Source: a virus. From it: a stretch of 64,000 bases of DNA. Below, piece after piece: positions 1 through 64,000 of this stretch. The notes beneath the pieces were generated by a model. That model searched no databases. It was not told the DNA's origin and worked only from the letters and a program-made list of their open reading frames with translations. Position 1 is the first letter of the stretch, and each line of letters starts with the position of its first letter. The position numbers were made by a program, and so were the translations under genes. The stretch spans positions 54,156 through 118,155 of IMG/VR virus record IMGVR_UViG_3300027881_000536; one strand, written 5' to 3'.

Positions 1-3000
1 CCTCTGTTCGATGAGGCTAGTGTGGTGTCTGATGGGACTACTATCAATGACCGACTCTTCCAAAGCATAGGAAGTGTTGCACACGATTACCAATTAGGTA
101 CTCAGTACGCTAGTACTAGAGCCCTAGTTGAGATACCAGTGTTTGGCAACCAGTTCTTCGATGACCCAAGAAATGGTGTATTCCCTGGGCCTGACAACAG
201 CATGAAGATACATTTAGACCCCACACTCACAGCCCATTCTTGGGCACCAAACCCTGTGGGAAGAAGGGCAATGGGAATTTCCCCTGCAGACCGGGATGTA
301 CTAGGTCCTTATCACAAGAGATGGATTGAGAACACTACTAAATCGGCTGTTGTTGTCACCAAGATGGATTGTGCATCTTCTGGTTACAAGATTTACTTTG
401 ATGACCTCAGTAAATCCTTCCCTGCTTTTGAGGAGGCTATCTCATCATTCAGAGACATCACAGGAGTCCAGAAGGCCGGTACTAATGCTGGTGTCGCTGA
501 AGTAGCAAACACTATCATGCATAGACGCATTTACACTCCTGAAGGGGAGTGGGCTATCGTAGAGTCAAACTCTGGTAGTGAGTATGTAACTGTCAACAAT
601 CCTCTTAGCACTGGGACTAGTGAACATTTCTGGAAGAATTTCTCTGAAGGGGGGATAGTTTCCAATATAGTAAGTGGGAGTTATGGGGAACCTCTTAGAG
701 GTGACCCTGCATTAGAGAGTACCGAGAATGAGTTTCGTAGGCCCTACTACTATGACCGGGCTAATGTTCAGACTCAGGGTGGTAATATTGACTATGGTCT
801 TAGGCAATATGTCAGTGCTGTCGAGTTCAAGGAAGGTCCTACTGCCAACCCACACGCTAAGAAGATAGAGAGTGGTGCTGCTACTTTTGAGATTATATCT
901 TGGTCTAGTCCTAATGCTGGCTATATCAGTGACAATCTACCTAGTTTTACGGGCTCTAGTTGGACTGACACTACGATGGAAGCCATCAATCAAGATGATG
1001 AGATACTGTTATTCACCCACCATACAGATGGAGATAAGATTGTAGTATCATCTGGTACCCCAGCAGTTGGTGATATCTACACTCTTAAGCGATTGAAATT
1101 TTCACAGAATAATTTAGGTATAACCACTACCAACTATTTCGATATCCATGATGGTTATGGGGTAGGAGAACAGTCATGGAAGAATACTCTCAACAAGACA
1201 TGGAACAACCCCTATGCTCCGGGTGGATTGAGGCATGGTGATACTGTATGGATGAATATGCACTACACCAATCCCCATGCCATCGAGGGTCTATTCTGTA
1301 AGTCTCGCGGAGTTCTCAACGAGTTCCTAGTTTGGAATGGTTTCAATGGAGGTAGAGGAGAACTAGGGACACAGGCTCGTGATAGCATACCACTCGAGAA
1401 CTTCCTGATAGGTAACACCTGTATGGAGACTGCTCAGAACTTCGTGCAGCATGTGAACAAGACAGTGGAACTTAACTGGTTGGAACTGGGATACTCAGCC
1501 TCAGAAGTTCCTGTGGTAGCATACCTTGACCCATACTTAGCCAAGGAGGGTCACGCACGCGTACTACTCTATGATGTGGCTCATGACAGGGAGTTCATAG
1601 CCTTCCATGACATCCACATGCAAGTTCAGACAGGGCAGGCTACCCCTAAGGTCAACGGATTGGATATTGCTAATGGGTTCTATAGCCAAGATAAACACAG
1701 AAATAACAGTAGTCAAACCAGTGGTGGGGCAGCAATAATAGAACAATCTGACTTCATAGAAGGGGCTTATGCTCACAAGAGTAGTCCTTACATGGAAGTG
1801 ACTACTAGCGGACAGACTCACAATGCCTATGGTATGAATGATGCTACAATATTCTATGGCTCTTCTTTCCTAGGTAGCACTGGTAGGACAGAGAACAGTA
1901 CAGTAAGAACAGAAGACCTAACCTATGGGGTTAATTATACAGAGAAAAGACATCAGTTGGAGACTGCTACTACGAATCGTTCCACCTTCTTTGATACACC
2001 TGATGGCACTAGGGCTATACCGGCTTTCCTTTGCCTCAAAGGAAATCGAGCAAATACACTTGACCTGACCACACATTCAGAATCTAGATTGCAGCACCTC
2101 CCACAATGGAAAGATATGGATTTCGTGAGAAGATTGACACTTGATTTGGGTGAGATAGGGCAGGCTGATGGGGTATCTAATACTGAGTCGGCTGTGCGTG
2201 AGATGGTTAGAAGAGTGAATCAAGCCGCTGCTTTACAGGGTAGAAGTGTTGGTGGCTCTACCCATGACCCTGCTACTTTCTGGGATGATACAGCATTCAA
2301 TGGTGACAAGGGTTCCCATATGGGGTATCTTAGAGCCCATTTCGGTAGGGCTGTAAAGGACTTGGATGGTAATGATGGGTATACCATTGTGATACACAGT
2401 ACAGTACCAGGTGCTTCTGGTAGGAACTTCTGTGCTTGGTTGGACAACAGCAAGGGTCAAGCAGAGTATAGACCTCAGTTTCTAGTTGGTCATGGTGGTA
2501 GATTCCGTAGTTTTTGGGCTATGCCAATGGAAGGAGAGGATGAGAATATGCACCCGGCTCCTATGCCTATCACCAAGAATGGAAGGCCCTTTGCTCCCAT
2601 TACTACATTGAGACAGATGGTTCCACCCGATGATGAGGATGAGGAATTCATCAATAACTTGGCTGATTATGAAGGTACCAATACTAGGAGAAATAGTGAG
2701 ATGGCCACTGGTCGTGGTGCTAATACTGTCTATCAAGAGTCGTTTGAATCACAGGGTGATGCTAATAGAATGGTAGAAGGTCTGAGGACTGGGACTCGTG
2801 CTCGTGCTCGTATCAATTTCGGGGGATTGGTAGCCAGTGGTGTACCAGGTTGGGCACCTGATGCTGGCTCCATGGGTTTTGGTATACTCAACAAAGGAGG
2901 TAGATTTGACAAAATCTACAATGATGATAGTAACACCACTTACTCTACCTATGTGACAACAGATGAACAATCGAAAGATGAAGTTGGTAAGGGGGAGTTA

Positions 3001-6000
3001 TATGGTTTTAGATTCACTGACCACAGAGATAAAGACCATACAATTAGGTTAGTTTACCGTGAGAAGGGTCAATCTTTCGCAAATAACAATACTGTATTAC
3101 CACCAGGTTTAGAGAATGAGATAATTATCTCGTTTGATGATAGAGATATAGGTAAGGGGGGCTTTACTGTAGGTAAGCATATGAAAGGTTCTACCTATCC
3201 TGTTACTATTGACGCAGGAGAAGATAGTGTTGGTGATGATATCACTACTAGTGTGACATGGCGAGGTAATAGTTGGAATGGTATAAAAGCACCATCGGCA
3301 GGTTATCCAGTCTCTACTGCTTCTGTCAGTGGTAGTAATCTATCTATCACATTGAGCAACATATGGTATACAGATGCTTCTACTGCTACTTCTTTGGATT
3401 ATCTTGGGCTACTAGGTTTCCCTGAAGAAGGTCTCTTCATTTACACAGACAATCATTCTAGTTCTCAAACAACCAAAGTCTTCCGCTATACATCTCGTTC
3501 TCATAAGTCTGCTGCTAGTGATGCTAATGGTACTATGTCCACCCACTCTTTCTATGGTGTTACTGGAGGTACTCTTGATACTAGCAATATGAGTGCTGAA
3601 TACGCTACTATCAGCCCTATGCTCAACTGGACTACTATAGTGACGGATGAACTCATCGCTGCTGCCGTAGAATATGCTATGGGTGTCGACCCTAATACTG
3701 CAAGTGAGTTTGACTGTAGTAAGTTGTATGGTCCTGATGGTCGAACTTACAAGGAATGGATGGGTGATGCTGCCACTACTGCTATACAGATTCATACTCT
3801 GAATGATAAGAAGAAAGTCACTCCCTTAGGAGATTTATTTTCAGTATCTAGAGAGATAGATTTAGGACTCTATGCTGGTAATGCTGAGACTTATTTAACT
3901 TCAACCCAAGTTGATGATGGGGTAGTAGTTGATACTGGTTATCTACCTAAAACCTTGTTGAATATCACAAGCAAGTTCAGAGGTGAGAATGCTAATACTG
4001 TAAGTCCTACTTTCATCAAGAGTAATGGTGATTCACTATCTACATCTGATTGGAAGAAGCACTTGAGAGGTGAGAAGTTCACTGCTTATGCGGGAGACCA
4101 CATCACCCCTTGTATTAATAATGTTATAGTGAAAGTCACTAGTGTTTCTGGTACCACCATAACAGTGACTCCTTGGCAGTTGTTAACACCATATGACCCT
4201 GCTATTGCTGCTCTTGATAATTACTTCTCAGAATTGTACACCCTCTATGACCCTAATGGTAAGTGGGCTACATATCAACTAGTACCGGCTGGCAACAATG
4301 ATTCCGGTGGTAAACTAGAACTGGTCAACAAGCACAGTGATTTCTCAATTGCTCAGAATAATCATCTTTCTACTTGGGGGCCTGAGAAAGACCCTAGGGC
4401 TAGAGAATTTGCAGGGCATCGCTTAACAGGGAACACTTACGGGGAGCCACTGACCTATTTCCGTGGGGCTCATGATAGCCCTGACCATAGTGTCCCACTT
4501 TACTTCGGGGGTGGCTTCAGTGGTGTGGTTATGGATATCAATGACGGAACACAGAATGACTATACTGAGTTCTACTCTCACCCCTACGCTTCCGGTCCAA
4601 CAGGGTGTGCTGGACTGCAGAATGTGGGAGAGAACATGGGGGCTCATGCCATACTAGATACTACTGCGATGCTAGCCATGTTCCCTGGCACTCCATTCCT
4701 TAATCAACACAGAGGTGAATCCCAACCCCCATTCACTAATGCCGATGCCCTATTGGCTCCAGATATGAATGTCAAGAGTGGTAGTGGGAGCAATTTAGCA
4801 GGTAATACTACTCAACTGGTGGGGTATGACAATGATTCTGATAAGGCTACTAGGTACAAAGATGATGGTAGTGATGTAGATAACCAAACCACCATCACCC
4901 ACCCTACTCCTATAGTCCTTAGGTTCGCTCACCCTTATGCGAGATATACTGATGCTGCCAGTGGATGTGCTGATGAGGTAGCCTACATTGTGTTTGGTCC
5001 TGGTCAATCTGTACCAAAGAACATACAGATGTATGCCAGTAGTGGTGTGAAAGAGCCTACTGCTCTTAAGACTGTGAGTGCTAAGTTCACACATGTCTAT
5101 CACAATGACCTGGGTGGTATTTCTTTGAGAGGCTCTGGGACTGAGCCTGGTAAGTATCACCCTAATGAGATGAGCAAGGGATGGAAGAATAGTGGGACTT
5201 ATACCGATAGGGCTGGACTCTTCAAGCCATATCTACCCCCTACTATGTCTTGGCAAAGGAGTGCTGAGTATCCCTATGGAGTTCTGAGAAACTGGGAGCC
5301 TGCTTGTGGTACACCAAGTGAGTGGTTGAATACTGAGTTCGACTCTAGTAGTGCTTCACTCATTACCAATCACTGGGCTAGTAGTAAAGCCACTGCATCA
5401 TTGACAATAGCACATCCAATGTTCACACAGACTACTGCTGATGCATTGTATTACCACTGGCATATGGATGGTGGGTACCCTGCTGGTGGTAACTGGATGG
5501 ACAATGCTATCGCTAAGAATCCTACACATCCTACTACTGGAAATAGGTTACCTGATAATCAAGAACACTCTATCAATAGTGAAGACATCACTCTAGGGCT
5601 GAATGCCAGTATGTTCAGAGTAGGTGCTCTAGCCCTCGAAGACTATGACAGGGGACTAACAGAAAATACCACAGGAGATGGGACCACTAGGGATGTCTTC
5701 GTAGTTGATGCCACTAGGGTACAGAACTCAGAGGAACTGGCTACCATCATCTCAGCAGCCATTAACTCCTATCCCGGTGAGGGTAATCTCAAAGCCATGG
5801 GCGGGACATTCCTCCCTTCCTTCCAAGATGCCATAAGACAGGATAGGTATGCTTGGATTAATGTCGGGATGGTGAAAGATAGTGGTTATTCCAATGGCAC
5901 TACTCTGACTACGGATGAGAGGTTACCGAAATATCTTCCAGAGAAGGGATGGTTGAGGGTCAGTAAAACAGGTACTGGTGTGTTCTATGGTAGATACACT

Positions 6001-9000
6001 GCCCATGATGATGATGCTAGTGGTGAGGGTACATTCACCATAGGTACTAACTGGCGTAGTGGTGGTGCTAGACTAGAGAGTCCTACGATTGGGAGTGGGA
6101 CTACTGCAGGTAACCATGACGCTGCTGCTATTGATGACTCTTGGACAATCTATGTATGGTCAAAGACAGGTAATCTGAGGTGGAGTAACGGTGCACCTGA
6201 AGCATTGCATACTGCAGACGCTTCTACAAGTAACTGGGATACTAATGTGTTCCATCATCTCGCTGCTACTCAAGTCCACTTCAATGGCTTCGTAGATGCT
6301 ATAGACAGGACCAGACCAGTGGGTGCTGTAGGATGGCATGGTGAGAGATACTCCTATCTGAATAGTCTCAAGGTAGCCAAGACTACTACTGGTCATGGTA
6401 TTAGTGCTGGTCTAGGGGCATGGCATCCTCTACTAGGCTTCAATCCATATGGGAGTGCTATGGGAGTCCACGCTCTCAATGGTGCTACTGCTGCTTATGC
6501 ACAAGCCGGGGCTACCGCCTCATTCACTCAAGACTCGACTGGTCTGAATAGTGGGCTACACCCTAGACACTATGTTGTGGTATCTAATGAAGCGGAGTTA
6601 CCTATCATAGCGAAAGCAGACAGAGATGGTCTACTACTTTGTGGAGATATGCTAGACAAGAGATGGGCTGCTAGTAGCAAGACTGGTGGTACAGTCATAG
6701 CCTCTCATAATGCTAGGCACAACAATGACAGGTTCGCTGCTTATGCTCATGGGGGCCCTCATGTGGATGCACAATTTGCTAAGGATTTTGCTGCCCCTTC
6801 TAGTAGTAATGGTGAGTGGGCAGCCAACATTCCAACCGCTGGTGAGTTGTACCCAATGGAATCTTGTCTATTCCCTACCGGGGACCTGTTCTACGATAGG
6901 CTAGAAAACCCAGGAGTGGCACACTACCCACAGGAAGACCCCATCAATCACAATGACATAGGCTCTAACACTTTAGCAGCACAATCTGCTGTGTTAGCAG
7001 CACCTTATTCCTTTTGGAAGGGTAAGAGTGCTGCTCGAAACTTCTTCACTAATCATGTGGTTTGGAAGAGGATGGACGGTGGTAATCTATGTATGCCTGC
7101 CTCTAATGCTAGAGGATTAGGTGCTGTCCCTTGGGTGTGGCGTAAGGTAGGTAATTCCTATGTGAAGTTCGGGGAGACTATCTATGGTAACACTCGTTTC
7201 TCGTTCGAGACTACCAATGCTGCAGTGTTCCCTACTGTACAGGCTCAGGAGTTAGCCCACCCTCAGTTAGCAGAGAAATACCCAGTGGAGATAGGGGCCG
7301 CTTTGTCTATACCCAACGAGGAGATACAATTTGAGGCTATCACAGTGGTCGATGACTCAGGTCAGGAGCACAAGATAGAGGGTGGCTCACCTCTAGGTAC
7401 TGTGATTAGAGACTTTTCAAGAGTAGGGGGGAGAGATATCCAAGGTCCTGCTTTATCAGGCTCTGGTAATGAGCCAAATCTATCTATTAATCTACCAGAC
7501 CCTAATACCATTCCTGGTAACATTCTAGTGAGAAGTGGTTTCGATAAGGTGCAGGCTTACCAACATGAGACCATGGGGGCTGGTGGACTTCAAAGACCTG
7601 ACCTACCTGACGCTGTAGTGAGCAGCAACTTCGACTCAACTAATGAGAATCCATCAACCAACCCATTTTGGGAGAACGAGGGATGGGAAAGAGTAGACAA
7701 TAGTGAGACCAGCGAGGTGGGTACAGGTTTCCCTTACAGTAAGAGTGGGAGCATGGATGATAAGGCCCCTCTACAGACCTCCTATGAGCCACATGATAGG
7801 GCACTCTACTTCCATCTAACCAAGATGGGTTGGGGGTACACTGAGAGAGAACCCCTAGGTATAGTCAGTGCTACTACTAACGGAGTCACCACTAACACCA
7901 TGACTCATAATCCACTGACATTCGTGAGTGTGAGTGGCTCAGTTTTAACTGCTAGTGGGACTATCACTGCACCCATTTGGCAAGCCGAGCAGACTCCTGA
8001 TGGCAGGTCATTCCTTACTGTCAATGGTCATGTGGTATCATTCACAGGGGTCAGTGGCTCGACATTTACTGGCTGTAAGTTCACTCCAGGCTTCACAGCC
8101 ACTAACGGGAATATGATGAAGCCCTCGTTTTATGTTCCTGCTGGGAGCACTCGCCACTTCGCTGCTAGGAGGCTCAGAGACCATGCTGAGGTCAGTGGAG
8201 AAAGCCCAGACAAGGCACCGATTGATTGGGTGGGCGTTGATGTCGATGCTAGCCCAGCAACTGCCATTAGAGATGACCGTCTGACACCAATGCCCATACC
8301 TCGAATGGGACACCACTATGTAACGCCTACTATGGCTGTGATGCCTGGGCATTTATCTCACCCTCTCTATCAGAGAGTCTACAACCTCAATAGGGCTTAC
8401 CAAGGTGCTACTACTAGCATAGAGCAAGCACAAGGGTACACTTCAGTGGAGAACAGCCTCATAGGTCTAGACAATGGTAGTCTATTGGAGGAAGAAGGTG
8501 TAGGGGTCAACGCCCTGATGTGGTTCTCATCCCCTTCAAGCCCTCACCCCCCATCTGATATCCATGGTGGGGCATTCACTCTGATGGTAGAGACCAAGGT
8601 GAGATATGATGGCTATGGTATACTAGCCTTCGATGCTGAGAATAATAGTGGTGACCATAGGCTCAAACTAGAGGCTGGTACAAACTACAGTACTCATTGG
8701 AACTTCCCAGACCCACTAGAGACTGGGGCATACCAAATTATTATTCAGCCTAACCTATTTGCTCAACAACTCATGGGGTTCAGTACTAACTATGACTTTG
8801 GTGCTGATAGTAGTACTCAGTACCCCCTTCTCACTGACCAACAGGTGGCCACAGTCATAGCCTTACAGTGGAACGGTACCACCTATGATTTCGTATTGGC
8901 TGAGGCTCTCAAGGCTGATGTCAGAGGCTGTGAGGTCTATCTGAATGAGGTGATTTTGGACATAGACCCATCACCTAATCAGCAATTTACTAGCCTCCCG

Positions 9001-12000
9001 ACATTAGCACTTTATAATCCACTAGGAGTGAATGAATCTACCTCGCCTGCTTGGAGTCGCAAGAGTCTACCTTACTATCCTGGTATGTTCCAACTTGCTA
9101 GTCCAGGCTATACTCTCACTGTGCCTTGGTGGTCACCAGCATATACCACTGCTAGTGGGACACTTACCAATGGCGTGTTTGCAGGAGTCAATACTGATAC
9201 CCAAGGCAATTCATATAATTGGAGAAACACTGAACAGTATCATCCTAATCACTACTATCACTTTTCTCGAACTGGTTACGGTTCCGTAGGCGCTCAGTCA
9301 GTCATGACTGGCTATCCTACCCATTATCTGAACCCGTATCTACATTCTTATGAGTCACTCAATCCTAGTTGTGTAATCAAGTATGCTGATGATGGTAATG
9401 ACCAAATATTGGTAGACAATAATAATTTATTCCCAGAAGTTTCGTTTGTTTACGATGATTGTATGTTGACTGTTATTGACCCAGATGGAGGTACATATGA
9501 AGCCAACTATGGTTATCGTGGGCAGGCTAGTGGTGAAGAAAATGCTACCACGAACAGATTCTATCAAGTGAATGGTTCAACACAATTCTGGGCCGCTTGT
9601 ATTGAAGGTAGGAGGTTGACCCTTACTGGTACTACTAGGAAGCCAGGGGAAGTCTATACTGACAAACTATCCAGTGTTGCTGCTCATCATATACAGGACC
9701 TAAGAGCAGGTACTGGTGATACTGGCACTAGTCATCTACCCGACGCCTATCTATCCATGTGGCATTACAATCTTGGTAGACCCATGACATATTACTCTGA
9801 TAATAGGGCAAGCGCAACTGCTGCTGCTGTAGATAAGAAGCCCTACAACCATCTACCTGAGCACTATGAAACTGTACACTATCATGACTTTGGTTATGTT
9901 GCTAGTGATGGTCCCTTTGACTTTAGGGGATATGGTTGGGATGATGATGGGGCTAACATTGTCACTCCTAACTCAATGGGTACTGGGTCAGGAGATTGGT
10001 TCCCTCAAGCCCGCACTGCTAATAGTTTGTACTATCACTATGGCGCATTCTGGCCTGGTGGCTCACGCTTTGGTGCACAGGCTAGTAGGATGGACCTTTG
10101 GGGAACTGCTGGGCCTGGTTGGGGTAGATTCTGGGACTCGGACCACATCATACAAGAGCAAAGTACTGCAACACAGTTCAGATATGACAGTGCTTCTGGT
10201 ATAACTGATAGTATCAGCAGTGTAAATCATAAGAGAAATGCTGCTTTCGGTTTCCGTTTCTGTGTAAGAGGTCCCTTCAATAGACCAAGGGCTGCGCTTT
10301 GGTCTGCCCAAGGGTTCGATGATACCTACGATAATGAGCACGCTGGTTACAGATTCGGACCATATGTACAGAATGATGCAGTTACTGCTGCTATCTATAC
10401 TCCAGCAACTAATGCTAATACTTCTACTGCAGGTACTGAGTCTATAGCCTCTGGTTATTCTGGTATCATTGAGAGGTTGACTAATGCTTCAGCCTTAATC
10501 GGTTCTGATTTGAAAGGGCAGCAAGTCAAGTATAGTCATGGTAGAAGAATGTGTAGACCATTCGGCTGTGCTGTTAGGAATATTGTGAATGACCCTTATG
10601 CTATACGCCACCACCAAGGAGATTATGTGGCGGGAGCAGCCTCTGCTGATACTGATATCACCAATAGGAGAAGAGACTTGGCAACAGCCCTCGCTCACTA
10701 CATGACTGATTGGTGGGGTAATACTACTGGAGAAGATGTGCGTAGGCTTCCAGTAAGAGGGTTTGGTATCAGACCGGCTTGGGACCCGGAAGATGCTTAC
10801 AGGGCTACTGATAGAACTAGAAATGCTCAAGTATTTGCTGCTCCAAGTGGACATGGTAAGGCTCGAGTCACTCTCGATTTATTTGACCCTGCTACTGCTA
10901 AGAGAGTAGGAGATAGAGGAGATGGAAGAGGAGTTAGATGGCCTACGGTATTCAATGAAGATGTACTACAAGAAGTGGACACTATCATGGATGCTACTGG
11001 CTTAGTGCTCTCATCCAATACTGCAGAGCCACCCCTAGGTAATGGCTATACTCGTGCACGCAATGATGACTTACAACTCAATGAAGTGCCAAGAGGGATT
11101 AGTAGGAGACTGGATGTACATGCTGATGATGGTTTGTTGAAACCAGAAGCCATGGCAGGTTCCAATGTAGAGAAGGCTGCTAATGATTTACTACCAGCAA
11201 GTGAAGTTCTGCAGGAACCAATATCCCGTATCGCTCCTCGGATTGGGCTTGACACTCTGACTATAGGAGAAAGTACAGGGGGCATCGCAAATACTCATGT
11301 TGCTCTTGGGACAGAAGCCCATAGCCTACATACAGATAGAGTGGCGGGTCGTAGATATACATTATCTGGGGGGATAAGAACAAACGATGCATACAGTAAA
11401 CCCTTAGCCGACTATGACCTTTCATCCCTCTCCTTTGTGCAGAAAGATGGTCCTAGTGGTAGTTCCAATGTACCTCATTTCGTACAGGTTATGCGACTCA
11501 ATTATACTCATGGTCTATGGCCTTTGGGTGGTAATCTCATTATGGATTTGAGAAACTATACAGAACCTGTGGATGATGAGAATTGGGGTACTCATTTTCA
11601 AGGGAGAAATAACTATTGGAGTGCTAATCCCTATGAAACAACCAGTCACAATGCTGATACTACACGCACTAACAACTCAGATTACTCAATCAAATTCCTA
11701 CTAAGACCTGTAAGAGTATTGGACCATCGACATCTAGAAATATTCCGAGACCGATTCACTAATGCATTGAGTGCTACTGCTGCTGGTCGCTATGGGGTCT
11801 TCACCTATGATACTCCTAATGCTAGGGCTACTACTGGTGGATTTTTCCTTAGAGGTACTAACCCTGCCCCAGATAATCCTCCTTATCCACCAGCATATCA
11901 TTTCTTGAATGACACTGTTGTCGACAACACCATTTCTACAGAAACCAAAGACTACAGATTACCTATCAGTGTTGGCCCTATTATTCCTGGGACTGAGGCC

Positions 12001-12207
12001 AGTGGTTTCACTAACAGTTTGAAACAAACAGTTGCTAGAATAACAGTGGCTGATAATACACTTCAGCATCTAAGGGCTGATGCTAGCAGGAGAGGTGACT
12101 TCACTGTCCAACCACGCTACACTCAGTCCCTCTATCCAGGTACCAACCTCAACAAGAGTGACCACAGTGGAGAGAGTTCCCATACTGACAACGAGGTGGA
12201 TGGCTGA
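1..12207 (+). CDS. Giant (>4060 aa) putative virion structural protein, 5'-truncated by the window
   Basis: The frame is open from base 1 (CCT CTG TTC GAT... in frame with the GTG at 22) to TGA at 12205-12207. G/T/S/D/N-rich, lies directly upstream of the tail genes, and shares a 'FTG.SG.TFTG' motif with the next protein. Confidence 0.7.
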   Translation, partial: PLFDEASVVSDGTTINDRLFQSIGSVAHDYQLGTQYASTRALVEIPVFGNQFFDDPRNGVFPGPDNSMKIHLDPTLTAHSWAPNPVGRRAMGISPADRDVLGPYHKRWIENTTKSAVVVTKMDCASSGYKIYFDDLSKSFPAFEEAISSFRDITGVQKAGTNAGVAEVANTIMHRRIYTPEGEWAIVESNSGSEYVTVNNPLSTGTSEHFWKNFSEGGIVSNIVSGSYGEPLRGDPALESTENEFRRPYYYDRANVQTQGGNIDYGLRQYVSAVEFKEGPTANPHAKKIESGAATFEIISWSSPNAGYISDNLPSFTGSSWTDTTMEAINQDDEILLFTHHTDGDKIVVSSGTPAVGDIYTLKRLKFSQNNLGITTTNYFDIHDGYGVGEQSWKNTLNKTWNNPYAPGGLRHGDTVWMNMHYTNPHAIEGLFCKSRGVLNEFLVWNGFNGGRGELGTQARDSIPLENFLIGNTCMETAQNFVQHVNKTVELNWLELGYSASEVPVVAYLDPYLAKEGHARVLLYDVAHDREFIAFHDIHMQVQTGQATPKVNGLDIANGFYSQDKHRNNSSQTSGGAAIIEQSDFIEGAYAHKSSPYMEVTTSGQTHNAYGMNDATIFYGSSFLGSTGRTENSTVRTEDLTYGVNYTEKRHQLETATTNRSTFFDTPDGTRAIPAFLCLKGNRANTLDLTTHSESRLQHLPQWKDMDFVRRLTLDLGEIGQADGVSNTESAVREMVRRVNQAAALQGRSVGGSTHDPATFWDDTAFNGDKGSHMGYLRAHFGRAVKDLDGNDGYTIVIHSTVPGASGRNFCAWLDNSKGQAEYRPQFLVGHGGRFRSFWAMPMEGEDENMHPAPMPITKNGRPFAPITTLRQMVPPDDEDEEFINNLADYEGTNTRRNSEMATGRGANTVYQESFESQGDANRMVEGLRTGTRARARINFGGLVASGVPGWAPDAGSMGFGILNKGGRFDKIYNDDSNTTYSTYVTTDEQSKDEVGKGELYGFRFTDHRDKDHTIRLVYREKGQSFANNNTVLPPGLENEIIISFDDRDIGKGGFTVGKHMKGSTYPVTIDAGEDSVGDDITTSVTWRGNSWNGIKAPSAGYPVSTASVSGSNLSITLSNIWYTDASTATSLDYLGLLGFPEEGLFIYTDNHSSSQTTKVFRYTSRSHKSAASDANGTMSTHSFYGVTGGTLDTSNMSAEYATISPMLNWTTIVTDELIAAAVEYAMGVDPNTASEFDCSKLYGPDGRTYKEWMGDAATTAIQIHTLNDKKKVTPLGDLFSVSREIDLGLYAGNAETYLTSTQVDDGVVVDTGYLPKTLLNITSKFRGENANTVSPTFIKSNGDSLSTSDWKKHLRGEKFTAYAGDHITPCINNVIVKVTSVSGTTITVTPWQLLTPYDPAIAALDNYFSELYTLYDPNGKWATYQLVPAGNNDSGGKLELVNKHSDFSIAQNNHLSTWGPEKDPRAREFAGHRLTGNTYGEPLTYFRGAHDSPDHSVPLYFGGGFSGVVMDINDGTQNDYTEFYSHPYASGPTGCAGLQNVGENMGAHAILDTTAMLAMFPGTPFLNQHRGESQPPFTNADALLAPDMNVKSGSGSNLAGNTTQLVGYDNDSDKATRYKDDGSDVDNQTTITHPTPIVLRFAHPYARYTDAASGCADEVAYIVFGPGQSVPKNIQMYASSGVKEPTALKTVSAKFTHVYHNDLGGISLRGSGTEPGKYHPNEMSKGWKNSGTYTDRAGLFKPYLPPTMSWQRSAEYPYGVLRNWEPACGTPSEWLNTEFDSSSASLITNHWASSKATASLTIAHPMFTQTTADALYYHWHMDGGYPAGGNWMDNAIAKNPTHPTTGNRLPDNQEHSINSEDITLGLNASMFRVGALALEDYDRGLTENTTGDGTTRDVFVVDATRVQNSEELATIISAAINSYPGEGNLKAMGGTFLPSFQDAIRQDRYAWINVGMVKDSGYSNGTTLTTDERLPKYLPEKGWLRVSKTGTGVFYGRYTAHDDDASGEGTFTIGTNWRSGGARLESPTIGSGTTAGNHDAAAIDDSWTIYVWSKTGNLRWSNGAPEALHTADASTSNWDTNVFHHLAATQVHFNGFVDAIDRTRPVGAVGWHGERYSYLNSLKVAKTTTGHGISAGLGAWHPLLGFNPYGSAMGVHALNGATAAYAQAGATASFTQDSTGLNSGLHPRHYVVVSNEAELPIIAKADRDGLLLCGDMLDKRWAASSKTGGTVIASHNARHNNDRFAAYAHGGPHVDAQFAKDFAAPSSSNGEWAANIPTAGELYPMESCLFPTGDLFYDRLENPGVAHYPQEDPINHNDIGSNTLAAQSAVLAAPYSFWKGKSAARNFFTNHVVWKRMDGGNLCMPASNARGLGAVPWVWRKVGNSYVKFGETIYGNTRFSFETTNAAVFPTVQAQELAHPQLAEKYPVEIGAALSIPNEEIQFEAITVVDDSGQEHKIEGGSPLGTVIRDFSRVGGRDIQGPALSGSGNEPNLSINLPDPNTIPGNILVRSGFDKVQAYQHETMGAGGLQRPDLPDAVVSSNFDSTNENPSTNPFWENEGWERVDNSETSEVGTGFPYSKSGSMDDKAPLQTSYEPHDRALYFHLTKMGWGYTEREPLGIVSATTNGVTTNTMTHNPLTFVSVSGSVLTASGTITAPIWQAEQTPDGRSFLTVNGHVVSFTGVSGSTFTGCKFTPGFTATNGNMMKPSFYVPAGSTRHFAARRLRDHAEVSGESPDKAPIDWVGVDVDASPATAIRDDRLTPMPIPRMGHHYVTPTMAVMPGHLSHPLYQRVYNLNRAYQGATTSIEQAQGYTSVENSLIGLDNGSLLEEEGVGVNALMWFSSPSSPHPPSDIHGGAFTLMVETKVRYDGYGILAFDAENNSGDHRLKLEAGTNYSTHWNFPDPLETGAYQIIIQPNLFAQQLMGFSTNYDFGADSSTQYPLLTDQQVATVIALQWNGTTYDFVLAEALKADVRGCEVYLNEVILDIDPSPNQQFTSLPTLALYNPLGVNESTSPAWSRKSLPYYPGMFQLASPGYTLTVPWWSPAYTTASGTLTNGVFAGVNTDTQGNSYNWRNTEQYHPNHYYHFSRTGYGSVGAQSVMTGYPTHYLNPYLHSYESLNPSCVIKYADDGNDQILVDNNNLFPEVSFVYDDCMLTVIDPDGGTYEANYGYRGQASGEENATTNRFYQVNGSTQFWAACIEGRRLTLTGTTRKPGEVYTDKLSSVAAHHIQDLRAGTGDTGTSHLPDAYLSMWHYNLGRPMTYYSDNRASATAAAVDKKPYNHLPEHYETVHYHDFGYVASDGPFDFRGYGWDDDGANIVTPNSMGTGSGDWFPQARTANSLYYHYGAFWPGGSRFGAQASRMDLWGTAGPGWGRFWDSDHIIQEQSTATQFRYDSASGITDSISSVNHKRNAAFGFRFCVRGPFNRPRAALWSAQGFDDTYDNEHAGYRFGPYVQNDAVTAAIYTPATNANTSTAGTESIASGYSGIIERLTNASALIGSDLKGQQVKYSHGRRMCRPFGCAVRNIVNDPYAIRHHQGDYVAGAASADTDITNRRRDLATALAHYMTDWWGNTTGEDVRRLPVRGFGIRPAWDPEDAYRATDRTRNAQVFAAPSGHGKARVTLDLFDPATAKRVGDRGDGRGVRWPTVFNEDVLQEVDTIMDATGLVLSSNTAEPPLGNGYTRARNDDLQLNEVPRGISRRLDVHADDGLLKPEAMAGSNVEKAANDLLPASEVLQEPISRIAPRIGLDTLTIGESTGGIANTHVALGTEAHSLHTDRVAGRRYTLSGGIRTNDAYSKPLADYDLSSLSFVQKDGPSGSSNVPHFVQVMRLNYTHGLWPLGGNLIMDLRNYTEPVDDENWGTHFQGRNNYWSANPYETTSHNADTTRTNNSDYSIKFLLRPVRVLDHRHLEIFRDRFTNALSATAAGRYGVFTYDTPNARATTGGFFLRGTNPAPDNPPYPPAYHFLNDTVVDNTISTETKDYRLPISVGPIIPGTEASGFTNSLKQTVARITVADNTLQHLRADASRRGDFTVQPRYTQSLYPGTNLNKSDHSGESSHTDNEVDG

Positions 12208-13973
12208 TGGTTGGTACTGCTATTTTCCCTGTGCCTGGTAATCAGAATACTGTTCCAGGTGGGAGAGATGACGATATCAGAAGTAGTGTAGGCTCTAAGG
12301 TATCTACTGCCAAGTTTGTAGATAATACTGTACACCATGCTGTATACAAGAGAAGCAGTAACACTACAGGACAGTATATGACTGTAGATAGACCTACCAA
12401 TACTGATTTCCAAGTTACTAGTGAAAGGGCTTATGACATTATAGAAGAGGAGAGTTCGGTGATATTGAACCACTCATTGGCTGCTGGAGTTAAGAGTAAT
12501 ATCTCACCCTTCTTCTCAGACAGGAAACTAATCACAGGTGTTACCCCACCACTTCTCTTGATGTCTAGAAGTGGTAGAATGATACCTGACACAGTAACTA
12601 TTATAAATAAAGGTAGTAGACTGGACTTCCGAAATCTAAGGGGACTCACTCCATCTGGTATTAGTGAAGAATTTACTACTGGTACTAGTGTCCATGCTGG
12701 ACAGATAGTAGATGTGGGGATGAGAACCAGTGACTTGGTCATGAAATTATTCAATGGAAAAAATCACTCATTGAATTCTATATCTGTGGGTAGGCCATTT
12801 GCTGGTCCTAGAACTGAGGAAGTCACGACTTACAAAGGGGCTAGCCTTGCTAAACATTCCCATAGATTCCTATCTAAAAACTTCATCTCAACTACGATTC
12901 CAGATGCTGCTAGATTCATCAGTAGACATGACAATTATCACATCTTCTTCGACAGATATGGAAATTTCATTTATGCTCCTGATGGATTCTCCAATATAGA
13001 CAAGCAGATAGACCCCCTTATTGCTTCCAATGTAGAAACAGATTCTGTTGTGGATGTGGCTAACAGTGTATCAGTCAAAGGTAAGGTTGTAGCAGATAAT
13101 GATAACAATAGGGTCACAGTCAATGATGTAGAAATGCAAAAGAGAGATGGGATAGTGAAAACCATGAGTGTTTTTGACCCTGCAGCAACTACACTCACTG
13201 CTTCTAGACGCTCTGCGAATCAACTACTTCGACTCAACAGGAAAGCGCAAGGTGTAGTCAAGAGTAAGGGGCATCAGATGGCTTGGGACTTGTACCCTAG
13301 TGACATTATTGATTATAGAAGCCCCATAGATGGTGGGGTTAGTAGAAAGGCGGTACTGGAAGTAGAGCATAACTTAGAAACCATGAGTAGCGACTTCCAA
13401 TTATTGTCATACGAAAGTGGTATTGAAAGGGTATTAATTGACCATAACTCAAAGATAGATGATGAGGAACCTACTGTTCCCAATGATAAAACCAAAGCGT
13501 TAGAGATGGGTAGTGGTGACAGGGCCATGTTTAGGGTTAGAGGTAAGATGTTGACTAGGAACTTATCTAGTATTCTCAAGCGAATTAACAGTGACCCTTA
13601 CACCCTAGCAAATGCTGGTAATGACATACATAGTGGCTTCTTAATTGGGCATAGGAATTATGACACTGGCAATGGTGCTGGTCGTGGTGCAATAGGTACA
13701 GGTTTGGCTCCTAGATTGACTGGTGGTACTCACAATAGTGGTACTATAACAGTGTCCTCGACAACAGGCTTCCCAAGTGCAGGTCATCTTATCATAAACG
13801 AGGCTATACATATACAGTATACTGGTAAGAGTGGGACAACATTCACAGGTGTGACAGTACAGGCTCCTTCAGGAGAGAGTGTGCCAGCAAGCGGTTTGAG
13901 TGTTAGGTTGCTTAGAAGTAGGGGACATGAGATGAGAACTGTGAAGAATACGGTGAAAGTGAGGATGTTCTAA
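12207..13973 (+). CDS. Putative baseplate hub/tail protein (588 aa)
   Basis: TGATG overlap with the giant gene. The central region (HIFFDRYGNFIY...NSVSVKG...DLYPSDII...VLEVEH) resembles baseplate-hub/late-control-type proteins; C-terminal 'VSSTTGFPSAG...YTGKSGTTFTGV' module. Confidence 0.5.
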   Translation: MVGTAIFPVPGNQNTVPGGRDDDIRSSVGSKVSTAKFVDNTVHHAVYKRSSNTTGQYMTVDRPTNTDFQVTSERAYDIIEEESSVILNHSLAAGVKSNISPFFSDRKLITGVTPPLLLMSRSGRMIPDTVTIINKGSRLDFRNLRGLTPSGISEEFTTGTSVHAGQIVDVGMRTSDLVMKLFNGKNHSLNSISVGRPFAGPRTEEVTTYKGASLAKHSHRFLSKNFISTTIPDAARFISRHDNYHIFFDRYGNFIYAPDGFSNIDKQIDPLIASNVETDSVVDVANSVSVKGKVVADNDNNRVTVNDVEMQKRDGIVKTMSVFDPAATTLTASRRSANQLLRLNRKAQGVVKSKGHQMAWDLYPSDIIDYRSPIDGGVSRKAVLEVEHNLETMSSDFQLLSYESGIERVLIDHNSKIDDEEPTVPNDKTKALEMGSGDRAMFRVRGKMLTRNLSSILKRINSDPYTLANAGNDIHSGFLIGHRNYDTGNGAGRGAIGTGLAPRLTGGTHNSGTITVSSTTGFPSAGHLIINEAIHIQYTGKSGTTFTGVTVQAPSGESVPASGLSVRLLRSRGHEMRTVKNTVKVRMF

Positions 13974-14320
13974 TGCCGATGTTGAACTCAATCAAAAGGA
14001 GATTGATAGAGCATCTATCAGGTCTAGTCAATGAGTTGCATATCGGTAGTGATGGTACAGTCGCTAGTGTAGATGATGGTGGCTCTAGAACCTTGGCTAC
14101 AGTTACTCCTACTGTCAGAATTCTAGATGACAACAGCCTTCTAATCGAAGGAACTTTTGACTCTAGTCATATTTATTCCACTGATATACAAGAGGTCTAT
14201 TTACAATACAAGGATGCTACAACTGGAGAATTCATACCAGTATATCGTACAGCCTTACCAGCCTTCACTAAGGATGGGCAGAATGAAGTTAAATTTTCAT
14301 TCATACTGGAGGTAGAATGA
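13973..14320 (+). CDS. Putative tail/baseplate protein (115 aa)
   Basis: Coupled (TAATG) within the structural operon; beta-rich composition. Confidence 0.5.
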   Translation: MPMLNSIKRRLIEHLSGLVNELHIGSDGTVASVDDGGSRTLATVTPTVRILDDNSLLIEGTFDSSHIYSTDIQEVYLQYKDATTGEFIPVYRTALPAFTKDGQNEVKFSFILEVE

Positions 14321-14502
14321 TGGCTAAGAGTTACATTTCACAGAGACCTGCTAAGTTGGCTCAAGCCCGAGTCAAGAGAATGTCTCAAAAGAACCAGAAA
14401 AAGAGGAAGATGCGACAATATCGTAGGCACAGTAAAATCGGGGTGCGGCGTCCGAAGATGCGTAGGCAGATTGGATTGACTAGAGTGTCAAGGAGTAGAT
14501 AG
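14317..14502 (+). CDS. Highly basic protamine-like peptide (61 aa)
   Basis: ATGA overlap; 23 of 61 residues are K/R and there is no D or E. Confidence 0.6.
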   Translation: MMAKSYISQRPAKLAQARVKRMSQKNQKKRKMRQYRRHSKIGVRRPKMRRQIGLTRVSRSR

Positions 14503-14504
14503 AT

Positions 14505-16838
14505 ATGGTAGACCCTCTCAGTGGACATACAGCAGCAGGTAATACGCTAGGTGGAGATGGGCTTAGAGATGGTGATGCTCTAGCCTCACCAACACTCACC
14601 AACATTCTCCAAGGACTCAAAGGTAATGGTATAATCAGACTTCAGGATGCTGCCTATGGTTCTACTAGAAATGCTGTTAATGACCAGCCCGGAGCAGTAG
14701 TAAGGGCTACTGCCCATACTCTCACTGTAACTGGTGGGTATGTAGTTTTGGATGGGCAACTGTATGAGTTTGCAGGTGGTCCAGGAGGTGCTGCTACTAT
14801 CACTCTAGGTTCTGATGGCACAGGTACTGCTCTTGCAGCCAGTGGAGAACAGTCAATCTATGTCCTTTATCTGACCTCCCAAGGTGGTAATGCACAGGTT
14901 CATGTTGTTGGTGGTACTCCAGTCCAAGTCAGTACTGGACTCTATCCCTCTATCCCCTCTCAATATCTCACAAATTATGATACAGGTACAACTCGAGATA
15001 ATCAACAGGTAGTGGTCTTAGCCACAGTTAGATGTCAACATGTGAGTAGTGGTGGTGGTAACCACCTTGTAGATGTTCAAGAGGTGAATGACAAGAGACA
15101 TTTCCTTAGAAACAATCCAATCTATATGTTCCCATTGACTTCATCAACCATAGTTACTGACGGGACTGAGGTCAGTCAGGTACGAAGGAACCCCGATGAT
15201 GGAGTACAGTCACCTGCAGACCTTAGAGGGCTGTTCGGCTCAGAGCCTGGGAAATTAGGATTGGCAGCAAATGGTAGTACACTTATTGATGCTGGTGCCA
15301 TGTGGATGTCCACATCTAAGAGTGGGGCTGGGATAGGAGCCACTGCTACCATCACCATTACAGATTTCACCGAACTCAACACACCCGACAAGGTGAACTT
15401 AGTCGCCACTGATGGAACTAACTATGACTTTGTGCAGGGTGACCAGAGTTCTGTTGCTGGTACATTTGAAGCCACTACATCAAACGATGTAACTGCAACT
15501 AACCTGATGAATGTCATTAACACATCATCAGGGCCATCGGGAACGAGATTTACCGCCACGGTTGATGGGGCAGTTGTGACTGCAACTCAGGCGGTGGGTG
15601 GTATAGCCGGCAATACAACTGTCACTCTTACAGACAGTGGGACTGCTGGTATGACCAAGACTGATTTCGTTAGTGGTTCAGGTTATGGGTTCGGTCCTGG
15701 TGATGGAGAAGACAGGGGTGAGAATCAAATGAAAGATGAACTGTTCTTCGCAGGCCAGAATAATACTGAGACTGCTTTGGTCAGCAAGAGACTGTTCAGT
15801 AAGGGTGTGTCTGCTCCTACTGCTGCCATCAGTACCAGTATTACTTACAGTATTACATCATACGGTGACTCATTCTTCATCCTTAGCCCTGCTTCTACTA
15901 AGGTTGTGACACTGGCACCGGAAAAGAGTGGCAGTAACTATCTATTCCCCGAGGGTCACATCATAGAAGTGGTCAACAGTGCTAGTGCAGGTGGAGGAAA
16001 TATTACCTTCGACCCTAGTGGATTAGATTCAGATGTCGCTCCTGAGTTTCGCGCTACATTCATATTCGAGGGTAGTGTGTGGTTACGCACAGCATATGAA
16101 ACATCTACTTCTGCTGCTGCAACTACTTTCCTAACACTGACTGATACCCCTAGTGCTTTCACTAGTCAAGCAGGTAAAGGAGTAAGAGTGAATAGTGGCG
16201 CTAATGCTCTTGAGTTCTATACTATACAGAGCACCCTTGCTGGTATAGATGACCAAACATCATCTAATGATGACCAGTTGACTATCACTGACACTGCTGT
16301 AACCATCAATGTAGACCATGATGACTTGGACTTCAAGGTGATATCAGATGATAACAGTGCAACTCTGCATGTAGACGGTGCAGGTGCAGGTAAGGTAGGT
16401 ATCAATCAGGCTACTCCTGAGATGACCTTCCAAGTAGAAAGTGCTGGGTTTGAATATGGGACTGCCACTAGTGGTAGTAGCAATAGTAGTACTAGTACAG
16501 CCATCCCTCTCAACCTATTCCATATTCAGAACTTTAGGTCTGCCAAGATACTAGTAGAGACTGAGAATAGTAGTGAGGAGAAGTATGAGGTAGCAGAGAT
16601 TGTAGTGACCACTCCTTACAAGAGCAATAGTACTATCAGTAGTGACGCTGAGATGCCTATACAGGTCTACGGTGTCACATCTTCAGACAGTCAGGACAAT
16701 AACCCAGGTACGACTGTAGTCAATACCTACAGCGTATACGCGGAGAGTAGTAACAGTAACATTCAATTGCGAGTGACGCCAGCACACTCCGGCGATACGG
16801 TAACCGTGAAGGCGTTTTGGTATGCAATTGGGCTATGA
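14505..16838 (+). CDS. Tail fibre/baseplate-anchored fibre protein 1 (777 aa)
   Basis: G/T/S-rich; 'LTDTPSAFTSQAGKGVRVNSGANALEF' fibre motif; C-terminal beta domain (RSAKILVE...EVAEIVV...NIQLRVTP). Confidence 0.65.
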   Translation: MVDPLSGHTAAGNTLGGDGLRDGDALASPTLTNILQGLKGNGIIRLQDAAYGSTRNAVNDQPGAVVRATAHTLTVTGGYVVLDGQLYEFAGGPGGAATITLGSDGTGTALAASGEQSIYVLYLTSQGGNAQVHVVGGTPVQVSTGLYPSIPSQYLTNYDTGTTRDNQQVVVLATVRCQHVSSGGGNHLVDVQEVNDKRHFLRNNPIYMFPLTSSTIVTDGTEVSQVRRNPDDGVQSPADLRGLFGSEPGKLGLAANGSTLIDAGAMWMSTSKSGAGIGATATITITDFTELNTPDKVNLVATDGTNYDFVQGDQSSVAGTFEATTSNDVTATNLMNVINTSSGPSGTRFTATVDGAVVTATQAVGGIAGNTTVTLTDSGTAGMTKTDFVSGSGYGFGPGDGEDRGENQMKDELFFAGQNNTETALVSKRLFSKGVSAPTAAISTSITYSITSYGDSFFILSPASTKVVTLAPEKSGSNYLFPEGHIIEVVNSASAGGGNITFDPSGLDSDVAPEFRATFIFEGSVWLRTAYETSTSAAATTFLTLTDTPSAFTSQAGKGVRVNSGANALEFYTIQSTLAGIDDQTSSNDDQLTITDTAVTINVDHDDLDFKVISDDNSATLHVDGAGAGKVGINQATPEMTFQVESAGFEYGTATSGSSNSSTSTAIPLNLFHIQNFRSAKILVETENSSEEKYEVAEIVVTTPYKSNSTISSDAEMPIQVYGVTSSDSQDNNPGTTVVNTYSVYAESSNSNIQLRVTPAHSGDTVTVKAFWYAIGL

Positions 16839-16853
16839 TAAGAGGTAGAAATA

Positions 16854-19800
16854 ATGGCAAGTGCATCAGATTTTAAGGTCAAGAAAGGATTGCAGGTACA
16901 AGGCGGAGACCTCAATTTAGGTAACGCTCAGAACGCAGTTATCCAAGTCGATGCAGTTTCCGGTACTAATACTGCAGGTAAGACTCTCACTATTAGTGGT
17001 GGGGAAGGTACTGGTACAGGTGCTGGTGGTAGCATCATCTTCCAAACTGCAGACGGAGGGGGCACTGGGTCCAGTGTTAACCCTCTTGCTACAGCATTAA
17101 CAATCGCTGATGATTTGTCTTCTGCTTTCACTGGTGCAGTAACTCTCAATGGTGCAGTGACTCTTGGTAATGCTAGTGGAGACGACATTACGAACACAGG
17201 TCGATGGGTTGGGGACTTTGTACCAAAGACAGACAGTTCGATAGACCTCGGTACTTCTGCACTCCAGTTCGCTGAAGCACACATAGATACTGGACACATT
17301 GACGACATCACTTCGACTGGTACATCCACTCTAAGCACTGTGGATATAGGTGGAGGTGCGATAGATGATACAACTGTTGGTGCAACTACTGCTTCTACAG
17401 GGGCATTCACGACACTCGGTGCTACAGGTGCTGTTACTTTTGGCACTGATGCTAGTGGTGTTGATGTCACATTCCATTCAGCCACTACTGGCGACAATAT
17501 GTTGTGGGATGCTAGCGAGGAGCAATTAGTTATCACAGGCACTAACGGAGCCACTGCTCTGAATGTAGCAGATGGTAATGTCACTATTGCTGACAATTTA
17601 ACTGTCACTGGCACTAGTGCTCTTATAGGTGCTACATCAGTAGGGTCGGCAACTGCAACCTCCACAGTCACTCAAGTAGCATCTGGTCAAGGTATACATG
17701 GGAAGTCACTGACTATCACTGGGGGTAACACAACAACTGGTGGTGTAACTAATGACCGTACTGGTGGTGACCTCTTACTTCAGGGTGGGCAAGGTACTGG
17801 TACAGGTGCTGGTGGAAGTATCATATTCAAATCAGCCGGTGCTGCTGGAAGCACTGCTAACTCCCCTCTTAACCCTCTCGATGATACGCTGCTTACTTTA
17901 GCCTCGACTGGGGCTGCTACATTTGCAGGGGCTGTATCTGGTATCACTACACTTGCTACAAGTGGTGCTGTGACAATAGGTGCTAATGAAGCAGGTGCTG
18001 ATGTTCAGTACTATGGAGACACAGATGGCTTAGGGATGCTTTGGGATACAAGCACTGACAAATTAGTCATTCATGGACGCGCTGCTTACGACGCTCTCCA
18101 AGTTACTCAAGGAGATGTTCTTGTATCCCAAACCATCAACACTAATGTCCTGGAGACAGACACAATAAATGAGTCGACCGCTGACGCTGGTGTCACAATA
18201 GACTCTGTTCTTCTGAACAATTCAGCAGTGTATACTGGAAGTAATACCACTGACAAGGGTAAACTGTATGGCAACGCAACCAATACTTACCTCACCCACA
18301 CCGCTACCAGTGGTAATATCAACCTAGTGGCGACGGGGACTGGTGAAGTCCTAATGGACAATGTCCGTGTAGGTGGTGACACTGTTTGGAATAATACAGC
18401 CAATCTGAAACTGAACGGTATTGCTACTGGTGGTGTGAACATAGCCAGTACTGCTGGTACTCATGCAACTGTAGCGGGTACTGCTATTGATGTGAATGGA
18501 GGTTCGGCAGGTAACTTCGACATAGGTTTACAGGTTAACCCCGGCGCTTCTGCTGGACAATATGCTGAGGTCAGGATTAAGACCAGTACTGAATCACCTA
18601 TTGCGAACAGTGCTCCTGGCTCTTGCTTGGTTCTGAGGAATGCTAACACTGCTGCTACTGGAACCAATGCAACATACTATGATTTTGGTACCGATAATGA
18701 TGGTAGAGTATGGGGTACTGGTACACTACATGGTGACCCTGACATATTCACGATAGGGAATTTCATTGGTAAATCATATGATGGGGCCAAGAACAGTAGT
18801 ACCCAGACACCTACTGATGTAGCCAATTCAGTCTTGGAGATTAGCAAGCCGACTGCTGCTACTGCTGTTAAGGATGTATTGACACTAGTCAACACAGTTA
18901 ACGCGACTGGTGGTGCAGGCGGAGGCGGACATACTGGTACTGGCTCAGCGATTGCATTTGACCAGTGGTATTTCGATAGTACTATCCCAGCAAGAGCAGA
19001 TGCAGGTAGGATTGCAGTCAAAACAGCGGCTGATTGGACTGCTACTAGTACTACTCGTGATGCTACAATGGTATTCGGTGTCGCTCTGAATAACACAGTC
19101 ACTGATTCCCTTACTCTCAACAGTGACGGTTCAGTCGGTTTCCGAAGTTACACATTCCCAACCGCCATAGGAAGCAGTGGTGAAGTTCTCAAGGCCCCAT
19201 CTAGTGGTACTCTATTGGAATGGGCCAGTGATACTGGTGGTGGTACAGCATCAGATGTGGCTGCGGATGATATCACTGTTGGTAACGCTGCAGTAGAGAT
19301 TGAGACTTCAACAGGTGGAGTCGATATCAGTACAAATGCTGTGAATCAGGCTCTCACAATGGGTAACACCAGTGGGGCTACTGCCATTCTTGGCTCGACC
19401 ATTGATTTGACTTCTATTGGTGCGATTGGTATCAGTGCTCCCGTATTCAAAATTAGCAGTGGTACTACTGACAGACCAGTTTTCACAGTTGAAGGTACTG
19501 CTGCCGATGCTACTGCACCTACTATAGAATTGAGAAGCACTGCTGGTACTGGGTCTGCTGGTATTGGAGAGGATGGTAACCCTAGCGGTTTCTTCACCTT
19601 CAGTAGTAGAAACGACAATAATCAGGACCATATGTATGGTAGAATTAGGACTATCGGTTCTGCTGCGGCTGATGGGTCAGAAGAAGGCACCATGACACTC
19701 GCTGTATCTACTACTGATAGTGGTACCATAACTGATGTCATTACCATAAAGGGTAATGATAATGCTGTTGGTTCAAAAGTTACTATCGCAGGTGACCTTC

Positions 19801-20738
19801 AAGTTGACGGAACAACGACCACGGTTAATTCGACTGAGGTAGATGTCACAAATGCTTTCGTCTTCGATGGTGCTAACGATGGGAACCACAAAACTACTTT
19901 AACGATTGTTGAGCCCACTGGTACTCGTACAATTAACCTACCTGATGCAGATGGTACTGTCACTGTATCAGGTGGCACTGGTCTTACTCTATCGGTTCTT
20001 GGTGACATGAGCGTCGATGCATCACAGACTCAGATTACATCAGTGGGTGCTCTCAATGCTGGTTCGATTACATCTGGTTTCACTTCAATAGATGTAGGCT
20101 CAGGTGCTATCAGTACCACAGGCACTCTAACTGGTGGAAGTGTAGTAGCAGAAGACTCCATTACAATAGAGGGAGGTAGTTTCACTGATGCTACCTGTGA
20201 TTACAACGATGACCCCACAATAACAATGGATAGTACTGCCGCAGTGTTCGCTGGTATGTCAGTTAGTGGTACGGACATACCTGTCGGAGCAACAGTCTCT
20301 AGTGTAACCAATAGTACCACTTTCGAGTTGAGTGCATCTACTACTGGTGGTATCAAGACCAACCAGACACTTACATTCACTAATAACACTGTGTTTATGG
20401 ACACTTACTCTGCTACTCTCACTACAATCAACGCTACTACTATGTTCACTCTAGCATCCAATGCTTACAGTGCCGCTAAGGTTCTAGCAAGTGTGTGGTT
20501 GGATGATGGTAGTGATAACAGGTCAGTGACCGAGTTCTTATTCACCTATGTTGGTGCCTCTACTCCCGCTGCTACTGGTAATATCCACATGACAGAATAC
20601 GCTCTAGTGGATACTAGTGGTTCACAACTAGCCACCTTTGATGTAGTGAAGGACAGCGGAAACATCTTAGTCCAAATCACTCCTGGTTCTACCACAAGTA
20701 CCAAGGTCAGGGCTCAAATAACTCAACTCGCAATATGA
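16854..20738 (+). CDS. Long tail fibre protein 2 (1294 aa)
   Basis: N-terminal DFKVKKGL motif, internal GTGTGAGGSIIF repeats, C-terminal domain similar to that of fibre 1. Confidence 0.7.
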   Translation: MASASDFKVKKGLQVQGGDLNLGNAQNAVIQVDAVSGTNTAGKTLTISGGEGTGTGAGGSIIFQTADGGGTGSSVNPLATALTIADDLSSAFTGAVTLNGAVTLGNASGDDITNTGRWVGDFVPKTDSSIDLGTSALQFAEAHIDTGHIDDITSTGTSTLSTVDIGGGAIDDTTVGATTASTGAFTTLGATGAVTFGTDASGVDVTFHSATTGDNMLWDASEEQLVITGTNGATALNVADGNVTIADNLTVTGTSALIGATSVGSATATSTVTQVASGQGIHGKSLTITGGNTTTGGVTNDRTGGDLLLQGGQGTGTGAGGSIIFKSAGAAGSTANSPLNPLDDTLLTLASTGAATFAGAVSGITTLATSGAVTIGANEAGADVQYYGDTDGLGMLWDTSTDKLVIHGRAAYDALQVTQGDVLVSQTINTNVLETDTINESTADAGVTIDSVLLNNSAVYTGSNTTDKGKLYGNATNTYLTHTATSGNINLVATGTGEVLMDNVRVGGDTVWNNTANLKLNGIATGGVNIASTAGTHATVAGTAIDVNGGSAGNFDIGLQVNPGASAGQYAEVRIKTSTESPIANSAPGSCLVLRNANTAATGTNATYYDFGTDNDGRVWGTGTLHGDPDIFTIGNFIGKSYDGAKNSSTQTPTDVANSVLEISKPTAATAVKDVLTLVNTVNATGGAGGGGHTGTGSAIAFDQWYFDSTIPARADAGRIAVKTAADWTATSTTRDATMVFGVALNNTVTDSLTLNSDGSVGFRSYTFPTAIGSSGEVLKAPSSGTLLEWASDTGGGTASDVAADDITVGNAAVEIETSTGGVDISTNAVNQALTMGNTSGATAILGSTIDLTSIGAIGISAPVFKISSGTTDRPVFTVEGTAADATAPTIELRSTAGTGSAGIGEDGNPSGFFTFSSRNDNNQDHMYGRIRTIGSAAADGSEEGTMTLAVSTTDSGTITDVITIKGNDNAVGSKVTIAGDLQVDGTTTTVNSTEVDVTNAFVFDGANDGNHKTTLTIVEPTGTRTINLPDADGTVTVSGGTGLTLSVLGDMSVDASQTQITSVGALNAGSITSGFTSIDVGSGAISTTGTLTGGSVVAEDSITIEGGSFTDATCDYNDDPTITMDSTAAVFAGMSVSGTDIPVGATVSSVTNSTTFELSASTTGGIKTNQTLTFTNNTVFMDTYSATLTTINATTMFTLASNAYSAAKVLASVWLDDGSDNRSVTEFLFTYVGASTPAATGNIHMTEYALVDTSGSQLATFDVVKDSGNILVQITPGSTTSTKVRAQITQLAI

Positions 20739-20763
20739 TGGACAGTGAAATCATGGTGATAAA

Positions 20764-23700
20764 TTGGCAACAGATACAGACTTCAAGATAAAAAAAGGAT
20801 TGACGATTACCGATGGTGATATCACCATCAATCCTGGTCAGAAGTTAACCACTTCATCCAATGGTAATTTCACATTGGACATAGGTGGAGATTTACTCAT
20901 CTCAGCGGGAGGTACAGAGTATGGTAGATTTGAGGCTAGTGGTAGAGGACTATCAGTGGGCTCAGGCGCTGACCCAATGGCTGATTCTAAAGTGGATGTT
21001 TATGGTAGACTAGGTATATCTCTTGAGGGCGCAACTCCCTCCCAACCTGCTGATGGTAAGGGCTTGCTCTACACCAAAGCGGGTGGAGGATTATACTGGA
21101 GAAGTTACGACCAAGCAGAGAACAAACTTAGTGGCATGTCTGTCTCGACAGCGAGTGCTAGTGGTAATGGTTCACTAGCCATAGACACAGCCACAGGGGT
21201 TCTTACTTTCACACCAGCCAATGTATCAGGTGATGGTGGTGCTTCTGACATAGGTGCACTAGACGATGTTCTAATGGATGCGACTAACTTCGTTGATGGT
21301 CTTCTGATACAACCCTCATCAAACGCATCAGCACCGGGGACAGGCACTTTGTTTAGTGCCACAGGTAACACAGGTATTGGGAAGGACACCTATGCTGCGT
21401 TGACTTCAGGGACTTACAATACATCAGTAGGATATGTAGCAGGTAAGAATCTGATAGATGGCGCAAACAATGTAATGTTTGGTAAAGCCGCTGGTCAAGA
21501 AGTAACATCAGGGTCATCTAATACTGCAGTTGGCACTAATGCAGGTTTGAATATTATTGGTGGTTCTACCAACATTGCTATTGGGTCTGGTGCTGGTGAC
21601 AATATCACTAGCGGTTCACACAATGTAATGATTGGCGGAGCAGATGCTGGGAGTGCGACAGGTAATAGCCAACTAAAAATTTCTTCTGGTGACGGTGGAG
21701 TCACATGGCTTACAGGTGCAAGCGATGGAACACTTGCATTAGGAACACCTTCTGCATTAACTCTAACCAACGCAACAGGTTTAGTTGCTACGACAGGGCT
21801 AACTGCAACAGGGACCAAATCATCTTCAACATATCTTAGAGGCGACAATACTTGGGCTTCTGTTTCAAGTGGCGCTTCCACTGTTGGTGCATTAACTGAT
21901 GTGCTAATGGATGCTACTAACTTCGTTGATTCATTCCTACTCCAACCCAATAGTGACGGTTTAGCACCAACGACAGGAATACTAAGTAGTGCAAATTACA
22001 ATGTAGGTATTGGTTCAGATGTATTCAAATTCATAACAAATGGAACTCAGGATGTTGCTATTGGTCAATACTCTCAGGAAAAGATTACTTCCGGCGACTA
22101 CAATACAACAATTGGTGGTCAAACATTCAAAGAAGCAACTACTGCCGAAAAAAATACTGCATTAGGATATGCGGCACTAAGGAACACAGTAAGTAATTCA
22201 AATGTAGCAATTGGTTTCATGGCCCATCAAGGGGCTAATACAAGTGGTGGATTCAATGTAGCAATAGGCGCAAGTGCAATGTATGGTGTAAGTAGCCACG
22301 CAAAATGGAATGTAGCAATTGGTAACGAGGCTCTTGAAAATATTACTACCGGAGATTATAACATCGCCGTTGGTTACAAAGCAGGGGAGGCTCTCACAAC
22401 TGCTAATGATTCTATTCTATTGGGCAATTCAGCCGGGAAAAACATAACAGGTGGTGCGAACAATACAATAGCAATAGGAAAAGAATCCTGTTTTACCTCA
22501 ACAGGAGATGCGAATAATATAGGTATTGGGTACAGAACTCTATACTTAGCAAATGGTGGAACCTACAACATAGCAATTGGTAACATGGCTGGCGATTCCG
22601 TAACAACAGGAGATTACAATACATTGATGGGAACTTCTGCTGGTGCTACTATATCCACAGGCTCACGAAATATCGCTATTGGGTATGCGGCGGCAGATGG
22701 ATTCGACACAGAATCAGACAACATAGCAATTGGCTACGATGCAATTGGTGGTGCTGTTGCTGGTGCAGAAAAGACAATCGCAATAGGGAACTACACGCTC
22801 GATGCTTTGACGAGTGGGGATAACAACATAGCGATAGGATACGAAGCACTCACTTCTTGCACGACAGGCGGCTCAAACATAGCCATTGGAAACTACGCTA
22901 TCAACAACATGGATGCCGAGAGTCACAACTTAGCAATTGGATATACCGCATTAGGCGGGGTAATCAACGGGGCTGAATACAATGTTGCTATTGGGAATGA
23001 ATCTTTAGTTGCCGTCACAGAGGGCGACCATAACATCGCAATAGGATACCAGTCCGGCGATAACATCACGACTGGCTCTAATAATGTGGTAATAGGTAAA
23101 GCAGATGTAGCGAGTGCAACAGGTAATAACCAACTCTCAATTTCTTCAGGGGATGGCTTGGTCACATGGATTACAGGAACAAGCGCAGGTGCGGTCAATC
23201 TTCCCAATTCAATACTCACAATCGCCGGGTCTGTTGGTTCAGACGGACAGGTTCTCACTTCAACGGGTTCAGCCGTAGCATGGGAGGACGCAGGTGGTGG
23301 TGGTGCTTCTGTAATCGGTGACTTAACCGATGTATCAATGGATATTGCTAACTTCACAGATGGCTTCCTTCTTCAAACAGATAGTGACGGTTTAGCACCG
23401 ACAACAGGGACATTAAGTGCAACAACCGGAAACATAGGCATTGGAAAAGATGTATTTGCGTCAATGACTTCGGGAAGTTATAATGTAGGTTTGGGGCATA
23501 CTGCGTTAGACGCTTTAACCACCGCAACAGGAACTATCGGCATAGGATATGCCGCTTTTTCAGCAGTTACTACAAATACGCATAATGTTGGGATAGGATA
23601 TGGTGCAGGTAGGCTCGCAACAGGTGCGGGAAATATCTATCTCGGTTATTTCACAGGTGGGCAAAATGCAAACAACCTGTCTTACAATATAGGAATAGGT

Positions 23701-24915
23701 TATGCAAGCCAACTCCTTGCAACAAGTGGTTGGGGAAGAAATGTAGCGGTAGGACAAAGCACACTACGAAATAATACAAGTGGTGGCCGAATGGTTGCTA
23801 TTGGTGATGAGGCACTTTACAGTAATACTACTGCTGATGCTAACATTGGAGTAGGTTACAAAGCAGGTAGGTCAATTACTACTGGAACACGAAACATAGC
23901 AATAGGGTATCAAGCAGCAGATGGATTCGATACAGAATCAGACAACATAGCAATTGGTTACGATGCTTTAGGTGGTGCTGTTGCGGGTGGTGAGAAGAAT
24001 GTCGCTATTGGAAATTATGCTGGTGACGCTATTACGAGTGCTGATGATAACACACTAATTGGCCATCAAGCGGGAACTGACTTGAACTCAGGTGGACAGA
24101 ATACCTACATTGGATTCAAAGCAGGGCAACTTGCTACAACAGCATCCCAAAATGTTGTTATCGGTTATCATGAATATGATTCAGGGACTAAGACCGGAGG
24201 ATATAACGCTCTTGTTGGTAATAGAGTTGGAGGAAGTCTAACTAATGCAAGTTACAATGTGGCTATGGGTTACAGAACATTGGGGTCTGCATCATCAGGC
24301 GCATATAATGTGGCTTTGGGAACTTATGCGCTTTACACAGCCAATCCATCGGGTGCTATTGGTATAGGATATGAAGCCGGAAGAAGCGTTGGTGGAAATT
24401 ATGGTATTCACATAGGCTATGAAAGTGGCCCTCAATCTGGTTCAAATACTGGTGAAAAGAATATAGCAATCGGTTATCAATCAGGAGATAATATCACAAG
24501 CGGTTCAAACAATGTAATCATTGGAAATGCTGATGTAGCAAGCGCAACAGGTGATGACCAACTTTCTATATCATCAGGAGATGGTAGCCCTGTTTGGATT
24601 ACAGGTGACTCAAATGGAACTGTTAAACTCAATCAATTAGCAGATGTTGTAGCAGTATCAAGTAATACACAATTAACACCGGGTCAATCAGGTTCCTATG
24701 TTTATTGGACAGCAGGAACTTGCACTCTACCTGTTAGCGCAACAGTAGGGCAACAATTTACAGTGTTCAATAATACAGGCTCAAGTGCTACTGTGGGTCT
24801 TGGTTCAGGTAACACTATGGCTACTAATTGGGCTGCTAATGCGGCAGTAGCAGATAATGATGCCACAGCCTATGTATGTGTAGCATCAACAGATTGGGTT
24901 CAGGTGGGAGCATGA
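20764..24915 (+). CDS. Tail fibre/adhesin protein 3 with YadA-head-like (NxAIG) beta-roll repeats (1383 aa)
   Basis: TTG start; N-terminal DFKIKKGL; dozens of N(I/V)AIGYxA repeats organised into three larger modules. Confidence 0.75.
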   Translation: MATDTDFKIKKGLTITDGDITINPGQKLTTSSNGNFTLDIGGDLLISAGGTEYGRFEASGRGLSVGSGADPMADSKVDVYGRLGISLEGATPSQPADGKGLLYTKAGGGLYWRSYDQAENKLSGMSVSTASASGNGSLAIDTATGVLTFTPANVSGDGGASDIGALDDVLMDATNFVDGLLIQPSSNASAPGTGTLFSATGNTGIGKDTYAALTSGTYNTSVGYVAGKNLIDGANNVMFGKAAGQEVTSGSSNTAVGTNAGLNIIGGSTNIAIGSGAGDNITSGSHNVMIGGADAGSATGNSQLKISSGDGGVTWLTGASDGTLALGTPSALTLTNATGLVATTGLTATGTKSSSTYLRGDNTWASVSSGASTVGALTDVLMDATNFVDSFLLQPNSDGLAPTTGILSSANYNVGIGSDVFKFITNGTQDVAIGQYSQEKITSGDYNTTIGGQTFKEATTAEKNTALGYAALRNTVSNSNVAIGFMAHQGANTSGGFNVAIGASAMYGVSSHAKWNVAIGNEALENITTGDYNIAVGYKAGEALTTANDSILLGNSAGKNITGGANNTIAIGKESCFTSTGDANNIGIGYRTLYLANGGTYNIAIGNMAGDSVTTGDYNTLMGTSAGATISTGSRNIAIGYAAADGFDTESDNIAIGYDAIGGAVAGAEKTIAIGNYTLDALTSGDNNIAIGYEALTSCTTGGSNIAIGNYAINNMDAESHNLAIGYTALGGVINGAEYNVAIGNESLVAVTEGDHNIAIGYQSGDNITTGSNNVVIGKADVASATGNNQLSISSGDGLVTWITGTSAGAVNLPNSILTIAGSVGSDGQVLTSTGSAVAWEDAGGGGASVIGDLTDVSMDIANFTDGFLLQTDSDGLAPTTGTLSATTGNIGIGKDVFASMTSGSYNVGLGHTALDALTTATGTIGIGYAAFSAVTTNTHNVGIGYGAGRLATGAGNIYLGYFTGGQNANNLSYNIGIGYASQLLATSGWGRNVAVGQSTLRNNTSGGRMVAIGDEALYSNTTADANIGVGYKAGRSITTGTRNIAIGYQAADGFDTESDNIAIGYDALGGAVAGGEKNVAIGNYAGDAITSADDNTLIGHQAGTDLNSGGQNTYIGFKAGQLATTASQNVVIGYHEYDSGTKTGGYNALVGNRVGGSLTNASYNVAMGYRTLGSASSGAYNVALGTYALYTANPSGAIGIGYEAGRSVGGNYGIHIGYESGPQSGSNTGEKNIAIGYQSGDNITSGSNNVIIGNADVASATGDDQLSISSGDGSPVWITGDSNGTVKLNQLADVVAVSSNTQLTPGQSGSYVYWTAGTCTLPVSATVGQQFTVFNNTGSSATVGLGSGNTMATNWAANAAVADNDATAYVCVASTDWVQVGA

Positions 24916-25499
24916 GTTTCTTAGGTGCTGTTGGGGTTGTAGCCCAACAAGGAAATCAATCAGTTTCTGGACCAACAAATGTAATTATTCAAGTTAGTGA
25001 TGGTGGGACTACTGGATTTATTACTGAAGAGTCAACGGGTGGATGGTCTTCTGCTTATACTGCAACATTCTCCGAAGATGGCGACCCTCCCGCTTCAAGT
25101 CATGTTTTGGAAATAAGTGCTGGTGACCTTGAAGATGGCTATGAAGCAGACCATGTTTTACATACAGGGTATATTGAAGTTATGACCTTTGCATGGCTTG
25201 GTGCTGATGCAGCCACTAGTTATGCTTGGTCAGGTTCAATTGCTGGCCAACAATTTAATGAAAGTATAAATGCTACTGTGGAGGGTTCAAGTAGTGATGT
25301 TCAAATGGCCCTTGATAGGGATGGGACAGGAATAAAGTTAAGATTAACTTTACCCGTTGAAAATAATTTCCCTTCCCCTAATGAGTATACTACACCTGAA
25401 CCGGGTGACTATGTGCATTTCACACTTACCGGAACAGCAACTGGTAATTCAATTGATGTATCTACTTCACGAACTTGGAAAATAGAATTCATAACATGA
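24912..25499 (+). CDS. Putative fibre-associated protein (195 aa)
   Basis: ATGA overlap with fibre 3 gives the start MSFLGAVGVVAQ (preferred over 24876). Confidence 0.55.
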   Translation: MSFLGAVGVVAQQGNQSVSGPTNVIIQVSDGGTTGFITEESTGGWSSAYTATFSEDGDPPASSHVLEISAGDLEDGYEADHVLHTGYIEVMTFAWLGADAATSYAWSGSIAGQQFNESINATVEGSSSDVQMALDRDGTGIKLRLTLPVENNFPSPNEYTTPEPGDYVHFTLTGTATGNSIDVSTSRTWKIEFIT

Positions 25500-25517
25500 C
25501 GAGGGGGTGAATACGAA

Positions 25518-25844
25518 ATGGCACTGAGAATAGAATACGAGACGCACTACGGAATAACTTGTGACTACGCGCACTGTATCGTTAGAGATGCTAGAGTGAA
25601 CAAGGAAGTCAACGAGCAAGAGGTCGATGGGGAGACTGTCACAACCACAGTCTTCGATGTACATTACAACGGTAAGATTTTTGCAAGCGATGATGCTTAC
25701 GCAGATGGTGCATCGCCTATAGGTGGGTTCAACGGGAGTTTTGAGTTGAACACGGCTGGCTCCAAGAACCAGTACAATCTAGTCAAGCAGTCTTATCTCC
25801 ACTTGAAGGAGAAAGATGGCTTTACTGATGGAACTGATTGTTGA
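25518..25844 (+). CDS. Putative tail fibre assembly/chaperone-like protein (108 aa)
   Basis: Small acidic protein following the fibre genes, with an upstream GAGGGGGTG RBS-like sequence. Confidence 0.45.
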   Translation: MALRIEYETHYGITCDYAHCIVRDARVNKEVNEQEVDGETVTTTVFDVHYNGKIFASDDAYADGASPIGGFNGSFELNTAGSKNQYNLVKQSYLHLKEKDGFTDGTDC

Positions 25845-26005
25845 TGGGGGAACTAGTACAACGACTGAGTCAGGAGTGTCCTGGCTGTGGCGAGTTCGTA
25901 TTAGCGAAGCGTATCGAAGGACGATATGTCAACGACAGGTCAGAGAGAATCCTTATTTGGGAGTGCCCTGAGTGCCTATCACTCTGGCAGAAGGCGAGGA
26001 GATAG
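25844..26005 (+). CDS. Zn-ribbon micro-protein (53 aa), missed by the ORF track
   Basis: TGATG coupling; MGELVQRLSQECPGCGEF...WECPECLSLWQKARR has two CxxC pairs. Confidence 0.7.
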   Translation: MGELVQRLSQECPGCGEFVLAKRIEGRYVNDRSERILIWECPECLSLWQKARR

Positions 26006-26006
26006 T

Positions 26007-26099
26007 ATGCCCGAACACAAGCACAAACCTAAGATGGTAATGGTCATCTCCATTGGTGCCAAGCCCAAGAAGAAGGGTGAGACAGGGGTGAAAAAATGA
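26007..26099 (+). CDS. Basic micro-protein (30 aa)
   Basis: MPEHKHKPKMVMVISIGAKPKKKGETGVKK starts 1 nt after the previous stop. Confidence 0.45.
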   Translation: MPEHKHKPKMVMVISIGAKPKKKGETGVKK

Positions 26100-26298
26100 A
26101 CAGTACAGATATGAAAGAGAAGAACGAGAATACTACGCTTTGGACTTAGGTGTGCACAGGGATACCAAAACTCCAAGTAGGTGTAGTTTTTACACCGCTT
26201 GTTGTTCCAATGGGTCTCTTCAATCTTGGCGGTTATCCATGGTTTAAGAGCATGGGGCCGTCTGCGTTTGTGATTAGTTGTCAGTGTGAGGAAGAGGG

Positions 26299-26556
26299 TT
26301 GACCAAAGACTGGGATATCGACTGGGACTACTGGGATGCACAGGTCGAAGGCTACAAGAAAGCACTTAGAAAACCTCTCTGGAGAGACTATCTTCAGACA
26401 CAAAAGGAGAAGATGGACAAGGTCCATGATTTCTTTTGGAGTAGAACTTTGAACGGGGGGGAGAGTACAAGAAGAGAAGAAGAGTCGGATGTGCCTGCAC
26501 GCCACGCCGGAAAAAAACTCTCCCCCCCAGTTCCTCCTGTTAATACACCCAAGTAG
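26299..26556 (+). CDS. Hypothetical protein (85 aa), last gene of the plus-strand block
   Basis: TTG start after GAGGAAGAGGG; protein-like composition (DWDIDWDYWD). Confidence 0.5.
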   Translation: MTKDWDIDWDYWDAQVEGYKKALRKPLWRDYLQTQKEKMDKVHDFFWSRTLNGGESTRREEESDVPARHAGKKLSPPVPPVNTPK

Positions 26557-26567
26557 AGGGAGGTTTA

Positions 26568-26720
26568 TCACTCTTCTTCATCTTTGGGTAGATTCAAAGC
26601 ATAAAATGAGAGGTCATTGAGTAGTGAGAAAATCATCCCACCGACAGTAATGGCTACAGGTATCACACAGCATAGTGAGAATAGTATGTAAAGCAGGGTA
26701 GTAGCCCAATCAATGTCCAT
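26568..26720 (-). CDS. Small membrane protein (50 aa), missed by the ORF track
   Basis: MDIDWATTLLYILFSLCCVIPVAITVGGMIFSLL...KDEEE; overlaps the chaperonin stop; one hydrophobic segment. Confidence 0.55.
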   Translation of the reverse strand: MDIDWATTLLYILFSLCCVIPVAITVGGMIFSLLNDLSFYALNLPKDEEE

Positions 26721-28224
26721 CTTCCTGTCCTCTCATCGCTATGATGTCGTCAATCCTAAGGACTGAAGTGCCTACTTCTGTGGCACTACTAATCACTTGC
26801 TTAACCAGGGACTCTGGCTCCACAATTCCCTTATCTAGTGTGTTGCAAATCTCACCCACACCGTCATCATCTATGTAGAGACCGATACCTGGCTCTGCTG
26901 ACCTTAGTTCCATGACCACATCTAAGGGGTCCATGCCAGCGTTGTTCGCTATGGCTGCAGGGATTATCTCTAGTGCGTCAGCGTATGCCTCCATGCACAT
27001 GCGCTCTCGAGCACTCATGTTAGCCTGCTTAGCAGCATGAGTTCTCACTGCCATAGATGCAGCAGAGAAGGCTGCTCCACCACCGGGAAAGCCTCTGTTA
27101 CCATCCTTCATACTGAGGCAGGTCACACCCACGGCGTCGTCGAACGCCCTCTCATATTCATCTAGAGTCTGGCGTGTTGCACCTCTGACTACCAAAGTGG
27201 TAGCCTCTCCTGGTCCGGAGACAGTCACGAAGTCTAGGTCACCTATCCTTTCCTCCTTCACTGCGATGTCTATCCCATCTACAGGGTCTGTGATGTCCAC
27301 TACTCTGTGATAGATTGGGACATTGAACAGTCTGGAAAGTGATTCCATGTCACTCTGTTGTAGTCTAGTGATGAGGGGGATGCCATTCTGCCCTAGGTAA
27401 TGGGCTACAGCCTCATGGACTGAGTCCCTAACAAATACACACCCGTTAGGCCCTGTGGCACCAGCAACCATGCTTGCTAGTTCACTGAGCATCTCGAGTT
27501 CCTGTTGCTTGAGAGCCTGGAGTTGACCCATGTTCTCAACCTGTATCTGGTCTACATCATATCCATCCAGTCCCCCGTTTATGAGTAGCACACTGACCTC
27601 ACCTGAGACCTCTTTGATATCTCCCACATCGTTAGCGAACTCCTTGTTCAGAACCAATCCGTCCTGCACATAGGAATCTTTGAGGGAACCACCAGCCTGA
27701 GTTATCACCTTGATTCTCTCGAGGTCACCTCCTGCTTTCTCTGCTGCTTTGAAGCAAAGCGTAGCAGCATAATCAAGTTCACTTTCGGCAGCCTTACCGC
27801 GCATGGCAGTCTTGGCTGCATCTAACACATCTATCTCGACTGGGTCTAGATTGTTGAGAGCAATGTGTTTGCCTCTGTCAAATGACCTGAGTATAACTCG
27901 GGGGTGAATACCCCTGAGTAGTAGCCCTTCACTGAGGGCTAGCATCTGACCGGCTAACACCACCACACTGGTGGTCCCATCCTTACAGACAGCCTCCTGT
28001 GTCTTACTAGCATCTATCATCATCAACGCACCAGGGTGTGCTGCATCTAATTCTCTCAGGATAGTCACACCATCGTTGGTCACGATGTTATGATTACCAT
28101 TGGTCAGCATCTTATCCATACCTGCTGGCCCAAGGGTAGACCTGACGGTCTCGGCTATATTCATAGCCGCTTTTATGTTACTCATTTGCGCTTCTCTTCC
28201 ACTTTGCTGTGTTTTCTCACTCAT
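26710..28224 (-). CDS. ths: Viral group II chaperonin (thermosome-like)
   Basis: TLGPAGMDKM, VTNDGVTIL, DGTTS ATP-binding motif, GGGA, LRIDDII; archaeal thermosome pattern without a GGM tail. Confidence 0.95.
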   Translation of the reverse strand: MSEKTQQSGREAQMSNIKAAMNIAETVRSTLGPAGMDKMLTNGNHNIVTNDGVTILRELDAAHPGALMMIDASKTQEAVCKDGTTSVVVLAGQMLALSEGLLLRGIHPRVILRSFDRGKHIALNNLDPVEIDVLDAAKTAMRGKAAESELDYAATLCFKAAEKAGGDLERIKVITQAGGSLKDSYVQDGLVLNKEFANDVGDIKEVSGEVSVLLINGGLDGYDVDQIQVENMGQLQALKQQELEMLSELASMVAGATGPNGCVFVRDSVHEAVAHYLGQNGIPLITRLQQSDMESLSRLFNVPIYHRVVDITDPVDGIDIAVKEERIGDLDFVTVSGPGEATTLVVRGATRQTLDEYERAFDDAVGVTCLSMKDGNRGFPGGGAAFSAASMAVRTHAAKQANMSARERMCMEAYADALEIIPAAIANNAGMDPLDVVMELRSAEPGIGLYIDDDGVGEICNTLDKGIVEPESLVKQVISSATEVGTSVLRIDDIIAMRGQEDGH

Positions 28225-28340
28225 TGTATTTCCTCCGTTAATGATAGGAATAGTGCGTCGGGGTCTATCTTGTAGTAATCACACATCGTTAGATAGAACT
28301 CCTTGAAGAAGTCGATTGGTGCGTCCTCTAAGAGTTCCAT
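28221..28340 (-). CDS. Acidic micro-protein (39 aa)
   Basis: MELLEDAPIDFFKEFYLTMCDYYKIDPDALFLSLTEEIQ fills the gap exactly and overlaps both neighbours. Confidence 0.55.
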   Translation of the reverse strand: MELLEDAPIDFFKEFYLTMCDYYKIDPDALFLSLTEEIQ

Positions 28341-28936
28341 CACCACATCACCTCTATGTCATCAATGATACCAGTCTTTGCATTGCGAGCCTTAACGAAG
28401 CCTTCATCCCTACCATAGTGTAGTAGGTCGTAGACTAGTTGAGTATCTTTGAGACAATACTCTGCTACCTCGTTGTAGCGACCTTCTTCCCAAGCCTTGG
28501 GAGCATCTGCACTTTCCATCAGTTTCTCACTACCTAGAGTGTGTTTACAGACATCTCCGAGGGAGACTGGAGTACCAGAAGAGCGAAGGATGGCTGAGGT
28601 GTCTATGACATGCTCCTTGTAATTGCTCATCAATTCCCCTGCATAGTGGCAGTCTAGTGCATCTCTTAGGACTGGTAGGTCGAAGCCCATTAGGTTGTGA
28701 CCTATGACTCTACCCCCACCCTCTACATGTTTTTGCAGGTGTTCTCCTAAGTTCCTAGGGTGGAGTGGATGAGTAACAACTCCCTCTAATTCTATGTCCT
28801 TCTTGGAGAACACATGCCCTTCGTCACCATCCCAAGTGGCTACTACCGTGGGCTCAAACAAGTGAGTGTTATCCCAACCACCCACTTGCCATGAGTAGTT
28901 GGATGTCTCAATGTCTAGGGACATTATCTTACTCAT
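28340..28936 (-). CDS. DEDD-family 3'-5' exonuclease (RNase H-like, YprB-type)
   Basis: LDIET (ExoI), GHNLMGFDLPVL (ExoII), YCLKDTQL (ExoIII). Confidence 0.85.
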   Translation of the reverse strand: MSKIMSLDIETSNYSWQVGGWDNTHLFEPTVVATWDGDEGHVFSKKDIELEGVVTHPLHPRNLGEHLQKHVEGGGRVIGHNLMGFDLPVLRDALDCHYAGELMSNYKEHVIDTSAILRSSGTPVSLGDVCKHTLGSEKLMESADAPKAWEEGRYNEVAEYCLKDTQLVYDLLHYGRDEGFVKARNAKTGIIDDIEVMW

Positions 28937-30399
28937 ACCTTATCACCTACCCACCTGATGTATGGAATCCCAGACATCTTAGTTTCCTTGAACAGAGCCC
29001 GAGCCTCCTTGTAGTGGTTGTATACCACAGGGGTGCTGCGGTCTTGTAGTCTTCCGTAAGCCTTGAGAACATCCTTCTTGAGATTCCACCCATCACCACG
29101 ATGGTCGCCTAGGTCATAATCTTTACAGGCTTCTAGTGCCTTGGTCCATGCGTCTGTCTTGGCTATCTTCTCAGCCTTAGCAGCACCCAGTTCTAGGTCA
29201 CTCTCAAGCCACACGATGAGTCGCTCGTAGACATCGTAGAGTATTTCCATAGCCATATCTATGTGGTCACCTGTGATAACCCACGCTTCGGACGGGTCAT
29301 ATGGACCTTCCTTTTTCACCTCATTCATCTCAATTAGGAGAAGGTGAGTAGCCATGATGTTCAGATAGTTCTCGATGTTAGGCATGAAAGACAGGATAAC
29401 ATCACTCAGTTGGTCATCCATTCCCTTCACCAGTCTGTAGAACTCCTCGATTGCTGAGTCTAACGCTGGGTCGAAGTCCCTACTCTTTTGGAACATGTTC
29501 AGAGCAGAGGCCCTGACTAGACGCTCTCGCTCTTCTCTTTCCTCCTTGATGTTCTCATCCAAGTCCTCCCACATTACTGCATCAACATGGGGTGATGAGG
29601 CGAACAAATGTTCTCTCACCATAGCCTCCACCTCTCTGAAGTGTCGGGCCAAATCCTCCGTGGACTTCACGCCTTGCATCTCATCAGACCATAGACCTGA
29701 CATCCTCCGCTTGGACACTGCCATCCTCATGTCATTGTCCCAGTGACAGAACATGAGTAGCACACGCTGGAACAGCCCCTTGGTCAGGACATACTCCTTC
29801 ACGCCCGATGGGGGGAAGGTTGTAATCCAATGTGAAGTGCGGGACTCAGTCTCAATCTTACCATCCTTCATGTGCTTGGTGAGTGTGTTACTGTGGCTTC
29901 CTACAGGGTTCATCGACTGCTGTAGGTAGAGAATAACTTCTGAGAAGAACTGCTTCGGGTTAGGTTGTAGCAGGACACTCCCTTCATCGAAGTTCAGCAG
30001 TTTCTTACCATTGAGTAGACCAGGTGTCTCCTCGGTGTAGAAGTTCCCTTCCTCATCCTTCATCTGTTTGAAGGAACCTATCAGTCCAGCGTCTGTGCCA
30101 GAGGTGAAGGTGTCTGCGTCGAGGTTGGCGTGCTTTGCTACTTCACCTATGAATTCCCAAGAGATGGATTTTCCAGCGCGGGTAGGTTGAATCCAGAACA
30201 CATGGAATCTAGGGTCTAGATAGGATGCCCAAACTGGTATCCTCACATAATCCACCACCGCTTGCCCCTGTAAGTAGAAGAAGGAGAGTAGTCCCGGTAA
30301 CTCATTGAAGAAAGAGGTCTTACTAAACCTCTCAATGTAGTCTTTCAGTATAGGATAGCGTTTGACTGCAGTGTATTGTCGCCAGGTTCTTCTTGCCAT
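28933..30399 (-). CDS. Divergent MCM-like AAA+ ATPase/helicase
   Basis: Walker A-like QPTRAGKS, 'GLIGS', Walker B LNFDE, LQQSM, Arg-finger LFQR, probable C-terminal winged helix. Confidence 0.6.
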   Translation of the reverse strand: MARRTWRQYTAVKRYPILKDYIERFSKTSFFNELPGLLSFFYLQGQAVVDYVRIPVWASYLDPRFHVFWIQPTRAGKSISWEFIGEVAKHANLDADTFTSGTDAGLIGSFKQMKDEEGNFYTEETPGLLNGKKLLNFDEGSVLLQPNPKQFFSEVILYLQQSMNPVGSHSNTLTKHMKDGKIETESRTSHWITTFPPSGVKEYVLTKGLFQRVLLMFCHWDNDMRMAVSKRRMSGLWSDEMQGVKSTEDLARHFREVEAMVREHLFASSPHVDAVMWEDLDENIKEEREERERLVRASALNMFQKSRDFDPALDSAIEEFYRLVKGMDDQLSDVILSFMPNIENYLNIMATHLLLIEMNEVKKEGPYDPSEAWVITGDHIDMAMEILYDVYERLIVWLESDLELGAAKAEKIAKTDAWTKALEACKDYDLGDHRGDGWNLKKDVLKAYGRLQDRSTPVVYNHYKEARALFKETKMSGIPYIRWVGDKV

Positions 30400-30422
30400 A
30401 GGTCGGGTGGCGTCATACCTAG

Positions 30423-30431
30423 TCTATAATA
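30423..30431 (-). promoter_or_regulatory. Candidate archaeal TATA box for the helicase transcript
   Basis: Minus-strand TATTATAGA lies ~25 nt upstream of the ATG at 30399, preceded by a T-rich tract after the XPF stop. Confidence 0.35.
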
Positions 30432-30457
30432 CCTGTCCCTATCAAGAAAGAATAAGC

Positions 30458-31204
30458 CTAAGAATCTCGAGAACTTCGACGCTCGATGTGGACTGGTTCC
30501 TCACTGGTGAGAGCCTCTAGAACCCTAGCCCTAAGCACCTTACCCATGCGTGGTACTCCCCTGAGACAGTCCCCACAAGCAGCCTCCTCTAGGCTACCAC
30601 AAGCACCGATAATCTTGTCCACCATCTCATCACCTATGCCTGGGATGGTACGGAGCATGTCTACTCTGACATCGTTGCTTGATACCCTACGGATAGCCTG
30701 TGCGCCGTGTCTACTGGCACTCTTGTAGGTCTTCTCATGTAGACCTACCATGAAGTGTGATGCCTCCATCAGGTTAGGTGCACGGTATACTAGGCACCCA
30801 AAGTCTGCAGCGATGCGGGCTAAGCCTCCTGCTACCTGCTTTGTTGCAGCACTGAAATTGATGGAGCCTCCTCTTGCTTGGGCCTGCTTGACATAGTCTG
30901 CTACTGGACCCCACACTACTACTCCATACATATCTACATTGGCGTCGAGATTATCTAACTGCCTCATTAGATGCCCACTCCTAAGTGATTCTAGGAAGTC
31001 CCCCACACTCTTGGCTTCCATATACCATTCTCCACACTTGTAGTCCCCAACAACTAGATGTTCTCTAACTATGGAGAGGGGTGGGCTCTTCTTGTGAGCC
31101 CTGCGTTCCACTGCATCGAACAGTGGACCACGCTCGTTGGTGTCTATCACTAGTGGTCTTACAGACTTCCTGTCCCGTCCCATAACTGGCACCTCCCGAG
31201 GCAT
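30458..31204 (-). CDS. XPF/ERCC4-family structure-specific nuclease with HhH2
   Basis: LVIDTNE, GDY, EAKSVGDF (ERKxxxD-like), C-terminal IPGIG and VPRMG HhH motifs. Confidence 0.85.
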   Translation of the reverse strand: MPREVPVMGRDRKSVRPLVIDTNERGPLFDAVERRAHKKSPPLSIVREHLVVGDYKCGEWYMEAKSVGDFLESLRSGHLMRQLDNLDANVDMYGVVVWGPVADYVKQAQARGGSINFSAATKQVAGGLARIAADFGCLVYRAPNLMEASHFMVGLHEKTYKSASRHGAQAIRRVSSNDVRVDMLRTIPGIGDEMVDKIIGACGSLEEAACGDCLRGVPRMGKVLRARVLEALTSEEPVHIERRSSRDS

Positions 31205-32232
31205 AAACCGCCAGCCTCGAGAGAAGCACAGTGTTTTTGGTATCCTTTGTCCACTATGCTCCTAACATGGTAGCGAGTCACATTTTCATCGTAGTCAGCC
31301 CATTGAAGGGTGGCTATGTATCTTGATATGGATTCAGCGTGACCTTCACGCATCTCCTGTGTCGTTCGTTCTACAGGTAGAAAGTTCCTGAGTCTGGAGG
31401 CTAGGTAAATCACTAGAGATGCCCGAGCATCATGTGGTGGGTTGCTTCCCACTTGACAGGCTGCTTCTACTAGACAGGGGAGAATCCTCACCCCTTCCAT
31501 CTCTACTGTATCGAATTGTAATGCTGGGCCTGATGTATCGAAGCGTGTCTTCTTCACATGCTCGAGAGGTAGGTCTATTCCGTTAGTCCCGTAGGTGAAG
31601 TGGCCTTTACGGTGTGCTTCTGCTTTCTCACACACATCATCCCAGGACCACTTGAGTATCTCTGCACTCCTAAGTGGTATACTCCATCTCCCTACATGTT
31701 GCTTGGCATTGTAGGAGTTGGGAATACGGATGAGTCTAGCCATGTCGAAAGGTACAGTAGGGTCCATGCAGGTTAGGTCTAGACTATCCTTCCAGTCATT
31801 GATGACCTTCTTACCTGCAGCCTTGATGAGAGAGACCTCACTACCAGTTGCTGGCCGGTGTGTCTTGGAGAGTTGAATCCAGATATGAAATCCATTTCCG
31901 CTGAACCATACAGCATGGCAGACATCTTTGTCCATCAAGACTTGATGTAGTCTGCGTACCTGCTCCATCACTTTGTCCCCATCTACATCGAGAACCATGC
32001 TACCTTTCCTTTCCTTCTTGTCGAAGTCCAGCACGAAGTTCCTCACTATTGCGGTGTTGTATTCAGCACGCTTACCACTAGTCTTGACTGCCCTGTAACC
32101 ATACACACTGGTGTAGGCACACTGACTGTTTCTAAGTGAAGTCCAGTATCGTTCTAGTTCCTCAGGGTTGTGGACTACCTTACGGAATAGTCCTACCTCA
32201 CGAGGGAAGTCGAAATCAAGGACTGAATTCAT
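31159..32232 (-). CDS. Archaeo-eukaryotic primase, PriS-PriL fusion
   Basis: LDFD (motif I), SGNGFH (motif II), RLIRIPNSYN (motif III); C-terminal PCL...H...C...LC..C Fe-S cluster pattern of the PriL-CTD. Confidence 0.9.
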   Translation of the reverse strand: MNSVLDFDFPREVGLFRKVVHNPEELERYWTSLRNSQCAYTSVYGYRAVKTSGKRAEYNTAIVRNFVLDFDKKERKGSMVLDVDGDKVMEQVRRLHQVLMDKDVCHAVWFSGNGFHIWIQLSKTHRPATGSEVSLIKAAGKKVINDWKDSLDLTCMDPTVPFDMARLIRIPNSYNAKQHVGRWSIPLRSAEILKWSWDDVCEKAEAHRKGHFTYGTNGIDLPLEHVKKTRFDTSGPALQFDTVEMEGVRILPCLVEAACQVGSNPPHDARASLVIYLASRLRNFLPVERTTQEMREGHAESISRYIATLQWADYDENVTRYHVRSIVDKGYQKHCASLEAGGLCLGRCQLWDGTGSL

Positions 32233-32518
32233 CTAATTCCCCCCACTTGAAATCAGTCAAGGCTTTGCGACACTTCTCATACACCAAGAGGATAGTTTCA
32301 GGGCTCGATATATGTTCTTTGGTGATAGTGATATCTAGATACTCTGCTATCGGAATTGGGTCTATCAGATTGTCTTCAGGTGGTTTTCCGTAGTGGACAT
32401 AGACCCCTTCACTTCCAGCCTCAACCCTCAATGCTTCCTGCAGTATCAGTCTGAATGCCTCTAGTATACTGTCCCTGTGTTTGTACATATCTTTGATAGA
32501 CTCATCGAATGGGTACAT
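32216..32518 (-). CDS. Hypothetical protein (100 aa)
   Basis: Coupled ORF in the replication operon. Confidence 0.55.
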   Translation of the reverse strand: MYPFDESIKDMYKHRDSILEAFRLILQEALRVEAGSEGVYVHYGKPPEDNLIDPIPIAEYLDITITKEHISSPETILLVYEKCRKALTDFKWGELDEFSP

Positions 32519-33436
32519 CTAACTCACCTTGAACTTGGGACATAGGTCCATGTAATCACAGTATGAACATTTGAAATCATCTTTGGTAATGGGGAAGTCC
32601 TGGGTAAGATACATCTTGATGAGTTTGGTGAGCCTGTGTTGCATGGCTCTTTCACTGACTTTGAGTGGCTTCTCATAATCTAACACTCCTGCTGAACTAT
32701 AGCGCCAACCCCAATGGGTCACTGGTAAGTCACCCAATCCTAGGGCCTTTAGTTCTTCCATTGGAGTTAGTTCAACTAGCATCTTGTAGTAGGACATTTC
32801 CATCCTCATGTCTGATGTTTTGTACTTGCTCCACTTACCAGTTTTCAATTCCATGAGACCTAGTCCGTCCGTGTCTTGGAATACTCGGTCAATCACTCCG
32901 ACCAGTTGTACTTCTACTTCCTTCCCATCTATGTGGAAGGTAGCCTTGGGTGAGAGTTTCACTTCGTTGGCTACAGGTAAGAACAGTTGGTCATCAGTAA
33001 CTGACAGGCGTTGCATCTCATTACGCATCAACCAGTCCACATTGAGTTCGTAGTCACGCTCATAGAATGGTTCGTCCTTATCGCTCCCCCTTCTCATCTC
33101 AACCACTTCCTCCTGTGAGGGGAGCCATCCTCTGAATGTGTCAAGGACCAACCTGTTCTTCCCTTCCAGCACTGCTTTCCTCAAGTCCATCAGGGACTCG
33201 GGCTCAGCACGCTTGTAGAACTCCTCCACTGTGTTGTGGACATCAGTCCCTATTATGAGGTAGGGTTTGGACTCTTCAGGTACAGAGTGTGTCTTGGAGA
33301 GCCACAGTTGTTGAGCACACCACTTGGTATTTGCTAAGGTACTCTTACTGATGCGTATCTTCACCCCATCCTCCCCCATCTCAGGGGTCCAAGCATATGA
33401 GGACTCATCCTCATAGATGAGAGGTAGGGCTGGCAA
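32519..33436 (-). CDS. Cas4/RecB-like PD-(D/E)xK nuclease with Fe-S staple
   Basis: SKS...WC near the N-terminus, H, GVIDR, ELKTG, C-terminal CxxCxYxxxC. Confidence 0.85.
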   Translation of the reverse strand: MPALPLIYEDESSYAWTPEMGEDGVKIRISKSTLANTKWCAQQLWLSKTHSVPEESKPYLIIGTDVHNTVEEFYKRAEPESLMDLRKAVLEGKNRLVLDTFRGWLPSQEEVVEMRRGSDKDEPFYERDYELNVDWLMRNEMQRLSVTDDQLFLPVANEVKLSPKATFHIDGKEVEVQLVGVIDRVFQDTDGLGLMELKTGKWSKYKTSDMRMEMSYYKMLVELTPMEELKALGLGDLPVTHWGWRYSSAGVLDYEKPLKVSERAMQHRLTKLIKMYLTQDFPITKDDFKCSYCDYMDLCPKFKVS

Positions 33437-33438
33437 AA

Positions 33439-33669
33439 TCAGTCCTCCAATTTTGGGGCGGTCTCGTATGCTATAGTCTTTATAGTTTCTAATTGTATGA
33501 GTTTCTCAAGGTATACCACTAGGTCCATCGCTTCCTCTTGTGCGTACACAAGCCAGTCTAACTTGGAGAAGTCCTCCCTCTCCATAGTAGTGCCGTATTT
33601 CTTCAGTCCTACTGCAGCCCGTTCCTGTATCTTCTTACACGCAGCATCTTCAATGGAACTCAAACCCAA
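33439..33669 (-). CDS. Small all-alpha NTP pyrophosphohydrolase (MazG-like) protein
   Basis: ER..G.KKYG...EEAMDLVVY pattern; the true start may be the TTG at 33663. Confidence 0.5.
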   Translation of the reverse strand: MGLSSIEDAACKKIQERAAVGLKKYGTTMEREDFSKLDWLVYAQEEAMDLVVYLEKLIQLETIKTIAYETAPKLED

Positions 33670-33730
33670 ATTCCTCCAGCGTCGTCTGTCTACTCTCTTC
33701 TTCTGTCATTGTTCTTCTTTCTTCTATCAT
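33650..33730 (-). CDS. PIP-box micro-protein (26 aa), missed by the ORF track
   Basis: MIEERRTMTEEESRQTTLEEFGFEFH begins 1 nt after the polB stop and contains QxxLxxF. Confidence 0.5.
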   Translation of the reverse strand: MIEERRTMTEEESRQTTLEEFGFEFH

Positions 33731-33731
33731 A

Positions 33732-36050
33732 TTACCACCAACCATACGCCTTGGGACGGGGTGCTCCAAGAGCACCGTCTATGTCCCAACCAAGGGTAGT
33801 GTAAACACTATCTAACTTGGCCTTCAGCATTTTCTGGAGTATTACATCTGAATCTAGCACATAGCCCTCTAACTCAGAGGGTTCTCGATAGGCTATGATG
33901 TTGGGAATGCCCTGCACATAGGTCCAGGGAACTGAGTCCCCCTTCCCAAACTTGGGGCCTTTGGAATCGTCGTTGTAGTTTGTTGCTGCTTTAGCAGCAC
34001 CACCCAACACCTTGTAGTCTCGGAGTGCCATCCCTAACCTAGTGGTCAGGGTCACCTCCTTGAGAGGGACTTCACCCTCGCGTATGGACATGGCTATCGG
34101 ACGGACATAGGATTCTACCTCACCCTCATCTGCTCCGCTACACACCATGTTGAACACCTCTTTCTGCACCTTCTTGGATAGGGGTGCTGCGTTGGAGGAT
34201 TTCATCTCAAAGCCTGCCACTTTTAGTTCACCGCTCATCTTCTTACCTACATACCTGTTCTTCTTGACCAGCAACCAGTAAGGCATCCAGTCTTCTAGTT
34301 CTACGGACAACATCTTGTTGCCAGTGGCCTCCTGCACAGTCTTCGTGATTTTGTCGGCCAGCATCTCAGCGTCCTCGTAAGGGACCTTGATGAATACTGA
34401 GTCAGTGTGACCATAGAGGCACTCGTAGCCATTGCTAGTGGTGACTTGGTCCAGTAGGTGGATGCACCTCCTCCCCTCGTGGGTGATGGTGTGTGCTATG
34501 TCTAGGTCAGCCCAGCCATAACCACCATGTGCGGTCATGCCATAGAGTGAGGCCATGACCCTCTTAATCGCCATCTGTGTGGTGTTCCAAGCACCGCGTT
34601 CTTCCTCGGTTTCAGCGTGTCGCATCTTGAACTTACATTCATCTCGATAGGCGAACAGATACTCTACTACACTAGGTAGCAAACCCTGCTCACTCTGGTC
34701 CCAGAAGGTGCCGTTATCGAGTTGGAGTATGTTCTCACCAGGGCCGTCCCTCTTGGTCTCATAAGAGAGGTTGTTGCCTAAAATGAGAGATGCATACAGC
34801 CCCTTGTAATCAAGCAGGCCAACGCCTTGATGCAAACCAGTTACAAGATTCAGTCCTACTTCTGCACCCTTGAGTGAGCCACTGTCACCTCTGGCTCTGG
34901 TTGGAGCCTTCTTGTCTGTCCTCCTTGAGAGTAGACCCCTAGCGAAGTTAGTCACATTACATGCTGAGGGTAGAGTGACTCCGCAGAGTCTGACCATCTG
35001 TATGTAGAAGTCGGTGACATTCTTGGCCTCATCTATCCCTCTGAGTAGATGGGTGTCTAGTAGACAGTAGTCCACGAAGTCACCCCAGTGTTTGTACCAT
35101 CCATTGTGGACATCCATGCCCTCTATATCCTCAGTGAGTTTGGAACCTAGGCCTAGCGTCTCTGCTATGTCGTTGAGTTTGAGGGATGGTAGTTGACCAC
35201 CCCCACTGTCTTTCCATACTCGCTCGAATCCTGTGCCACTGCTGGCCTGGGCTGCAGTATCGAACTGCCATCTACCTATGATGGGTTGGTCTGTTGGGTC
35301 ATACCTGTCCTTACCCTTCCTGAATCTCCTGACCTTTCCCACTGGACTCATTCGCTCAGGGTATGGAATCCTGTTGATGAGGTGAGGTAGGTCTGCGAAT
35401 GTCCCCGCGTGTGCAATTAGCATGTCGGGGTCGCGCTCACGCATGAATGATATGAAGGCCTCATGGAGTTCATGTTCTGAGTTGAAGAATCTTAGTTCAT
35501 ACTCTACATCACGAGCCATTCTCATTTGTGTGTCACCATGAGGTATGTATTCCCACACATTGGTGCGTTCGTCAGCCCAAGCAAAGACCACTGGCGTGTC
35601 TAAGTCGCTGTCTATCACAGCGATGACTGTGGTGAATGGGTCATCACCAGTGTCCCATTCTATGTCATACCACCACTTTCGTGGCTTCCAGTCTGGCATA
35701 ACTTGGACATTGTCTATCAGCCAGCGGTCTGTGAATCTAATATCAGCCTCGTATGTGTTGCTGAATTGCTCCCTCATCCTTGTAATCTCAAAGGGAGACT
35801 GTGCCTCTACTTTCACCAGTGGTGTGCCGTCGAGGCCAACGGCTTGCTCCTCGTAGATGACTCTGCTTTCTGGGAATCTAGTCATCACCCTCCTGAACTG
35901 GAAGTCAGGAGAGTTCTTTGGCACCCAGAAGTATGGCTTGTAACTCCTATCTGTGTGCTCGATGAGGTTACCCTCCTCATCACGGTATCGTGAGTATATG
36001 ATGGGTTGCTCACCATTCTCATAGTAATCATCGACTATCATTCTGAACAC
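33732..36050 (-). CDS. polB: Family B DNA polymerase
   Basis: Exo DIEWD, YCLLD; polymerase DYKGLYAS, KRVMASLYG, YGHTDS, KKNRY. The start may be the ATG at 36041. Confidence 0.97.
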   Translation of the reverse strand: MFRMIVDDYYENGEQPIIYSRYRDEEGNLIEHTDRSYKPYFWVPKNSPDFQFRRVMTRFPESRVIYEEQAVGLDGTPLVKVEAQSPFEITRMREQFSNTYEADIRFTDRWLIDNVQVMPDWKPRKWWYDIEWDTGDDPFTTVIAVIDSDLDTPVVFAWADERTNVWEYIPHGDTQMRMARDVEYELRFFNSEHELHEAFISFMRERDPDMLIAHAGTFADLPHLINRIPYPERMSPVGKVRRFRKGKDRYDPTDQPIIGRWQFDTAAQASSGTGFERVWKDSGGGQLPSLKLNDIAETLGLGSKLTEDIEGMDVHNGWYKHWGDFVDYCLLDTHLLRGIDEAKNVTDFYIQMVRLCGVTLPSACNVTNFARGLLSRRTDKKAPTRARGDSGSLKGAEVGLNLVTGLHQGVGLLDYKGLYASLILGNNLSYETKRDGPGENILQLDNGTFWDQSEQGLLPSVVEYLFAYRDECKFKMRHAETEEERGAWNTTQMAIKRVMASLYGMTAHGGYGWADLDIAHTITHEGRRCIHLLDQVTTSNGYECLYGHTDSVFIKVPYEDAEMLADKITKTVQEATGNKMLSVELEDWMPYWLLVKKNRYVGKKMSGELKVAGFEMKSSNAAPLSKKVQKEVFNMVCSGADEGEVESYVRPIAMSIREGEVPLKEVTLTTRLGMALRDYKVLGGAAKAATNYNDDSKGPKFGKGDSVPWTYVQGIPNIIAYREPSELEGYVLDSDVILQKMLKAKLDSVYTTLGWDIDGALGAPRPKAYGWW

Positions 36051-36142
36051 CCATCACATCTTGGAGCAATCACTCTGCCGCAAGCACGACAGTGAGTAGT
36101 GTCAACTCCCTGCCAACCACAGAAACAATGCACTACTTTCAT
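36038..36142 (-). CDS. Cys-rich micro-protein (34 aa)
   Basis: MKVVHCFCGWQGVDTTHCRACGRVIAPRCDGCSE has ATGA overlaps on both sides and six Cys. Confidence 0.6.
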   Translation of the reverse strand: MKVVHCFCGWQGVDTTHCRACGRVIAPRCDGCSE

Positions 36143-36225
36143 ACTGCCACACTCATATTCCACATCATTAGGGCAACGGCTATTCCACCGAGCATTATCA
36201 AAGCCCAATCCCAATCTCTATCCAT
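36139..36225 (-). CDS. Single-TM micro-protein (28 aa)
   Basis: MDRDWDWALIMLGGIAVALMMWNMSVAV abuts the clamp stop. Confidence 0.5.
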   Translation of the reverse strand: MDRDWDWALIMLGGIAVALMMWNMSVAV

Positions 36226-36981
36226 TCAATCCCCTCTTTGGTCCAAGATAACTAGCAGATGCTCCTTCTCCATGTGGCGCAGTATTAGCACGAACTTGTG
36301 CGAGGTGTATAGTTCTACCACTCCCGAAGGGATGCAGTTAACAACACTTGGAAACCAACCACCGAAACTTGACTCACAGGTCTTGGGTGGTCCAGCACAA
36401 TCTTCTATGTCTACACTCAATGTCATGTTAGCAGTTCCTTTCTCACCTGCAGTAATGTTCCACACCTTGTTTTTCACAGAGAATTGAGTGTTGATAGCGT
36501 GGTTCTTCCCTACTATCTTCTCGAGGGTCTGCACCTGCATGAGGTCAGAGGTGTGCAACTTACCGTAACAGGTTAGAGGTTCCCCTCCCCAATGCTTCCA
36601 GTTATCTCGTTCACTGTCCTCTTTGAGAGCCAGTGCCTTACTCGTCCTTACATTGGAGTGGACATACTCACTGTATGGTAGGGTGAGGTCTACATTGCCT
36701 GAGAGGACACGCAATGGTGTTTCTGAGGGCTGGTAGAGGCTCACCATTGACTCCTTTGGTAGAGCCTTGGTAAATGTCAGGAGTTTACCTAGGTCTGAGA
36801 TGACTATTGCACCTGAGTCTTCCACATCAGCACTCACACTAGTGTGCAACATGTGTGTCTTCATTGCAACGGTCCCAGTGAGGGACATATCCCGAGCCTC
36901 GAGCCTGAGGTCCCCCACCCCAGGCCCAAAGCCGTTCAACAGAACGAGGAGTGCTTCCTTGCCAATATTTACTCGAGCCAA
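36226..36981 (-). CDS. Putative PCNA/gp45-like sliding clamp
   Basis: 251 aa; N-terminal helix-strand pattern 'LLVLL..F...V.DLRLEA', 'DLGKLLTFTKAL'; lies between polB and the RFC gene. No diagnostic motif. Confidence 0.55.
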   Translation of the reverse strand: MARVNIGKEALLVLLNGFGPGVGDLRLEARDMSLTGTVAMKTHMLHTSVSADVEDSGAIVISDLGKLLTFTKALPKESMVSLYQPSETPLRVLSGNVDLTLPYSEYVHSNVRTSKALALKEDSERDNWKHWGGEPLTCYGKLHTSDLMQVQTLEKIVGKNHAINTQFSVKNKVWNITAGEKGTANMTLSVDIEDCAGPPKTCESSFGGWFPSVVNCIPSGVVELYTSHKFVLILRHMEKEHLLVILDQRGD

Positions 36982-37032
36982 GCGCCTTCCCCCATTTTTG
37001 GCGCAGCCTCGTGTATAAGAGTGTTTATAGTA

Positions 37033-37995
37033 TCACCCCTTAAGTTCAGGAAGCCCATGCCACTTGAGTGGCTTGTCGTCATATGTGCTCATCACCAGTC
37101 GGGTCTTATCCAACATCTCAGGTAGATTACGAGCCTTGGCGAATGTGGCCTCATAGGTGGTTTCACCTGTAGGGAAACCCTCATCGTCACGAATCTGCGT
37201 TTTCTTCATTTCTATGATGGTATGTAGATAGTTGCTCGTCTGCTTTTCCCATTTTGGTTTCTTAGCACCAGTAGCGGTCCCATCGGCCCTCTGTTCGTAT
37301 TGCCAGTGTGTTTCATACCACACATTGACTCCCAAACGGGTCAATTCTCGACATAGTGAAGTTAGTTGGTGGAACCGCGTACTGCGAATCTGCCAATTGA
37401 ACCTCATACCCACTTTCTCGTGAGGACTGATTTTAGCACCAATTCCGTCAGGAGCGGTGCCTAGGTCCTCGATGAACATACAGGCCATGGAAACTGAGTC
37501 CCAAAGGTCTGTAGCAGTCACTAGGACTGTATTCAGTCTCTGACCCTTGTAGTTAGGTTCTAGTTGGTCTCTAGCCCAATTTAGGGCCTCCCTCCCTATT
37601 TCCATTACTTTGTCGTGTGTAGCAGGGTAGTTGTAAGCGGTTCGAGCCTCGTCCTGCATCACCCATGGATTGATTGACTTGAAATCTGACCTTCTATGGT
37701 TGTAGAAAGCGTCCCTGAGGGATGCGCCCCCACCATCGAAGTCTACAATGACACAGGCGTCACCCTCAGGTATGCTGTTCAGGATGATGGCCGTTTTACA
37801 GGTCCCATCGTCACCTACTATACCACCGAACTCGCCGGTAATGGGTGCGATTTCCTCAGCGAAGTATTTGTCTCCTCGATGTTGTTGAGCCTTCTCCACA
37901 GGAGTGGCACCTCCAGGTGGCCCCGGAGTCAATGGTTTATCATTGGCTTTTGGGTCTATTATCTCCTTATCCTTTAGATTCTTGAAACCACTCAT
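37033..37995 (-). CDS. RecA/Sak4-like P-loop ATPase (recombination)
   Basis: GIVGDDGTCKT Walker A variant, VIVDFDGG, and a RecA-like core order. Confidence 0.6.
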   Translation of the reverse strand: MSGFKNLKDKEIIDPKANDKPLTPGPPGGATPVEKAQQHRGDKYFAEEIAPITGEFGGIVGDDGTCKTAIILNSIPEGDACVIVDFDGGGASLRDAFYNHRRSDFKSINPWVMQDEARTAYNYPATHDKVMEIGREALNWARDQLEPNYKGQRLNTVLVTATDLWDSVSMACMFIEDLGTAPDGIGAKISPHEKVGMRFNWQIRSTRFHQLTSLCRELTRLGVNVWYETHWQYEQRADGTATGAKKPKWEKQTSNYLHTIIEMKKTQIRDDEGFPTGETTYEATFAKARNLPEMLDKTRLVMSTYDDKPLKWHGLPELKG

Positions 37996-38183
37996 TGTTG
38001 GAACCCCCTATAGTGATTCTCACGAGCAGATTCCCACATATGCCTTATTTCGGCAGTCATATCAAGTGACTCATCTTTGCTGATATTTGGGTCTTTAGCA
38101 TTCTCACGAATCCACTTAGCGATGGTTTTGTCATCATCACCATTGTGTAGCATGATATCTATGTTCTTGAAGAACCCCATCAC
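37992..38183 (-). CDS. Hypothetical protein (63 aa)
   Basis: ATGA overlaps on both sides. Confidence 0.6.
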   Translation of the reverse strand: MMGFFKNIDIMLHNGDDDKTIAKWIRENAKDPNISKDESLDMTAEIRHMWESARENHYRGFQQ

Positions 38184-39526
38184 TCTACCCCCTTGAACTG
38201 GTCTAGTGAGGTATTACCGCCTTCACCAGCAGGTATCGCTAGTCTCGGTGGAGCATATACACCCAAAGCCCTCATTGTGGGTACTTCCTGTTTACCATCT
38301 TCTACAGCCCTTAGTCCCAATCTACCGAAAATGTAGACTGTTGACTTCACTGCATAAGGCTTCCAACCCTTTCGACCCTTGTAGTCGAATACATGACAGT
38401 CTTGACCTAAGAATCCATGAACTCTGATAGAGACTTCTTGTTTCCACATATTGTCCGGGAATTCTCTCTGTAGAGCAAATGATGACACTCTCATGGTGTA
38501 ATTGACACCTGCTGGGTCATATTCGCTCTCGTATCCTGTCTGGTTGATATCTGTCACTTTTCCTTTGATACAAACCAAAGGACCGATGGGGTTGTCGAAC
38601 CCTTCAATGGTCTCAGACTCTGAGCGATAGACATCCATTAGGTCGGATAGGTCTGATACATAACAGTCCATCCCACCCATCAACAGGTCACCCTTGAGGT
38701 ATTCCCTGTCGTCCTCGCTCACGAACTCCTTGTTGTAGTGGATTGACTTGAAGAAATTGCTCATTCCTCGCCACATATCCTCCCAACCGGGATTCACATT
38801 CTCTGGTTGAGGCCTTACTTTGACAGTGCAAGGTTCACCGAATACTACATGTTGAGATACACTCAATTCAGTAGAGCCACTCACATCAATTCTGAACAGT
38901 TCCATCTCATCCTCAAACCTTTCAGGGGTATTTCCATAGAATCGGTAGGTTCTGCTGAACAGGTAGGGTGAGATAGGTTCACCATGTCTTGCCCAGTCAG
39001 GGTTTTCTTGTAGGATGGCTAATGTCATCCCACTGTCCCTAACTAGGAACCAAGGGTCATTATCCTCGTCAAACCTCTCTTGGGTCGACGCTACTATTCC
39101 CATAGCCTTCTCAAGCATCCATACCTCGTTTTCTACGAAGGCTCTGGCTACTGTGCCTTTCTCGATAGCAGCACCTAAGTCTTCTTTGGCGAATTGTATA
39201 GCATTCTCTCTCACATTCTCTCTCTTGTCTCGTATCTTGGGTTCTACACCTACGAAGCATCCCACTAACTCGGTGGAACTCCCTCCCGGTGTGCTCATCA
39301 CCCTTCTCTCAACCACGAAGGTCTCAGCGGCATCCACTAGGAAATCGTCGTCCTCTTCGTGGGTGTTAACGATTCCGAGATGTTCCTCGATGTAAGCGAG
39401 GTATTGTTCCACGGCCTTGTGTTGGCTGATACTATGATGTTCAGCATACCAATGTAGTCGTTCTAACACTTCTTCTGGCAATTCTTCTTTGTTTTCATTT
39501 TTCTTTTTCAGCGTGCTCATTTTCAC
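38180..39526 (-). CDS. Putative OB-fold ssDNA-binding (RPA-like) protein
   Basis: C-terminal OB-like pattern (VCIKGKVT...YTMRV...VYIFGRL) and terminal NTSLDQF; replication context. Confidence 0.45.
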   Translation of the reverse strand: MKMSTLKKKNENKEELPEEVLERLHWYAEHHSISQHKAVEQYLAYIEEHLGIVNTHEEDDDFLVDAAETFVVERRVMSTPGGSSTELVGCFVGVEPKIRDKRENVRENAIQFAKEDLGAAIEKGTVARAFVENEVWMLEKAMGIVASTQERFDEDNDPWFLVRDSGMTLAILQENPDWARHGEPISPYLFSRTYRFYGNTPERFEDEMELFRIDVSGSTELSVSQHVVFGEPCTVKVRPQPENVNPGWEDMWRGMSNFFKSIHYNKEFVSEDDREYLKGDLLMGGMDCYVSDLSDLMDVYRSESETIEGFDNPIGPLVCIKGKVTDINQTGYESEYDPAGVNYTMRVSSFALQREFPDNMWKQEVSIRVHGFLGQDCHVFDYKGRKGWKPYAVKSTVYIFGRLGLRAVEDGKQEVPTMRALGVYAPPRLAIPAGEGGNTSLDQFKGVE

Positions 39527-40436
39527 TCCTCATTCTCTTCTCTTCTCTCCCGTTAGGGAGGGACAGAGACCCCACGAACCAGTCAATAAACCCTCTGTTA
39601 TCTAGAGGCCATTGGTGGGTCGAAAGGACTGCGTCCCCCCATACCTTGGAGTAGTGGTGGAACCTATCTGGCTCCATATCTAAGTCGCGCACTCTATCGT
39701 GCAACATGTTGAGTATAGTCATCATATTCCTGCCTGGTTGGTTGAGTGAGTAGAGTTCTTCTCTCAATGATACCCAATCTCCACCAGCGATGGAAAGGGA
39801 GGCTTCAGACAGCATCTCTGCTTTGATGGTGGCCATATTTTCGAGTTCTCTAGCGTCCTGCACAGTTTGGGCCGCTATGCCGAGACTGCGAAGGTCTCCA
39901 TTGAAAGCCATACCTATCTTGCCGATATTGTAGCCGTTCCACCCATATGTTGACTTACATAGGTGTCTGAAGTTCTTTTGCAGAAACGCATGCACATGGG
40001 TGGTCCCGTATGGCGCGAAATGTAGTGTGTGGCATCGCGAGCGCAACGCGGGTATGATGTTAGCCTCTTCGTTGGCTGTGAGTATGAACAGCGCATGACC
40101 TTTCTCTATGGTCCTGCGTAGGGCGTCTTGGGCCTGTCTTGTGAGACCATCTGCCTCATCGAGTAGTATGATGGTGGTATCACTGTAGCCACGCTGTGTT
40201 GCTACCTGCTTCACACGCGTGCGTATGAAGTCTATACCGCGCTCATCAGAGGCATTGAATTCGTGCACATCAGCATCTAGGAACTGACCTACTGCTAGTG
40301 CTGTAGAGGTCTTACCAGTGCCTGGAGGCCCTACGAATAAGAGGTCAGGGACATTGTTTGACTCACATAATTCTCTCACTTGGCAGATGGGATGGGTGGA
40401 ATCATCACTCCCAATCAAGTCCTCGAATGTCAACAT
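39495..40436 (-). CDS. rfcS: Replication factor C small subunit (clamp loader)
   Basis: GPPGTGKT, EFNASDERGID, LLDEADGLT, ALRSRC. Confidence 0.95.
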   Translation of the reverse strand: MLTFEDLIGSDDSTHPICQVRELCESNNVPDLLFVGPPGTGKTSTALAVGQFLDADVHEFNASDERGIDFIRTRVKQVATQRGYSDTTIILLDEADGLTRQAQDALRRTIEKGHALFILTANEEANIIPALRSRCHTLHFAPYGTTHVHAFLQKNFRHLCKSTYGWNGYNIGKIGMAFNGDLRSLGIAAQTVQDARELENMATIKAEMLSEASLSIAGGDWVSLREELYSLNQPGRNMMTILNMLHDRVRDLDMEPDRFHHYSKVWGDAVLSTHQWPLDNRGFIDWFVGSLSLPNGREEKRMRSENEHAEKEK

Positions 40437-40462
40437 GGAACCCCTCCGATGTACCCCAAGTG

Positions 40463-40468
40463 CTTATA
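40463..40468 (-). promoter_or_regulatory. Candidate TATA box for rfcS
   Basis: Minus-strand TATAAG lies ~27 nt upstream of the ATG at 40436, followed by a GGAGGGG RBS. Confidence 0.3.
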
Positions 40469-40823
40469 CTATTTCCTCGAACTGTCTCATAAGTTCGGAG
40501 ATGTCACCATGATTCATCTTACGAGCAGTAGGGGCATCCATAGTGATTAGCAATTTCTGTAGGTTACCCCCATCCTTCACTGCCTCCCATACGGGTGCTA
40601 GAAGTGAGAGGACCTTCTGTATCTGCTCCTTGTCCCTCAAGACTCTACCATGCACACCCTTTGTTGCAAGCCATAGATTCAGTTCGGGTTCGTCTTCCAT
40701 ACTTGTATACACCTTTCGATGCACTTTGTATCCTAGTTTCCGCTTGGGGGAGAAGTGAATGCTGGCTTGGAAGCGAGCATCTCGGGCTAGCCATGCTAGG
40801 AAGAAATCATCGTGCCTGTCCAT
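40464..40823 (-). CDS. Degenerate LAGLIDADG-fold protein (119 aa)
   Basis: FLAWLARDARF resembles the LAGLIDADG helix, followed by GYKV...strand...EL..WL..KG as in single-motif homing endonucleases. Confidence 0.45.
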   Translation of the reverse strand: MDRHDDFFLAWLARDARFQASIHFSPKRKLGYKVHRKVYTSMEDEPELNLWLATKGVHGRVLRDKEQIQKVLSLLAPVWEAVKDGGNLQKLLITMDAPTARKMNHGDISELMRQFEEIV

Positions 40824-42150
40824 TACCTTCCCTCTCTATGATATCGCCGTATTGGAGTGCATCACTCATCCCTAGCCCTGTGTCTATACGGACGAGATAT
40901 GCTCCTTCGAGTCTGTGGTCCCTGCAACGCAGGGCGTGAAACAGCCCCACTAGGGGTATTTCGAGTTCTGTCCATACCTTCCTTCTACAGGCTTCCGTGA
41001 GTATGGAGTTATCAGGGAGATTTTCCCTCTTGACATTAGCATACCCCACATGAATGGGGTCAAAACCGTCTAGAGCCTCTATCCTCAAGTCTATCCACTC
41101 ACCATTCTTCTGCTCTTTGGCTTGGGTTATGAGGAGTGGCATCTCATAGATTCTTTTGGGCTGGATGAAGCCCCCTCTGTGCTGACCATGAATGTGTGGT
41201 TTGTCTCCATCAATGAGTCTGAGCACTTCCCCATCTTCCATAGCCTGTGAGAGTGTCCTGAGATGAGCAGCATCTCTTATTCTCTGAGGTTTTACTGACC
41301 TTGCTTGGTATTCCATTTCCCACTGGTCGGGGTTGGCTTCTGTGTGGAGCCACTCTATCACATCCCCCCCTTCGTCTACCAAAGCCACACAGTCTCCTCC
41401 TATGGCTAGGTCTGCTGGTGCGTTAGGTAGTATCTCACCCATGCCGTCATACACGAAGATGTCATCTTGGTATTGGTGCGCGTACCTGCGTGGACCTGAT
41501 ACAATCTCGTAGTAAGTGTTCAAGAATGGGACAGACCAGTATTTCCAGGGACCGAATGATGGGGCCCTGAATGGGTGGCCTGGTTGAATGCGAAATTCAT
41601 CAGAAAGAGTACCTTCTATAGCCCTACCAAGGACTACTGCGATATTCTCCACTGATAGAGCACTTGTAAGCCTCTCTGGGGGGTACTTACCTCCACCATG
41701 TGCAACGGCTCTGAGCAGCCTCTTACGGGGCAAAACTGGCCTTTCTCCGAGGGCTCTACACCATAGGGCTTCTGCAGACCTCTTATCCATCTTAGCGAAG
41801 ATGGCTTTTATGTCTGGAGCAGTCTCTATGACTCTCAATTCTGAGACACAGGATAGGGCTTCTGGGATTGTCATGTTGTCCTCACATTCATCTGGTGATT
41901 CTGATACCAATGCTGGGACCAATGGAGCCCCTTCAATGAGTTCAAACTCCTCGGGAAACATACCTAGTCCTCTGTGTAGAGCACTCATTATGTGCTCAGG
42001 CTTGAGAATGGCTGGCCCATAGAGGAGAGAACAGAACTCTTCAAGTTCTCCTTTGTTCTCTACCAGAAAGTTATACAGTAAACTCTCTTGTTCTCTGCTC
42101 TCCGCTGTATTGACAGCAGTAACTAAGATAGCAGCGTCATCTATTTTCAC
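40807..42150 (-). CDS. ATP-dependent DNA ligase homologue lacking catalytic motifs (pseudo-ligase, 447 aa)
   Basis: DBD, adenylation and OB domains appear in the expected order, but motif I reads EIVSGPR (no K). GTG start at 42150 (MKIDD). Confidence 0.7.
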   Translation of the reverse strand: MKIDDAAILVTAVNTAESREQESLLYNFLVENKGELEEFCSLLYGPAILKPEHIMSALHRGLGMFPEEFELIEGAPLVPALVSESPDECEDNMTIPEALSCVSELRVIETAPDIKAIFAKMDKRSAEALWCRALGERPVLPRKRLLRAVAHGGGKYPPERLTSALSVENIAVVLGRAIEGTLSDEFRIQPGHPFRAPSFGPWKYWSVPFLNTYYEIVSGPRRYAHQYQDDIFVYDGMGEILPNAPADLAIGGDCVALVDEGGDVIEWLHTEANPDQWEMEYQARSVKPQRIRDAAHLRTLSQAMEDGEVLRLIDGDKPHIHGQHRGGFIQPKRIYEMPLLITQAKEQKNGEWIDLRIEALDGFDPIHVGYANVKRENLPDNSILTEACRRKVWTELEIPLVGLFHALRCRDHRLEGAYLVRIDTGLGMSDALQYGDIIEREGNGQAR

Positions 42151-42301
42151 GCTTCTTTCTCTCCTTCTGCTTTCTATCCAAGTAACATTTCCCACAGTTT
42201 ATTGCGTTAGCGAGGTTCCCTTTAGTATTCAATTTGTTGAGCACTACCCCACAATTATCGCAATGCGTGCGACGGTGTCTTAACCCGCCCACGCGTATCA
42301 C
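42137..42301 (-). CDS. Zn-finger micro-protein (54 aa), missed by the ORF track
   Basis: GTGA overlap; ...HCDNCG...NCGKCY... followed by a basic tail. Confidence 0.65.
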   Translation of the reverse strand: MIRVGGLRHRRTHCDNCGVVLNKLNTKGNLANAINCGKCYLDRKQKERKKRENR

Positions 42302-42540
42302 TCAGGCGCGGGCGTGAGCGCCCACACGCATATGCTATAACTGCCGCTCAGCGTGCCTGCGCGTCTTGTGTCACTAACTTTCACAATCTGCTTATCTTTG
42401 GCCAGCACATTCCCCAATTGCTGGGGAGTTGTGCCGTGCCGCATAGTGCTGTTTATGTATTCCAATATCTGTTGGGTATTACACTCACCATTTGTTGCTA
42501 GGTATCTCTTAATGTTCTGTCTTAGGCGTGTAGTCCTCAT
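42298..42540 (-). CDS. DUF3860-family winged-helix DNA-binding protein
   Basis: INSTMRHGTTPQQLGNVLAKDK...SG.Y.IC.W closely matches, from memory, the DUF3860 (PDB 2OD5) signature. Start at MRTTRL via ATGA overlap. Confidence 0.85.
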   Translation of the reverse strand: MRTTRLRQNIKRYLATNGECNTQQILEYINSTMRHGTTPQQLGNVLAKDKQIVKVSDTRRAGTLSGSYSICVWALTPAPE

Positions 42541-43226
42541 TCCTCTTCCTCTCCTTTTCTTCTTACACACATGAGTCCCCTCATGTGTAGGGGGACAGGT
42601 TTGCCGCCCCATTCGCTACCAAGGGGCTGAGCATATAGGTCTTCCCAATATCCTTTATCTACTGCTTCCACCATTTGCTCAGGTTGGATTGGGAACCACC
42701 CTCCCCAAGTATAGAAGAGGGTCTCCCCCGCGACTAGATAGTAGTCATCGGGACTGAGATATATCACTTCCTCACAATCACAAGTGACTCCTACTACCCA
42801 TCTATCGGCGAGGGTTTCCTCCCCACTCTCGTCTACGAATTGGTTATTCCCTAGAACCTCCCATTGAGCATTCCCCAAGTCCATGTTAACCACTGGAGTT
42901 TCATTACAATGGGGGCATAGCCATGATTGAGCCTCCTTCTGCATCATCTCAGCGGCTAGTTGAGGGTCATCGGGGATGATTTTGGTTTGCTCCATTTCTA
43001 GATGCCAGCCTATCATTTGCAACACGACTTCTACTCTGCGTGCAGCCATCTCTGCTCTCTCGGTTCTGGTGAGGAGGGTGAGAGTGGCGTCCCCCGTCTT
43101 GCGAAACGCCATCTCTCCCTCCATCCAGTCTTGCCCCATCTCTAGGTTCTCAACGACACCCCTAGTCCATTCTAGGTCTTCTTCTGTGGGCTCCCATGAT
43201 GAAGGTGTAAGATGGTCATTCACCAT
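42537..43226 (-). CDS. Hypothetical Zn-binding protein (~229 aa)
   Basis: CPHC...CDC; start placed at MVNDHL. Confidence 0.6.
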   Translation of the reverse strand: MVNDHLTPSSWEPTEEDLEWTRGVVENLEMGQDWMEGEMAFRKTGDATLTLLTRTERAEMAARRVEVVLQMIGWHLEMEQTKIIPDDPQLAAEMMQKEAQSWLCPHCNETPVVNMDLGNAQWEVLGNNQFVDESGEETLADRWVVGVTCDCEEVIYLSPDDYYLVAGETLFYTWGGWFPIQPEQMVEAVDKGYWEDLYAQPLGSEWGGKPVPLHMRGLMCVRRKGEEEE

Positions 43227-43567
43227 TTCAAGAACCTCCTTTTGAATCCTGTAAGGAAACCCCCCATACCTTTTGATGTGGATTTCGGTTTGTTCTTCAA
43301 CCAATGTGACCAGACCTCACAATGATAACATGGTACAATGAAGTACTTATCACTCACCAGCAATAACTCATCTTCTTTCACTTTTGCATTACAACAAGCC
43401 ATTGTTCTCAATTTGTAACAGAATTTCGCTTCTGAATCCGTTTTCACGATGTGGTCTATGTCTATCATCTGACCAGCAACTTGTAGAGAGCCTAATTCGT
43501 AGGCTTCACCTTCTACATGAACCAGCCCATCTTCTTGCAACTCGTACACGCTTAACCTCCTGTTCAT
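43220..43567 (-). CDS. Hypothetical protein (115 aa), Cys-rich
   Basis: Coupled ORF with ACC...CYHC. Confidence 0.55.
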   Translation of the reverse strand: MNRRLSVYELQEDGLVHVEGEAYELGSLQVAGQMIDIDHIVKTDSEAKFCYKLRTMACCNAKVKEDELLLVSDKYFIVPCYHCEVWSHWLKNKPKSTSKGMGGFLTGFKRRFLKW

Positions 43568-43894
43568 TCACTCGTTCTCCTCTGGGATTAGGTCTGTCAG
43601 AAGAACCTGTGTGTGGTGTGTGATTGGTATTTGCCCATCTATACCACCACTACTCACATGTTGACATTGTGTTTGGCTATACATAGCATAGCATCCACAC
43701 CTTTCACAGATTATTTGTATCGTCTGCACATATCTAAGGTTGGAACCTATTCCCTCTAGTTTCCATACATGGTCATGAACCTCGCACTCTAGAAGGCCTT
43801 CATAGGCCCTCTTATTCTCCTCTAGGGATTGTGCTTGTTGTGCTAGTTCTTTCGTCTGTTCTTCTATTTCGTTTAACTTCTGTGTTATCGTCAT
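43568..43894 (-). CDS. Hypothetical coiled-coil/Zn-finger protein (108 aa)
   Basis: N-terminal coiled coil; CxxHxHxW...CERC. Confidence 0.6.
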   Translation of the reverse strand: MTITQKLNEIEEQTKELAQQAQSLEENKRAYEGLLECEVHDHVWKLEGIGSNLRYVQTIQIICERCGCYAMYSQTQCQHVSSGGIDGQIPITHHTQVLLTDLIPEENE

Positions 43895-44127
43895 ATTTCT
43901 TCTCCTCTTCTTACATAGTCAACATGGTCATCTGGGAGGTATTTCCTCAGTTTCTCTCGTTTCCTATCGAATTCTTCTCGTAACTTCTTGGCGGCTTTCG
44001 TCACCCTATCGTATGCTACTGGGTCATCCTTCGGACCCAACTCCTGGAATATCTTACCAAATTTGAATTGGTATAGTATCGCTCCTACAATCTCATATTC
44101 CGCGTGTTTCTGGCTTTTTGCTCTCAT
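43891..44127 (-). CDS. Hypothetical protein (78 aa)
   Basis: ATGA coupling. Confidence 0.55.
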   Translation of the reverse strand: MRAKSQKHAEYEIVGAILYQFKFGKIFQELGPKDDPVAYDRVTKAAKKLREEFDRKREKLRKYLPDDHVDYVRRGEEI

Positions 44128-44305
44128 TCTTCTCCTCTCCTAATGTGAATTTGATTCTGGGTCGCCCATCATCTACTGGCTCGACAGATGGCTTTGGTGC
44201 TGATGGTGCTAGGTAAGCACAGCCCTTGCACCAAACCTTGTTACCTATACCCCTGTAGACAGGGGCCTTTTTGTCGCATTCTGTGCATTTCTTGATGATT
44301 TTCAT
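44093..44305 (-). CDS. Zn-finger protein (70 aa)
   Basis: CTEC...CKGC. Confidence 0.55.
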   Translation of the reverse strand: MKIIKKCTECDKKAPVYRGIGNKVWCKGCAYLAPSAPKPSVEPVDDGRPRIKFTLGEEKNESKKPETRGI

Positions 44306-46014
44306 ATCAGTGCCCTCCCAGCCATCAGGGAGTCTGCGACTGCCTGCGCCACTATCATCTTATCGCTTTCTGAGCCATCCAAAGCGGCTTTTACTATTGC
44401 TTCCTTATCCCTGACAACCTTGTCGAAGTGGGTGTCCACCGTGTTGGCGGCACTTAGAATGACTTGGTGGCACACATCGCTCTCTTGTGTTATGCGCCTC
44501 ACACGCGAGGCTGCTTGCCTCTCATGGGCCGGAACCCACTCCCTCTCTACGAATAGCGTGGTGTCTGCAGCGTCGAGGTTGACTCCTTCTTTCATGGCTA
44601 GTGTGCTACAAATTAGAAATGGGAGTTTACCCTCTTGGAACTCTGAGATTAGTTCTTGCCTCCGCTTGTCCGGTGTGGAGCCTGTGATACAGAGCATAGT
44701 ATCTTCCCCGGCCTCTATCATGAGGCTCTCTGCCAGTCCCTCCACGACATCTCTGTGATGAGCAAACACCACTATCGGTTTGGGCCTGTAGGTGTCTATG
44801 TAATGCATAACCCAACTGAAAGCCCCCTTCACCTTGGCTCTTCCAGCGGCGTGTCTGAGGTCTGTGAGGATGTTCAGCAGGAGGCCAGGAGGTATGCTTC
44901 CGCTACCCGTTGTCCTGTAATGCTCTAACTCATCCATCAGTGTGTTGTAGACTATATCATACTGAGTGCGTGAGATGTCCACCTCTATGATGGTCTGCAA
45001 CAGGTCAGGCATTTGGTCTGACAGTCTTGGGTCATCCATCGTTCTCCTTAGCATGATGTCTTTGAGTAGGTGGTTGAGGGGTGGGGTTATCCCATCGTCG
45101 CTAATCTCTATGTTGCTAGCCCCGTCAAAGTTCCAACCATATCCGTTATGGATTGCTCCACAGTATTTTTTCCCGAACAGGTAGTAATTGTTGAATGAAA
45201 AGGGTCTCAGCATGTTGAGAACTGTGAATACCTCTGAAGGTCTGTTCAGAATGGGTGTGCCACTCATGGCTATCATACCCTTGACTGTAGGCCAAGCCGC
45301 CAATCTCTTAGCGGCTTTCGTTCTCTGGGCCTTTTGATTCTTGAGTGTGTGACACTCATCGAAGACGATACAGTCGTAATCGTCCGCTAGAAGTTCATCT
45401 ACTCTAGCGTGTAGCAAATCATAATTGATAATTGTGATGTCGGATACTCTGTACTCCTTCTTGTAGCCGTAGATGACTGAAGCATCCATCTCTGTCCACT
45501 TCTCCACCTCGTTGGCCCAGTTCACCTTGACCACAGAAGGACAGACTATGAGCACCCTCTGATACTGGCCGGAGAGAATGCACAAGAGAGCCTGGAGAGA
45601 CTTACCTAATCCCATGTCATCTGCTATGAGTAACCTCTCTCCGTGCCCAAACATCTCTGGTGCTACCCATTGGTAGGGTCTCACCAATTCTGGGTTCTTG
45701 AGTCCAGCGAGCCACATCGGTTCAGCCTCTATCGCACTACTGAGGAGGACTCTCTTTGCTGCTGTCTCATGGGCACTATTTACCTCAGGGACAGCAAGTA
45801 TGGCTTCTGAAAGTTCAAGGTAGTGGGGCTTGACTGCCTTAGCCACTTGAATGCCTGATGCTGCTGGAATGAGCCATTCCTTACCCTTTGGACTCCATCT
45901 AGCCTGCCCGCAAGACTTCACAGCAGAATTGATGTCTGTGTAGTTTGGTTTGTATGGCCACTTCATAGATAGTTTGTCAGGTGGTTTGTAACTAACTGTA
46001 ATTGTCTTGGTCAT
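44302..46014 (-). CDS. SNF2-family helicase (SMARCAL1/HARP-like)
   Basis: ADDMGLGKS, DECH, SGTPILN, EGVNL, QAASRVRR; N-terminal 'WSPKGKEWLIP' HARP-like segment. Confidence 0.9.
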   Translation of the reverse strand: MTKTITVSYKPPDKLSMKWPYKPNYTDINSAVKSCGQARWSPKGKEWLIPAASGIQVAKAVKPHYLELSEAILAVPEVNSAHETAAKRVLLSSAIEAEPMWLAGLKNPELVRPYQWVAPEMFGHGERLLIADDMGLGKSLQALLCILSGQYQRVLIVCPSVVKVNWANEVEKWTEMDASVIYGYKKEYRVSDITIINYDLLHARVDELLADDYDCIVFDECHTLKNQKAQRTKAAKRLAAWPTVKGMIAMSGTPILNRPSEVFTVLNMLRPFSFNNYYLFGKKYCGAIHNGYGWNFDGASNIEISDDGITPPLNHLLKDIMLRRTMDDPRLSDQMPDLLQTIIEVDISRTQYDIVYNTLMDELEHYRTTGSGSIPPGLLLNILTDLRHAAGRAKVKGAFSWVMHYIDTYRPKPIVVFAHHRDVVEGLAESLMIEAGEDTMLCITGSTPDKRRQELISEFQEGKLPFLICSTLAMKEGVNLDAADTTLFVEREWVPAHERQAASRVRRITQESDVCHQVILSAANTVDTHFDKVVRDKEAIVKAALDGSESDKMIVAQAVADSLMAGRALI

Positions 46015-46329
46015 TCAATCAATCCTCTCCTGTATCATTACTCCCATCTCACCCGTCATATCATCCGGCTCTCCAATTTGTTCCATGCAATACTCCAATA
46101 GTTTAGCGTAGTCACATGTAATATAATCGTTGGAGTCTAGGTATAGACTTGCTCCAACATGAGTCAAAGCATGGCGCAACCGCTTGACTTCTGCTAGGAG
46201 GTCAGGTGCGGCGGCTATGAGTTTCAAATCTTCATCGTAGTATGACTCTCTCACCGCGTCCAACTCAGGAAAGTGTTCAATCTTCCACGGCCCCGGTGTG
46301 TGTCCTTCGTATTTGTCTGTATCAATCAT
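46015..46329 (-). CDS. Phage HTPGPW/LIAAAPDLL-family protein (104 aa)
   Basis: Starts MIDTDKYEGHTPGPW; contains LIAAAPDLLAEVKRLR. Confidence 0.65.
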   Translation of the reverse strand: MIDTDKYEGHTPGPWKIEHFPELDAVRESYYDEDLKLIAAAPDLLAEVKRLRHALTHVGASLYLDSNDYITCDYAKLLEYCMEQIGEPDDMTGEMGVMIQERID

Positions 46330-46565
46330 TCTTCATCACCTATCCCCAAGTATTCAAGAGCATCAGGGTCTATACCTCCCCAATTAGTATGCCACCAATT
46401 AACCGCCCATCTTACAGTTTCAACATCACATTTATGACTATGTATCGCTTGTTTAACTGCGCTCAATTCTTCGGGTCTGTTAAACGCCATGTAAATCATA
46501 AGCGATGGTAGGTCTATCTCTCGCTCGTCTATTATTTCTCCTTCGTATTTGTCTGTGTCAATCAT
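46326..46565 (-). CDS. Hypothetical protein with MIDTDKYEG N-terminus (79 aa)
   Basis: Shares its start cassette with both neighbours. Confidence 0.65.
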   Translation of the reverse strand: MIDTDKYEGEIIDEREIDLPSLMIYMAFNRPEELSAVKQAIHSHKCDVETVRWAVNWWHTNWGGIDPDALEYLGIGDEE

Positions 46566-46879
46566 TCTTTCATCTCCTGCATTACTGTCCATATCAGTTC
46601 GACTCTTACAATTTCCTCAATTTCTTCCATGTCCATAATCTTCTTGACTCGTAAATAGAAAGCGAGCAGTTCAGGTGCGTCTGCTATGAGTTTAGTATCA
46701 GGCATATCATCAGTCAATTCACCGACCCTCAATGGCCCAAGTATTCGCTCACCATCTGTCCATCCAAAATCACTTTCATCTTCATCACTCACTACACATG
46801 ACCCTTCCACATGAGGGAGATTGAACATCGCCTTCCACGGTGCAGGTGTGTGTCCTTCGTATTTGTCTGTGTCAATCAT
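46562..46879 (-). CDS. Phage HTPGPW/LIADAPELL-family protein (105 aa)
   Basis: Paralogue of 46015-46329. Confidence 0.65.
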   Translation of the reverse strand: MIDTDKYEGHTPAPWKAMFNLPHVEGSCVVSDEDESDFGWTDGERILGPLRVGELTDDMPDTKLIADAPELLAFYLRVKKIMDMEEIEEIVRVELIWTVMQEMKE

Positions 46880-47112
46880 TCTTCTTCCCCCATCAGTTTG
46901 TAGATGAGAACCTGTTGTTCAAGGGTCTCGAACTCTAATTCCCTCCTCGCTTGATAGTTAATCTCTAAGTCACTACGCAACCGCTTGACCTCTGCGAGCA
47001 AGTCCTCGTATGTTTTCAAGTGCCTTCTCCAAGCAAAGTCATCAGCACTTCCCATTGGGCCATCATTAAACTCAGTAATGAGTAATCTCAAATCTTCTCG
47101 GTCTGTGTTCAT
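46876..47112 (-). CDS. Hypothetical protein with DLLAEVKRLR coiled coil (78 aa)
   Basis: Start MNTDRED by ATGA overlap. Confidence 0.6.
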   Translation of the reverse strand: MNTDREDLRLLITEFNDGPMGSADDFAWRRHLKTYEDLLAEVKRLRSDLEINYQARRELEFETLEQQVLIYKLMGEEE

Positions 47113-47438
47113 TGTCTTCTCCCCCTTTTCACATCGTCTCGGTATTCCATTATGGCTGCAAGCCCTGCTGCTGCCCAGAATGCATCTGAATTGATGGCCC
47201 ACCAACCCATCACATTCCCTACGGCTCCGACGAAGATGAATAGCCCACCTATGAGCATCCAATGATGGCCTATGGCTATGATGCTGAGGTCATCCACCGT
47301 TAGTTCTCCATCTGCGTTCACATCGAACCAGCCAGTTAGTTTCTTCTTGAGGCTTGGTTGCTTGTCACAATTGCAGGCTCTACCCCAGAGGATTCTCCCG
47401 CAATATTCGCAATGAGGTGCTACTTGTGGCATCTTCAT
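47109..47438 (-). CDS. Membrane protein with Zn knuckle and EF-hand-like loop (109 aa)
   Basis: CEYC...CNC, DVNADGELTVDD, then two hydrophobic segments. Confidence 0.55.
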   Translation of the reverse strand: MKMPQVAPHCEYCGRILWGRACNCDKQPSLKKKLTGWFDVNADGELTVDDLSIIAIGHHWMLIGGLFIFVGAVGNVMGWWAINSDAFWAAAGLAAIMEYRDDVKRGRRQ

Positions 47439-47647
47439 CTAGGAATCCCTCCCATTTCAGGCTTGCCAAACTTGTATGTTACGACACGGATGTCTCTACA
47501 GTTTGGACATTTGTAGCGTTGAAAAGTATACCCTTCTAGCCATATTGATTCTTGTTTGTGGTGCGGCTTCAATGGAGAACCCATCTTGGACATCTTTCGT
47601 CCTCCTCCACTTCTGCAGAAGCAGTAATAGAGAGGCATCATATCCAC
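47435..47647 (-). CDS. Small Cys-containing protein (~70 aa)
   Basis: CFC...CPNC; coupled ORF. Confidence 0.5.
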   Translation of the reverse strand: MDMMPLYYCFCRSGGGRKMSKMGSPLKPHHKQESIWLEGYTFQRYKCPNCRDIRVVTYKFGKPEMGGIPR

Positions 47648-47769
47648 CCGAACAATTTCGCCACTACTATGATGCTCAATGCTACATTGAGGAACCCTAC
47701 TATAGTTCTCGTCAATGCTAGGCTACCTACATGCTTCTCTGACCATTTGTCTATTTCTTTTCCATTCAT
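47638..47769 (-). CDS. Single-TM micro-protein (43 aa)
   Basis: MNGKEIDKW...LNVALSIIVVAKLFGWI; start by ATGA overlap. Confidence 0.55.
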   Translation of the reverse strand: MNGKEIDKWSEKHVGSLALTRTIVGFLNVALSIIVVAKLFGWI

Positions 47770-47930
47770 TTTCCATCTCTCCTTGGTCCCCAATAATCTA
47801 TTCTCCATCTGCTCTGCCAGTAGTTTCTCTCTTTCCTTAGTCGAGTAATCTCTACTGTTAAGCAACCAGGACAAGTCCTTTTCATTTTCTCCCCATGATA
47901 CTTACATGAATCGCTGTTTGTTGTTATCAT
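47766..47930 (-). CDS. Micro-protein (54 aa), missed by the ORF track
   Basis: MITTNSDSCKYHGEKMKRTCPGC...; ATGA overlaps on both sides. Confidence 0.55.
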   Translation of the reverse strand: MITTNSDSCKYHGEKMKRTCPGCLTVEITRLRKERNYWQSRWRIDYWGPRRDGK

Positions 47931-48145
47931 TCTCTCACATCCACAAGGAACTTACTTTCGTCGGTGCTCTCATACCCACAATGACATGAGAAGGTCTCAA
48001 AGGACAACTCATCGTATTCTAGGTGGTCATAGTGTATCTCATTATACTCTTTGTGGTAGTAGACACTATAGCCACACTCTCCTGACCTCCACATTGTTAT
48101 ACCATCTTCATCACCGCATTCTGGGCATTTAATCTTCTTCTTCAT
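47927..48145 (-). CDS. Zn-ribbon protein (72 aa)
   Basis: CPECG...CHCG. Confidence 0.6.
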   Translation of the reverse strand: MKKKIKCPECGDEDGITMWRSGECGYSVYYHKEYNEIHYDHLEYDELSFETFSCHCGYESTDESKFLVDVRE

Positions 48146-48293
48146 CTTCCTTCATCTCCTTCTCCAATCTTTTTCCAGCGTTAATCAATATCCCAATGAT
48201 TTCGTGTTGCTTCATGACTAGTTTTTCAAGTGCATCAAGCCTCTTTGTGAGGTGTTCCACACAAGGTTTCCAATGATTGCCTGGTGTGGTCAT
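48129..48293 (-). CDS. Micro-protein (54 aa), missed by the ORF track
   Basis: MTTPGNHWKPCVEHLTKRLDALEKLV...EDEEED. Confidence 0.55.
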   Translation of the reverse strand: MTTPGNHWKPCVEHLTKRLDALEKLVMKQHEIIGILINAGKRLEKEMKEDEEED

Positions 48294-48626
48294 TCACTCT
48301 CCCCCTAGTTTTTCATACAGGTCTTCTGACTCTTTCTCAGTCTTCTCAATCAGTTTCTCTATCTCCCAAGAGCATTCCCACAGTTCGTCGGTAGCGTGAT
48401 GAGAAGGGTTGATACCTATGTTTTCGCACAACCCGTCTGCTTCGTCTGAATAATAAGCAGCATCATCTACTGCTTTCTTAGCATCATACATCTCTTGCAG
48501 TTTCGCCTCCAACGCATTCCAAGGAGCCCAGTGCTCCTTCTTTGCCTCTATCGCATCAAACTCTGCTAGTCTGGCTAGGTCCTCTTCAAGCATGTAGGCT
48601 TCCTCTTGACTATCTAGTGGAGTCAT
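48294..48626 (-). CDS. Acidic hypothetical protein (110 aa)
   Basis: Abutting ORFs; helical, acidic composition. Confidence 0.6.
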   Translation of the reverse strand: MTPLDSQEEAYMLEEDLARLAEFDAIEAKKEHWAPWNALEAKLQEMYDAKKAVDDAAYYSDEADGLCENIGINPSHHATDELWECSWEIEKLIEKTEKESEDLYEKLGGE

Positions 48627-48878
48627 TCACTCTTCCTCCTCTGCATCTAGTGCTTCGTGATACATCTTGAACAGTTCGTCAAATGTCCCTTGGTCTATCA
48701 CGCTAGCACCTATCATTGTGGCCACAGCCATAGTGAACGCTAGGTTTTCTCTGTTCACTCTCTGGTAGTCGTTTATCAATTCCCTCATCTTGAAGTATAG
48801 TACTCCTACTAATCCTAAGCAACAGCCTAGAATGAACAGTTCAAAGTGTTCGTGTTCGATTATATCAGTTATTTTCAT
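48627..48878 (-). CDS. Hypothetical membrane protein (83 aa)
   Basis: Hydrophobic N-terminal segment; EEEE tail. Confidence 0.6.
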   Translation of the reverse strand: MKITDIIEHEHFELFILGCCLGLVGVLYFKMRELINDYQRVNRENLAFTMAVATMIGASVIDQGTFDELFKMYHEALDAEEEE

Positions 48879-49127
48879 TCACTTAACCTCCTTTACGCTT
48901 TGGACCTCAACATAGGTTTCGCTTGCGCTGTCGCTGTCGCAGTAGCATACATCATTATCGTCTGCTATTCTTTCTGCTTCTTCTTGGCTTTCTGCTTCAA
49001 TGGTGAAGTAGTGGTATTCAGTCACCGTTATCATTACTTTCCACTCTCTTATTTCTTGGTCGGAGCCGGAGGGCGAACCCTCCGACTCCAGGTTTTCGTT
49101 TCCTGTTACCATAGCAATCAGCCCCAT
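48879..49127 (-). CDS. Hypothetical protein (~82 aa)
   Basis: Coupled ORF; VTEYHYFTIEAESQEEA is a phage-type motif. Confidence 0.55.
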   Translation of the reverse strand: MGLIAMVTGNENLESEGSPSGSDQEIREWKVMITVTEYHYFTIEAESQEEAERIADDNDVCYCDSDSASETYVEVQSVKEVK

Positions 49128-49438
49128 GTTCTCTTATCTCGGGCTCTCATCTTCAGCACATATTCCGAGCATTTCGGACATAGACGCTGGAAAAAACCCA
49201 AGGTCTTCAGATTCTTCCAACCATTCGCTTCTAGGAACGGCTTGGTTTGCTTCTTAATGAGACCACTGGTGAGGGCAACAGGACCATCGTCGGATTTGAT
49301 GTCTATTTCAATCATCTTACCGCACTTAACCCTCCCGAACTCGCCTGCCGTCATGCCTAAGTCCCCTCCGGTTCCCATAGCAGGACGGCCAGGACAGGTA
49401 CAAGTCAAGATAGTCTTGAATTGGCTTATCTTACCCAT
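49118..49438 (-). CDS. Zn-binding hypothetical protein (106 aa)
   Basis: CTC...KCG...CPKC. Confidence 0.55.
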   Translation of the reverse strand: MGKISQFKTILTCTCPGRPAMGTGGDLGMTAGEFGRVKCGKMIEIDIKSDDGPVALTSGLIKKQTKPFLEANGWKNLKTLGFFQRLCPKCSEYVLKMRARDKRTWG

Positions 49439-49915
49439 TCAAAGCACCATCATTCCGTCTTGCTTCCGCTTCTCGTCAATCTCTCTCTGCCACATGGCAA
49501 AGACTGGTAGGTCTCCTACGCCTATGTCCTCAGACTTAGACGGAAGACTCCTATCGTCAGCGATTGTCTGCCAAAGCCTAGGCCAGTGGGACATTTCCAT
49601 GTGTCCACTTGTTCCGTCACCCCCAGCCTTGAAGGCTGCTCGTATCTGTTGTAGACAACCACAGGTTCCAGTTTTTATGCGCCCATGTAGTCCTGGGTTG
49701 GTACTGCTTTTCCAGTCAGGTCCTACGAACCCAAAGAGTTCGCCTCCCTTACCTTCCCACTCACTAGGGTTGCCCCATGCAGCCTCAATGTTTTCAGGAT
49801 GCTCCGTTAGGTAGTCTATCGCATGGTCATACTTGTCCTTCGGTATTATGAAACCGTGGTCAGGTAGACCGCATTCAATCATCATTTCTTCGTCAATTTT
49901 TTCAATATTACTCAT
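49439..49915 (-). CDS. Hypothetical protein (158 aa)
   Basis: Coupled ORF; GCLQQIR motif. Confidence 0.6.
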   Translation of the reverse strand: MSNIEKIDEEMMIECGLPDHGFIIPKDKYDHAIDYLTEHPENIEAAWGNPSEWEGKGGELFGFVGPDWKSSTNPGLHGRIKTGTCGCLQQIRAAFKAGGDGTSGHMEMSHWPRLWQTIADDRSLPSKSEDIGVGDLPVFAMWQREIDEKRKQDGMMVL

Positions 49916-49991
49916 ATTTCTTTCTCCTTGTTTTTGGGTTTGTGTAGGCTCTGGGCCGAGGAGTCTCCTTCTCCCCGACCCAGTTTTGCAT
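49908..49991 (-). CDS. Basic micro-protein (27 aa)
   Basis: MQNWVGEKETPRPRAYTNPKTRRKKYE fills the gap with overlaps. Confidence 0.4.
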   Translation of the reverse strand: MQNWVGEKETPRPRAYTNPKTRRKKYE

Positions 49992-50164
49992 CAGTCTTTC
50001 TCCCTTCGCAGGTAGATGTTCATAACAGGGCCTGCCTTCCACGAGTCCTGTCTGACTGTCATTATTAGTCCAGCGTCAGTTAACCTTTCAATAAATTCAA
50101 TTTCTAAGGCGCTAGCCATTTCAGTTAGCCATTCCCTAAATTCCAATCTATCATGTGTTTCCAT
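49991..50164 (-). CDS. Hypothetical protein (57 aa)
   Basis: Start METHD chosen from the RBS and overlap. Confidence 0.5.
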   Translation of the reverse strand: METHDRLEFREWLTEMASALEIEFIERLTDAGLIMTVRQDSWKAGPVMNIYLRREKD

Positions 50165-50498
50165 CTTGCCATCCTCCTTCAAATTGTTCGTGTTTCTTTT
50201 CGGAGGTGGTGATACCACTATCCCCCTTCTGCAAGTCCTTCTCGGTGTCTTTGAATATCCCCATGAAGCCCTTGATGGACTCAATACTCATTCCGGGTGG
50301 GGGTGGAGGTAGGAATATACCATCCTCCGCATCCCACTCCAGCAACTCCTCTGGGAACATCTCACACACTTTCACATCATAGCGTCCGCTGTGTATGTTT
50401 CCTTGTAGGTCCTGGATGCTTCCCCATATCCATCCAAAGCCATTCTTGCAGACGGTCCCACCACATGGGCAAGGCCCATCGGTCTCCGCCATCTCCAC
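50151..50498 (-). CDS. Hypothetical protein (115 aa)
   Basis: CPCGG..C; PPPPP tract. Confidence 0.55.
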   Translation of the reverse strand: MEMAETDGPCPCGGTVCKNGFGWIWGSIQDLQGNIHSGRYDVKVCEMFPEELLEWDAEDGIFLPPPPPGMSIESIKGFMGIFKDTEKDLQKGDSGITTSEKKHEQFEGGWQDGNT

Positions 50499-50500
50499 GA

Positions 50501-50965
50501 TTATTCCTCCAGAAGTTCTAGGTCTCCAAGGATAAGAACCGCTTGGTTCTTAATTTCAGCCAAAGCATTCAGCCCAGCCTCTCCAGAGAGCAGTGCATCA
50601 CATAGCGTAGCGATGTTCAATGCTCTCTGGCCTGTTATAGACCTAGCCACTAGCCAAGGGTTTTGCTCCTCCTCAACTTCTTCTCTGGCGTTATCTACAG
50701 GTGCAGTAATTTCAGGTGCTACTTCAGCGTTAGCCAAAGTATAGAAGGCTTTTCTTGTGCTCCCATGCATCAAAATCACTCCTCTATCTCGCATTTCCTT
50801 GAGAAATCTAACAGCCGTTCCCGGCTTGATTCCCTTCCAAGGGCCAGCGAGCAGCGCCCTCTTAGTAAACGACTCTTTACCAGTCGCCCACTTCAAGGCC
50901 TGCCCTATTTTCTTCTCTTTCAGTTCTCTTTTCTTGCTCCAAGTTTTTTCACTCATTTTCTTCAT
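50501..50965 (-). CDS. Putative winged-helix DNA-binding protein (154 aa)
   Basis: FTKRALL...AVRFLKEMRDRGVI...KAFYTL is a wHTH-like pattern. Confidence 0.5.
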   Translation of the reverse strand: MKKMSEKTWSKKRELKEKKIGQALKWATGKESFTKRALLAGPWKGIKPGTAVRFLKEMRDRGVILMHGSTRKAFYTLANAEVAPEITAPVDNAREEVEEEQNPWLVARSITGQRALNIATLCDALLSGEAGLNALAEIKNQAVLILGDLELLEE

Positions 50966-51103
50966 TCTCCTCTACTCCCACTAGGTGGGACGAGGGAGTT
51001 GAACGCATACCAAAAAGGCATAACATAACACAACACAAACCAAAATGTTTCTCACACTTATCGTTGGTTATACTCCCTCGCCCCGTTCCAACGGGTGTGA
51101 GTA

Positions 51104-52711
51104 TCATAGTGCACTTATGCCGTGCACCTCTGTATATGCTGGGGTATCTCCCAGCCATTCTTCCATTAGATTTTCATTCAGTATATGGGCCATAACAGGC
51201 CTTCTGTCCTCTATATTGTATTCGATATCGGAATAATCTGCGTGGAACAAGGTGTTGTTCAGCAGGTCTGTGAACACATCATTGACTCTCTTGAGTCTCC
51301 CATCTAAGGTGTCCATACCCAATGCTGTCCCATCGAGTTTCCTCTTGTCATCAAACACAGTAGGCTTGTGAGTTATGGCTCCTGTGAAGCATTGTAGCGC
51401 ATGATACGCTGTATTCTTCTCATCGGCTGCTCTCACATAGTACAGGCTAGGGTCTTTCCAACCCTGTGATAGAGCCAAATCCATATGACTCCTGTTGATG
51501 TTCTTGACCTCTTGAGTCTCTTTGTTTTTGATGACTCTAGGTGGTGATAGACCTATGTTGTTCTCACTCATCACATACATCAGTTTGTCCATCAGTTGGA
51601 TGTCCATCGGAACCCAAGAGAGCAGTTCGGTATTGACCAACCACTCATTGAGTTCTGCTGTGGCATTCACTAGGTCTAAGCCTAACACATCCCAATCAAT
51701 ATCAGCCATGACTCCCTTGGTATGTCTGAGGTTCAAGGCTGTCTTGATGCCTCCAGCAACTGCAAGGTTGCTGCAATAGGTTCTCAAGGCTCCACCATGA
51801 ACGCTGAAGGAACCTCTCCCATCTAGGCTGTTGTTAATCGTAAACCCAAACTTGTAGAGTCCATCCAGGTTCTGGGCAGCCTCACTAAATGCGTCTGTGC
51901 TTAGGAAATTGTGTCCCCTCTCCTTCAATTGGGCTGCTGCTGCTTTCCTAGTCTGTGCCGCTTGGGTCACATCTAAGTCCACTCTACAACGAGCACCATC
52001 ATTCCATGCTGTGACTGACGAGTTGATGTTGGACATCTCTGCGTATCTCAGCATCGGCTCCACCCATTGAGGGTGCGGAAGCACATGGTATCTATCGCTG
52101 ACTGAGCCCAGTAGGGCTCCAGCAGGTCGTGTCTCTGATTTCATCGCTGGGTTGAATATACTCCAAGTGGCTGCGCTGCCATTGGGCTTGTTCACCCTTA
52201 CGAACTCCTCTCCACTAAACACAAAGTTAGGTAGGAACTCTGGTGTGAAGTTCCAAGGAGCCGTCTTCCTGGCTCTCCCTCCCTTCAACAGGGCTCCATC
52301 CCATACATCTGCGGAAGAATCTACTTCTTCGGCTTCCCATACCTTAGCAAACTCCACTCCTTTCGTTAGTTCTGTTGTTGGGGTGTCGTTGATGCGTGCT
52401 ATGAGGTTCTTCTCTGCTGCACCTTGTTCTACCATGTCTATCAGGTCTATGTGCAATTCGCTACTTGGCTGCACTGGCTGTCTCTCTCCTTTGAAGACCA
52501 TCTCGGGTCTGAATACTCCTCCAGGTGTCTCAAATTGGGACACCTTACAGAGCCATTCTCCCTCTTTAATCTTGAAAGTGGTCAAGGCATCGAATGGGAC
52601 TAGGGTGATTGTATCGTCTCCCCCTATAGCCGAGTAGTGTAGCGATACTACTGTCCCAGATTCGCTCTTCTTGACCTTATCTGCTATCATTATTATTTTC
52701 TGTTTTGTCAT
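51104..52711 (-). CDS. DUF932-family phage/plasmid protein with N-terminal extension (535 aa)
   Basis: VSDRYHVLPH, NSLDGRGSF...RTYCSN...LRHTKG signature. Confidence 0.75.
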   Translation of the reverse strand: MTKQKIIMIADKVKKSESGTVVSLHYSAIGGDDTITLVPFDALTTFKIKEGEWLCKVSQFETPGGVFRPEMVFKGERQPVQPSSELHIDLIDMVEQGAAEKNLIARINDTPTTELTKGVEFAKVWEAEEVDSSADVWDGALLKGGRARKTAPWNFTPEFLPNFVFSGEEFVRVNKPNGSAATWSIFNPAMKSETRPAGALLGSVSDRYHVLPHPQWVEPMLRYAEMSNINSSVTAWNDGARCRVDLDVTQAAQTRKAAAAQLKERGHNFLSTDAFSEAAQNLDGLYKFGFTINNSLDGRGSFSVHGGALRTYCSNLAVAGGIKTALNLRHTKGVMADIDWDVLGLDLVNATAELNEWLVNTELLSWVPMDIQLMDKLMYVMSENNIGLSPPRVIKNKETQEVKNINRSHMDLALSQGWKDPSLYYVRAADEKNTAYHALQCFTGAITHKPTVFDDKRKLDGTALGMDTLDGRLKRVNDVFTDLLNNTLFHADYSDIEYNIEDRRPVMAHILNENLMEEWLGDTPAYTEVHGISAL

Positions 52712-52925
52712 TTTCTTCTTCTCCTTTTTCTTGGTAACCCTCTACGAGGGCTTGACACTTATCTACTTTGCCTTGTTGCAAAGGATAAAGCGAAAGGCTG
52801 GGGGTGGAACCTACATCCCACTCCTCAAACATCCACTCTTGTGTTATCAGTCTGATTTTCATGAAGTCAGACTTCATCTTCCTCATCCTCATCTGGAGCA
52901 AGTAACTTTTGTAATTCCCAGCCAC
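52677..52925 (-). CDS. Hypothetical protein (~82 aa)
   Basis: ORF in the coupled array; start uncertain. Confidence 0.35.
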   Translation of the reverse strand: MAGNYKSYLLQMRMRKMKSDFMKIRLITQEWMFEEWDVGSTPSLSLYPLQQGKVDKCQALVEGYQEKGEEENDKTENNNDSR

Positions 52926-53139
52926 TCTTCACTTCTCTCCGTTCAAGGTACTCTACGCACCTTTGGTTGTGTTTCTCTCTATTACCAGGTCTTTCGTAGT
53001 ACTTGGGCATGTAAGATTTCATGTACGCCCTATCTCTTTTTTGCCTCGGGGTCATACATCTTACATGTCTTGTTCTCGGTCTCCCTTTCCCTTGGTATGG
53101 GACAGGCTCTCCACATTCTAGACAATTAGTTACAATCAT
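52867..53139 (-). CDS. Zn-finger/basic protein (90 aa)
   Basis: CLECG...GRPR..H..C followed by a basic helix. Confidence 0.6.
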   Translation of the reverse strand: MIVTNCLECGEPVPYQGKGRPRTRHVRCMTPRQKRDRAYMKSYMPKYYERPGNREKHNQRCVEYLERREVKSGWELQKLLAPDEDEEDEV

Positions 53140-53228
53140 TTTGCTGTCTCCTTGAGAAAGAACACCACATAGGCAAAGAACCAGATGAATACAATACCCA
53201 TGGCTCCCAATATTAATTCACTAAACAT
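53136..53228 (-). CDS. Single-TM micro-protein (30 aa)
   Basis: MFSELILGAMGIVFIWFFAYVVFFLKETAK; overlaps on both sides. Confidence 0.55.
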   Translation of the reverse strand: MFSELILGAMGIVFIWFFAYVVFFLKETAK

Positions 53229-53403
53229 CGCTTGAGCCCCCTTTGACTAAAATTTCGACTTGACGATGTCTAATGTCTCCACTTAATAATGCTTCCTCTA
53301 CACAGGCTTCACAGTATTGGTATACGCCCACCTTAGAGTAAACTATCGTCAGAGGTTTGTCACCTCTTTTACAGGATTTACAACTCTTTCGCCTTGTGTT
53401 CAT
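53221..53403 (-). CDS. Zn-finger protein (60 aa)
   Basis: CKSC...CEAC. Confidence 0.6.
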   Translation of the reverse strand: MNTRRKSCKSCKRGDKPLTIVYSKVGVYQYCEACVEEALLSGDIRHRQVEILVKGGSSDV

Positions 53404-53957
53404 TCTTCTTCCCCCTCATCAATATCAAATGAGCCATGTTCATCTAAAACAAGGTATGACTCCACATCATATACACCAGGAACTTCATCATGGACTACTT
53501 CTGTCTCCTCCACTTCAATTCCTTGCATTGAAAGGTAAACCCCAGTAATCCAAGGAGGTGCCTCTTCGTACTCTCCGTAAGCCCCTCTTAGGAAGTCGTA
53601 CATGATTTGCTCCCTCTGAAAACTACCTTCTTTTGCCTCTTGAAGGGACTTAACCTTAGCATCGTGTGTGGATTTTACACGCTTACACATCTCTTTGTAT
53701 TCATCCCGTTCTGCTTTCCTTTCCCACCATTTCTTTTTGCTCGCCATCAGTATTGTGTGCCTCTTCATCGTGCCAATCCTATTCCTATACTTATTATGAG
53801 TTTCAAATGGTCTGGCATCGACCTCTTTTCTGTATTCTTCTATTGTTTTCATTGTCATTTTATTCACCATTAAATCCAGCCATAGTTGGCTTTTCTTCAT
53901 TCTTTTTCTTTTTCGCTGCTGCCGTGACTGGGTATTTAGTCTCCCAATCACTATCAC
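53400..53957 (-). CDS. Coiled-coil hypothetical protein (up to 185 aa)
   Basis: Basic coiled coil plus acidic tail; start uncertain. Confidence 0.55.
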   Translation of the reverse strand: MIVIGRLNTQSRQQRKRKRMKKSQLWLDLMVNKMTMKTIEEYRKEVDARPFETHNKYRNRIGTMKRHTILMASKKKWWERKAERDEYKEMCKRVKSTHDAKVKSLQEAKEGSFQREQIMYDFLRGAYGEYEEAPPWITGVYLSMQGIEVEETEVVHDEVPGVYDVESYLVLDEHGSFDIDEGEEE

Positions 53958-54171
53958 TTATCGCATTGATGACCTCATCTGCATACCAGGAGTTAGTACA
54001 ATCTCTACATATCTCCACTTCAGCCTCGAGTAGTAGTGCAGGGTCTAATTTTTGAGGTGGGGTCATAATCCCACAGGCTTCACACTCTATGCAACTATCA
54101 CACTCATCGTAGTCAAGAAGAGCGACATTACATCCTTCACACATCGCTATATCAACATGCTTAGGGTTCAT
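53860..54171 (-). CDS. Cys-rich Zn-finger protein (103 aa)
   Basis: CEGC, CDSC, CEAC, CRDC. Confidence 0.6.
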   Translation of the reverse strand: MNPKHVDIAMCEGCNVALLDYDECDSCIECEACGIMTPPQKLDPALLLEAEVEICRDCTNSWYADEVINAISDSDWETKYPVTAAAKKKKNEEKPTMAGFNGE

Positions 54172-54392
54172 TCTTCCTCACCTTCTCTCATATGGGGTGG
54201 AATTAAGTCCCCTTTGAGCAAGATTTTAGCCGTGATGGGCTCTCCTGCCACATTGACTTGGCTAATGTAATGCATCCAGACATTATTATGTTGGTCTCTG
54301 GTATAGTGGGTCTCATTCATTCTTCTCACCCTCTTCTTTAGCATGTTGCTTAGCAAATTCCCACATGAGTGGCAACAGTGGTATTTTATCAA
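54168..54392 (-). CDS. Hypothetical protein (up to 74 aa)
   Basis: Coupled; EEE tail. Confidence 0.45.
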   Translation of the reverse strand: MIKYHCCHSCGNLLSNMLKKRVRRMNETHYTRDQHNNVWMHYISQVNVAGEPITAKILLKGDLIPPHMREGEEE

Positions 54393-54416
54393 ACATATCT
54401 TCTACTGTTTGCATAA

Positions 54417-54938
54417 TCACCAACTCGAACGATACTCATACCAAGTGTAGAATTTGGGGGCATCTCCGTTTACTATCGGCTTGAGTTGGTCTATCGTTGG
54501 CTTGATTTGCCACTCAAAATAGTCCTTATCGTACCCTTTACCACCAAAGAAGAATCCCTCAGTATTAGGTAGGTTCTCCTCTGCAAACTGCTTAGCCATC
54601 TCATTAGGCTGACCATGGTTATTCTTGTTCTTCAAGTAACATGACCATATGCCTTCACAGATTTTGAGCAATGTACTCAAACTCTTGCAGTTCTCCCCAG
54701 AGACCTCGACATGATAGGTGCGACAATTATCGTTCCCCTCTTGGACATTCTCCACAAACCAACCGTGAATTGCATTACACTTTCTCCAGTAGGCTGCTTC
54801 TTCCACAATCTGGACTACTTTCTCTTCATTTACACCCGGCATCCCTGTTATCTTTAACTTGCGCTCTGGTTGGTTGGTTGAACTGAGATAGAAAGAAATC
54901 ACAGATGTGTGTTTTGTGAGATACATATCTAGTCCCAT
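54417..54938 (-). CDS. Conserved phage hypothetical protein (MGLDMYL...YWRK.NAIH family, 173 aa)
   Basis: MGLDMYL, YWRKCNAIHGWFV, GFFFG, YRSSW pattern common in tailed viruses. Confidence 0.7.
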   Translation of the reverse strand: MGLDMYLTKHTSVISFYLSSTNQPERKLKITGMPGVNEEKVVQIVEEAAYWRKCNAIHGWFVENVQEGNDNCRTYHVEVSGENCKSLSTLLKICEGIWSCYLKNKNNHGQPNEMAKQFAEENLPNTEGFFFGGKGYDKDYFEWQIKPTIDQLKPIVNGDAPKFYTWYEYRSSW

Positions 54939-55018
54939 TACTCTTCCTCCTTTACTGCACCCATTACAGGTTCTTTACCTCTAACTCTTCTCCAGAATAA
55001 TTTCATTGACCTAATCAT
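54938..55018 (-). CDS. Micro-protein (26 aa)
   Basis: MIRSMKLFWRRVRGKEPVMGAVKEEE; TAATG and ATGA overlaps. Confidence 0.45.
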   Translation of the reverse strand: MIRSMKLFWRRVRGKEPVMGAVKEEE

Positions 55019-55086
55019 TCTTCATCCTCCAATCTACACTTCTTTAGGTGTTCTCTCCAAGGTATCATTTCATCGTGAATACTCAT
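55015..55086 (-). CDS. Micro-protein (23 aa)
   Basis: MSIHDEMIPWREHLKKCRLEDEE; ATGA overlaps on both sides. Confidence 0.45.
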   Translation of the reverse strand: MSIHDEMIPWREHLKKCRLEDEE

Positions 55087-55397
55087 TCTTCTTCCTCCTC
55101 ACGCCCTATGTTGTAGTTCTTCCACAGCGTGAAACCGAAATTGTTCATTCCATCTTTGGACAAAAGATTGTATTCCATCAGTTTTCCCTTGTGTTTCACC
55201 AAATAATCGTATACCTCTGCGACATTCTCCATACCAAAGCCATCACAGCCGTTGTTGAGGTGCTGTCTGATGAACAGGTCAGCGATAGTCCAATTATCCC
55301 TGTTCACACTGTGAAACTTGGGGTCACTGTATTTCGGTTCCTCTCCGTCATCCGCACAATTTTCCAATAGGTATGCGATAATCTCTTCTTTGCTCAT
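55083..55397 (-). CDS. Hypothetical protein (104 aa)
   Basis: Start MSKEEII by ATGA overlap; EEEEE tail. Confidence 0.6.
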   Translation of the reverse strand: MSKEEIIAYLLENCADDGEEPKYSDPKFHSVNRDNWTIADLFIRQHLNNGCDGFGMENVAEVYDYLVKHKGKLMEYNLLSKDGMNNFGFTLWKNYNIGREEEEE

Positions 55398-55735
55398 TCT
55401 TCTTCCTCCTTCTCTTGGCATTCTTGGCAGTGGTAATCACACCATTCTATGTCGTCATCGCTCCAAGGTATGTTGCTAACCATATAGTGGACAACATTGA
55501 CCCATCTTTGTCCAGCACATATGTACAAACAACTGCATTCGTCAGATTCTACGACTGACCAAATACGATTTACATCCTTAATTGAGCCAAATTTCTCTTT
55601 CTTTCTAACAGTGTCAAGTTGGGCTTTTTCCCACCCATAGTACCCACTATCTTCATCTTCATTTGGGGCAGTTATGAACTCCCAATCTTCAATTAGTTCC
55701 ATTGTCTCATCGCTAGTTAGTGGGTAGTTGGTCAT
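55394..55735 (-). CDS. Hypothetical protein (113 aa)
   Basis: RIWSVVE...Y...G.RWVN...Y is a phage-type motif. Confidence 0.6.
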   Translation of the reverse strand: MTNYPLTSDETMELIEDWEFITAPNEDEDSGYYGWEKAQLDTVRKKEKFGSIKDVNRIWSVVESDECSCLYICAGQRWVNVVHYMVSNIPWSDDDIEWCDYHCQECQEKEEEE

Positions 55736-56025
55736 TTCTCCTCCTTCAGTAGTCGGTGTAGTGCAGGTGTAGGTGAACGCATACAGGTGTCTTTGAGCGT
55801 GTATCTCTTCTCAATTTCCAAAATTATCTTCAGCATAATCTTCTTATCGTTAGCATCATCTGTATCTTCCATCTTTTTCGCAAACATGTGCAGACAAGCC
55901 ATGACACTTGTAGTTGGGAAGTCGTTGCATACCTTGTCCAGCGGTGGTAATTTTGGGTCACCTTTCGCAGCAGACCACATGATGTTAGCAATCGTATTGG
56001 GTGTCAGAGGTGGTTTATTACTCAT
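55732..56025 (-). CDS. Hypothetical protein (97 aa)
   Basis: Coupled ORF. Confidence 0.55.
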   Translation of the reverse strand: MSNKPPLTPNTIANIMWSAAKGDPKLPPLDKVCNDFPTTSVMACLHMFAKKMEDTDDANDKKIMLKIILEIEKRYTLKDTCMRSPTPALHRLLKEEK

Positions 56026-56641
56026 CCTCTGACACCTCAATAAAGTTCATGCATAGCCAAGCAAGAAGCCACTCTTGCCTCACACAAGGGTAGTTCTCGT
56101 TCGGATGCTTGACGATAGCATCCAAATGACTGAATGCCACGAACAGAGATTCGCCGTCTGCCATTGTGAACTCAAGCATCTTGACATCTTCATCTCTGTT
56201 GTTCTTACCATCAGTAACTCCAACAAACTCCATTATCATGTAGTCTGAGGCTTCGCTAGCAAAACTAACCACATTGTGACTAGACTCCTGAAGCCTTCTC
56301 CCTAATTCCATCATCTCGTGTTGGTCTATGGAACCATTGGCAGTTGGGATGTTGAAAGCCATACCATACTGCCTTAGTGCTCTATCCGAGCCTGTCTGGC
56401 AGAATGGTGTGCCAATTTCTTCTTTCATCAATTGATGAACTTCTGCAGGGTCGGGGTGTCCAAACTGTAGGTGTAGACTCCCGCCGTTCTGCAGGTATGA
56501 CGATTTAATCCTGAACTCTGGTGCAGTCAGGTTTGGTGCTCCCTTCTCACCTTCGATGTTATCATCGAAGATTTCAGTAACATCGTTTTCGGGAACGACC
56601 TTCGTCGGTTTTGTCAAGTATTTTTTAATGTTTTCATTCAT
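56018..56641 (-). CDS. Hypothetical protein (~207 aa)
   Basis: Start MNENIKK inferred from the overlap. Confidence 0.55.
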   Translation of the reverse strand: MNENIKKYLTKPTKVVPENDVTEIFDDNIEGEKGAPNLTAPEFRIKSSYLQNGGSLHLQFGHPDPAEVHQLMKEEIGTPFCQTGSDRALRQYGMAFNIPTANGSIDQHEMMELGRRLQESSHNVVSFASEASDYMIMEFVGVTDGKNNRDEDVKMLEFTMADGESLFVAFSHLDAIVKHPNENYPCVRQEWLLAWLCMNFIEVSEDE

Positions 56642-56861
56642 TTTCTTCATTCTCCTGTTTCTTGGAGTCGTTGTATGCATTGTTGATGCAGAATATCGCC
56701 TTTTGGTTGAGATAATCGGCTCTCCTATCGTAGCCTTTTCTCTGCTCATCAGTTAGATTAGGATTATTGCTCTCCCCAATAGCGTGTATCATCTCACTCA
56801 TTATGTATGCGATTTCCCTCACCCAGTAATTATCGTGGTTAGCGCTTATCTCAGACGACAT
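56634..56861 (-). CDS. Hypothetical protein (75 aa)
   Basis: Start MSSEISAN inferred from the overlap with the phosphatase stop. Confidence 0.5.
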   Translation of the reverse strand: MSSEISANHDNYWVREIAYIMSEMIHAIGESNNPNLTDEQRKGYDRRADYLNQKAIFCINNAYNDSKKQENEENE

Positions 56862-58356
56862 TGTAGTCATCCTCCCCTGTGGTAGTTTCGTTAGTTGGAC
56901 CATTACCCTCTTCCTTCGCCTCACCTTGTTTAGGTGGGTTTGGGTCATCGGGCCAGTTCTTTCTATTGGTAAGCCTGAACCAATGCTGTGGACTCACACC
57001 ATCTAAGATTAATCCATCTTCCTTCACCAATTGATTAGTGAAGAAGAACGATGCATCCTTACTCTTATTGATACACTCAGGGCAAGCCTTGAGTGTGGTA
57101 GCATTCTTGACATCCAGAGCCATAGTTAGTATATGAGGGCTCAATTTCTTGAAACAGTAGTCGCACTTCACATGATGGACAAAGCCTCGGTCCCCTTTGG
57201 TGTAGTTAGGAGCATCTGACCTATCCTTCATGGTGATATCACACAGTACACAAGAATCTACCACGATGACATTTTCAAGTATCTTGTCCTCTCCATCTAA
57301 CACCGTAGTCCATACATTTACAAGGTTCCTAAGCAGGTTACCTTTGCAGGTGTTACTTGAGTTCAATCTCGTCTGACTCTCTAACAAGTCTGCCCAATTG
57401 TCACCATGTAGTGTTGTCATTAACTCTTCACTGAGATGATTTATTGACATCACTTGAAGGTCGCTAACCGGTTGTAAACACTTCAAACACATGCAGTAGT
57501 CGGTAGAATTGGTAGTGGTATCTCTCTTGACCACGAAGGGGCTCACATCCACTAATTTACCTTGACACTTGATGTCGAAACACCATTCGTCTTTCAGTAT
57601 GTCTTCATCAGTGTTCTCCCAAGATACGAAGTCACATAGTGTGCACTCCACCAACTTGATGTTGTAGTTGGTCTTAGCAGGTGGGTTCTTCTGCCAACCA
57701 CTTGTGCTACCACCGTAAACACTGTGGCCTTGGGTGTATCCCTTGTGGAATCCAAGTGGGGGTCCAACTTCTATTTCACACATATCTGCTACATACTTCT
57801 GTTGTGCTGTCGCTTCTACTGCCTTTTGGCAGTAATTATCTCTGACTTCGGTGATGAGTTCGTTGGAATCTTTCCAAGTCTTCTTCTCTTCATCACTAGC
57901 CAATAGATATCTTAGGATAGACAGTTGCACACCAGTTCTACCGTGTCCGCCCATACACATACAGTGGATGGACTTAATCTCGTTAGTCCTGATGTTCTCT
58001 GCCAGTTCTTCCCAGAACTCTTTGCCTAAATCTTGCGGGACTTTGTAATCAGGGAAGTCTATCGCAAGTATCTCCTTAGGTTCTACTTGCTCTATCTTGC
58101 TCATGCAAGACCATTTCTCCGCGTCCAGACCTCTTGTTGAGTACTTACTAGGCATACCCTTCATTACTTCGTTGTCTGGCCCCATAGCCAAGTCTGGTGT
58201 CTCATCCATGAGCCACCATCCTCCTGCTCTACTACTACCACCTGCATAGACCTTTATTCCGTCATGCGTGGTGAAGGCGAGTGGGTTACCTGTATGGCAT
58301 TCAACCCATCCACCTTTCTTTGTTGTTTTTCCTTGCTGATATTTTGTATCAATCAT
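56851..58356 (-). CDS. Cys-dependent (CX5R) PTP/DSP-fold phosphatase with C-terminal Zn fingers (501 aa)
   Basis: DFPDY general-acid loop, HCMC-MGGHG-RTG P-loop, AVEATAQQKYV Q-loop, five CxxC-type pairs; ATGA-coupled to the upstream giant gene. Confidence 0.8.
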   Translation of the reverse strand: MIDTKYQQGKTTKKGGWVECHTGNPLAFTTHDGIKVYAGGSSRAGGWWLMDETPDLAMGPDNEVMKGMPSKYSTRGLDAEKWSCMSKIEQVEPKEILAIDFPDYKVPQDLGKEFWEELAENIRTNEIKSIHCMCMGGHGRTGVQLSILRYLLASDEEKKTWKDSNELITEVRDNYCQKAVEATAQQKYVADMCEIEVGPPLGFHKGYTQGHSVYGGSTSGWQKNPPAKTNYNIKLVECTLCDFVSWENTDEDILKDEWCFDIKCQGKLVDVSPFVVKRDTTTNSTDYCMCLKCLQPVSDLQVMSINHLSEELMTTLHGDNWADLLESQTRLNSSNTCKGNLLRNLVNVWTTVLDGEDKILENVIVVDSCVLCDITMKDRSDAPNYTKGDRGFVHHVKCDYCFKKLSPHILTMALDVKNATTLKACPECINKSKDASFFFTNQLVKEDGLILDGVSPQHWFRLTNRKNWPDDPNPPKQGEAKEEGNGPTNETTTGEDDYNVV

Positions 58357-61300
58357 TCTATTTTCTCCCATTGTGTTACACTGAGAACATCGTCTGTTTC
58401 AGTGTGGAGTTCTTTTAACAGTGTATTGGTATCTCTATGACCAATAAGATTTGAACCGGACATTCTCTGCAGTACCTCCTTGAAGAAACCAGAGTCACCG
58501 GTTTTTGCCCATTTCTCCTTGCCTTTAGAATAAAGGCGCCTAGTATTGAACATATGAGAGTGCATAAACATATTACTATCCTCTTCCCAGATGGCAGCAG
58601 CCTTGTCTAACTCATCTGCTTTAGCGTAGATTTTGGGATAATACTTATCACAATTGTTCCATGCATCAATAGCAGTCGATGTATTGAAATCCTGTGAAAC
58701 CAAAGAGATACTGATTTGCCATCTCGCCAACATTTTATCTATCCACAAGTGCATATTTCCTGTATCATCATCATGATGAAATAACAGACTACCACCGGTA
58801 TATTTCGACACTTTCATTTCACCATGCTTTACCAAACGCTCCTTCTCCTCGAATATTGTCTGCTCAGGTGCTCTTGTGCTCATACCAGTAATCTCTGATT
58901 CTATTTGTGCTACGGTTGGGATATGCTCTGGGTCAACTTGGATTGTCCAATTACTCATGTATGTCGACAAAGCCATTGATACCATTGCCGCTTCCTCGCT
59001 TGTTAATCCCATTTCTTTTGTAGCAAAGTAATTTTGACAATCCTGTCGCTCACATTGGTCTAATCCGCAGATACCTTCAACATGCATAGTGTAACCATTA
59101 TTAAGTGGTATACCAAACAAATCCCTATCTTCATCAGAAACATCTAAATTGTCCCATGATTCTGTTAGTGGTTGATTAGAATCACTTGGTTTAGACATAC
59201 CATAGATTTCTTCTGCTGAGAAGGTCTTGAAATCACAATCTCGGTTACTTTCCTTAACTCGATTGGCTGCATTCTGTAGGTGCTGGATAAGTTTGTCATG
59301 ACCCTTTGCAACTCTTTCAGGCTCATTGACATAGTTAGTGTAGAACATGGCGTAGAATGGTGCTGTGACCAACCAGTGCTCAGAGGCTGACTGGAAGTTA
59401 TTGTGACCGAGTGTACCTATGTCAAATGCATCCTTATCTCCGAGGAATTTGTTGAAGAAGAAGCCTGTGTTGTGCACAGCATTCTCCAACTTGTTCACTT
59501 GACTTAGTATTCTCGATAAAGGTACATTCTTACCATTCATTAACTTCTTGACTAATTCTGTGACCTTTACCGTAGGATTGACTGAACTGAAGTATTTGTC
59601 ACCACCGTATGAATTACTATGCCATTGATTGTGCTCCTCACTGTATGACTCAGCGTAGAACTTAGCGATTTCATGCAAGTCATCATAGCCTATTTCATTG
59701 TAGTTGAGTCTTCGGTAGTATTCACTCCTTTGGAATAGGTTCCCGACACCACTCTCCCCAGAGATAGCCTTCTGGTACATTATGTGTGAGAATGCCCTAT
59801 GTGGAGTCATATTACATCTACCTCCTAATCCGTGCCTTAGTTCAGCCATACCGACTGCTAATGCTGCTTTAGTTATCCATGTAGTGAACACACCACCAAG
59901 GTATGCTTCTAGTCTTGGGTCATTCTTGGGACCACTGATGAAACTGTGGAAGAATTGTGATAATGGTGCTAGATTGTATGTCCAGAACCTATCTCCATCT
60001 CTCAACCCTATCTTGTAGAAGTCAAGGAATGGTTCAGGGTCGTATGGCTCAGGCTCTGCCTCCGGCATATCTGTGACCCAACCCCCTATCTCCGTCCACA
60101 CAGTGTGGTTCTTCTTTGGTTTGATACCATAGATAACAGGGAAGCCGAAGTCTATCGACACACCTCCAACATGAGCGTTCTGTGTACCTCCAGGGGCGTA
60201 GACTACCAAGCCTTCAGGTAATTCTCCATCTTTAGCCATCTGTTCAAGTTCCAAACACTCTTCAAGCGAGCCTTTACCCACATCCATGACTACTAATTGT
60301 TCAACTGAACCTGCTGGGACATTCCCAGCGATGTGTAGAACAATGCCGTTCACCTTTGGTGGCGGTCTAATGTCCATCTTTTCAGTGTGTAATCCTCTCA
60401 TTTGAGTGATTCCGGGCTTTATTCTAGCATTTTTGCCAGTATGCCTATCATCAGCAGTTTTCTTGAACCAAGTCAATGTACTACTTGATTTTGGGTTCTC
60501 ATATACGAACTCTATTTCGTGGTTATCCATACCATCTTCGAGATTGATGAGTCTGATGTCTTGTGCAAGGTATCTCTGTGCTCTAGCATTAAGGCTGAAC
60601 ACTATATTGCTACCACCACCTGCTGTAACTCCATCATGGTGAGGACCAACTATGAATGAAGAGGAAGTTTTACCAACCACACCTGAGCACATAGGTTTCT
60701 TGAATCTCTGGACTATCAAAGAACCATTAGGGTCGTAGTCAGAGTGACTCGGGTTGAGCATGCACTGACTCAGCATCCTAACACCTTCAATGAATTCCTC
60801 CTCATTCTTAGCGAGCACATTAGGTAGTGCTCCCGGACGAGGTGTTGCAGGGCAGGTTCTGATGAAGAAGCCACTCTTAGTCCATATCTTTCTCGATGGA
60901 CTACCTGTTCCCCATGTCCTGTATAGGCTAAGCAACAAATCTCTTGCTGAACTTACAGCAGCAGTATCTAATGAAAGGTGTAATGCTCTTGCAGAGTAGA
61001 ACAGGTGGTATTCCTGATTCAATGCTATCGCTCTAACACCTTTGGCCTTCTGTGACTCTGGGTCGAAGTTACCATCATTGGAATCGTAAACCAAGAAACC
61101 CTTCATGAAGATACTAGACATTATGTCTCCTTTAGACATCTCCAAATACTTTTTGAGTGTTTCTTTCATATCTTCAGATGACTTGTCAGAGGTCGACAGG
61201 TTAGACTGTCGTTGCAGGGCACCTTCTCGATGTGGTTGTCCCATATCTATAGTTTTAATCAAAGCATCATCAATAGCATTACCCACTACTTGTGCTATGA

Positions 61301-62477
61301 CTTCTGTCAAGCGTCCAATAATATCTCGCCTCTCTTCAGTAGAGAGTGCGTCGTTATAGCAATCATCAATTAATGGCATTGCGGTTTGACTCACGATGAC
61401 TTGCATGAAATCGCTAAGTGTAGAGGCCTTACCACACAAAGAGTAAATGTGCTCTTTGAATAGTTTCTTCGCTTCGTGCTTGAGAAGATTATCTATTAGC
61501 GTTTCAATAAAGTTGAATAATTGCTCATTAGAACATCTTAAGGAGTTTACGAAGGTATTCTCCATTTTCTCTCTGGACATAGTCGTGGATGTCAGTGCCC
61601 AACTGTCATCAAACCTGTATAAGGCTTCAAGTATCTTTGTGGCTCTCTTGTTAGAGTTAACGGGATAGACCGTTTGTTTCTTCTTTTCTTTATTTTCTTT
61701 ATTCATAATATCTACCATCTTTTGAAGGTTAGAAATTGCGGTTTGTTTGTTAGGGCCCCAATCGTCATCAGACAAGTAGCCATCATCGGGGATGTTTTTG
61801 CCACCTGTCCATTTTGTTTGTTTCTCCTGACCTGACGGGGTGAACTCTGGCATCTTCTCAAGGTAAGAGTTAACGATGTATACTGGTCTCCCTGAGGGAA
61901 GATGGTATATCATCTCTCCTTCCAAGTAACATGTTAGAACACTCTTGGTACATGGTGTGACTTCATGAGTTGGAGGGCTATCGGGATTCTTCTGTACCCA
62001 CTCATCATCGAATTCAAGAGGGTCAAAGAGTGACAAGTTGCTAATGGCGCTTGGCTTGAACACAGTTGATAGTAAGATAAGTGCTTGATTAGCAATGTGG
62101 TACTTTGCCCAATTAGATGCATTTAGTGAGTCATATTCACCCATATTATGGAAGGCACTCGCTTCAAGGTCAAATTCAGTGCCGACAATCTCAGGGAACA
62201 ACTCACCGAAGTCAGATAGACCGTGGTGCACCTTATGATAAGGGCATATTTTACAGTCATGGTCAGTACAATGGTCCCAATCAGGGTCCTCGAATTCTTC
62301 TCCGCTAGGTCCGTCATCATACCACTTGTTAACGAATTTTGTCATATCCCTATGTAGTACACCTATCAATGGAATAGTTTCAATGGAACACCACTTGCTA
62401 ATGACGCTTGGCTTGAACACAGTGGATTGCGTAGTGTCTGCTATTGTGTTATGAGTATGGTTATCCATCAGGGCCAC
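58353..62477 (-). CDS. Dikinase-like phosphotransferase: PEP-synthase-type ATP-grasp plus phospho-His swivel plus unknown domains (1374 aa)
   Basis: IRT, LIVQRF, SGV, DGVTAG, EIEF and ITQMRG align with PPS motifs VRSS, VQRM, SGV, GE.VV.G, DIEW and VQARP. YAPGGTQNAHVGG...FGFPVIYG aligns with GGxTxHAAI...GIPAVVG. Confidence 0.75.
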   Translation of the reverse strand: MALMDNHTHNTIADTTQSTVFKPSVISKWCSIETIPLIGVLHRDMTKFVNKWYDDGPSGEEFEDPDWDHCTDHDCKICPYHKVHHGLSDFGELFPEIVGTEFDLEASAFHNMGEYDSLNASNWAKYHIANQALILLSTVFKPSAISNLSLFDPLEFDDEWVQKNPDSPPTHEVTPCTKSVLTCYLEGEMIYHLPSGRPVYIVNSYLEKMPEFTPSGQEKQTKWTGGKNIPDDGYLSDDDWGPNKQTAISNLQKMVDIMNKENKEKKKQTVYPVNSNKRATKILEALYRFDDSWALTSTTMSREKMENTFVNSLRCSNEQLFNFIETLIDNLLKHEAKKLFKEHIYSLCGKASTLSDFMQVIVSQTAMPLIDDCYNDALSTEERRDIIGRLTEVIAQVVGNAIDDALIKTIDMGQPHREGALQRQSNLSTSDKSSEDMKETLKKYLEMSKGDIMSSIFMKGFLVYDSNDGNFDPESQKAKGVRAIALNQEYHLFYSARALHLSLDTAAVSSARDLLLSLYRTWGTGSPSRKIWTKSGFFIRTCPATPRPGALPNVLAKNEEEFIEGVRMLSQCMLNPSHSDYDPNGSLIVQRFKKPMCSGVVGKTSSSFIVGPHHDGVTAGGGSNIVFSLNARAQRYLAQDIRLINLEDGMDNHEIEFVYENPKSSSTLTWFKKTADDRHTGKNARIKPGITQMRGLHTEKMDIRPPPKVNGIVLHIAGNVPAGSVEQLVVMDVGKGSLEECLELEQMAKDGELPEGLVVYAPGGTQNAHVGGVSIDFGFPVIYGIKPKKNHTVWTEIGGWVTDMPEAEPEPYDPEPFLDFYKIGLRDGDRFWTYNLAPLSQFFHSFISGPKNDPRLEAYLGGVFTTWITKAALAVGMAELRHGLGGRCNMTPHRAFSHIMYQKAISGESGVGNLFQRSEYYRRLNYNEIGYDDLHEIAKFYAESYSEEHNQWHSNSYGGDKYFSSVNPTVKVTELVKKLMNGKNVPLSRILSQVNKLENAVHNTGFFFNKFLGDKDAFDIGTLGHNNFQSASEHWLVTAPFYAMFYTNYVNEPERVAKGHDKLIQHLQNAANRVKESNRDCDFKTFSAEEIYGMSKPSDSNQPLTESWDNLDVSDEDRDLFGIPLNNGYTMHVEGICGLDQCERQDCQNYFATKEMGLTSEEAAMVSMALSTYMSNWTIQVDPEHIPTVAQIESEITGMSTRAPEQTIFEEKERLVKHGEMKVSKYTGGSLLFHHDDDTGNMHLWIDKMLARWQISISLVSQDFNTSTAIDAWNNCDKYYPKIYAKADELDKAAAIWEEDSNMFMHSHMFNTRRLYSKGKEKWAKTGDSGFFKEVLQRMSGSNLIGHRDTNTLLKELHTETDDVLSVTQWEKIE
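62038..62423. repeat. 29-bp direct repeat (1 mismatch), 357 bp apart, in frame within the dikinase-like gene
   Basis: TTGCTAATG(G/A)CGCTTGGCTTGAACACAGT at 62038-62066 and 62395-62423, encoding TVFKPS(A/V)IS twice. Confidence 0.9.
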
Positions 62478-62812
62478 ATCTCCTCTTCGTATTCTCCGGT
62501 CTCAATATTGTAATGCATGAGTGAAAGTGCAGGTGTGCAGGCAGTAAGCCTTACCCAACAACTTAGGAAGGCAGTAAGCAAAGGTGTAAGTCCAGTCACA
62601 TAAAGGTATAGTTTGATTTTGTAAGGCTCAACCCGTATCCAGTCTTTGCTCTCTATCCACTCACCACAAGTCCTGCGGAAGTGTGAGAAGTCGAGTGGGT
62701 CATCCACAGGCTCAGGGAAGATGAAGTTCTTCAGTAGTTCACCATCGTTGGTCTTGATTTCATGTCTCCCATTGCAGAGTCCTACATGCCACTTGTTGGT
62801 TGGGTTACTCAT
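62468..62812 (-). CDS. Hypothetical protein (114 aa)
   Basis: VGLCNGRHEI...LYLYVTGLTPLL...LMHYN is a phage-type motif; coupled ORF. Confidence 0.65.
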   Translation of the reverse strand: MSNPTNKWHVGLCNGRHEIKTNDGELLKNFIFPEPVDDPLDFSHFRRTCGEWIESKDWIRVEPYKIKLYLYVTGLTPLLTAFLSCWVRLTACTPALSLMHYNIETGEYEEEMWP

Positions 62813-63308
62813 TGTCTGCCTCTCCTTTCGTTTGATGCTCCGCTAATTCTGGGTTTGGAAGTAATCTCCCAAAGCCTTCTGTCCAACCATCTGGAATCAA
62901 GTGCTTCAATTCATCAGGAACGAGCCCAATGTCCTCATAGAGAATGTCTTCTGCATATCCGCGACGGATGACTACTCCCTCATTCTTCTTAATCTCAATT
63001 TGACTCTCCTTTGTTGCTGTATTGTAGATTGAGGCTGTTCGGCAATGTAGTTCTGCATTGTCACAATTGCGGCATGCCCATCCGAGTACCTTCCTCAACT
63101 CTGCCCATGCACCTGTTTTGAACTGACGGAAGTAAACACGGTTTGATAGTAATATATCCATCTTCCTACCTCGGGTGCTCTTGCACATACACTTGGGAGC
63201 GTGTCTTTTCATCACATCCCTGTGAGTTGCAGACATATCTAGGTCATCCTTGCCTAGATGTGAGTTCTTGTGTTGTATTACTATATTGGCAAGATTCGCA
63301 ACTGGCAT
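62805..63308 (-). CDS. Hypothetical Zn-binding protein (167 aa)
   Basis: CMC...CRNC. Confidence 0.6.
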   Translation of the reverse strand: MPVANLANIVIQHKNSHLGKDDLDMSATHRDVMKRHAPKCMCKSTRGRKMDILLSNRVYFRQFKTGAWAELRKVLGWACRNCDNAELHCRTASIYNTATKESQIEIKKNEGVVIRRGYAEDILYEDIGLVPDELKHLIPDGWTEGFGRLLPNPELAEHQTKGEADNE

Positions 63309-63521
63309 TTACTCTTCCTCCTCTTCAGGTGTAAATAGTCCACGCTTTATCATCTCTGCAACCCAGTTATCTTGGTGCTTCAAGTGCTCTTGGTAGTATA
63401 TGAGTGTGCAGATGTGGTCTATCTCAGCGAGTAGCATATCTTTGAGAAGGTGCAGATGGTCGTTCTCATCAAGCATTTCTTGGTATGCTTGGTCTTTACC
63501 ATCGTAGTCGCTACCGCCCAT
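63309..63521 (-). CDS. Hypothetical protein (70 aa)
   Basis: Abutting ORFs; EEEE tail. Confidence 0.6.
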   Translation of the reverse strand: MGGSDYDGKDQAYQEMLDENDHLHLLKDMLLAEIDHICTLIYYQEHLKHQDNWVAEMIKRGLFTPEEEEE

Positions 63522-63701
63522 CTACTGCACCTCCTGTGTTGCAGTCGCTATTTTCAAGCGGTATGTCCTAGTTCTTCGAGAGCCTTTGAGAAGCCGCATC
63601 TCCTTAGTTAGTCCGTGACGCCTCTCATACTTTGACAAGGGGCGGGTTAGTGTGGAACTCTCTATAGTTCCGTTTGTCTGTGTGTTCATGGTTGTATTCA
63701 T
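63522..63701 (-). CDS. First gene of the early array, basic micro-protein (55-59 aa)
   Basis: MNTTMNTQTNG...KYERRHGLTKEMRLLKGSRRTRTYRLK; GGAGAG RBS upstream; missed by the ORF track. Confidence 0.55.
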   Translation of the reverse strand: MNTTMNTQTNGTIESSTLTRPLSKYERRHGLTKEMRLLKGSRRTRTYRLKIATATQEVQ

Positions 63702-63783
63702 GTTCGACTCTCCGTTGTTATTGATATTCTCTTGTTCTTCTTATCTAGTAATACTATATTCTCTTACAAGAAGAAAGGAATAA

Positions 63784-63984
63784 TGTTGAGAGGGTGGGGG
63801 TGAGAGTTTGACCTCTCCAACACATCTTGTGAGATGTATACCCAGTGGGCAGCAAGATGTATCCCCCCATGTGTGTGTTACTAACCATGTTGTTGGTGGT
63901 TAGTAGTGTGAATGGTATGTAGCAGGGCAAAACCCTATGGTGTGGAGTGTGGTTTTGTCCGTTCGTGATGAATGAGTTATTCAT
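63784..63984. other. Non-coding cluster of short inverted repeats upstream of the early operon
   Basis: At least five hairpin-forming pairs within 200 bp (detailed in findings). Confidence 0.5.
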
Positions 63985-64000
63985 GAAACCACTAATTCCT

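What the first reader, a model, noticed from the sequence alone, without database searches (positions are those of the whole stretch)
40807..42150. Catalytically dead ATP-dependent DNA ligase kept as an intact gene
Seen: the whole archaeal-ligase architecture is traceable: DBD (LLYG; AEALWCRALG), 'PGHPF' before motif I, and OB (PLLITQA...DG...VG...LVRID). Motif I ExKxDGxR reads EIVSGPR (~41484-41510; adenylated Lys lost, Asp to Ser), and motifs IV/V EGxxxK...WxKxK read GEVLRLID...FIQPK. The 447-codon frame is intact and coupled. Known: the motif I Lys is essential for ligase-AMP formation. Inference: a pseudo-enzyme repurposed as a nick-binding clamp, a scaffold for the clamp and loader, or a decoy or dominant-negative inhibitor of host ligase or nick-sensing defence. 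Automated pipelines would annotate it simply as a ligase.
Basis: partly seen in the sequence, partly recalled or inferred. Interest (0 to 1): 0.72.

Follow-up and report, generated by a model that had tools for sequence, protein, structure and literature searches.

The report
Lysine-less DNA ligase homolog in archaeal virus replisome
A marine archaeal virus keeps, at the head of its DNA-replication operon, a strongly conserved protein that folds like a complete DNA ligase but lacks the lysine every such ligase needs, so it most likely acts as a non-enzymatic replisome part and the virus probably depends on its host to seal DNA nicks.

Summary
ORF 40807-42150 (-) is a real 447-codon gene with an SD-like site, and its stop overlaps the next gene's start.

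- **Fold:** its AlphaFold model (pLDDT 84) matches three-domain ATP-dependent DNA ligases (Foldseek E 4e-14; VIA Z 16 over 419 residues).
- **Motif I:** a profile-profile alignment with 31 archaeal ligases is colinear. It puts Ile231 at the motif I lysine and Ser233 at the aspartate.
- **Other motifs:** the motif IV lysine, the first motif V lysine and the motif VI basic residues are also gone.
- **Family-wide loss:** among 105 distinct relatives the nucleophile position is I/V in 91. Lys occurs in 10, all in one shallow subclade. No lysine column exceeds 64%.
- **Selection:** dN/dS is 0.03-0.08.
- **Context:** in all loci that reach the neighbouring genes (70 + 36 viral contigs) the gene precedes RFC, an RPA-like protein and PolB.
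- **No canonical ligase:** none was found in the seven at least 91%-complete genomes searched.

One claim fails. Pfam, PHROGs and PDB sequence searches see nothing, and databases call the protein hypothetical, so pipelines would not call it a ligase.

Best reading: a ligase-derived pseudoenzyme serving as a DNA-binding or scaffolding replisome subunit. The role is inferred, not shown. The closest precedent is the inactive ligase domain of poxvirus A20. I rate it a new variant of a known kind. This scan had already flagged the same stretch from an overlapping window.

The parts
40807..42150 (-). Ligase-like gene (LIGL): 447 codons plus stop, GTG start at 42148-42150
   Evidence: ORF list and translation. 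Homolog N-termini align to this start. dN/dS is 0.06-0.08 against L002-L004.
42161..42166 (-). Shine-Dalgarno-like AAGGAG, 10 nt upstream of the GTG start
   Evidence: Read directly from the sequence.
41581..42150 (-). N-terminal helical domain (aa 16-205), equivalent to the ligase DNA-binding domain. Carries the family-invariant E99-S100 and W145.
   Evidence: AF2 helices 18-194. VIA matches: LigIV DBD 7d9k Z 9.8 and Lig1 DBD 8b8t Z 8.9. hhalign columns 16-205. Invariants.
41152..41580 (-). Nucleotidyltransferase-fold domain (aa 206-348) with degenerate motifs I, III, IIIa, IV and V
   Evidence: VIA match to the Lig3 NTase 10ye_L: Z 12.9, rmsd 2.4 over 143 residues. Motif table.
41476..41508 (-). 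Motif I remnant, aa 230-240. I231 replaces the AMP-accepting Lys and S233 replaces the Asp. G234, R236 and H240 are retained.
   Evidence: hhalign mapping to the K/D/G/R/H columns that are 31/31 conserved in archaeal ligases. Family column 231 reads I49 V42 K10 T2 L1.
41152..41232 (-). Motif IV/V remnants, aa 322-348. E323 is kept; the motif IV Lys is I328; the first motif V Lys is Q345; the second is K347 (Arg in most relatives).
40810..41151 (-). OB-fold domain (aa 349-462). Motif VI is degenerate: its basic residues are lost. The invariant D376-G377 and the C-terminal G442/D445/Q448 patch lie here.
   Evidence: AF2 beta-barrel 349-437. hhalign maps motif VI to 429-441. Invariants.
40464..40823 (-). 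119-aa gene of unknown function. Its ATG overlaps the LIGL stop by 17 nt. It follows LIGL in 70/70 loci of the near clade but was detected in almost none of the deep clade.
   Evidence: No family hit. The Atlas search gave only weak leads.
39495..40436 (-). RFC-like AAA+ clamp-loader subunit
   Evidence: Pfam AAA 3e-16 and DNA_pol3_delta2 1e-11. Adjacent in all loci.
38180..39526 (-). 448-aa multi-OB-fold protein, probably the viral RPA/SSB
   Evidence: AF2 pLDDT 86. Foldseek hits POT1, SSB and CST at E 4e-5. VIA Z 10.6, rmsd 1.9, to an archaeal RPA domain, 3e0e.
33732..36050 (-). Family B DNA polymerase, in the same co-directional gene block as LIGL
   Evidence: Pfam DNA_pol_B 1e-34. Synteny.

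Best explanation
The gene encodes a descendant of an archaeal/eukaryotic-type (Lig1-like) ATP-dependent DNA ligase. It keeps the whole DBD-NTase-OB body but has lost the chemistry.

Shown:
- Three-domain ligase fold and colinear profile homology.
- No lysine at the motif I nucleophile position, and no conserved lysine anywhere in the family.
- The motif I Asp, the motif IV Lys, the first motif V Lys and the motif VI basic residues are lost.
- Strong purifying selection.
- A fixed position as first gene of the LIGL-(o119)-RFC-RPA-like-o320-o251-PolB block in two deep viral clades.
- No canonical ligase in the near-complete genomes searched.

Inferred:
- It cannot self-adenylate, so it is not a ligase.
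- It is kept as a non-catalytic subunit of the viral replisome. It would use the ligase body to grip DNA (nicks or primer-template ends) and/or to bridge polymerase, clamp loader, clamp or SSB. The new invariant surface patches would be the contact sites: E99-S100 in the DBD, D376-G377 and G442/D445/Q448 in the OB domain.
- The virus would then rely on the host ligase to seal Okazaki fragments.

The pocket keeps an Arg (R236), three acidic residues (268, 281, 323) and a basic residue at 347. Non-covalent binding of a nucleotide or a 5'-phosphate end therefore remains possible.
For: - **Fold:**. All top PDB and viral hits are DNA ligases: 3gde E 4e-14; 3l2p Z 16.1 over 419 aa; NTase alone Z 12.9 at rmsd 2.4.
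- **Homology and motif mapping:**. hhalign E 2.9e-5 over 427 columns. Shared relics are the proline before motif I, G-x-R-x3-H, E323, R299, G341 and an LRAP-type motif VI remnant.
- **Loss is family-wide and old:**. Lys sits at the nucleophile position in only 10 of 105 sequences, all in one shallow nested subclade. Deep branches carry I, V, L, T or Y.
- **Selection:**
- **Operon context:**
- **No other ligase:**
  - PF01068, PF09414 and PF04679 were searched in the window's own 118-kb genome, rated 100% complete.
  - PF01068 was searched in six related genomes rated 91-100% complete.
  - The only hits lie inside giant structural-module ORFs, where the motif I nucleophile position is also not Lys.
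- **Precedent:** the poxvirus A20 middle domain is an inactive ligase (NTase + OB) inside the polymerase processivity factor (PMC11142717).
Against: - No experiment exists, and no model coordinates were available for placing residues around AMP. Motif assignment rests on profile alignment plus secondary-structure register.
- hhalign probability is only 74%.
- The protein is acidic (net -23; family mean -16) and has no conserved PIP box. Neither DNA binding nor clamp binding is supported directly.
- Retention of the acidic trio and R236 may mean that some catalytic or ligand-binding function survives.
- Operon membership shows co-expression, not physical interaction.
- Absence of a canonical ligase is shown only for the genomes searched.
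Confidence: 0.6

Rival explanations
1. It is still an enzyme acting on nicks. It might use an unconventional nucleophile (for example the near-invariant H240). It might seal pre-adenylated (AppDNA) nicks or remove the adenylate from them. Or it might work with AMP supplied in trans.
For: The pocket keeps R236 (88/105), acids at 268, 281 and 323 (98-101 of 105) and a basic residue at 347 (90/105). These viruses have no canonical ligase in the genomes searched, yet carry an otherwise rich replisome. From my own knowledge of Chlorella virus ligase work: motif I Lys mutants of real ligases can still perform step 3 on pre-adenylated nicks.
Against: The motif IV Lys and the first motif V Lys, which contact the adenylate in real ligases, are hydrophobic here. 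The motif VI basic residues needed for step 1 are gone. H240 is equally invariant in true ligases (31/31), where it is not the nucleophile. Only 8 of 61 ligase-invariant columns are kept.
Confidence: 0.1
2. It is a counter-host factor. It would act as a decoy or dominant-negative that occupies nicks or binds the host's PCNA or ligase partners, either shielding viral DNA nicks from host ligase or nick-sensing defences or inhibiting host replication.
For: A full ligase body without chemistry is what a competitive nick or partner binder would look like. The family is restricted to viruses: no relative turned up in 185,579 prokaryote species genomes.
Against: Anti-host genes are usually variable and found in accessory regions. 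This gene is core, syntenic and as conserved as RFC, and it sits inside the replication operon in two deep clades. No PIP box was found.
Confidence: 0.15
3. It is a decaying former ligase gene under relaxed selection, in effect a pseudogene that is still open.
For: Catalytic motifs are lost and sequence similarity to ligases has dropped below the Pfam thresholds.
Against: dN/dS is 0.03-0.08 in every informative pair. The frame is intact at 433-489 aa in more than 100 contigs. Fifteen columns are invariant in all 105 sequences and five more are at least 93% conserved. The AF2 model is confident.
Confidence: 0.01
4. The ligase likeness is a coincidence of fold, and the protein belongs to some other family.
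For: There is no HMM hit to any ligase family. Identity to ligases is 10-15%.
Against: All three domains match in the right order, over 420-440 residues, to many ligases. Profile alignment is colinear end to end and lines up ligase-specific relics.
Confidence: 0.02

Closest known systems
Archaeal/eukaryotic replicative ATP-dependent DNA ligases (Lig1 type; e.g. PDB 3gde, 2cfm, 2hiv, 1x9n, 3l2p)
   Same: The same three domains in the same order (DBD, NTase, OB), with end-to-end structural and profile alignment. Shared relics are the proline before motif I, G-x-R-x3-H of motif I, the motif IV Glu, the Arg after motif IIIa, and the Leu-Arg-x-Pro start of motif VI in most relatives. Like real replicative ligases, it is encoded among replication genes.
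   Different: The motif I Lys and Asp, the motif IV Lys, the first motif V Lys and the motif VI Arg/Lys are all missing. It is about 100 residues shorter and lacks the Gly-rich DBD loops. It falls below every ligase HMM threshold. It has new invariant patches that ligases lack.
Middle domain of poxvirus polymerase processivity factor A20 (vaccinia) / A22 (mpox)
   Same: A virus-encoded, catalytically inactive DNA-ligase module (NTase + OB) kept as a structural part of the viral DNA polymerase machinery (PMC11142717). This is the best functional precedent.
   Different: The poxvirus module is a domain inside a larger protein, has no ligase DBD and bridges UDG and the polymerase. The structural match here is weak (8wpf_B Z 5.5), so the loss of activity is probably independent. 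The magrovirus protein is stand-alone and keeps all three domains.
Snurportin-1 m3G-cap-binding domain
   Same: An NTase fold of the ligase/capping-enzyme superfamily that lost the lysine and became a pure ligand binder. It matches the NTase domain here (1xk5 Z 10.1, rmsd 3.2, 138 residues).
   Different: It derives from the capping-enzyme branch, has no DBD or OB domain, is eukaryotic and functions in nuclear import. The ligase NTase matches better (Z 12.9, rmsd 2.4).
Ligases reported in magroviruses (Philosof et al. 2017, PMC5434244; ICTV Apasviridae profile, PMC12999244)
   Same: Group A magroviruses have a thermosome and SNF2, like this virus. They are reported to carry one ligase in the replicative block and one in the structural module, which are the two places where ligase-like sequences occur here.
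   Different: The papers treat them as ATP-dependent ligases and do not mention a missing lysine in the text I could read. Here both lack Lys at the nucleophile position. I could not confirm that the published 'thermostable-type' ligase is this family: no supplement is held, and the GenBank records ON649702 and OR863078 are not in the collections.

Membership tests
ATP-dependent DNA ligase (covalent nucleotidyltransferase superfamily, Lig1 type) | Three-domain DBD-NTase-OB fold | tested here: met
   AF2 pLDDT 84. Foldseek 3gde E 4e-14. VIA 3l2p Z 16.1 over 419 residues.
ATP-dependent DNA ligase (covalent nucleotidyltransferase superfamily, Lig1 type) | Motif I lysine (KxDGxR) that accepts AMP | tested here: not met
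   I231 aligns with the Lys that is 31/31 conserved in archaeal ligases. The family column reads I49 V42 K10 T2 L1, and no Lys column exceeds 64%.
ATP-dependent DNA ligase (covalent nucleotidyltransferase superfamily, Lig1 type) | Motif I Asp, Gly and Arg | tested here: not met
   The Asp position is S, R or K. Gly (84/105) and Arg (88/105) are largely kept.
ATP-dependent DNA ligase (covalent nucleotidyltransferase superfamily, Lig1 type) | Motif III and IIIa acidic/aromatic residues | tested here: inconclusive
   The motif III Glu aligns with D268 (D/E in 101/105) and the motif IIIa Asp with E281 (E/D in 100/105). The motif IIIa Phe is replaced by V, I or L.
ATP-dependent DNA ligase (covalent nucleotidyltransferase superfamily, Lig1 type) | Motif IV EGxxxK and motif V (W/M)xKxK lysines | tested here: not met
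   E323 is kept. The motif IV Lys is I, V, L or T. The first motif V Lys is V, L or I. The second is R or K.
ATP-dependent DNA ligase (covalent nucleotidyltransferase superfamily, Lig1 type) | Motif VI basic residues in the OB domain (needed for adenylation) | tested here: not met
   In the window protein the motif reads L-E-G-A-Y ... D-T-G-L. The family has Tyr, Asp and Leu at the second Arg, third Arg and Lys positions.
ATP-dependent DNA ligase (covalent nucleotidyltransferase superfamily, Lig1 type) | Scores above curated HMM thresholds (PF04675 / PF01068 / PF04679) | tested here: not met
   No ligase family reaches even E 1. None is found in 10 distant relatives. A family profile searched against PDB sequences finds no ligase.
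ATP-dependent DNA ligase (covalent nucleotidyltransferase superfamily, Lig1 type) | Self-adenylation and nick sealing | not testable with these tools
   Needs protein biochemistry.
Inactive ligase-like scaffold modules (poxvirus A20/A22 type) | Ligase NTase+OB fold without catalytic residues, encoded by a virus | tested here: met
   The precedent is described in PMC11142717.
Inactive ligase-like scaffold modules (poxvirus A20/A22 type) | Common descent with, or specific similarity to, A20/A22 | tested here: inconclusive
   8wpf_B scores only Z 5.5 over 118 residues. Real ligases score far higher, so an independent origin is likely.
Inactive ligase-like scaffold modules (poxvirus A20/A22 type) | Physical bridging of the polymerase and a DNA-binding processivity subunit | not testable with these tools
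   Only operon linkage with PolB, RFC and the RPA-like gene is available.

The most novel reading that the evidence does not exclude
The protein is not a passive scaffold. It would be a new kind of lysine-independent nick-processing factor. Its retained Arg/acid pocket would bind a nucleotide or a 5'-phosphate/5'-adenylate end non-covalently. In one version it seals or de-adenylates pre-adenylated nicks made by another enzyme. In another it marks Okazaki nicks and hands them to the host ligase. Either way, a whole lineage of abundant marine archaeal viruses would replicate with two lysine-less 'ligases' and no self-adenylating one.
Probability: 0.12. Interest if true: 0.85.

Novelty: new variant of a known kind. 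Interest (0 to 1): 0.6.

Why it matters
Magroviruses are among the most abundant archaeal viruses in the surface ocean. They are cited as carrying a nearly self-sufficient archaeal-type replisome that includes ATP-dependent ligases (PMC5434244, PMC12999244).

In this lineage the replication-block 'ligase' has no adenylatable lysine, and the second ligase-like domain in the structural module does not have one either. No canonical ligase was found in seven genomes rated at least 91% complete. If the inference holds, nick sealing is the step these viruses leave to the host, which would be a concrete and testable dependency.

It would also be a clean natural case of a complete three-domain ligase turned into a pseudoenzyme and kept under strong selection in a replisome operon. 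It parallels the inactive ligase module of the poxvirus processivity factor and probably arose independently. The protein is invisible to HMM-based annotation, so the family (more than 100 contigs here) is currently labelled hypothetical.

Tried and rejected
**Sequence searches that found no ligase**
- Pfam at E up to 1, PHROGs, phmmer against PDB and a family profile against PDB all found none. Only the fold search and profile-profile comparison revealed the homology.
- tblastn against GenBank phages gave no match.
- A scan of 185,579 prokaryote species genomes found no relative.

**Looking for a canonical ligase**
- A regex for motif I plus motif III found none in the first 71 fetched loci (L001-L072) and the own genome, nor in the 42 loci of the second clade.
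- PF09414 and PF04679 gave no hit in the own genome.
- PCNA_N and XPG_I Pfam models also gave no hit. This is uninformative, because these viral replication proteins are known to be very divergent.

**Published magrovirus ligases**
- I tried to fetch them for direct comparison. ON649702 and OR863078 are not in the collections, and no supplement of PMC5434244 is held. I used 31 archaeal ligases from the genome search instead.

**Other dead ends**
I used the search for related loci for the deep clade instead.
- Three large related contigs (L024, L033, L034) are not held as whole records.
- A PIP-box search found no conserved motif outside structured elements.
- ESM Atlas searches for the 448-aa and 119-aa neighbours gave only unnamed viral clusters.
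- Net charge gave no useful signal, because the whole proteome is acidic.
- The idea that a lysine-bearing subclade is ancestral was rejected. It is shallow and nested among I/V lineages on a quick tree whose careful search did not finish.
- Model coordinates are not exposed, so I could not list residues within reach of AMP by superposition.
Full report
**Gene and setting.** The window is the right-hand 64 kb of a 118,155-bp viral record rated 100% complete. The minus-strand block from about 26.7 to 46 kb encodes:
- a thermosome subunit;
- a weak DnaQ-like exonuclease;
- an ERCC4 nuclease;
- an AEP-like primase;
- a Cas4-like nuclease;
- PolB;
- an RFC-like AAA+ protein;
- a DUF3860 protein;
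- an SNF2 helicase.

A thermosome plus SNF2 are the traits Philosof et al. give for group A magroviruses of Marine Group II (Poseidoniales) archaea (PMC5434244). I therefore treat the virus as group-A-like; this is an inference.

The ORF in question is 40807..42195 (-) at its longest. All homologs begin at the residue encoded by the GTG at 42150, and an AAGGAG sits 10 nt upstream of it. The first 12 residues of the long form are disordered in the model. The next gene's ATG overlaps the stop by 17 nt.

**Is it ligase-like?** Sequence methods say nothing. There is no Pfam hit better than E 0.2, no PHROG and no PDB sequence match, even with a 29-sequence profile. Structure says yes.
- An AlphaFold2 model built on 29 homologs (pLDDT 84) has a helical domain (about 16-205), an alpha/beta domain (206-348) and a beta-barrel (349-450).
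- Foldseek's 50 best PDB hits are all ATP-dependent DNA ligases: A. fulgidus 3gde at E 4e-14, plus Pyrococcus and Thermococcus ligases and human Lig1, Lig3 and Lig4.
- An independent all-against-all aligner gives Z 16.1 over 419 residues to Lig3-DNA. The NTase domain alone gives Z 12.9 at rmsd 2.4 over 143 residues, and the DBD alone Z 9.8.
- In the viral structure library the top named hits are viral ligases, including that of a haloarchaeal tailed virus.

**Residue-level mapping.** I took 31 archaeal ligases from genomes found with PF01068. I aligned them and ran hhalign against a 39-sequence family alignment. The result is one colinear alignment: residues 16-457 against 2-556, E 2.9e-5, probability 74%.

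| Ligase motif (31/31 conserved) | Window protein / family |
|---|---|
| Motif I Lys | I231 |
| Motif I Asp | S233 |
| Motif I Gly, Arg, His | kept: G234, R236, H240 |
| Motif III Glu | D268 |
| Motif IIIa Asp | E281 |
| Motif IV Glu | kept: E323 |
| Motif IV Lys | I328 |
| Motif V first Lys | Q345 (V/L in most relatives) |
| Motif V second Lys | K347 (Arg in most relatives) |
| Motif VI basic residues | Glu/Arg, Tyr, Asp and Leu |

Only 8 of 61 ligase-invariant columns are retained. The secondary-structure register agrees with the alignment. I231 lies in strand 227-233, three residues before the G234 turn, and is followed by strand 237-242, as in motif I of real ligases. I had no model coordinates, so no superposition on an AMP complex was possible.

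**Clade-wide loss and selection.**
- The protein collection holds 42 relatives of about 445 aa, none with a Pfam domain and none named other than 'hypothetical'.
- An exhaustive HMMER search adds a deeper clade of about 460-490 aa, and no longer or fused form.
- In 105 distinct sequences from both clades, the nucleophile column reads I49, V42, K10, T2, L1. No column anywhere exceeds 64% Lys.
- The ten Lys-bearing sequences form one shallow group nested among I/V lineages on a quick ML tree. The deep branches carry I, V, L, T or Y, so Lys there is derived (the careful tree search did not finish).
- dN/dS by Nei-Gojobori is 0.06-0.08 between the window gene and its three closest relatives, and 0.03-0.16 in other informative pairs.
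- Fifteen columns are invariant in all 105 sequences and five more are at least 93% conserved. Many lie outside the former active site: E99-S100 and W145 in the DBD, D376-G377 and G442/D445/Q448 in the OB domain. This is the pattern expected for a protein selected for new contacts.

**Context.**
- In all 70 IMG/VR loci of the near clade, wherever the contig reaches, the order is (SNF2)-o255-LIGL-o119-RFC-o448-o320-o251-PolB-Cas4-like-AEP-like-ERCC4, all on one strand.
- The 36 new loci of the deep clade keep LIGL-RFC-o448-o320-o251-PolB-Cas4-AEP-ERCC4.
- I folded o448. It is a multi-OB protein resembling RPA, SSB and POT1, so it is probably the viral ssDNA-binding protein.
- The ligase-like gene is thus the first gene of a core replisome block.
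- No relative was found in 185,579 prokaryote species genomes.

**Is there a real ligase elsewhere?**
- In the own genome, PF01068 gives a single 16-bit hit near the C-terminus of a 2,395-aa ORF in the structural half, outside the window. PF09414 and PF04679 give nothing.
- Six related genomes rated 91-100% complete have either no hit or only the same kind of weak hit (22-26 bits) inside 1,800-1,950-aa ORFs. A seventh related record (G002, 74% complete) shows only the same kind of weak hit, in a frame cut by the contig end.
- In five of these viruses the motif I nucleophile position of that second domain is Met, Met, Ile, Trp and Trp.
- So neither ligase-like element of this lineage has the lysine, in the genomes searched.

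**What it most likely does.** The chemistry of covalent nucleotidyltransferases needs the motif I lysine; this is established knowledge of the superfamily. A family with no conserved lysine cannot be a ligase in that sense. Strong constraint, core status and operon position point to a structural or DNA-binding role in replication. The nearest precedent is the inactive ligase (NTase + OB) middle domain of the poxvirus processivity factor A20/A22 (PMC11142717). Its weak match here (Z 5.5) suggests convergence rather than common descent.

The retained R236, acidic trio and basic 347 leave room for non-covalent binding of a nucleotide or a 5'-phosphate end. That is why I give a residual-enzyme or ligand-sensor rival about 10% and an anti-host decoy role about 15%. 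Direct support for DNA or clamp binding is lacking: the protein is acidic and has no conserved PIP box.

**Known or new.** The papers I could read list ATP-dependent ligases among magrovirus replication genes. For group A they describe one in the replicative block and one in the structural module (PMC5434244; PMC12999244). They do not mention a missing lysine. I could not check whether their replicative-block ligase is this family.

Ligase homology may therefore already have been seen by profile methods. The lysine-less state, its age, the selection on it and the lack of any canonical ligase in near-complete genomes appear not to be described. I rate it a new variant of a known kind (ligase-derived pseudoenzyme in a viral replisome), with interest 0.6.

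Noticed in passing
Outside the window: G000:C1:30522-37709 (+), locus L001:1-2757 (protein P0067); relatives L072, L165-L168: A second ligase-like NTase+OB module sits at the C-terminal end of a 2,395-aa ORF in the structural half of the genome. It gives only weak PF01068 (16-26 bits) and snurportin cap-binding-domain hits. In five viruses its motif I nucleophile position is Trp, Trp, Ile, Met and Met, so it also lacks the lysine.
   Followed up: partly
window 38180-39526 (-): The 448-aa gene after RFC folds confidently (pLDDT 86) into several OB folds resembling RPA, SSB and POT1. It ends in a conserved acidic/aromatic tail (…TSL-x-QF…) that looks PIP-like. It is probably the viral ssDNA-binding protein and currently has no family annotation.
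   Followed up: partly
window 40464-40823 (-): A 119-aa gene is translationally coupled to the ligase-like gene (17-nt overlap). It is present in 70/70 loci of the near clade but was detected in almost none of the deep clade's loci. No family hit; the ESM Atlas gave only weak LAGLIDADG-like leads (score 0.83).
   Followed up: partly
window 1-12207 (+), continuing upstream to G000:C1:51060: A single open frame of 5,100 codons runs into the window. The same genome holds other giant ORFs of 3,038 and 2,395 codons. None of the large plus-strand ORFs 12207-24915 has a Pfam hit.
   Followed up: no
window 31159-32232 (-) and 28340-28936 (-): The highly conserved 357-aa gene gives only a weak AEP-primase Pfam hit (E 0.004). 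The 198-aa gene gives weak 3'-5' exonuclease hits (E 0.04-0.08). This fits the published remark that magrovirus replication proteins are very divergent.
   Followed up: no
window 42298-42612 (-): The gene just upstream of the ligase-like gene is a clear DUF3860 protein (Pfam E 2e-30). By tblastn it is present in only 13 of the 70 near-clade loci.
   Followed up: no

What the first reader, a model, noticed from the sequence alone, without database searches (positions are those of the whole stretch)
56851..62477. Candidate novel viral phosphorylation switch: dikinase-like writer coupled to a CX5R phosphatase eraser
Seen: the 1374-aa ATP-grasp/phospho-His protein ends in a TGA that overlaps the ATG of a 501-aa Cys-phosphatase (ATGA at 58353-58356), and both lie near the start of the early transcription unit. 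Known: ATP-grasp plus His-swivel enzymes transfer the ATP beta-phosphate via pHis to diverse acceptors (pyruvate, rifampicin, glucan, glutamine), and CX5R enzymes remove phosphate from proteins, RNA ends, inositides and glucans. Glucan water dikinase with SEX4/laforin is a eukaryotic example of such a pairing. Inference: a reversible modification system acting on an unknown target (host protein, nucleotide signal, glycan/S-layer, archaeal lipid or viral DNA) for takeover or counter-defence. I know of no description of this pair in viruses.
Basis: partly seen in the sequence, partly recalled or inferred. Interest (0 to 1): 0.88.

Follow-up and report, generated by a model that had tools for sequence, protein, structure and literature searches.

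The report
Viral dikinase-phosphatase module, substrate unknown
Two overlapping early genes of a probable marine archaeal virus encode an ATP-driven enzyme that carries phosphate on a swinging histidine to a helical domain with no known relatives, plus a cysteine phosphatase; the two genes travel together in every viral genome checked, the enzyme is wrongly labelled a sugar-metabolism gene in cultured phages, and its substrate is unknown.

Summary
A 1374-aa ORF (more likely 1371 aa from the ATG at 62468) ends in a TGA that overlaps the ATG of a 501-aa ORF (ATGA at 58353-58356). No Pfam or PDB sequence match exists for the large protein, but its conserved core folds confidently as an ATP-grasp domain, a swivel domain with an invariant His769, and an all-helical domain. 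The best structural matches are rifampin phosphotransferase, PPDK and PEP synthase. The helical domain replaces the pyruvate barrel and has its own invariant polar residues. The small protein is a PTP-fold phosphatase (Z 12.8) with invariant C139-x5-R145 and D108.

The pairing is obligate: 54 of 54 assessable IMG/VR loci, plus 7 loci sampled across the family's depth. At least 41 cultured-phage records (Vibrio, Stenotrophomonas, Rhizobium, Rhodobacter) carry the same parts split into separate genes. There the dikinase is annotated as a "PPDK" metabolic gene.

I read the pair as two steps of one pathway, not an on/off switch. A nucleotide or DNA substrate is my leading guess, with weak support.

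This scan has found the same module before on other DNA. It is a new variant of a known kind. No experiment has been done, and no paper found here treats the pair as a unit.

The parts
58353..62477 (-). Large gene (P0001): 1374 aa from GTG 62477, or more likely 1371 aa from ATG 62468. A dikinase-type phosphotransferase.
   Evidence: ORF list and translation. TGATG overlap with the upstream ORF. The database copy is 1371 aa.
61083..62477 (-). Variable N-terminal region (residues 1-465). Contains a Cys/His cluster and two copies of the peptide STVFKPS[VA]IS.
   Evidence: Poorly conserved in the family alignment A1. No match in other loci. The repeat was found only here in the genome.
60333..61070 (-). 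ATP-grasp nucleotide-binding domain (residues ~470-715). Motifs SQK(477), IRTCP(540), EIEF(654-657), TQMR(692-694).
   Evidence: AF2 model, pLDDT 83.7. Foldseek matches PPDK, RPH and PEPS at E~1e-4. VIA gives RPH Z 9.3 and PPDK Z 8.6. Phage G 'PPDK' gp139 matches at E 6e-8. R540, T618, Q692 and R694 are invariant or nearly so in 150 representatives. The motifs are co-linear with bona fide viral PPDK_N proteins.
60054..60332 (-). Swivel domain (residues ~716-808) carrying the candidate phospho-histidine His769 (codon 60171-60173) in GGTQNAHVGGV...FPVIYG.
   Evidence: His769 is present in 125 of 125 representatives. The structural alignments run through the His domains of RPH and PPDK. The only hhalign match to the cultured-phage PPDK-like family is this motif against GGxTSHAAVVAR. 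Codon checked.
58938..60053 (-). All-helical domain (residues ~809-1180) in place of the PEP/pyruvate barrel. Invariant residues: E879-x-R881-H882, W952, Y957-G958-G959, H1002-N1003, N1009-K1010, D1019. A Cys cluster follows at 1137-1147.
   Evidence: Model. No PDB fold above generic helical matches (Z <= 6.4). Invariance. Homologous to the free-standing ~340-aa protein of cultured phages: hhalign probability 95.9%, E 5e-9.
58353..58356 (-). ATGA stop/start overlap between the two genes.
   Evidence: The same abutting or overlapping junction occurs in most related loci.
56851..58371 (-). Phosphatase gene (P0002): 501 aa from ATG 58356, or 506 aa from ATG 58371.
57757..58299 (-). PTP-fold catalytic domain (residues 25-205). 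P-loop C139-MGGHG-R145-T at 57934-57957. Candidate general acid D108 at 58048-58050 in DFPDY.
   Evidence: AF2 pLDDT 84. Foldseek matches Tk-PTP, VHZ, SsoPTP and PTEN. VIA gives VHZ Z 12.8, with 53 chains at Z >= 8, all PTP or DSP. C139, G141-G147, P107 and D108 are invariant in 120 sequences.
56938..57684 (-). C-terminal Cys-rich (CxxC) domain of the phosphatase (residues ~230-478). Confidently folded, fold not identified.
   Evidence: Model. Shared only with the long-type relatives L001, L002 and L010. Absent from or different in the 385-433-aa relatives.
56018..56749 (-). 243-aa ORF just downstream. Its homologues lie between the dikinase and the phosphatase in the closest relatives, so it may be a third component.
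   Evidence: Clustering of neighbours. No Pfam or PHROG match.

Best explanation
P0001 is a three-station phosphotransferase of the PEP-utilising (dikinase) kind. An ATP-grasp domain binds ATP. The beta-phosphate passes to His769 on a small swivel domain, releasing AMP. The swivel carries the phosphate to a second active site in a helical domain that has no described relatives and stands where PPDK and PEP synthase have their pyruvate barrel. The acceptor bound there is unknown.

The cysteine phosphatase P0002 is translated from the overlapping next gene. It removes a phosphate from the product, or from a later intermediate or by-product, of that reaction. The two enzymes are therefore successive steps of one virus-encoded pathway run at the start of infection. 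They are not a metabolic PPDK, and probably not an on/off switch.

My leading guess for the substrate class is a nucleotide or the viral DNA (base or nucleotide-pool modification).

Shown: the folds, the intact catalytic residues, the obligate gene linkage, and homology to the split cassette of cultured phages. Inferred: phosphate flow, order of steps and substrate class.
For: Fold: AF2 model of residues 460-1250 has pLDDT 83.7 and pTM 0.83. Top PDB matches are PPDK, RPH and PEPS. VIA gives RPH Z 9.3 (283 residues aligned) and PPDK Z 8.6 (293 aligned). Both alignments span the ATP-grasp and His domains.

Active sites: His769 is invariant (125/125). ATP-site residues R540, T618, Q692 and R694 are invariant or nearly so. 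A second invariant polar cluster lies in the helical domain. The motifs are co-linear with true PPDK_N/PEP-utilizer proteins.

Phosphatase: Z 12.8 to VHZ. C-x5-R and D108 are invariant.

Linkage: the dikinase lies directly upstream of the phosphatase in 54/54 assessable IMG/VR loci. The same holds in loci picked from either side and from remote family members.

Family size: 992 clusters at 50% identity.

Split form: 41 cultured-phage records carry PPDK_N+PEP-utilizers (no barrel) - PTP1 - helical protein - PTP2, mostly beside the DNA polymerase.

Substrate hint: DNA of the cassette-bearing phage DLP3 resisted all 15 restriction enzymes tried, and its modification is unidentified (PMC7326821). 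In this window the pair heads the block that holds the replication genes.
Against: There is no biochemical evidence at all. The ATP-grasp/His part is invisible to Pfam and to profile-profile comparison, apart from a 27-column match at the His motif (E 0.04). Its assignment therefore rests on a predicted structure.

Structural Z scores of 8-9 are only moderately above background for this tool.

The substrate guess is correlative. One phage has modified DNA of unknown chemistry. This genome has no thymidylate-synthase-type hydroxymethylase and no other recognisable base-modification gene in the proteins scanned.

Nothing shows that the phosphatase acts on the dikinase's product.
Confidence: 0.6

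Rival explanations
1. Reversible switch. The dikinase phosphorylates and the phosphatase dephosphorylates the same site on a host or viral protein, or on a signal molecule, to control takeover or counter-defence.
For: A writer and an eraser are encoded together. The nearest structural neighbours of the phosphatase are small protein phosphatases: VHZ, Tk-PTP and SsoPTP. GWD with SEX4 shows that dikinase/PTP cycles exist (established knowledge).
Against: The genes are co-transcribed and translationally coupled in nearly every locus. Both activities would therefore be present together with no visible regulator, which on a single site is a futile ATP-consuming cycle. No known dikinase of this family phosphorylates a protein side chain as its end product. 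The acceptor domain carries a deeply invariant catalytic-looking residue set rather than a docking surface.
Confidence: 0.15
2. Phosphorelay. The phospho-His passes its phosphate to Cys139 of the PTP-fold protein, as PTS enzyme I/HPr feed phospho-Cys EIIB proteins. The 'phosphatase' then acts as a phosphoryl carrier or transferase to the final acceptor.
For: The helical domain and the PTP gene are adjacent in all forms, including loci without a detectable dikinase (L080, L081). PTP catalysis proceeds through a phospho-Cys intermediate (established knowledge).
Against: The invariant general-acid Asp and the full CX5R-T loop are those of hydrolytic PTPs. No fusion of the two proteins was found. 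There is no evidence of contact between them.
Confidence: 0.07
3. Auxiliary metabolic gene. The large protein is a true PPDK or PEP synthase that boosts host carbon and energy metabolism, as genome papers on cultured phages state. The phosphatase is an unrelated neighbour.
For: The cultured-phage homologues of the front half match PPDK_N and PEP-utilizers strongly and are annotated as PPDK (PMC12038007, PMC9229204).
Against: Neither P0001 nor the cultured-phage proteins have the PEP/pyruvate barrel; no PEP-utilizers_C hit was found. P0001 carries a helical domain there instead. The phosphatase linkage is obligate, which an unrelated neighbour would not show.
Confidence: 0.03
4. RNA-end or nucleic-acid-end processing. 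The kinase-type and phosphatase-type activities act on 5' or 3' ends of RNA or DNA, for example repair of host-cleaved tRNA or removal of 5' triphosphates, as T4 Pnkp and baculovirus PTP do.
For: RNA 5'-phosphatases of the PTP fold are among the structural matches (baculovirus BVP Z 9.3, PIR1 Z 9.2, human capping enzyme Z 8.8). P0002 has a Cys-rich tail of CxxC motifs.
Against: These matches rank below the protein and lipid DSPs. No ligase partner is linked to the module. No dikinase is known to act on polynucleotide ends.
Confidence: 0.1

Closest known systems
Rifampin phosphotransferase (RPH-Lm; PDB 5HV1/5HV3/5FBS; PMC4844700) and the 'small-molecule dikinase' group
   Same: Three stations: an ATP-grasp domain, a phosphate-carrying His swivel domain, and a separate substrate-binding domain that is not a TIM barrel. 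The reaction is ATP + substrate -> phospho-substrate + AMP + Pi. RPH is the best structural match to the P0001 core (Z 9.3, 283 residues).
   Different: Domain order differs. RPH inserts its substrate domain between the ATP-grasp and the C-terminal swivel. P0001 runs grasp, swivel, helical domain. The helical domain does not align with the rifampin-binding domain. There is no sequence similarity. RPH has no phosphatase partner.
Pyruvate phosphate dikinase / PEP synthase (C. symbiosum 1DIK, T. brucei 2X0S, N. meningitidis 2OLS)
   Same: Same domain order for the first two stations, and co-linear motifs: GGK / VRSG / D-I-E-F...LQTR / GGxTSHAA against SQK / IRTC / E-I-E-F...TQMR / GGTQNAH. Foldseek top hits.
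   Different: No PEP/pyruvate TIM barrel. Below Pfam detection. The linker between ATP site and His is shorter, and there is a 36-residue insert between the EIEF and QMR motifs.
'PPDK' - PTP - hypothetical - PTP cassette of cultured siphophages (Vibrio SIO-2, VHS1, KarBoss, J26, Virtus; Stenotrophomonas DLP3/DLP5; Rhizobium RHph_TM16; Rhodobacter RcZahn)
   Same: Same parts. A barrel-less dikinase front end. A helical protein homologous to the P0001 helical domain (hhalign 95.9%). PTP-fold phosphatases homologous to P0002 (E 1e-8 to 1e-18). The phosphatase directly follows the helical module.
   Different: The parts are split into four genes with two phosphatases. Their dikinase still matches Pfam PPDK_N/PEP-utilizers and keeps a ~200-aa C-terminal piece of its own. 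The hosts are Proteobacteria, whereas this virus looks archaeal. The cassette lies between the terminase and the polymerase/portal genes rather than at the head of an early block.
Glucan water dikinase with SEX4/LSF2 or laforin
   Same: A His-swivel dikinase and a DSP-fold phosphatase working on one substrate in one process.
   Different: No carbohydrate-binding module was detected in either protein. GWD has a different domain order (established knowledge). The resemblance is an analogy of logic only.

Membership tests
PEP-utilising / dikinase enzymes (PPDK, PEPS, RPH, GWD) | ATP-grasp nucleotide-binding domain of the PPDK_N type (fold) | tested here: met
   Foldseek PPDK/RPH/PEPS E~1e-4, probability 0.99. 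VIA Z 7-9.3 over model residues 1-240/346. Phage G gp139 'PPDK' E 6e-8.
PEP-utilising / dikinase enzymes (PPDK, PEPS, RPH, GWD) | Match to the Pfam models PPDK_N (PF01326) and PEP-utilizers (PF00391) | tested here: not met
   No Pfam hit at E <= 1 for P0001, for 22 relatives, or for 10 remote relatives. hhalign to true viral PPDK_N proteins matches only at the His motif, E 0.04.
PEP-utilising / dikinase enzymes (PPDK, PEPS, RPH, GWD) | Swivel domain with a conserved phospho-accepting histidine | tested here: met
   His769 in 125/125 representatives. Structural alignments extend through the His domains of 1DIK and 5HV3. The motif register matches GGxTSHAA...G.P..VG.
PPDK / PEP synthase proper | C-terminal PEP/pyruvate-binding TIM barrel (PEP-utilizers_C) | tested here: not met
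   No Pfam hit. The region is all-helical in the model.
PEP-utilising / dikinase enzymes | ATP-dependent autophosphorylation on His with release of AMP | not testable with these tools
   Needs purified protein.
Cysteine-based PTP / dual-specificity phosphatase superfamily | PTP fold | tested here: met
   VIA Z 12.8 to VHZ (138 residues, rmsd 2.9). 53 chains at Z >= 8, all PTP or DSP. Foldseek probability 1.00.
Cysteine-based PTP / dual-specificity phosphatase superfamily | C-x5-R(S/T) phosphate-binding loop | tested here: met
   C139-MGGHG-R145-T146, invariant in 120 sequences. Codons checked.
Cysteine-based PTP / dual-specificity phosphatase superfamily | General-acid Asp on an upstream loop | tested here: inconclusive
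   P107-D108 is invariant and aligns with the PTEN loop that holds its Asp. Its position in space relative to the P-loop was not inspected.
Cysteine-based PTP / dual-specificity phosphatase superfamily | Score above a Pfam gathering threshold | tested here: not met
   PTP-SAK 14.3 bits against 27. Y_phosphatase 13.6 against 20.9. A few relatives carry PF00102.
Glucan dikinase / glucan phosphatase system | Carbohydrate-binding module on kinase or phosphatase | tested here: not met
   No CBM family in Pfam scans of either protein at E <= 1.
Cultured-phage 'PPDK'-PTP cassette | Helical protein with the E-x-R-H / YGG / H-N...N-K signature next to a PTP gene | tested here: met
   hhalign 95.9%, E 5e-9, 130 columns. 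Reciprocal HMM hits. The PTP is directly downstream.
Cultured-phage 'PPDK'-PTP cassette | Two PTP genes flanking the helical protein | tested here: not met
   The whole 118-kb genome holds only one PTP-family ORF.

The most novel reading that the evidence does not exclude
The helical domain is a new catalytic domain. It uses the histidine-delivered phosphate to activate a nucleotide or a base in DNA. Together with the cysteine phosphatase it forms a previously unknown nucleic-acid modification (or nucleotide-pool editing) pathway. That pathway would be shared by marine archaeal viruses and by bacterial siphophages such as DLP3, whose DNA resists every restriction enzyme tried.
Probability: 0.2. 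Interest if true: 0.9.

Novelty: new variant of a known kind. Interest (0 to 1): 0.68.

Why it matters
About a thousand sequence clusters of viral proteins share an enzyme architecture with no Pfam family and no known substrate. All are locked to a phosphatase gene. In cultured phages the same genes are reported as carbon-metabolism genes ("PPDK"), which the missing pyruvate barrel makes very unlikely, so current claims that phages carry this metabolic gene need revising.

Because the split form exists in easily grown Vibrio, Stenotrophomonas, Rhizobium and Rhodobacter phages, the function is directly testable by knock-outs. A link to DNA modification would add a new chemistry to the phage-host arms race. 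It would also show that this chemistry is shared between viruses of archaea and of bacteria.

Tried and rejected
- Sequence searches of P0001 against Pfam, PHROGs, PADLOC, the PDB and cultured phages found nothing useful.
- Complex prediction of the P0001 core with the P0002 PTP domain gave no verdict: score 0.00, controls not run. It says nothing either way.
- Whole-model searches gave the helical domain no convincing PDB fold, only generic helical matches at Z <= 6.4. The same applies to the C-terminal domain of P0002.
- The ESM Atlas gave no usable hit.
- Fusions of dikinase and phosphatase were looked for and not found. A 'longer' search with the PTP region found none (weak evidence). None appear among 150 family representatives.
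- A pattern scan of 185,579 species genomes found no relative. That scan is insensitive, and earlier notes of this scan report bacterial copies, which I did not test.
- The thymidylate-synthase lead is an annotation error. PHROG 17568 and DLP3 gp141 are PTP-fold proteins (the CD-search result in PMC7326821 reports PTP domains in gp139 and gp141). The genome has no ThyA-type gene.
- The variable N- and C-terminal parts of P0001 have no match in related loci.
- Literature searches for a described function of the pair found none.


Full report
**Observation.** The window is the right-hand 64 kb of a 118,155-bp single-contig virus record that CheckV rates complete. On the minus strand, ORF 58353..62477 (1374 aa from a GTG) is followed by ORF 56851..58371. 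The plus-strand letters TCAT at 58353-58356 are ATGA on the coding strand. The TGA of the first gene therefore overlaps an in-frame ATG that gives a 501-aa product. The database copy has that length. The large gene more probably begins at the ATG at 62468. That start gives 1371 aa, as in the database copy, and itself overlaps the stop of the upstream small ORF (TGATG). Four small ORFs, the pair, and then the helicase, clamp loader, family-B polymerase, exonuclease and primase genes form one leftward block that starts about 150 bp from the genome end. Early timing is not shown.

**The large protein.** Sequence methods are blind to it. There is no Pfam family at E <= 1, no PDB relative, no PADLOC hit and no cultured-phage match. 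It does have relatives: 23 by word-seeded search and 992 clusters at 50% identity by full HMM search, 723 of them at E <= 1e-10. None of ten remote members scanned has a Pfam domain.

The conserved core is residues ~470-1180. The N- and C-terminal parts are variable. An AlphaFold2 model of residues 460-1250, built on 27 sequences, is confident (pLDDT 83.7, pTM 0.83). Its first 350 residues match pyruvate phosphate dikinase, rifampin phosphotransferase and PEP synthase best (Foldseek E~1e-4). VIA-align gives RPH Z 9.3 over 283 residues and PPDK 1DIK Z 8.6 over 293 residues. Both alignments run through the ATP-grasp and the His-swivel domains. In the viral structure library the top match is Bacillus phage G gp139 (E 6e-8), which is annotated as PPDK.

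The motifs are co-linear with those of true viral PPDK_N/PEP-utilizer proteins. SQK, IRTC, EIEF...TQMR and GGTQNAH correspond to GGK, VRSG, D[IV]EF...LQ[TS]R and GGxTSHAA. Across 150 family representatives, His769 is present in 125 of 125, and R540, T618, Q692 and R694 are invariant or nearly so.

**The helical domain.** Residues ~809-1180 are all-helical, and no solved structure matches beyond generic helical similarity (Z <= 6.4). I could not fold this domain alone, so I do not claim a new fold. The domain has its own strictly conserved polar set: E879, R881, W952, G958, G959, H1002, N1003 and K1010 are invariant, and H882, R917, N995 and D1019 are nearly so. That pattern looks like a second active site. 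The protein is thus a dikinase-type enzyme whose pyruvate barrel is replaced by a different acceptor domain. RPH is the precedent for such an arrangement (PMC4844700).

**The small protein.** Residues 25-205 fold as a PTP/dual-specificity phosphatase (pLDDT 84). VIA gives Z 12.8 to VHZ, and 53 chains at Z >= 8 are all of this fold. In 120 aligned relatives the loop C139-MGGHG-R145-T146 and the P107-D108 loop are invariant. The His that precedes the first Cys in this copy is not conserved, and the consensus reads Q-C. Pfam scores stay below threshold. Residues 230-478 form a confidently folded Cys-rich domain that only the closest relatives share.

**Linkage.** Five of five IMG/VR loci found with the dikinase carry the phosphatase downstream. 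Four of four loci found with distant phosphatases carry the dikinase upstream. Three of three remote dikinase relatives are followed by a phosphatase.

A larger sample drawn with the phosphatase profile gave 57 loci with a strong match. In 54 of them a fused dikinase ORF ends at or overlaps the phosphatase start. In the other three the contig ends within 650 nt upstream. In the closest relatives two small genes sit between the pair. One of them is homologous to the 243-aa ORF just downstream of the phosphatase here.

**Cultured phages.** Weak phosphatase matches led to Vibrio phage KarBoss, Rhizobium phage RHph_TM16 and Stenotrophomonas phage DLP3. These, together with Rhodobacter phage RcZahn, Vibrio phage SIO-2 and a Nahant Vibrio phage, share one cassette:
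- a 650-735-aa "pyruvate phosphate dikinase"
- one to three small genes
- a short PTP
- a ~340-aa hypothetical protein
- a second PTP

In five of these six the cassette is soon followed by DNA polymerase A.

The "PPDK" matches PPDK_N and PEP-utilizers but has no barrel domain. The 340-aa protein is homologous to the helical domain of P0001, with the same invariant motifs (hhalign 95.9%, E 5e-9, 130 columns). The reverse search also finds it. Both PTPs are homologous to P0002. The 340-aa protein occurs in 41 phage records: 33 Vibrio, 4 Stenotrophomonas, 2 Rhizobium, 1 Rhodobacter and 1 uncultured.

Among the IMG/VR loci with distant phosphatases, ten of eleven have a helical-protein gene directly upstream, and most show the full split cassette. 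Two loci show only the helical protein plus the phosphatase. The constant core of the system is therefore the helical module followed by the phosphatase. The ATP-grasp/His front end is either fused to it or encoded just upstream.

**Literature.** Genome papers list the two genes separately as auxiliary metabolic genes (PMC12038007, PMC9229204). I found no paper that treats them as one system or tests a function. In some records the second PTP is labelled thymidylate synthase. This is an error, since the DLP3 paper's own domain search calls it a PTP. It explains the odd PHROG name.

**Mechanism.** By analogy with PPDK, PEPS and RPH, I take the flow to be ATP to His769 to an acceptor held by the helical domain, with AMP released. 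The phosphatase then acts on the product or on a later intermediate.

I prefer a pathway to a switch for three reasons:
- The two genes are translationally coupled and never separated, with no regulator in sight.
- On one site the pair would simply burn ATP.
- The acceptor domain looks catalytic.

The substrate is unknown. A nucleotide or DNA substrate is my leading guess for three reasons:
- The module sits with the replication genes here, and mostly beside the polymerase in cultured phages.
- DLP3 DNA resisted all 15 restriction enzymes tried, with no modification pathway identified (PMC7326821).
- P0002 has a CxxC-rich tail.

This is correlative. The genome has no ThyA-type hydroxymethylase and no other recognisable modification gene in the proteins scanned.

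**Host.** The genome encodes a group II chaperonin nearest to archaeal thermosomes. It also encodes an ERCC4/XPF nuclease. Its family-B polymerase is nearest to archaeal enzymes and to those of haloarchaeal tailed viruses. An archaeal host is likely, so the module spans viruses of both prokaryotic domains.

**Earlier work in this scan.** The same module has been reported by follow-up agents on other genomes, including one marine archaeal virus. My results were obtained before I read those notes and agree with them. One lead from them, a PCNA-binding tail on the phosphatase, does not hold for this family in general (1 of 120 tails).

**Verdict.** The feature is real. It is a new variant of a known enzyme kind, it is widespread, and it is biochemically untouched.

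Noticed in passing
window 26710-28224 (-): The virus encodes a full-length group II chaperonin (Cpn60_TCP1, E 7e-105). Its nearest solved relatives are archaeal thermosomes. This points to an archaeal host.
   Followed up: partly
window 30458-31204 (-) and 33732-36050 (-): An ERCC4/XPF-type nuclease with an HhH tail, and a family-B DNA polymerase nearest to archaeal PolB and to haloarchaeal tailed-virus polymerases. Both are further archaeal-virus signatures.
   Followed up: partly
window 1-12207 (+) and genome 5784-14900, 30522-37709 (+): Three giant ORFs of 5100, 3038 and 2395 aa lie in the rightward (structural) half of a 118-kb genome.
   Followed up: no
window 62040-62069 and 62397-62426 (-): The variable N-terminus of the large protein holds two copies of the peptide STVFKPS[VA]IS, about 120 residues apart. 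The peptide occurs nowhere else in the genome.
   Followed up: partly
window 56018-56749 (-): A 243-aa orphan ORF downstream of the phosphatase is homologous to the ~210-aa gene that lies between dikinase and phosphatase in the closest relatives (L001, L002, L010). It may be a third component.
   Followed up: partly
L017 5632-6408 (Stenotrophomonas phage DLP3 gp141) and PHROG 17568: A PTP-fold protein is annotated 'thymidylate synthase' in GenBank records and in the PHROG family name. This is a propagated annotation error.
   Followed up: yes
L080 4545-6657 and L081 5221-6537: Two IMG/VR viruses carry only the helical-protein gene followed by the phosphatase, with no recognisable dikinase within 6 kb. 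This may be a minimal form, or a form served by a distant kinase.
   Followed up: partly
window 51104-52711 (-): A 535-aa protein with a DUF932 domain is conserved next to the module in the closest relatives (L001, L002, L010).
   Followed up: no
L022 3881-4978 (Bacillus phage G gp139): A 365-aa 'PPDK' of a jumbo Bacillus phage is the best viral structural match to the P0001 front end. No phosphatase is annotated nearby.
   Followed up: partly

What the first reader, a model, noticed from the sequence alone, without database searches (positions are those of the whole stretch)
59440..60870. PEP-synthase-like catalytic core with the pyruvate barrel replaced by an uncharacterised acceptor domain
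Seen: ATP-grasp motifs (~60390-60870) and a swivel domain with the His codon at 60171-60173. Instead of the PEP/pyruvate TIM barrel there follows a helical region with conspicuous motif-like blocks AELRHG (~59830-59850), W..NSYGGDKY (~59590-59620) and HNTGFFFNK (~59450-59475). A ~450-aa N-terminal region precedes the core. Inference: not a metabolic AMG but a new dikinase class whose substrate is specified by the ELRH/YGG/HNxG domain.
Basis: partly seen in the sequence, partly recalled or inferred. Interest (0 to 1): 0.75.

Follow-up and report, generated by a model that had tools for sequence, protein, structure and literature searches.

The report
Viral dikinase with novel acceptor domain
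A marine archaeal virus encodes a large enzyme whose ATP-binding and phosphate-carrying parts look like those of pyruvate phosphate dikinase, but whose substrate-binding part is a helical domain of no known fold; it always sits next to a tyrosine-phosphatase-like gene and a small acidic protein, and its substrate is unknown.

Summary
The gene (window 58353-62468, minus strand, 1371 aa from the ATG) carries every motif at the stated coordinates, including His769 at 60171-60173.

The following roughly 270-aa domain is all-helical (pLDDT 91), not a TIM barrel, and has no PDB analogue above noise. Its ExRH, YGG and HNxG..NK residues are invariant or nearly so across 95 relatives.

New here:
- The family (163 cluster representatives) is confined to magrovirus-like archaeal viruses.
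- In 30 of 30 loci with downstream flank it is followed by a classical-PTP-like phosphatase (WPD, CX5R, Q-loop).
- In 28 of 32 loci a small acidic protein X is also present.

Best reading: a new dikinase class in a three-gene phosphotransfer module. The acceptor is unidentified. The scan reached the same reading earlier on another genome (e1-5843951).

The parts
58353..62468 (-). Dikinase-like gene, 1371 aa from the ATG at 62468 (the longest ORF starts at GTG 62477). Residue numbers in this report follow the 1374-aa ORF.
   Evidence: P0002, 1371 aa, 100% identical; TGATG overlap with the upstream stop
61056..62468 (-). Acidic N-terminal extension (residues 4-474, pI about 5). It is conserved only in the closest clade and carries an internal repeat TVFKPS(V/A)IS at residues 19 and 138.
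   Evidence: no Pfam, PHROGs or PDB hit
60363..61055 (-). ATP-grasp nucleotide-binding domain (residues about 475-705). Conserved residues: S475-Q-K477, R540/C542/P543/R547/G549, T618, E654/E656, Q692/R694.
60042..60362 (-). Phospho-histidine swivel domain (residues about 706-812). The candidate phospho-carrier is His769, codon 60171-60173, in PGGTQNAHVGG.
   Evidence: It superposes together with the ATP-grasp on the RPH and PPDK swivel domains. hhalign aligns it to PpsA GGRTCH421. His is invariant in A1 and A6 and at least 90% conserved in A2 and A4.
59238..60041 (-). All-helical putative acceptor domain (residues about 813-1080). Conserved residues: E879-x-R881-H882, R917, W952, G958-G959, N995, H1002-N1003, K1010.
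58356..59237 (-). Acidic C-terminal extension (residues 1081-1374) with a conserved H-x2-G-x-C-G-x3-C-x4-C cluster at 59037-59084. This is probably a zinc site.
   Evidence: (cluster conserved in long and mid-length forms)
56851..58356 (-). Coupled partner gene: a classical-PTP-like cysteine phosphatase domain (about 200 aa) plus a tail with repeated CxxC pairs. Its ATG at 58356 overlaps the dikinase stop as ATGA. The WPD-type loop DFPD is at 58048-58059. The P-loop C139-MGGHG-R145-T is at 57937-57957.
   Evidence: Profile A3 against PDB: RPTP-alpha E 1.4e-8, aligning the WPD loop, P-loop and Q-loop. Invariants. Adjacent in 30 of 30 loci with downstream flank. Start codon.
56018..56641 (-). 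Protein X, the third module member: about 207 aa from M37, acidic (pI 4.7), with invariant H93, Q95, R126, Y128, G129, S162 and Y170 (numbering of the 243-aa ORF 56018-56749).
   Evidence: Clusters 2 and 40 are homologous (hhalign probability 91.7%, E 7.8e-7). Alignment A7. Present in 28 of 32 loci. Only a weak SseB-like lead from the Atlas, score 0.87.

Best explanation
The gene encodes a new class of dikinase-type phosphotransferase from magrovirus-like archaeal viruses.

Inferred mechanism, by analogy with PPDK, PEP synthase and RPH:
1. The ATP-grasp domain binds Mg-ATP. Candidate ligands are K477, R540, E654/E656 and Q692/R694.
2. The beta-phosphate passes to His769 on the swivel domain, releasing AMP and Pi (or PPi).
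3. The swivel domain rotates to the C-terminal helical domain.
4. There a pocket of invariant polar residues at helix ends (E879, R881, H882, R917, W952, G958, G959, N995, H1002, N1003, K1010) holds the acceptor and catalyses phosphoryl transfer.

The enzyme works within a conserved, translationally coupled three-gene module. Its partners are a classical-PTP-like cysteine phosphatase, which most likely hydrolyses the same or a related phosphoester, and a small acidic protein X, a candidate substrate or adaptor. The module lies in the early/replication block near the genome end.

Shown here: the fold of the core, a non-TIM helical domain, residue invariance, gene linkage and virus restriction. 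Inferred: catalysis, direction of transfer and the role of each partner. The acceptor is not identified. My leading guess is a hydroxyl group, possibly Tyr on protein X or on a host protein.
For: - The AF2 model of residues 480-1100 has pLDDT 85 and pTM 0.89.
- Top Foldseek PDB hits are RPH and PPDK, E about 1e-4, probability up to 0.99.
- The best viral structural match is phage G gp139 (E 2.4e-7), which is a genuine PF01326 + PF00391 protein.
- hhalign places His769 on PpsA His421 (E 7e-4). One distant family member has a sub-threshold PF00391 hit.
- The helical domain model has pLDDT 91 and no PDB analogue.
- Invariant residues are listed.
- The PTP partner matches RPTP-alpha at E 1.4e-8 with all three catalytic loops.
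- The module is conserved: 30 of 30 loci with flank, plus two more contigs.
- X is shared across the family.
Against: - No acceptor, no ligand-binding evidence and no coordinates were available to test whether the invariant residues form one pocket.
- Kinase and phosphatase acting on the same substrate would form a futile cycle unless they are regulated.
Confidence: 0.7

Rival explanations
1. Small-molecule dikinase. Like RPH, phenylphosphate synthase or HpeHI, the enzyme phosphorylates a metabolite, for example a host antiviral compound or a precursor the virus needs. The PTP-like protein and X act on a different step or target.
Against: The strict coupling to a classical-PTP-like phosphatase and to X is not explained. 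No biosynthetic genes are nearby. The helical domain does not resemble the RIF-binding domain.
Confidence: 0.25
2. Nucleic-acid end-healing pair. The dikinase phosphorylates 5'-OH ends and the PTP-fold enzyme removes 3' or 5' phosphates, as in T4 Pnkp. They would work with the virus's ligase-like genes.
For: Kinase plus phosphatase is the logic of end-healing enzymes, which is established knowledge for T4 Pnkp. PTP-fold RNA 5'-phosphatases exist (BVP, PIR1). Both proteins carry Cys-rich tails. The module lies in the replication/DNA-metabolism block, with SNF2 helicase, PolB, RFC and ligase-like genes.
Against: All parts are acidic or neutral: PTP tail pI 5.0, helical domain pI 7.4, X pI 4.7. 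That is unlike nucleic-acid binders. The phosphatase matches pTyr-type classical PTPs best, including the Q-loop. No known polynucleotide kinase uses a dikinase core.
Confidence: 0.12
3. Phospho-relay. The PTP-like protein is the acceptor rather than an eraser. His769~P passes phosphate to Cys139, in the manner of PTS EI/HPr to EIIB-Cys, and from there to a final target. The helical domain would dock the partner.
For: PTS EIIB proteins with a PTP-like P-loop accept phosphate on Cys (established knowledge). An earlier scan note (e1-2576832) describes another swivel-domain operon with a phosphatase-like partner and helical proteins. That note was not tested here.
Against: The partner keeps the WPD-loop Asp and the Q-loop Gln, which in classical PTPs drive hydrolysis of the Cys-phosphate. 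The helical domain's invariant E/R/H/N/K set looks catalytic.
Confidence: 0.08
4. Not a dikinase. The ATP-grasp acts as a ligase or carboxylate-activating enzyme, and the swivel-like domain is structural.
Against: Only RPH and PPDK align across both domains (264-282 residues). The His lies in the G-x-x-x-x-H motif and is conserved family-wide. The best viral match is a true PPDK_N + swivel protein.
Confidence: 0.06

Closest known systems
Rifampin phosphotransferase (RPH-Lm; PDB 5hv1, 5hv3, 5fbs)
   Different: In RPH the acceptor (RIF-binding) domain lies between the ATP-grasp and the swivel and is alpha/beta. Here the order is ATP-grasp, swivel, then an all-helical domain unrelated in fold. 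There is no detectable sequence similarity.
Pyruvate phosphate dikinase and PEP synthase (PDB 1dik, 2dik, 1kbl, 2ols; E. coli PpsA)
   Different: There is no PEP/pyruvate TIM barrel and no Pfam PF01326, PF00391 or PF02896 hit. The protein is much larger, with N- and C-terminal extensions, and is linked to a phosphatase.
Two-component aryl kinases (HpeHI, PDB 9goj; phenylphosphate synthase)
   Different: They are catabolic bacterial enzymes with an RPH-type substrate domain. They have no helical acceptor domain and no PTP partner.
Bacillus phage G gp139
   Same: It is the best viral structural match (E 2.4e-7) and is a viral ATP-grasp + swivel protein.
   Different: At 365 aa it has clear PF01326 and PF00391 signatures and no acceptor domain. 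It sits in a nucleotide-metabolism neighbourhood. Sequence similarity to this family is not significant.
Glucan water dikinase with SEX4/laforin glucan phosphatases
   Same: It pairs a dikinase with a PTP-superfamily phosphatase acting on the same substrate (established knowledge; GWD swivel mechanism in PMC13553574).
   Different: GWD has CBM domains and the reverse order, His domain then ATP-grasp. The genes are not linked and the system is eukaryotic/plastid. No carbohydrate-binding module was found here.

Membership tests
PEP-utilising dikinases (PPDK/PEPS/RPH superfamily) | PPDK_N-type ATP-grasp nucleotide-binding domain, judged by fold | tested here: met
PEP-utilising dikinases (PPDK/PEPS/RPH superfamily) | PPDK_N (PF01326) sequence signature | tested here: not met
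   No Pfam hit at E<=1. None in 75 distant members. hhalign against the PpsA profile gives no significant ATP-grasp alignment.
PEP-utilising dikinases (PPDK/PEPS/RPH superfamily) | Swivel (PEP-utilizers mobile) domain with a phospho-carrier His in a G-G-x-x-x-H motif | tested here: met
   The swivel domain co-aligns with those of RPH and PPDK. hhalign local match to PpsA GGRTCH421, E 7e-4. His is conserved. Pfam PF00391 is only sub-threshold, in 2 distant members.
PPDK / PEP synthase | C-terminal PEP/pyruvate-binding TIM barrel (PF02896) | tested here: not met
   The region after the swivel is a confident all-helical bundle. There is no TIM-barrel match and no Pfam hit.
Rifampin phosphotransferase | RIF-binding domain inserted between the ATP-grasp and the C-terminal swivel | tested here: not met
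   The swivel follows the ATP-grasp directly (model residues 225-333). The extra domain is C-terminal and helical.
Any dikinase | ATP converted to AMP, with the beta-phosphate transferred through His~P to an acceptor | not testable with these tools
   This needs an enzyme assay.
Classical protein tyrosine phosphatases (partner gene 56851-58356) | WPD loop, C-x5-R-(S/T) P-loop and Q-loop | tested here: met
   Profile A3 against RPTP-alpha, E 1.4e-8, aligns all three loops. D105, P107 and D108 are conserved at 90% or more (D108 invariant). C139, G141-G147, E186 and Q190 are invariant.
Classical protein tyrosine phosphatases (partner gene 56851-58356) | pTyr-recognition (KNRY) loop that sets pocket depth | tested here: inconclusive
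   No KNRY-like motif appears in the family consensus. The domain is only about 200 aa and was not folded.
Glucan water dikinase | N-terminal carbohydrate-binding modules, with the His domain before the ATP-grasp | tested here: not met
   The domain order is ATP-grasp then swivel. No CBM hit in Pfam.

The most novel reading that the evidence does not exclude
The module is a virus-encoded protein-phosphorylation system built on dikinase chemistry. The enzyme would use a swivelling phospho-histidine to phosphorylate a hydroxyl, possibly tyrosine, on the co-encoded acidic protein X or on a host protein. The classical-PTP-like partner would be the dedicated eraser. That would be a protein-kinase mechanism unrelated to Hanks, BY or histidine kinases, used by abundant ocean archaeal viruses for host takeover.
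Probability: 0.15. Interest if true: 0.88.

Novelty: new variant of a known kind. Interest (0 to 1): 0.66.

Why it matters
Few dikinase classes are known: PPDK, PEP synthase, glucan dikinases, RPH and the aryl kinases. Each is defined by its acceptor domain. This one has an acceptor domain of no known fold, is confined to viruses, and is conserved across magrovirus-like viruses, reported to be among the most abundant archaeal viruses of the surface ocean (PMC5434244). Those viruses were described as lacking recognisable auxiliary functions, and most of their genes are dark matter. The strict linkage to a classical-PTP-like phosphatase and a small acidic protein defines a three-gene unit that can be expressed and assayed directly. 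Identifying the acceptor would reveal either a new enzymatic activity or a new way for viruses to rewire archaeal hosts.

Tried and rejected
- Sequence libraries gave nothing for the dikinase: Pfam, PHROGs, NCBIfam and PADLOC, PDB sequences by phmmer and by two family profiles, megablast and tblastn against GenBank phages, and the ESM Atlas on the helical domain.
- DNA-hypermodification idea. My first guess was a thymidylate-synthase/hydroxymethylase partner, from phrog_17568. I rejected it because the partner is a PTP: CX5R, WPD and Q-loop, E 1.4e-8.
- hhalign of the family against E. coli PpsA and a 15-sequence PpsA profile gave only the His motif. A forced alignment of the ATP-grasp was not significant.
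- Stand-alone helical domain. The apparent short hits start at residue 1-20 of their proteins and look like contig-end fragments. P0135's frame is open to the contig start. P0086/P0087 is a split at the domain boundary on a 3x-coverage contig, so a frameshift cannot be excluded.
- Cellular homologues. Two scans of 185,579 species genomes found one contig, a 'Parvibaculum' MAG that carries the same viral module.
- Other conserved neighbours (clusters 11, 13, 22, 28) have no family hits.

Full report
**1. What is in the sequence**

The finding lies inside one long ORF, window 58353..62477 on the minus strand, 1374 aa from a GTG. The likely start is the ATG at 62468. It overlaps the stop of the upstream 114-aa gene as TGATG and gives the 1371-aa protein held in the public collection (P0002).

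- FIRTCPATPRPG at 60831-60866
- HEIEFV at 60504-60521
- ITQMRG at 60393-60410
- GGTQNAHVGG at 60162-60191, with His769 at 60171-60173
- AELRHG at 59829-59846
- NSYGGDKY at 59592-59615
- HNTGFFFNK at 59448-59474

About 474 aa precede the core. That tail carries a conserved H..C..C..C cluster at 59037-59084.

**2. Sequence methods see almost nothing**

The following gave no hit for the protein:
- Pfam, PHROGs, NCBIfam and PADLOC
- PDB sequences
- GenBank phages, by DNA and by protein

Profiles of 25 and of 75 relatives searched against PDB sequences gave only a sub-threshold PEP synthase hit at the His motif, E 1.3. Of 85 distant relatives scanned in Pfam, two have sub-threshold PF00391 hits.

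I built a PpsA profile from E. coli ppsA and 14 viral homologues. hhalign of the family against it gives one local match, which puts the family's GS..SH on PpsA GGRTCH421 (E 7e-4, probability 26%). The ATP-grasp is not recovered. A forced alignment is co-linear from the QxR motif through the swivel domain but is not significant.

**3. Structure rescues the core**

An AlphaFold2 model of residues 480-1100, built with 25 relatives, has pLDDT 85.4 and pTM 0.89.
- Foldseek against the PDB ranks rifampin phosphotransferase and PPDK first, E about 1e-4, probability up to 0.99.
- Among predicted viral structures the best match is Bacillus phage G gp139, E 2.4e-7. I confirmed that gp139 is a genuine PPDK_N + PEP-utilizers protein, with Pfam E 1.8e-46 and 1.5e-21.

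Family-wide invariants fit the catalytic set of PPDK-type domains by position: S-Q-K477, R540, E654/E656, Q692-x-R694 and His769. The residue-by-residue equivalence is my inference. I had no structural alignment at residue level.

**4. The domain after the swivel**

Folded alone with 95 relatives (residues 812-1100) it reaches pLDDT 91.4 and pTM 0.90.

It is therefore not a PEP/pyruvate TIM barrel and not the RIF-binding domain. No known fold can be assigned.

In the 95-sequence alignment (mean column identity 10%):
- E879, R881, W952, G958, G959, H1002 and N1003 are invariant.
- R917, N995 and K1010 are at least 90% conserved.

These residues sit at helix ends and in the two loops at 134-148 and 192-203 of the domain model. 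That placement is what an active-site pocket would look like.

**5. The family and where it lives**

An exhaustive HMMER scan of 1.84 billion representatives found 163 clusters at E<=1e-3 and 44 at E<=1e-30. All are unannotated metagenome proteins of about 540-1590 aa. The shared part is ATP-grasp + swivel + helical domain. The N- and C-terminal extensions of the window protein are conserved only in its closest clade.

IMG/VR holds 29 loci on contigs of 8-108 kb. Two scans of 185,579 species genomes found a single contig, in a 'Parvibaculum' MAG, and it carries the same viral module.

The window is the last 64 kb of a 118-kb virus record. The virus looks like a magrovirus:
- It encodes a PolB whose best matches are haloarchaeal tailed viruses.
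- It also encodes a chaperonin, an RFC-like clamp loader, a primase and an SNF2 helicase.
- Related loci carry the HMGL-like gene reported for magroviruses (PMC10160649).

None of the magrovirus papers I searched mentions a dikinase.

**6. Gene context: a three-gene module**

The downstream gene (56851-58356) hits a PHROG labelled 'thymidylate synthase'. That label is misleading. The gene has these features:
- an invariant C139-x-G-G-H-G-R145-T-G P-loop
- a D(F/W)PD loop about 30 residues upstream
- a V-E-x3-Q-Q-x-Y segment
- a tail of repeated CxxC pairs

A 22-sequence profile hits classical PTP domains in the PDB, with RPTP-alpha at E 1.4e-8. The alignment covers the WPD loop, the P-loop and the Q-loop.

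Its ATG overlaps the dikinase stop as ATGA and is preceded by GGGAG. A homologue lies immediately downstream of, or one gene away from, the dikinase gene in all 30 loci that have downstream sequence (some are redundant), often with overlapping stop and start. The same holds in two further contigs.

A third gene is also conserved. It is the 243-aa ORF at 56018-56749, probably starting at M37, and I call its product protein X. It belongs to a family that lies between the two genes in the long-form clade and after the phosphatase in the others.
- The two sequence clusters are homologous: hhalign probability 91.7%, E 7.8e-7.
- X is present in 28 of 32 loci.
- It is acidic, pI 4.7.
- It has invariant H, Q, R-x-Y-G, S and Y.
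- It has no family or PDB match. The only lead is a weak SseB-like one, Atlas score 0.87.

Further neighbours in related loci include an ArdC-like anti-restriction protein and DUF932. The module sits at the start of the minus-strand early/replication block, near the genome end.

**7. How it most likely works**

I commit to a dikinase mechanism at confidence 0.7. ATP binds in the ATP-grasp. The beta-phosphate moves to His769. The swivel domain carries it to the helical domain, where the invariant polar residues bind the acceptor and catalyse transfer. This follows from the fold match and established PPDK/RPH mechanism. It is not shown here.

The acceptor is unknown. These clues bear on it:
- The nearest ATP-grasp relatives phosphorylate hydroxyl groups of small molecules (RPH; HpeI, PMC12167813).
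- The obligatory partner resembles pTyr-type phosphatases.
- A small conserved protein with invariant Tyr and Ser is co-encoded.
- All components are acidic or neutral, which argues against nucleic-acid binding.

My leading guess is O-phosphorylation of a hydroxyl, on X, on a host protein or on a metabolite, with the PTP as eraser or editor. Kinase-phosphatase operons are common in cellular signalling, for example Wzc/Wzb and PrkC/PrpC (my own knowledge).

The rivals are a small-molecule kinase acting independently of the partner, a nucleic-acid end-healing pair, a His-to-Cys phospho-relay, and a non-dikinase ATP-grasp. Each is scored in the Rival explanations section.

**8. Comparison and novelty**

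It works like PPDK, PEPS and RPH but is not a member of any of those families:
- The TIM barrel (PPDK/PEPS) and the inserted RIF-binding domain (RPH) were tested and are absent.
- The Pfam signatures are not met.
- The domain order differs from that of glucan water dikinases.

I file it as a new variant of a known kind: a virus-specific dikinase class with an acceptor domain of unassigned fold, embedded in a conserved module with a PTP-like phosphatase and protein X.

An earlier agent of this scan reached the same reading on another genome (e1-5843951). My evidence was gathered independently and agrees with it. No paper found in three full-text searches describes this family.

Noticed in passing
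window 56851-58371 (-): phrog_17568 is labelled 'thymidylate synthase', but the matched stretch (residues 102-200) is the WPD/CX5R core of a PTP-like phosphatase. The PHROG label looks like a misannotation.
   Followed up: yes
window 56018-56749 (-): Protein X is a small acidic protein family with invariant H, Q, RxYG, S and Y. It always travels with the dikinase-PTP pair and has no known family. The only lead is a weak SseB-like one.
   Followed up: partly
window 1-12207 (+): An ORF of more than 4068 aa runs off the window start, followed by large fibre or structural genes. It is one of the largest genes in the virus and was not examined.
   Followed up: no
window 26710-46014 (-): An archaeal-type replication block: chaperonin, primase-like gene, PolB, RFC-like clamp loader and SNF2 helicase. 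The PolB's best matches are haloarchaeal tailed viruses at about 24% identity. The virus fits the magroviruses.
   Followed up: partly
L089 (NZQM01000111.1, 'Parvibaculum sp.' MAG), 1-13854: This is the only hit in 185,579 species genomes. The 30-kb contig carries the same dikinase-PTP-X module plus an ArdC-like gene and an SNF2 helicase. It is probably a viral contig binned into a bacterial MAG.
   Followed up: partly
L093:1389-3783: The dikinase is split exactly at the swivel/helical boundary into 351-aa and 450-aa genes that overlap by 14 nt, on a 3x-coverage contig. It could be a real two-component form or a frameshift error.
   Followed up: partly
L014:516-1487 and homologues; window 51104-52711: An ArdC-like anti-restriction protein (PF08401 + PF18818) lies upstream of the module in several related viruses. 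A DUF932 protein lies downstream in the window. Both are typical of early or leading-region genes.
   Followed up: no
L091:9881-10978 (Bacillus phage G gp139): A 365-aa phage protein with genuine PPDK_N and swivel domains but no acceptor domain, in a nucleotide-metabolism neighbourhood. It may be a two-component or truncated viral dikinase of unknown function.
   Followed up: partly
window 62000-62425 (residues 19 and 138 of the dikinase ORF): The peptide TVFKPS(V/A)IS occurs twice in the acidic N-terminal extension.
   Followed up: no
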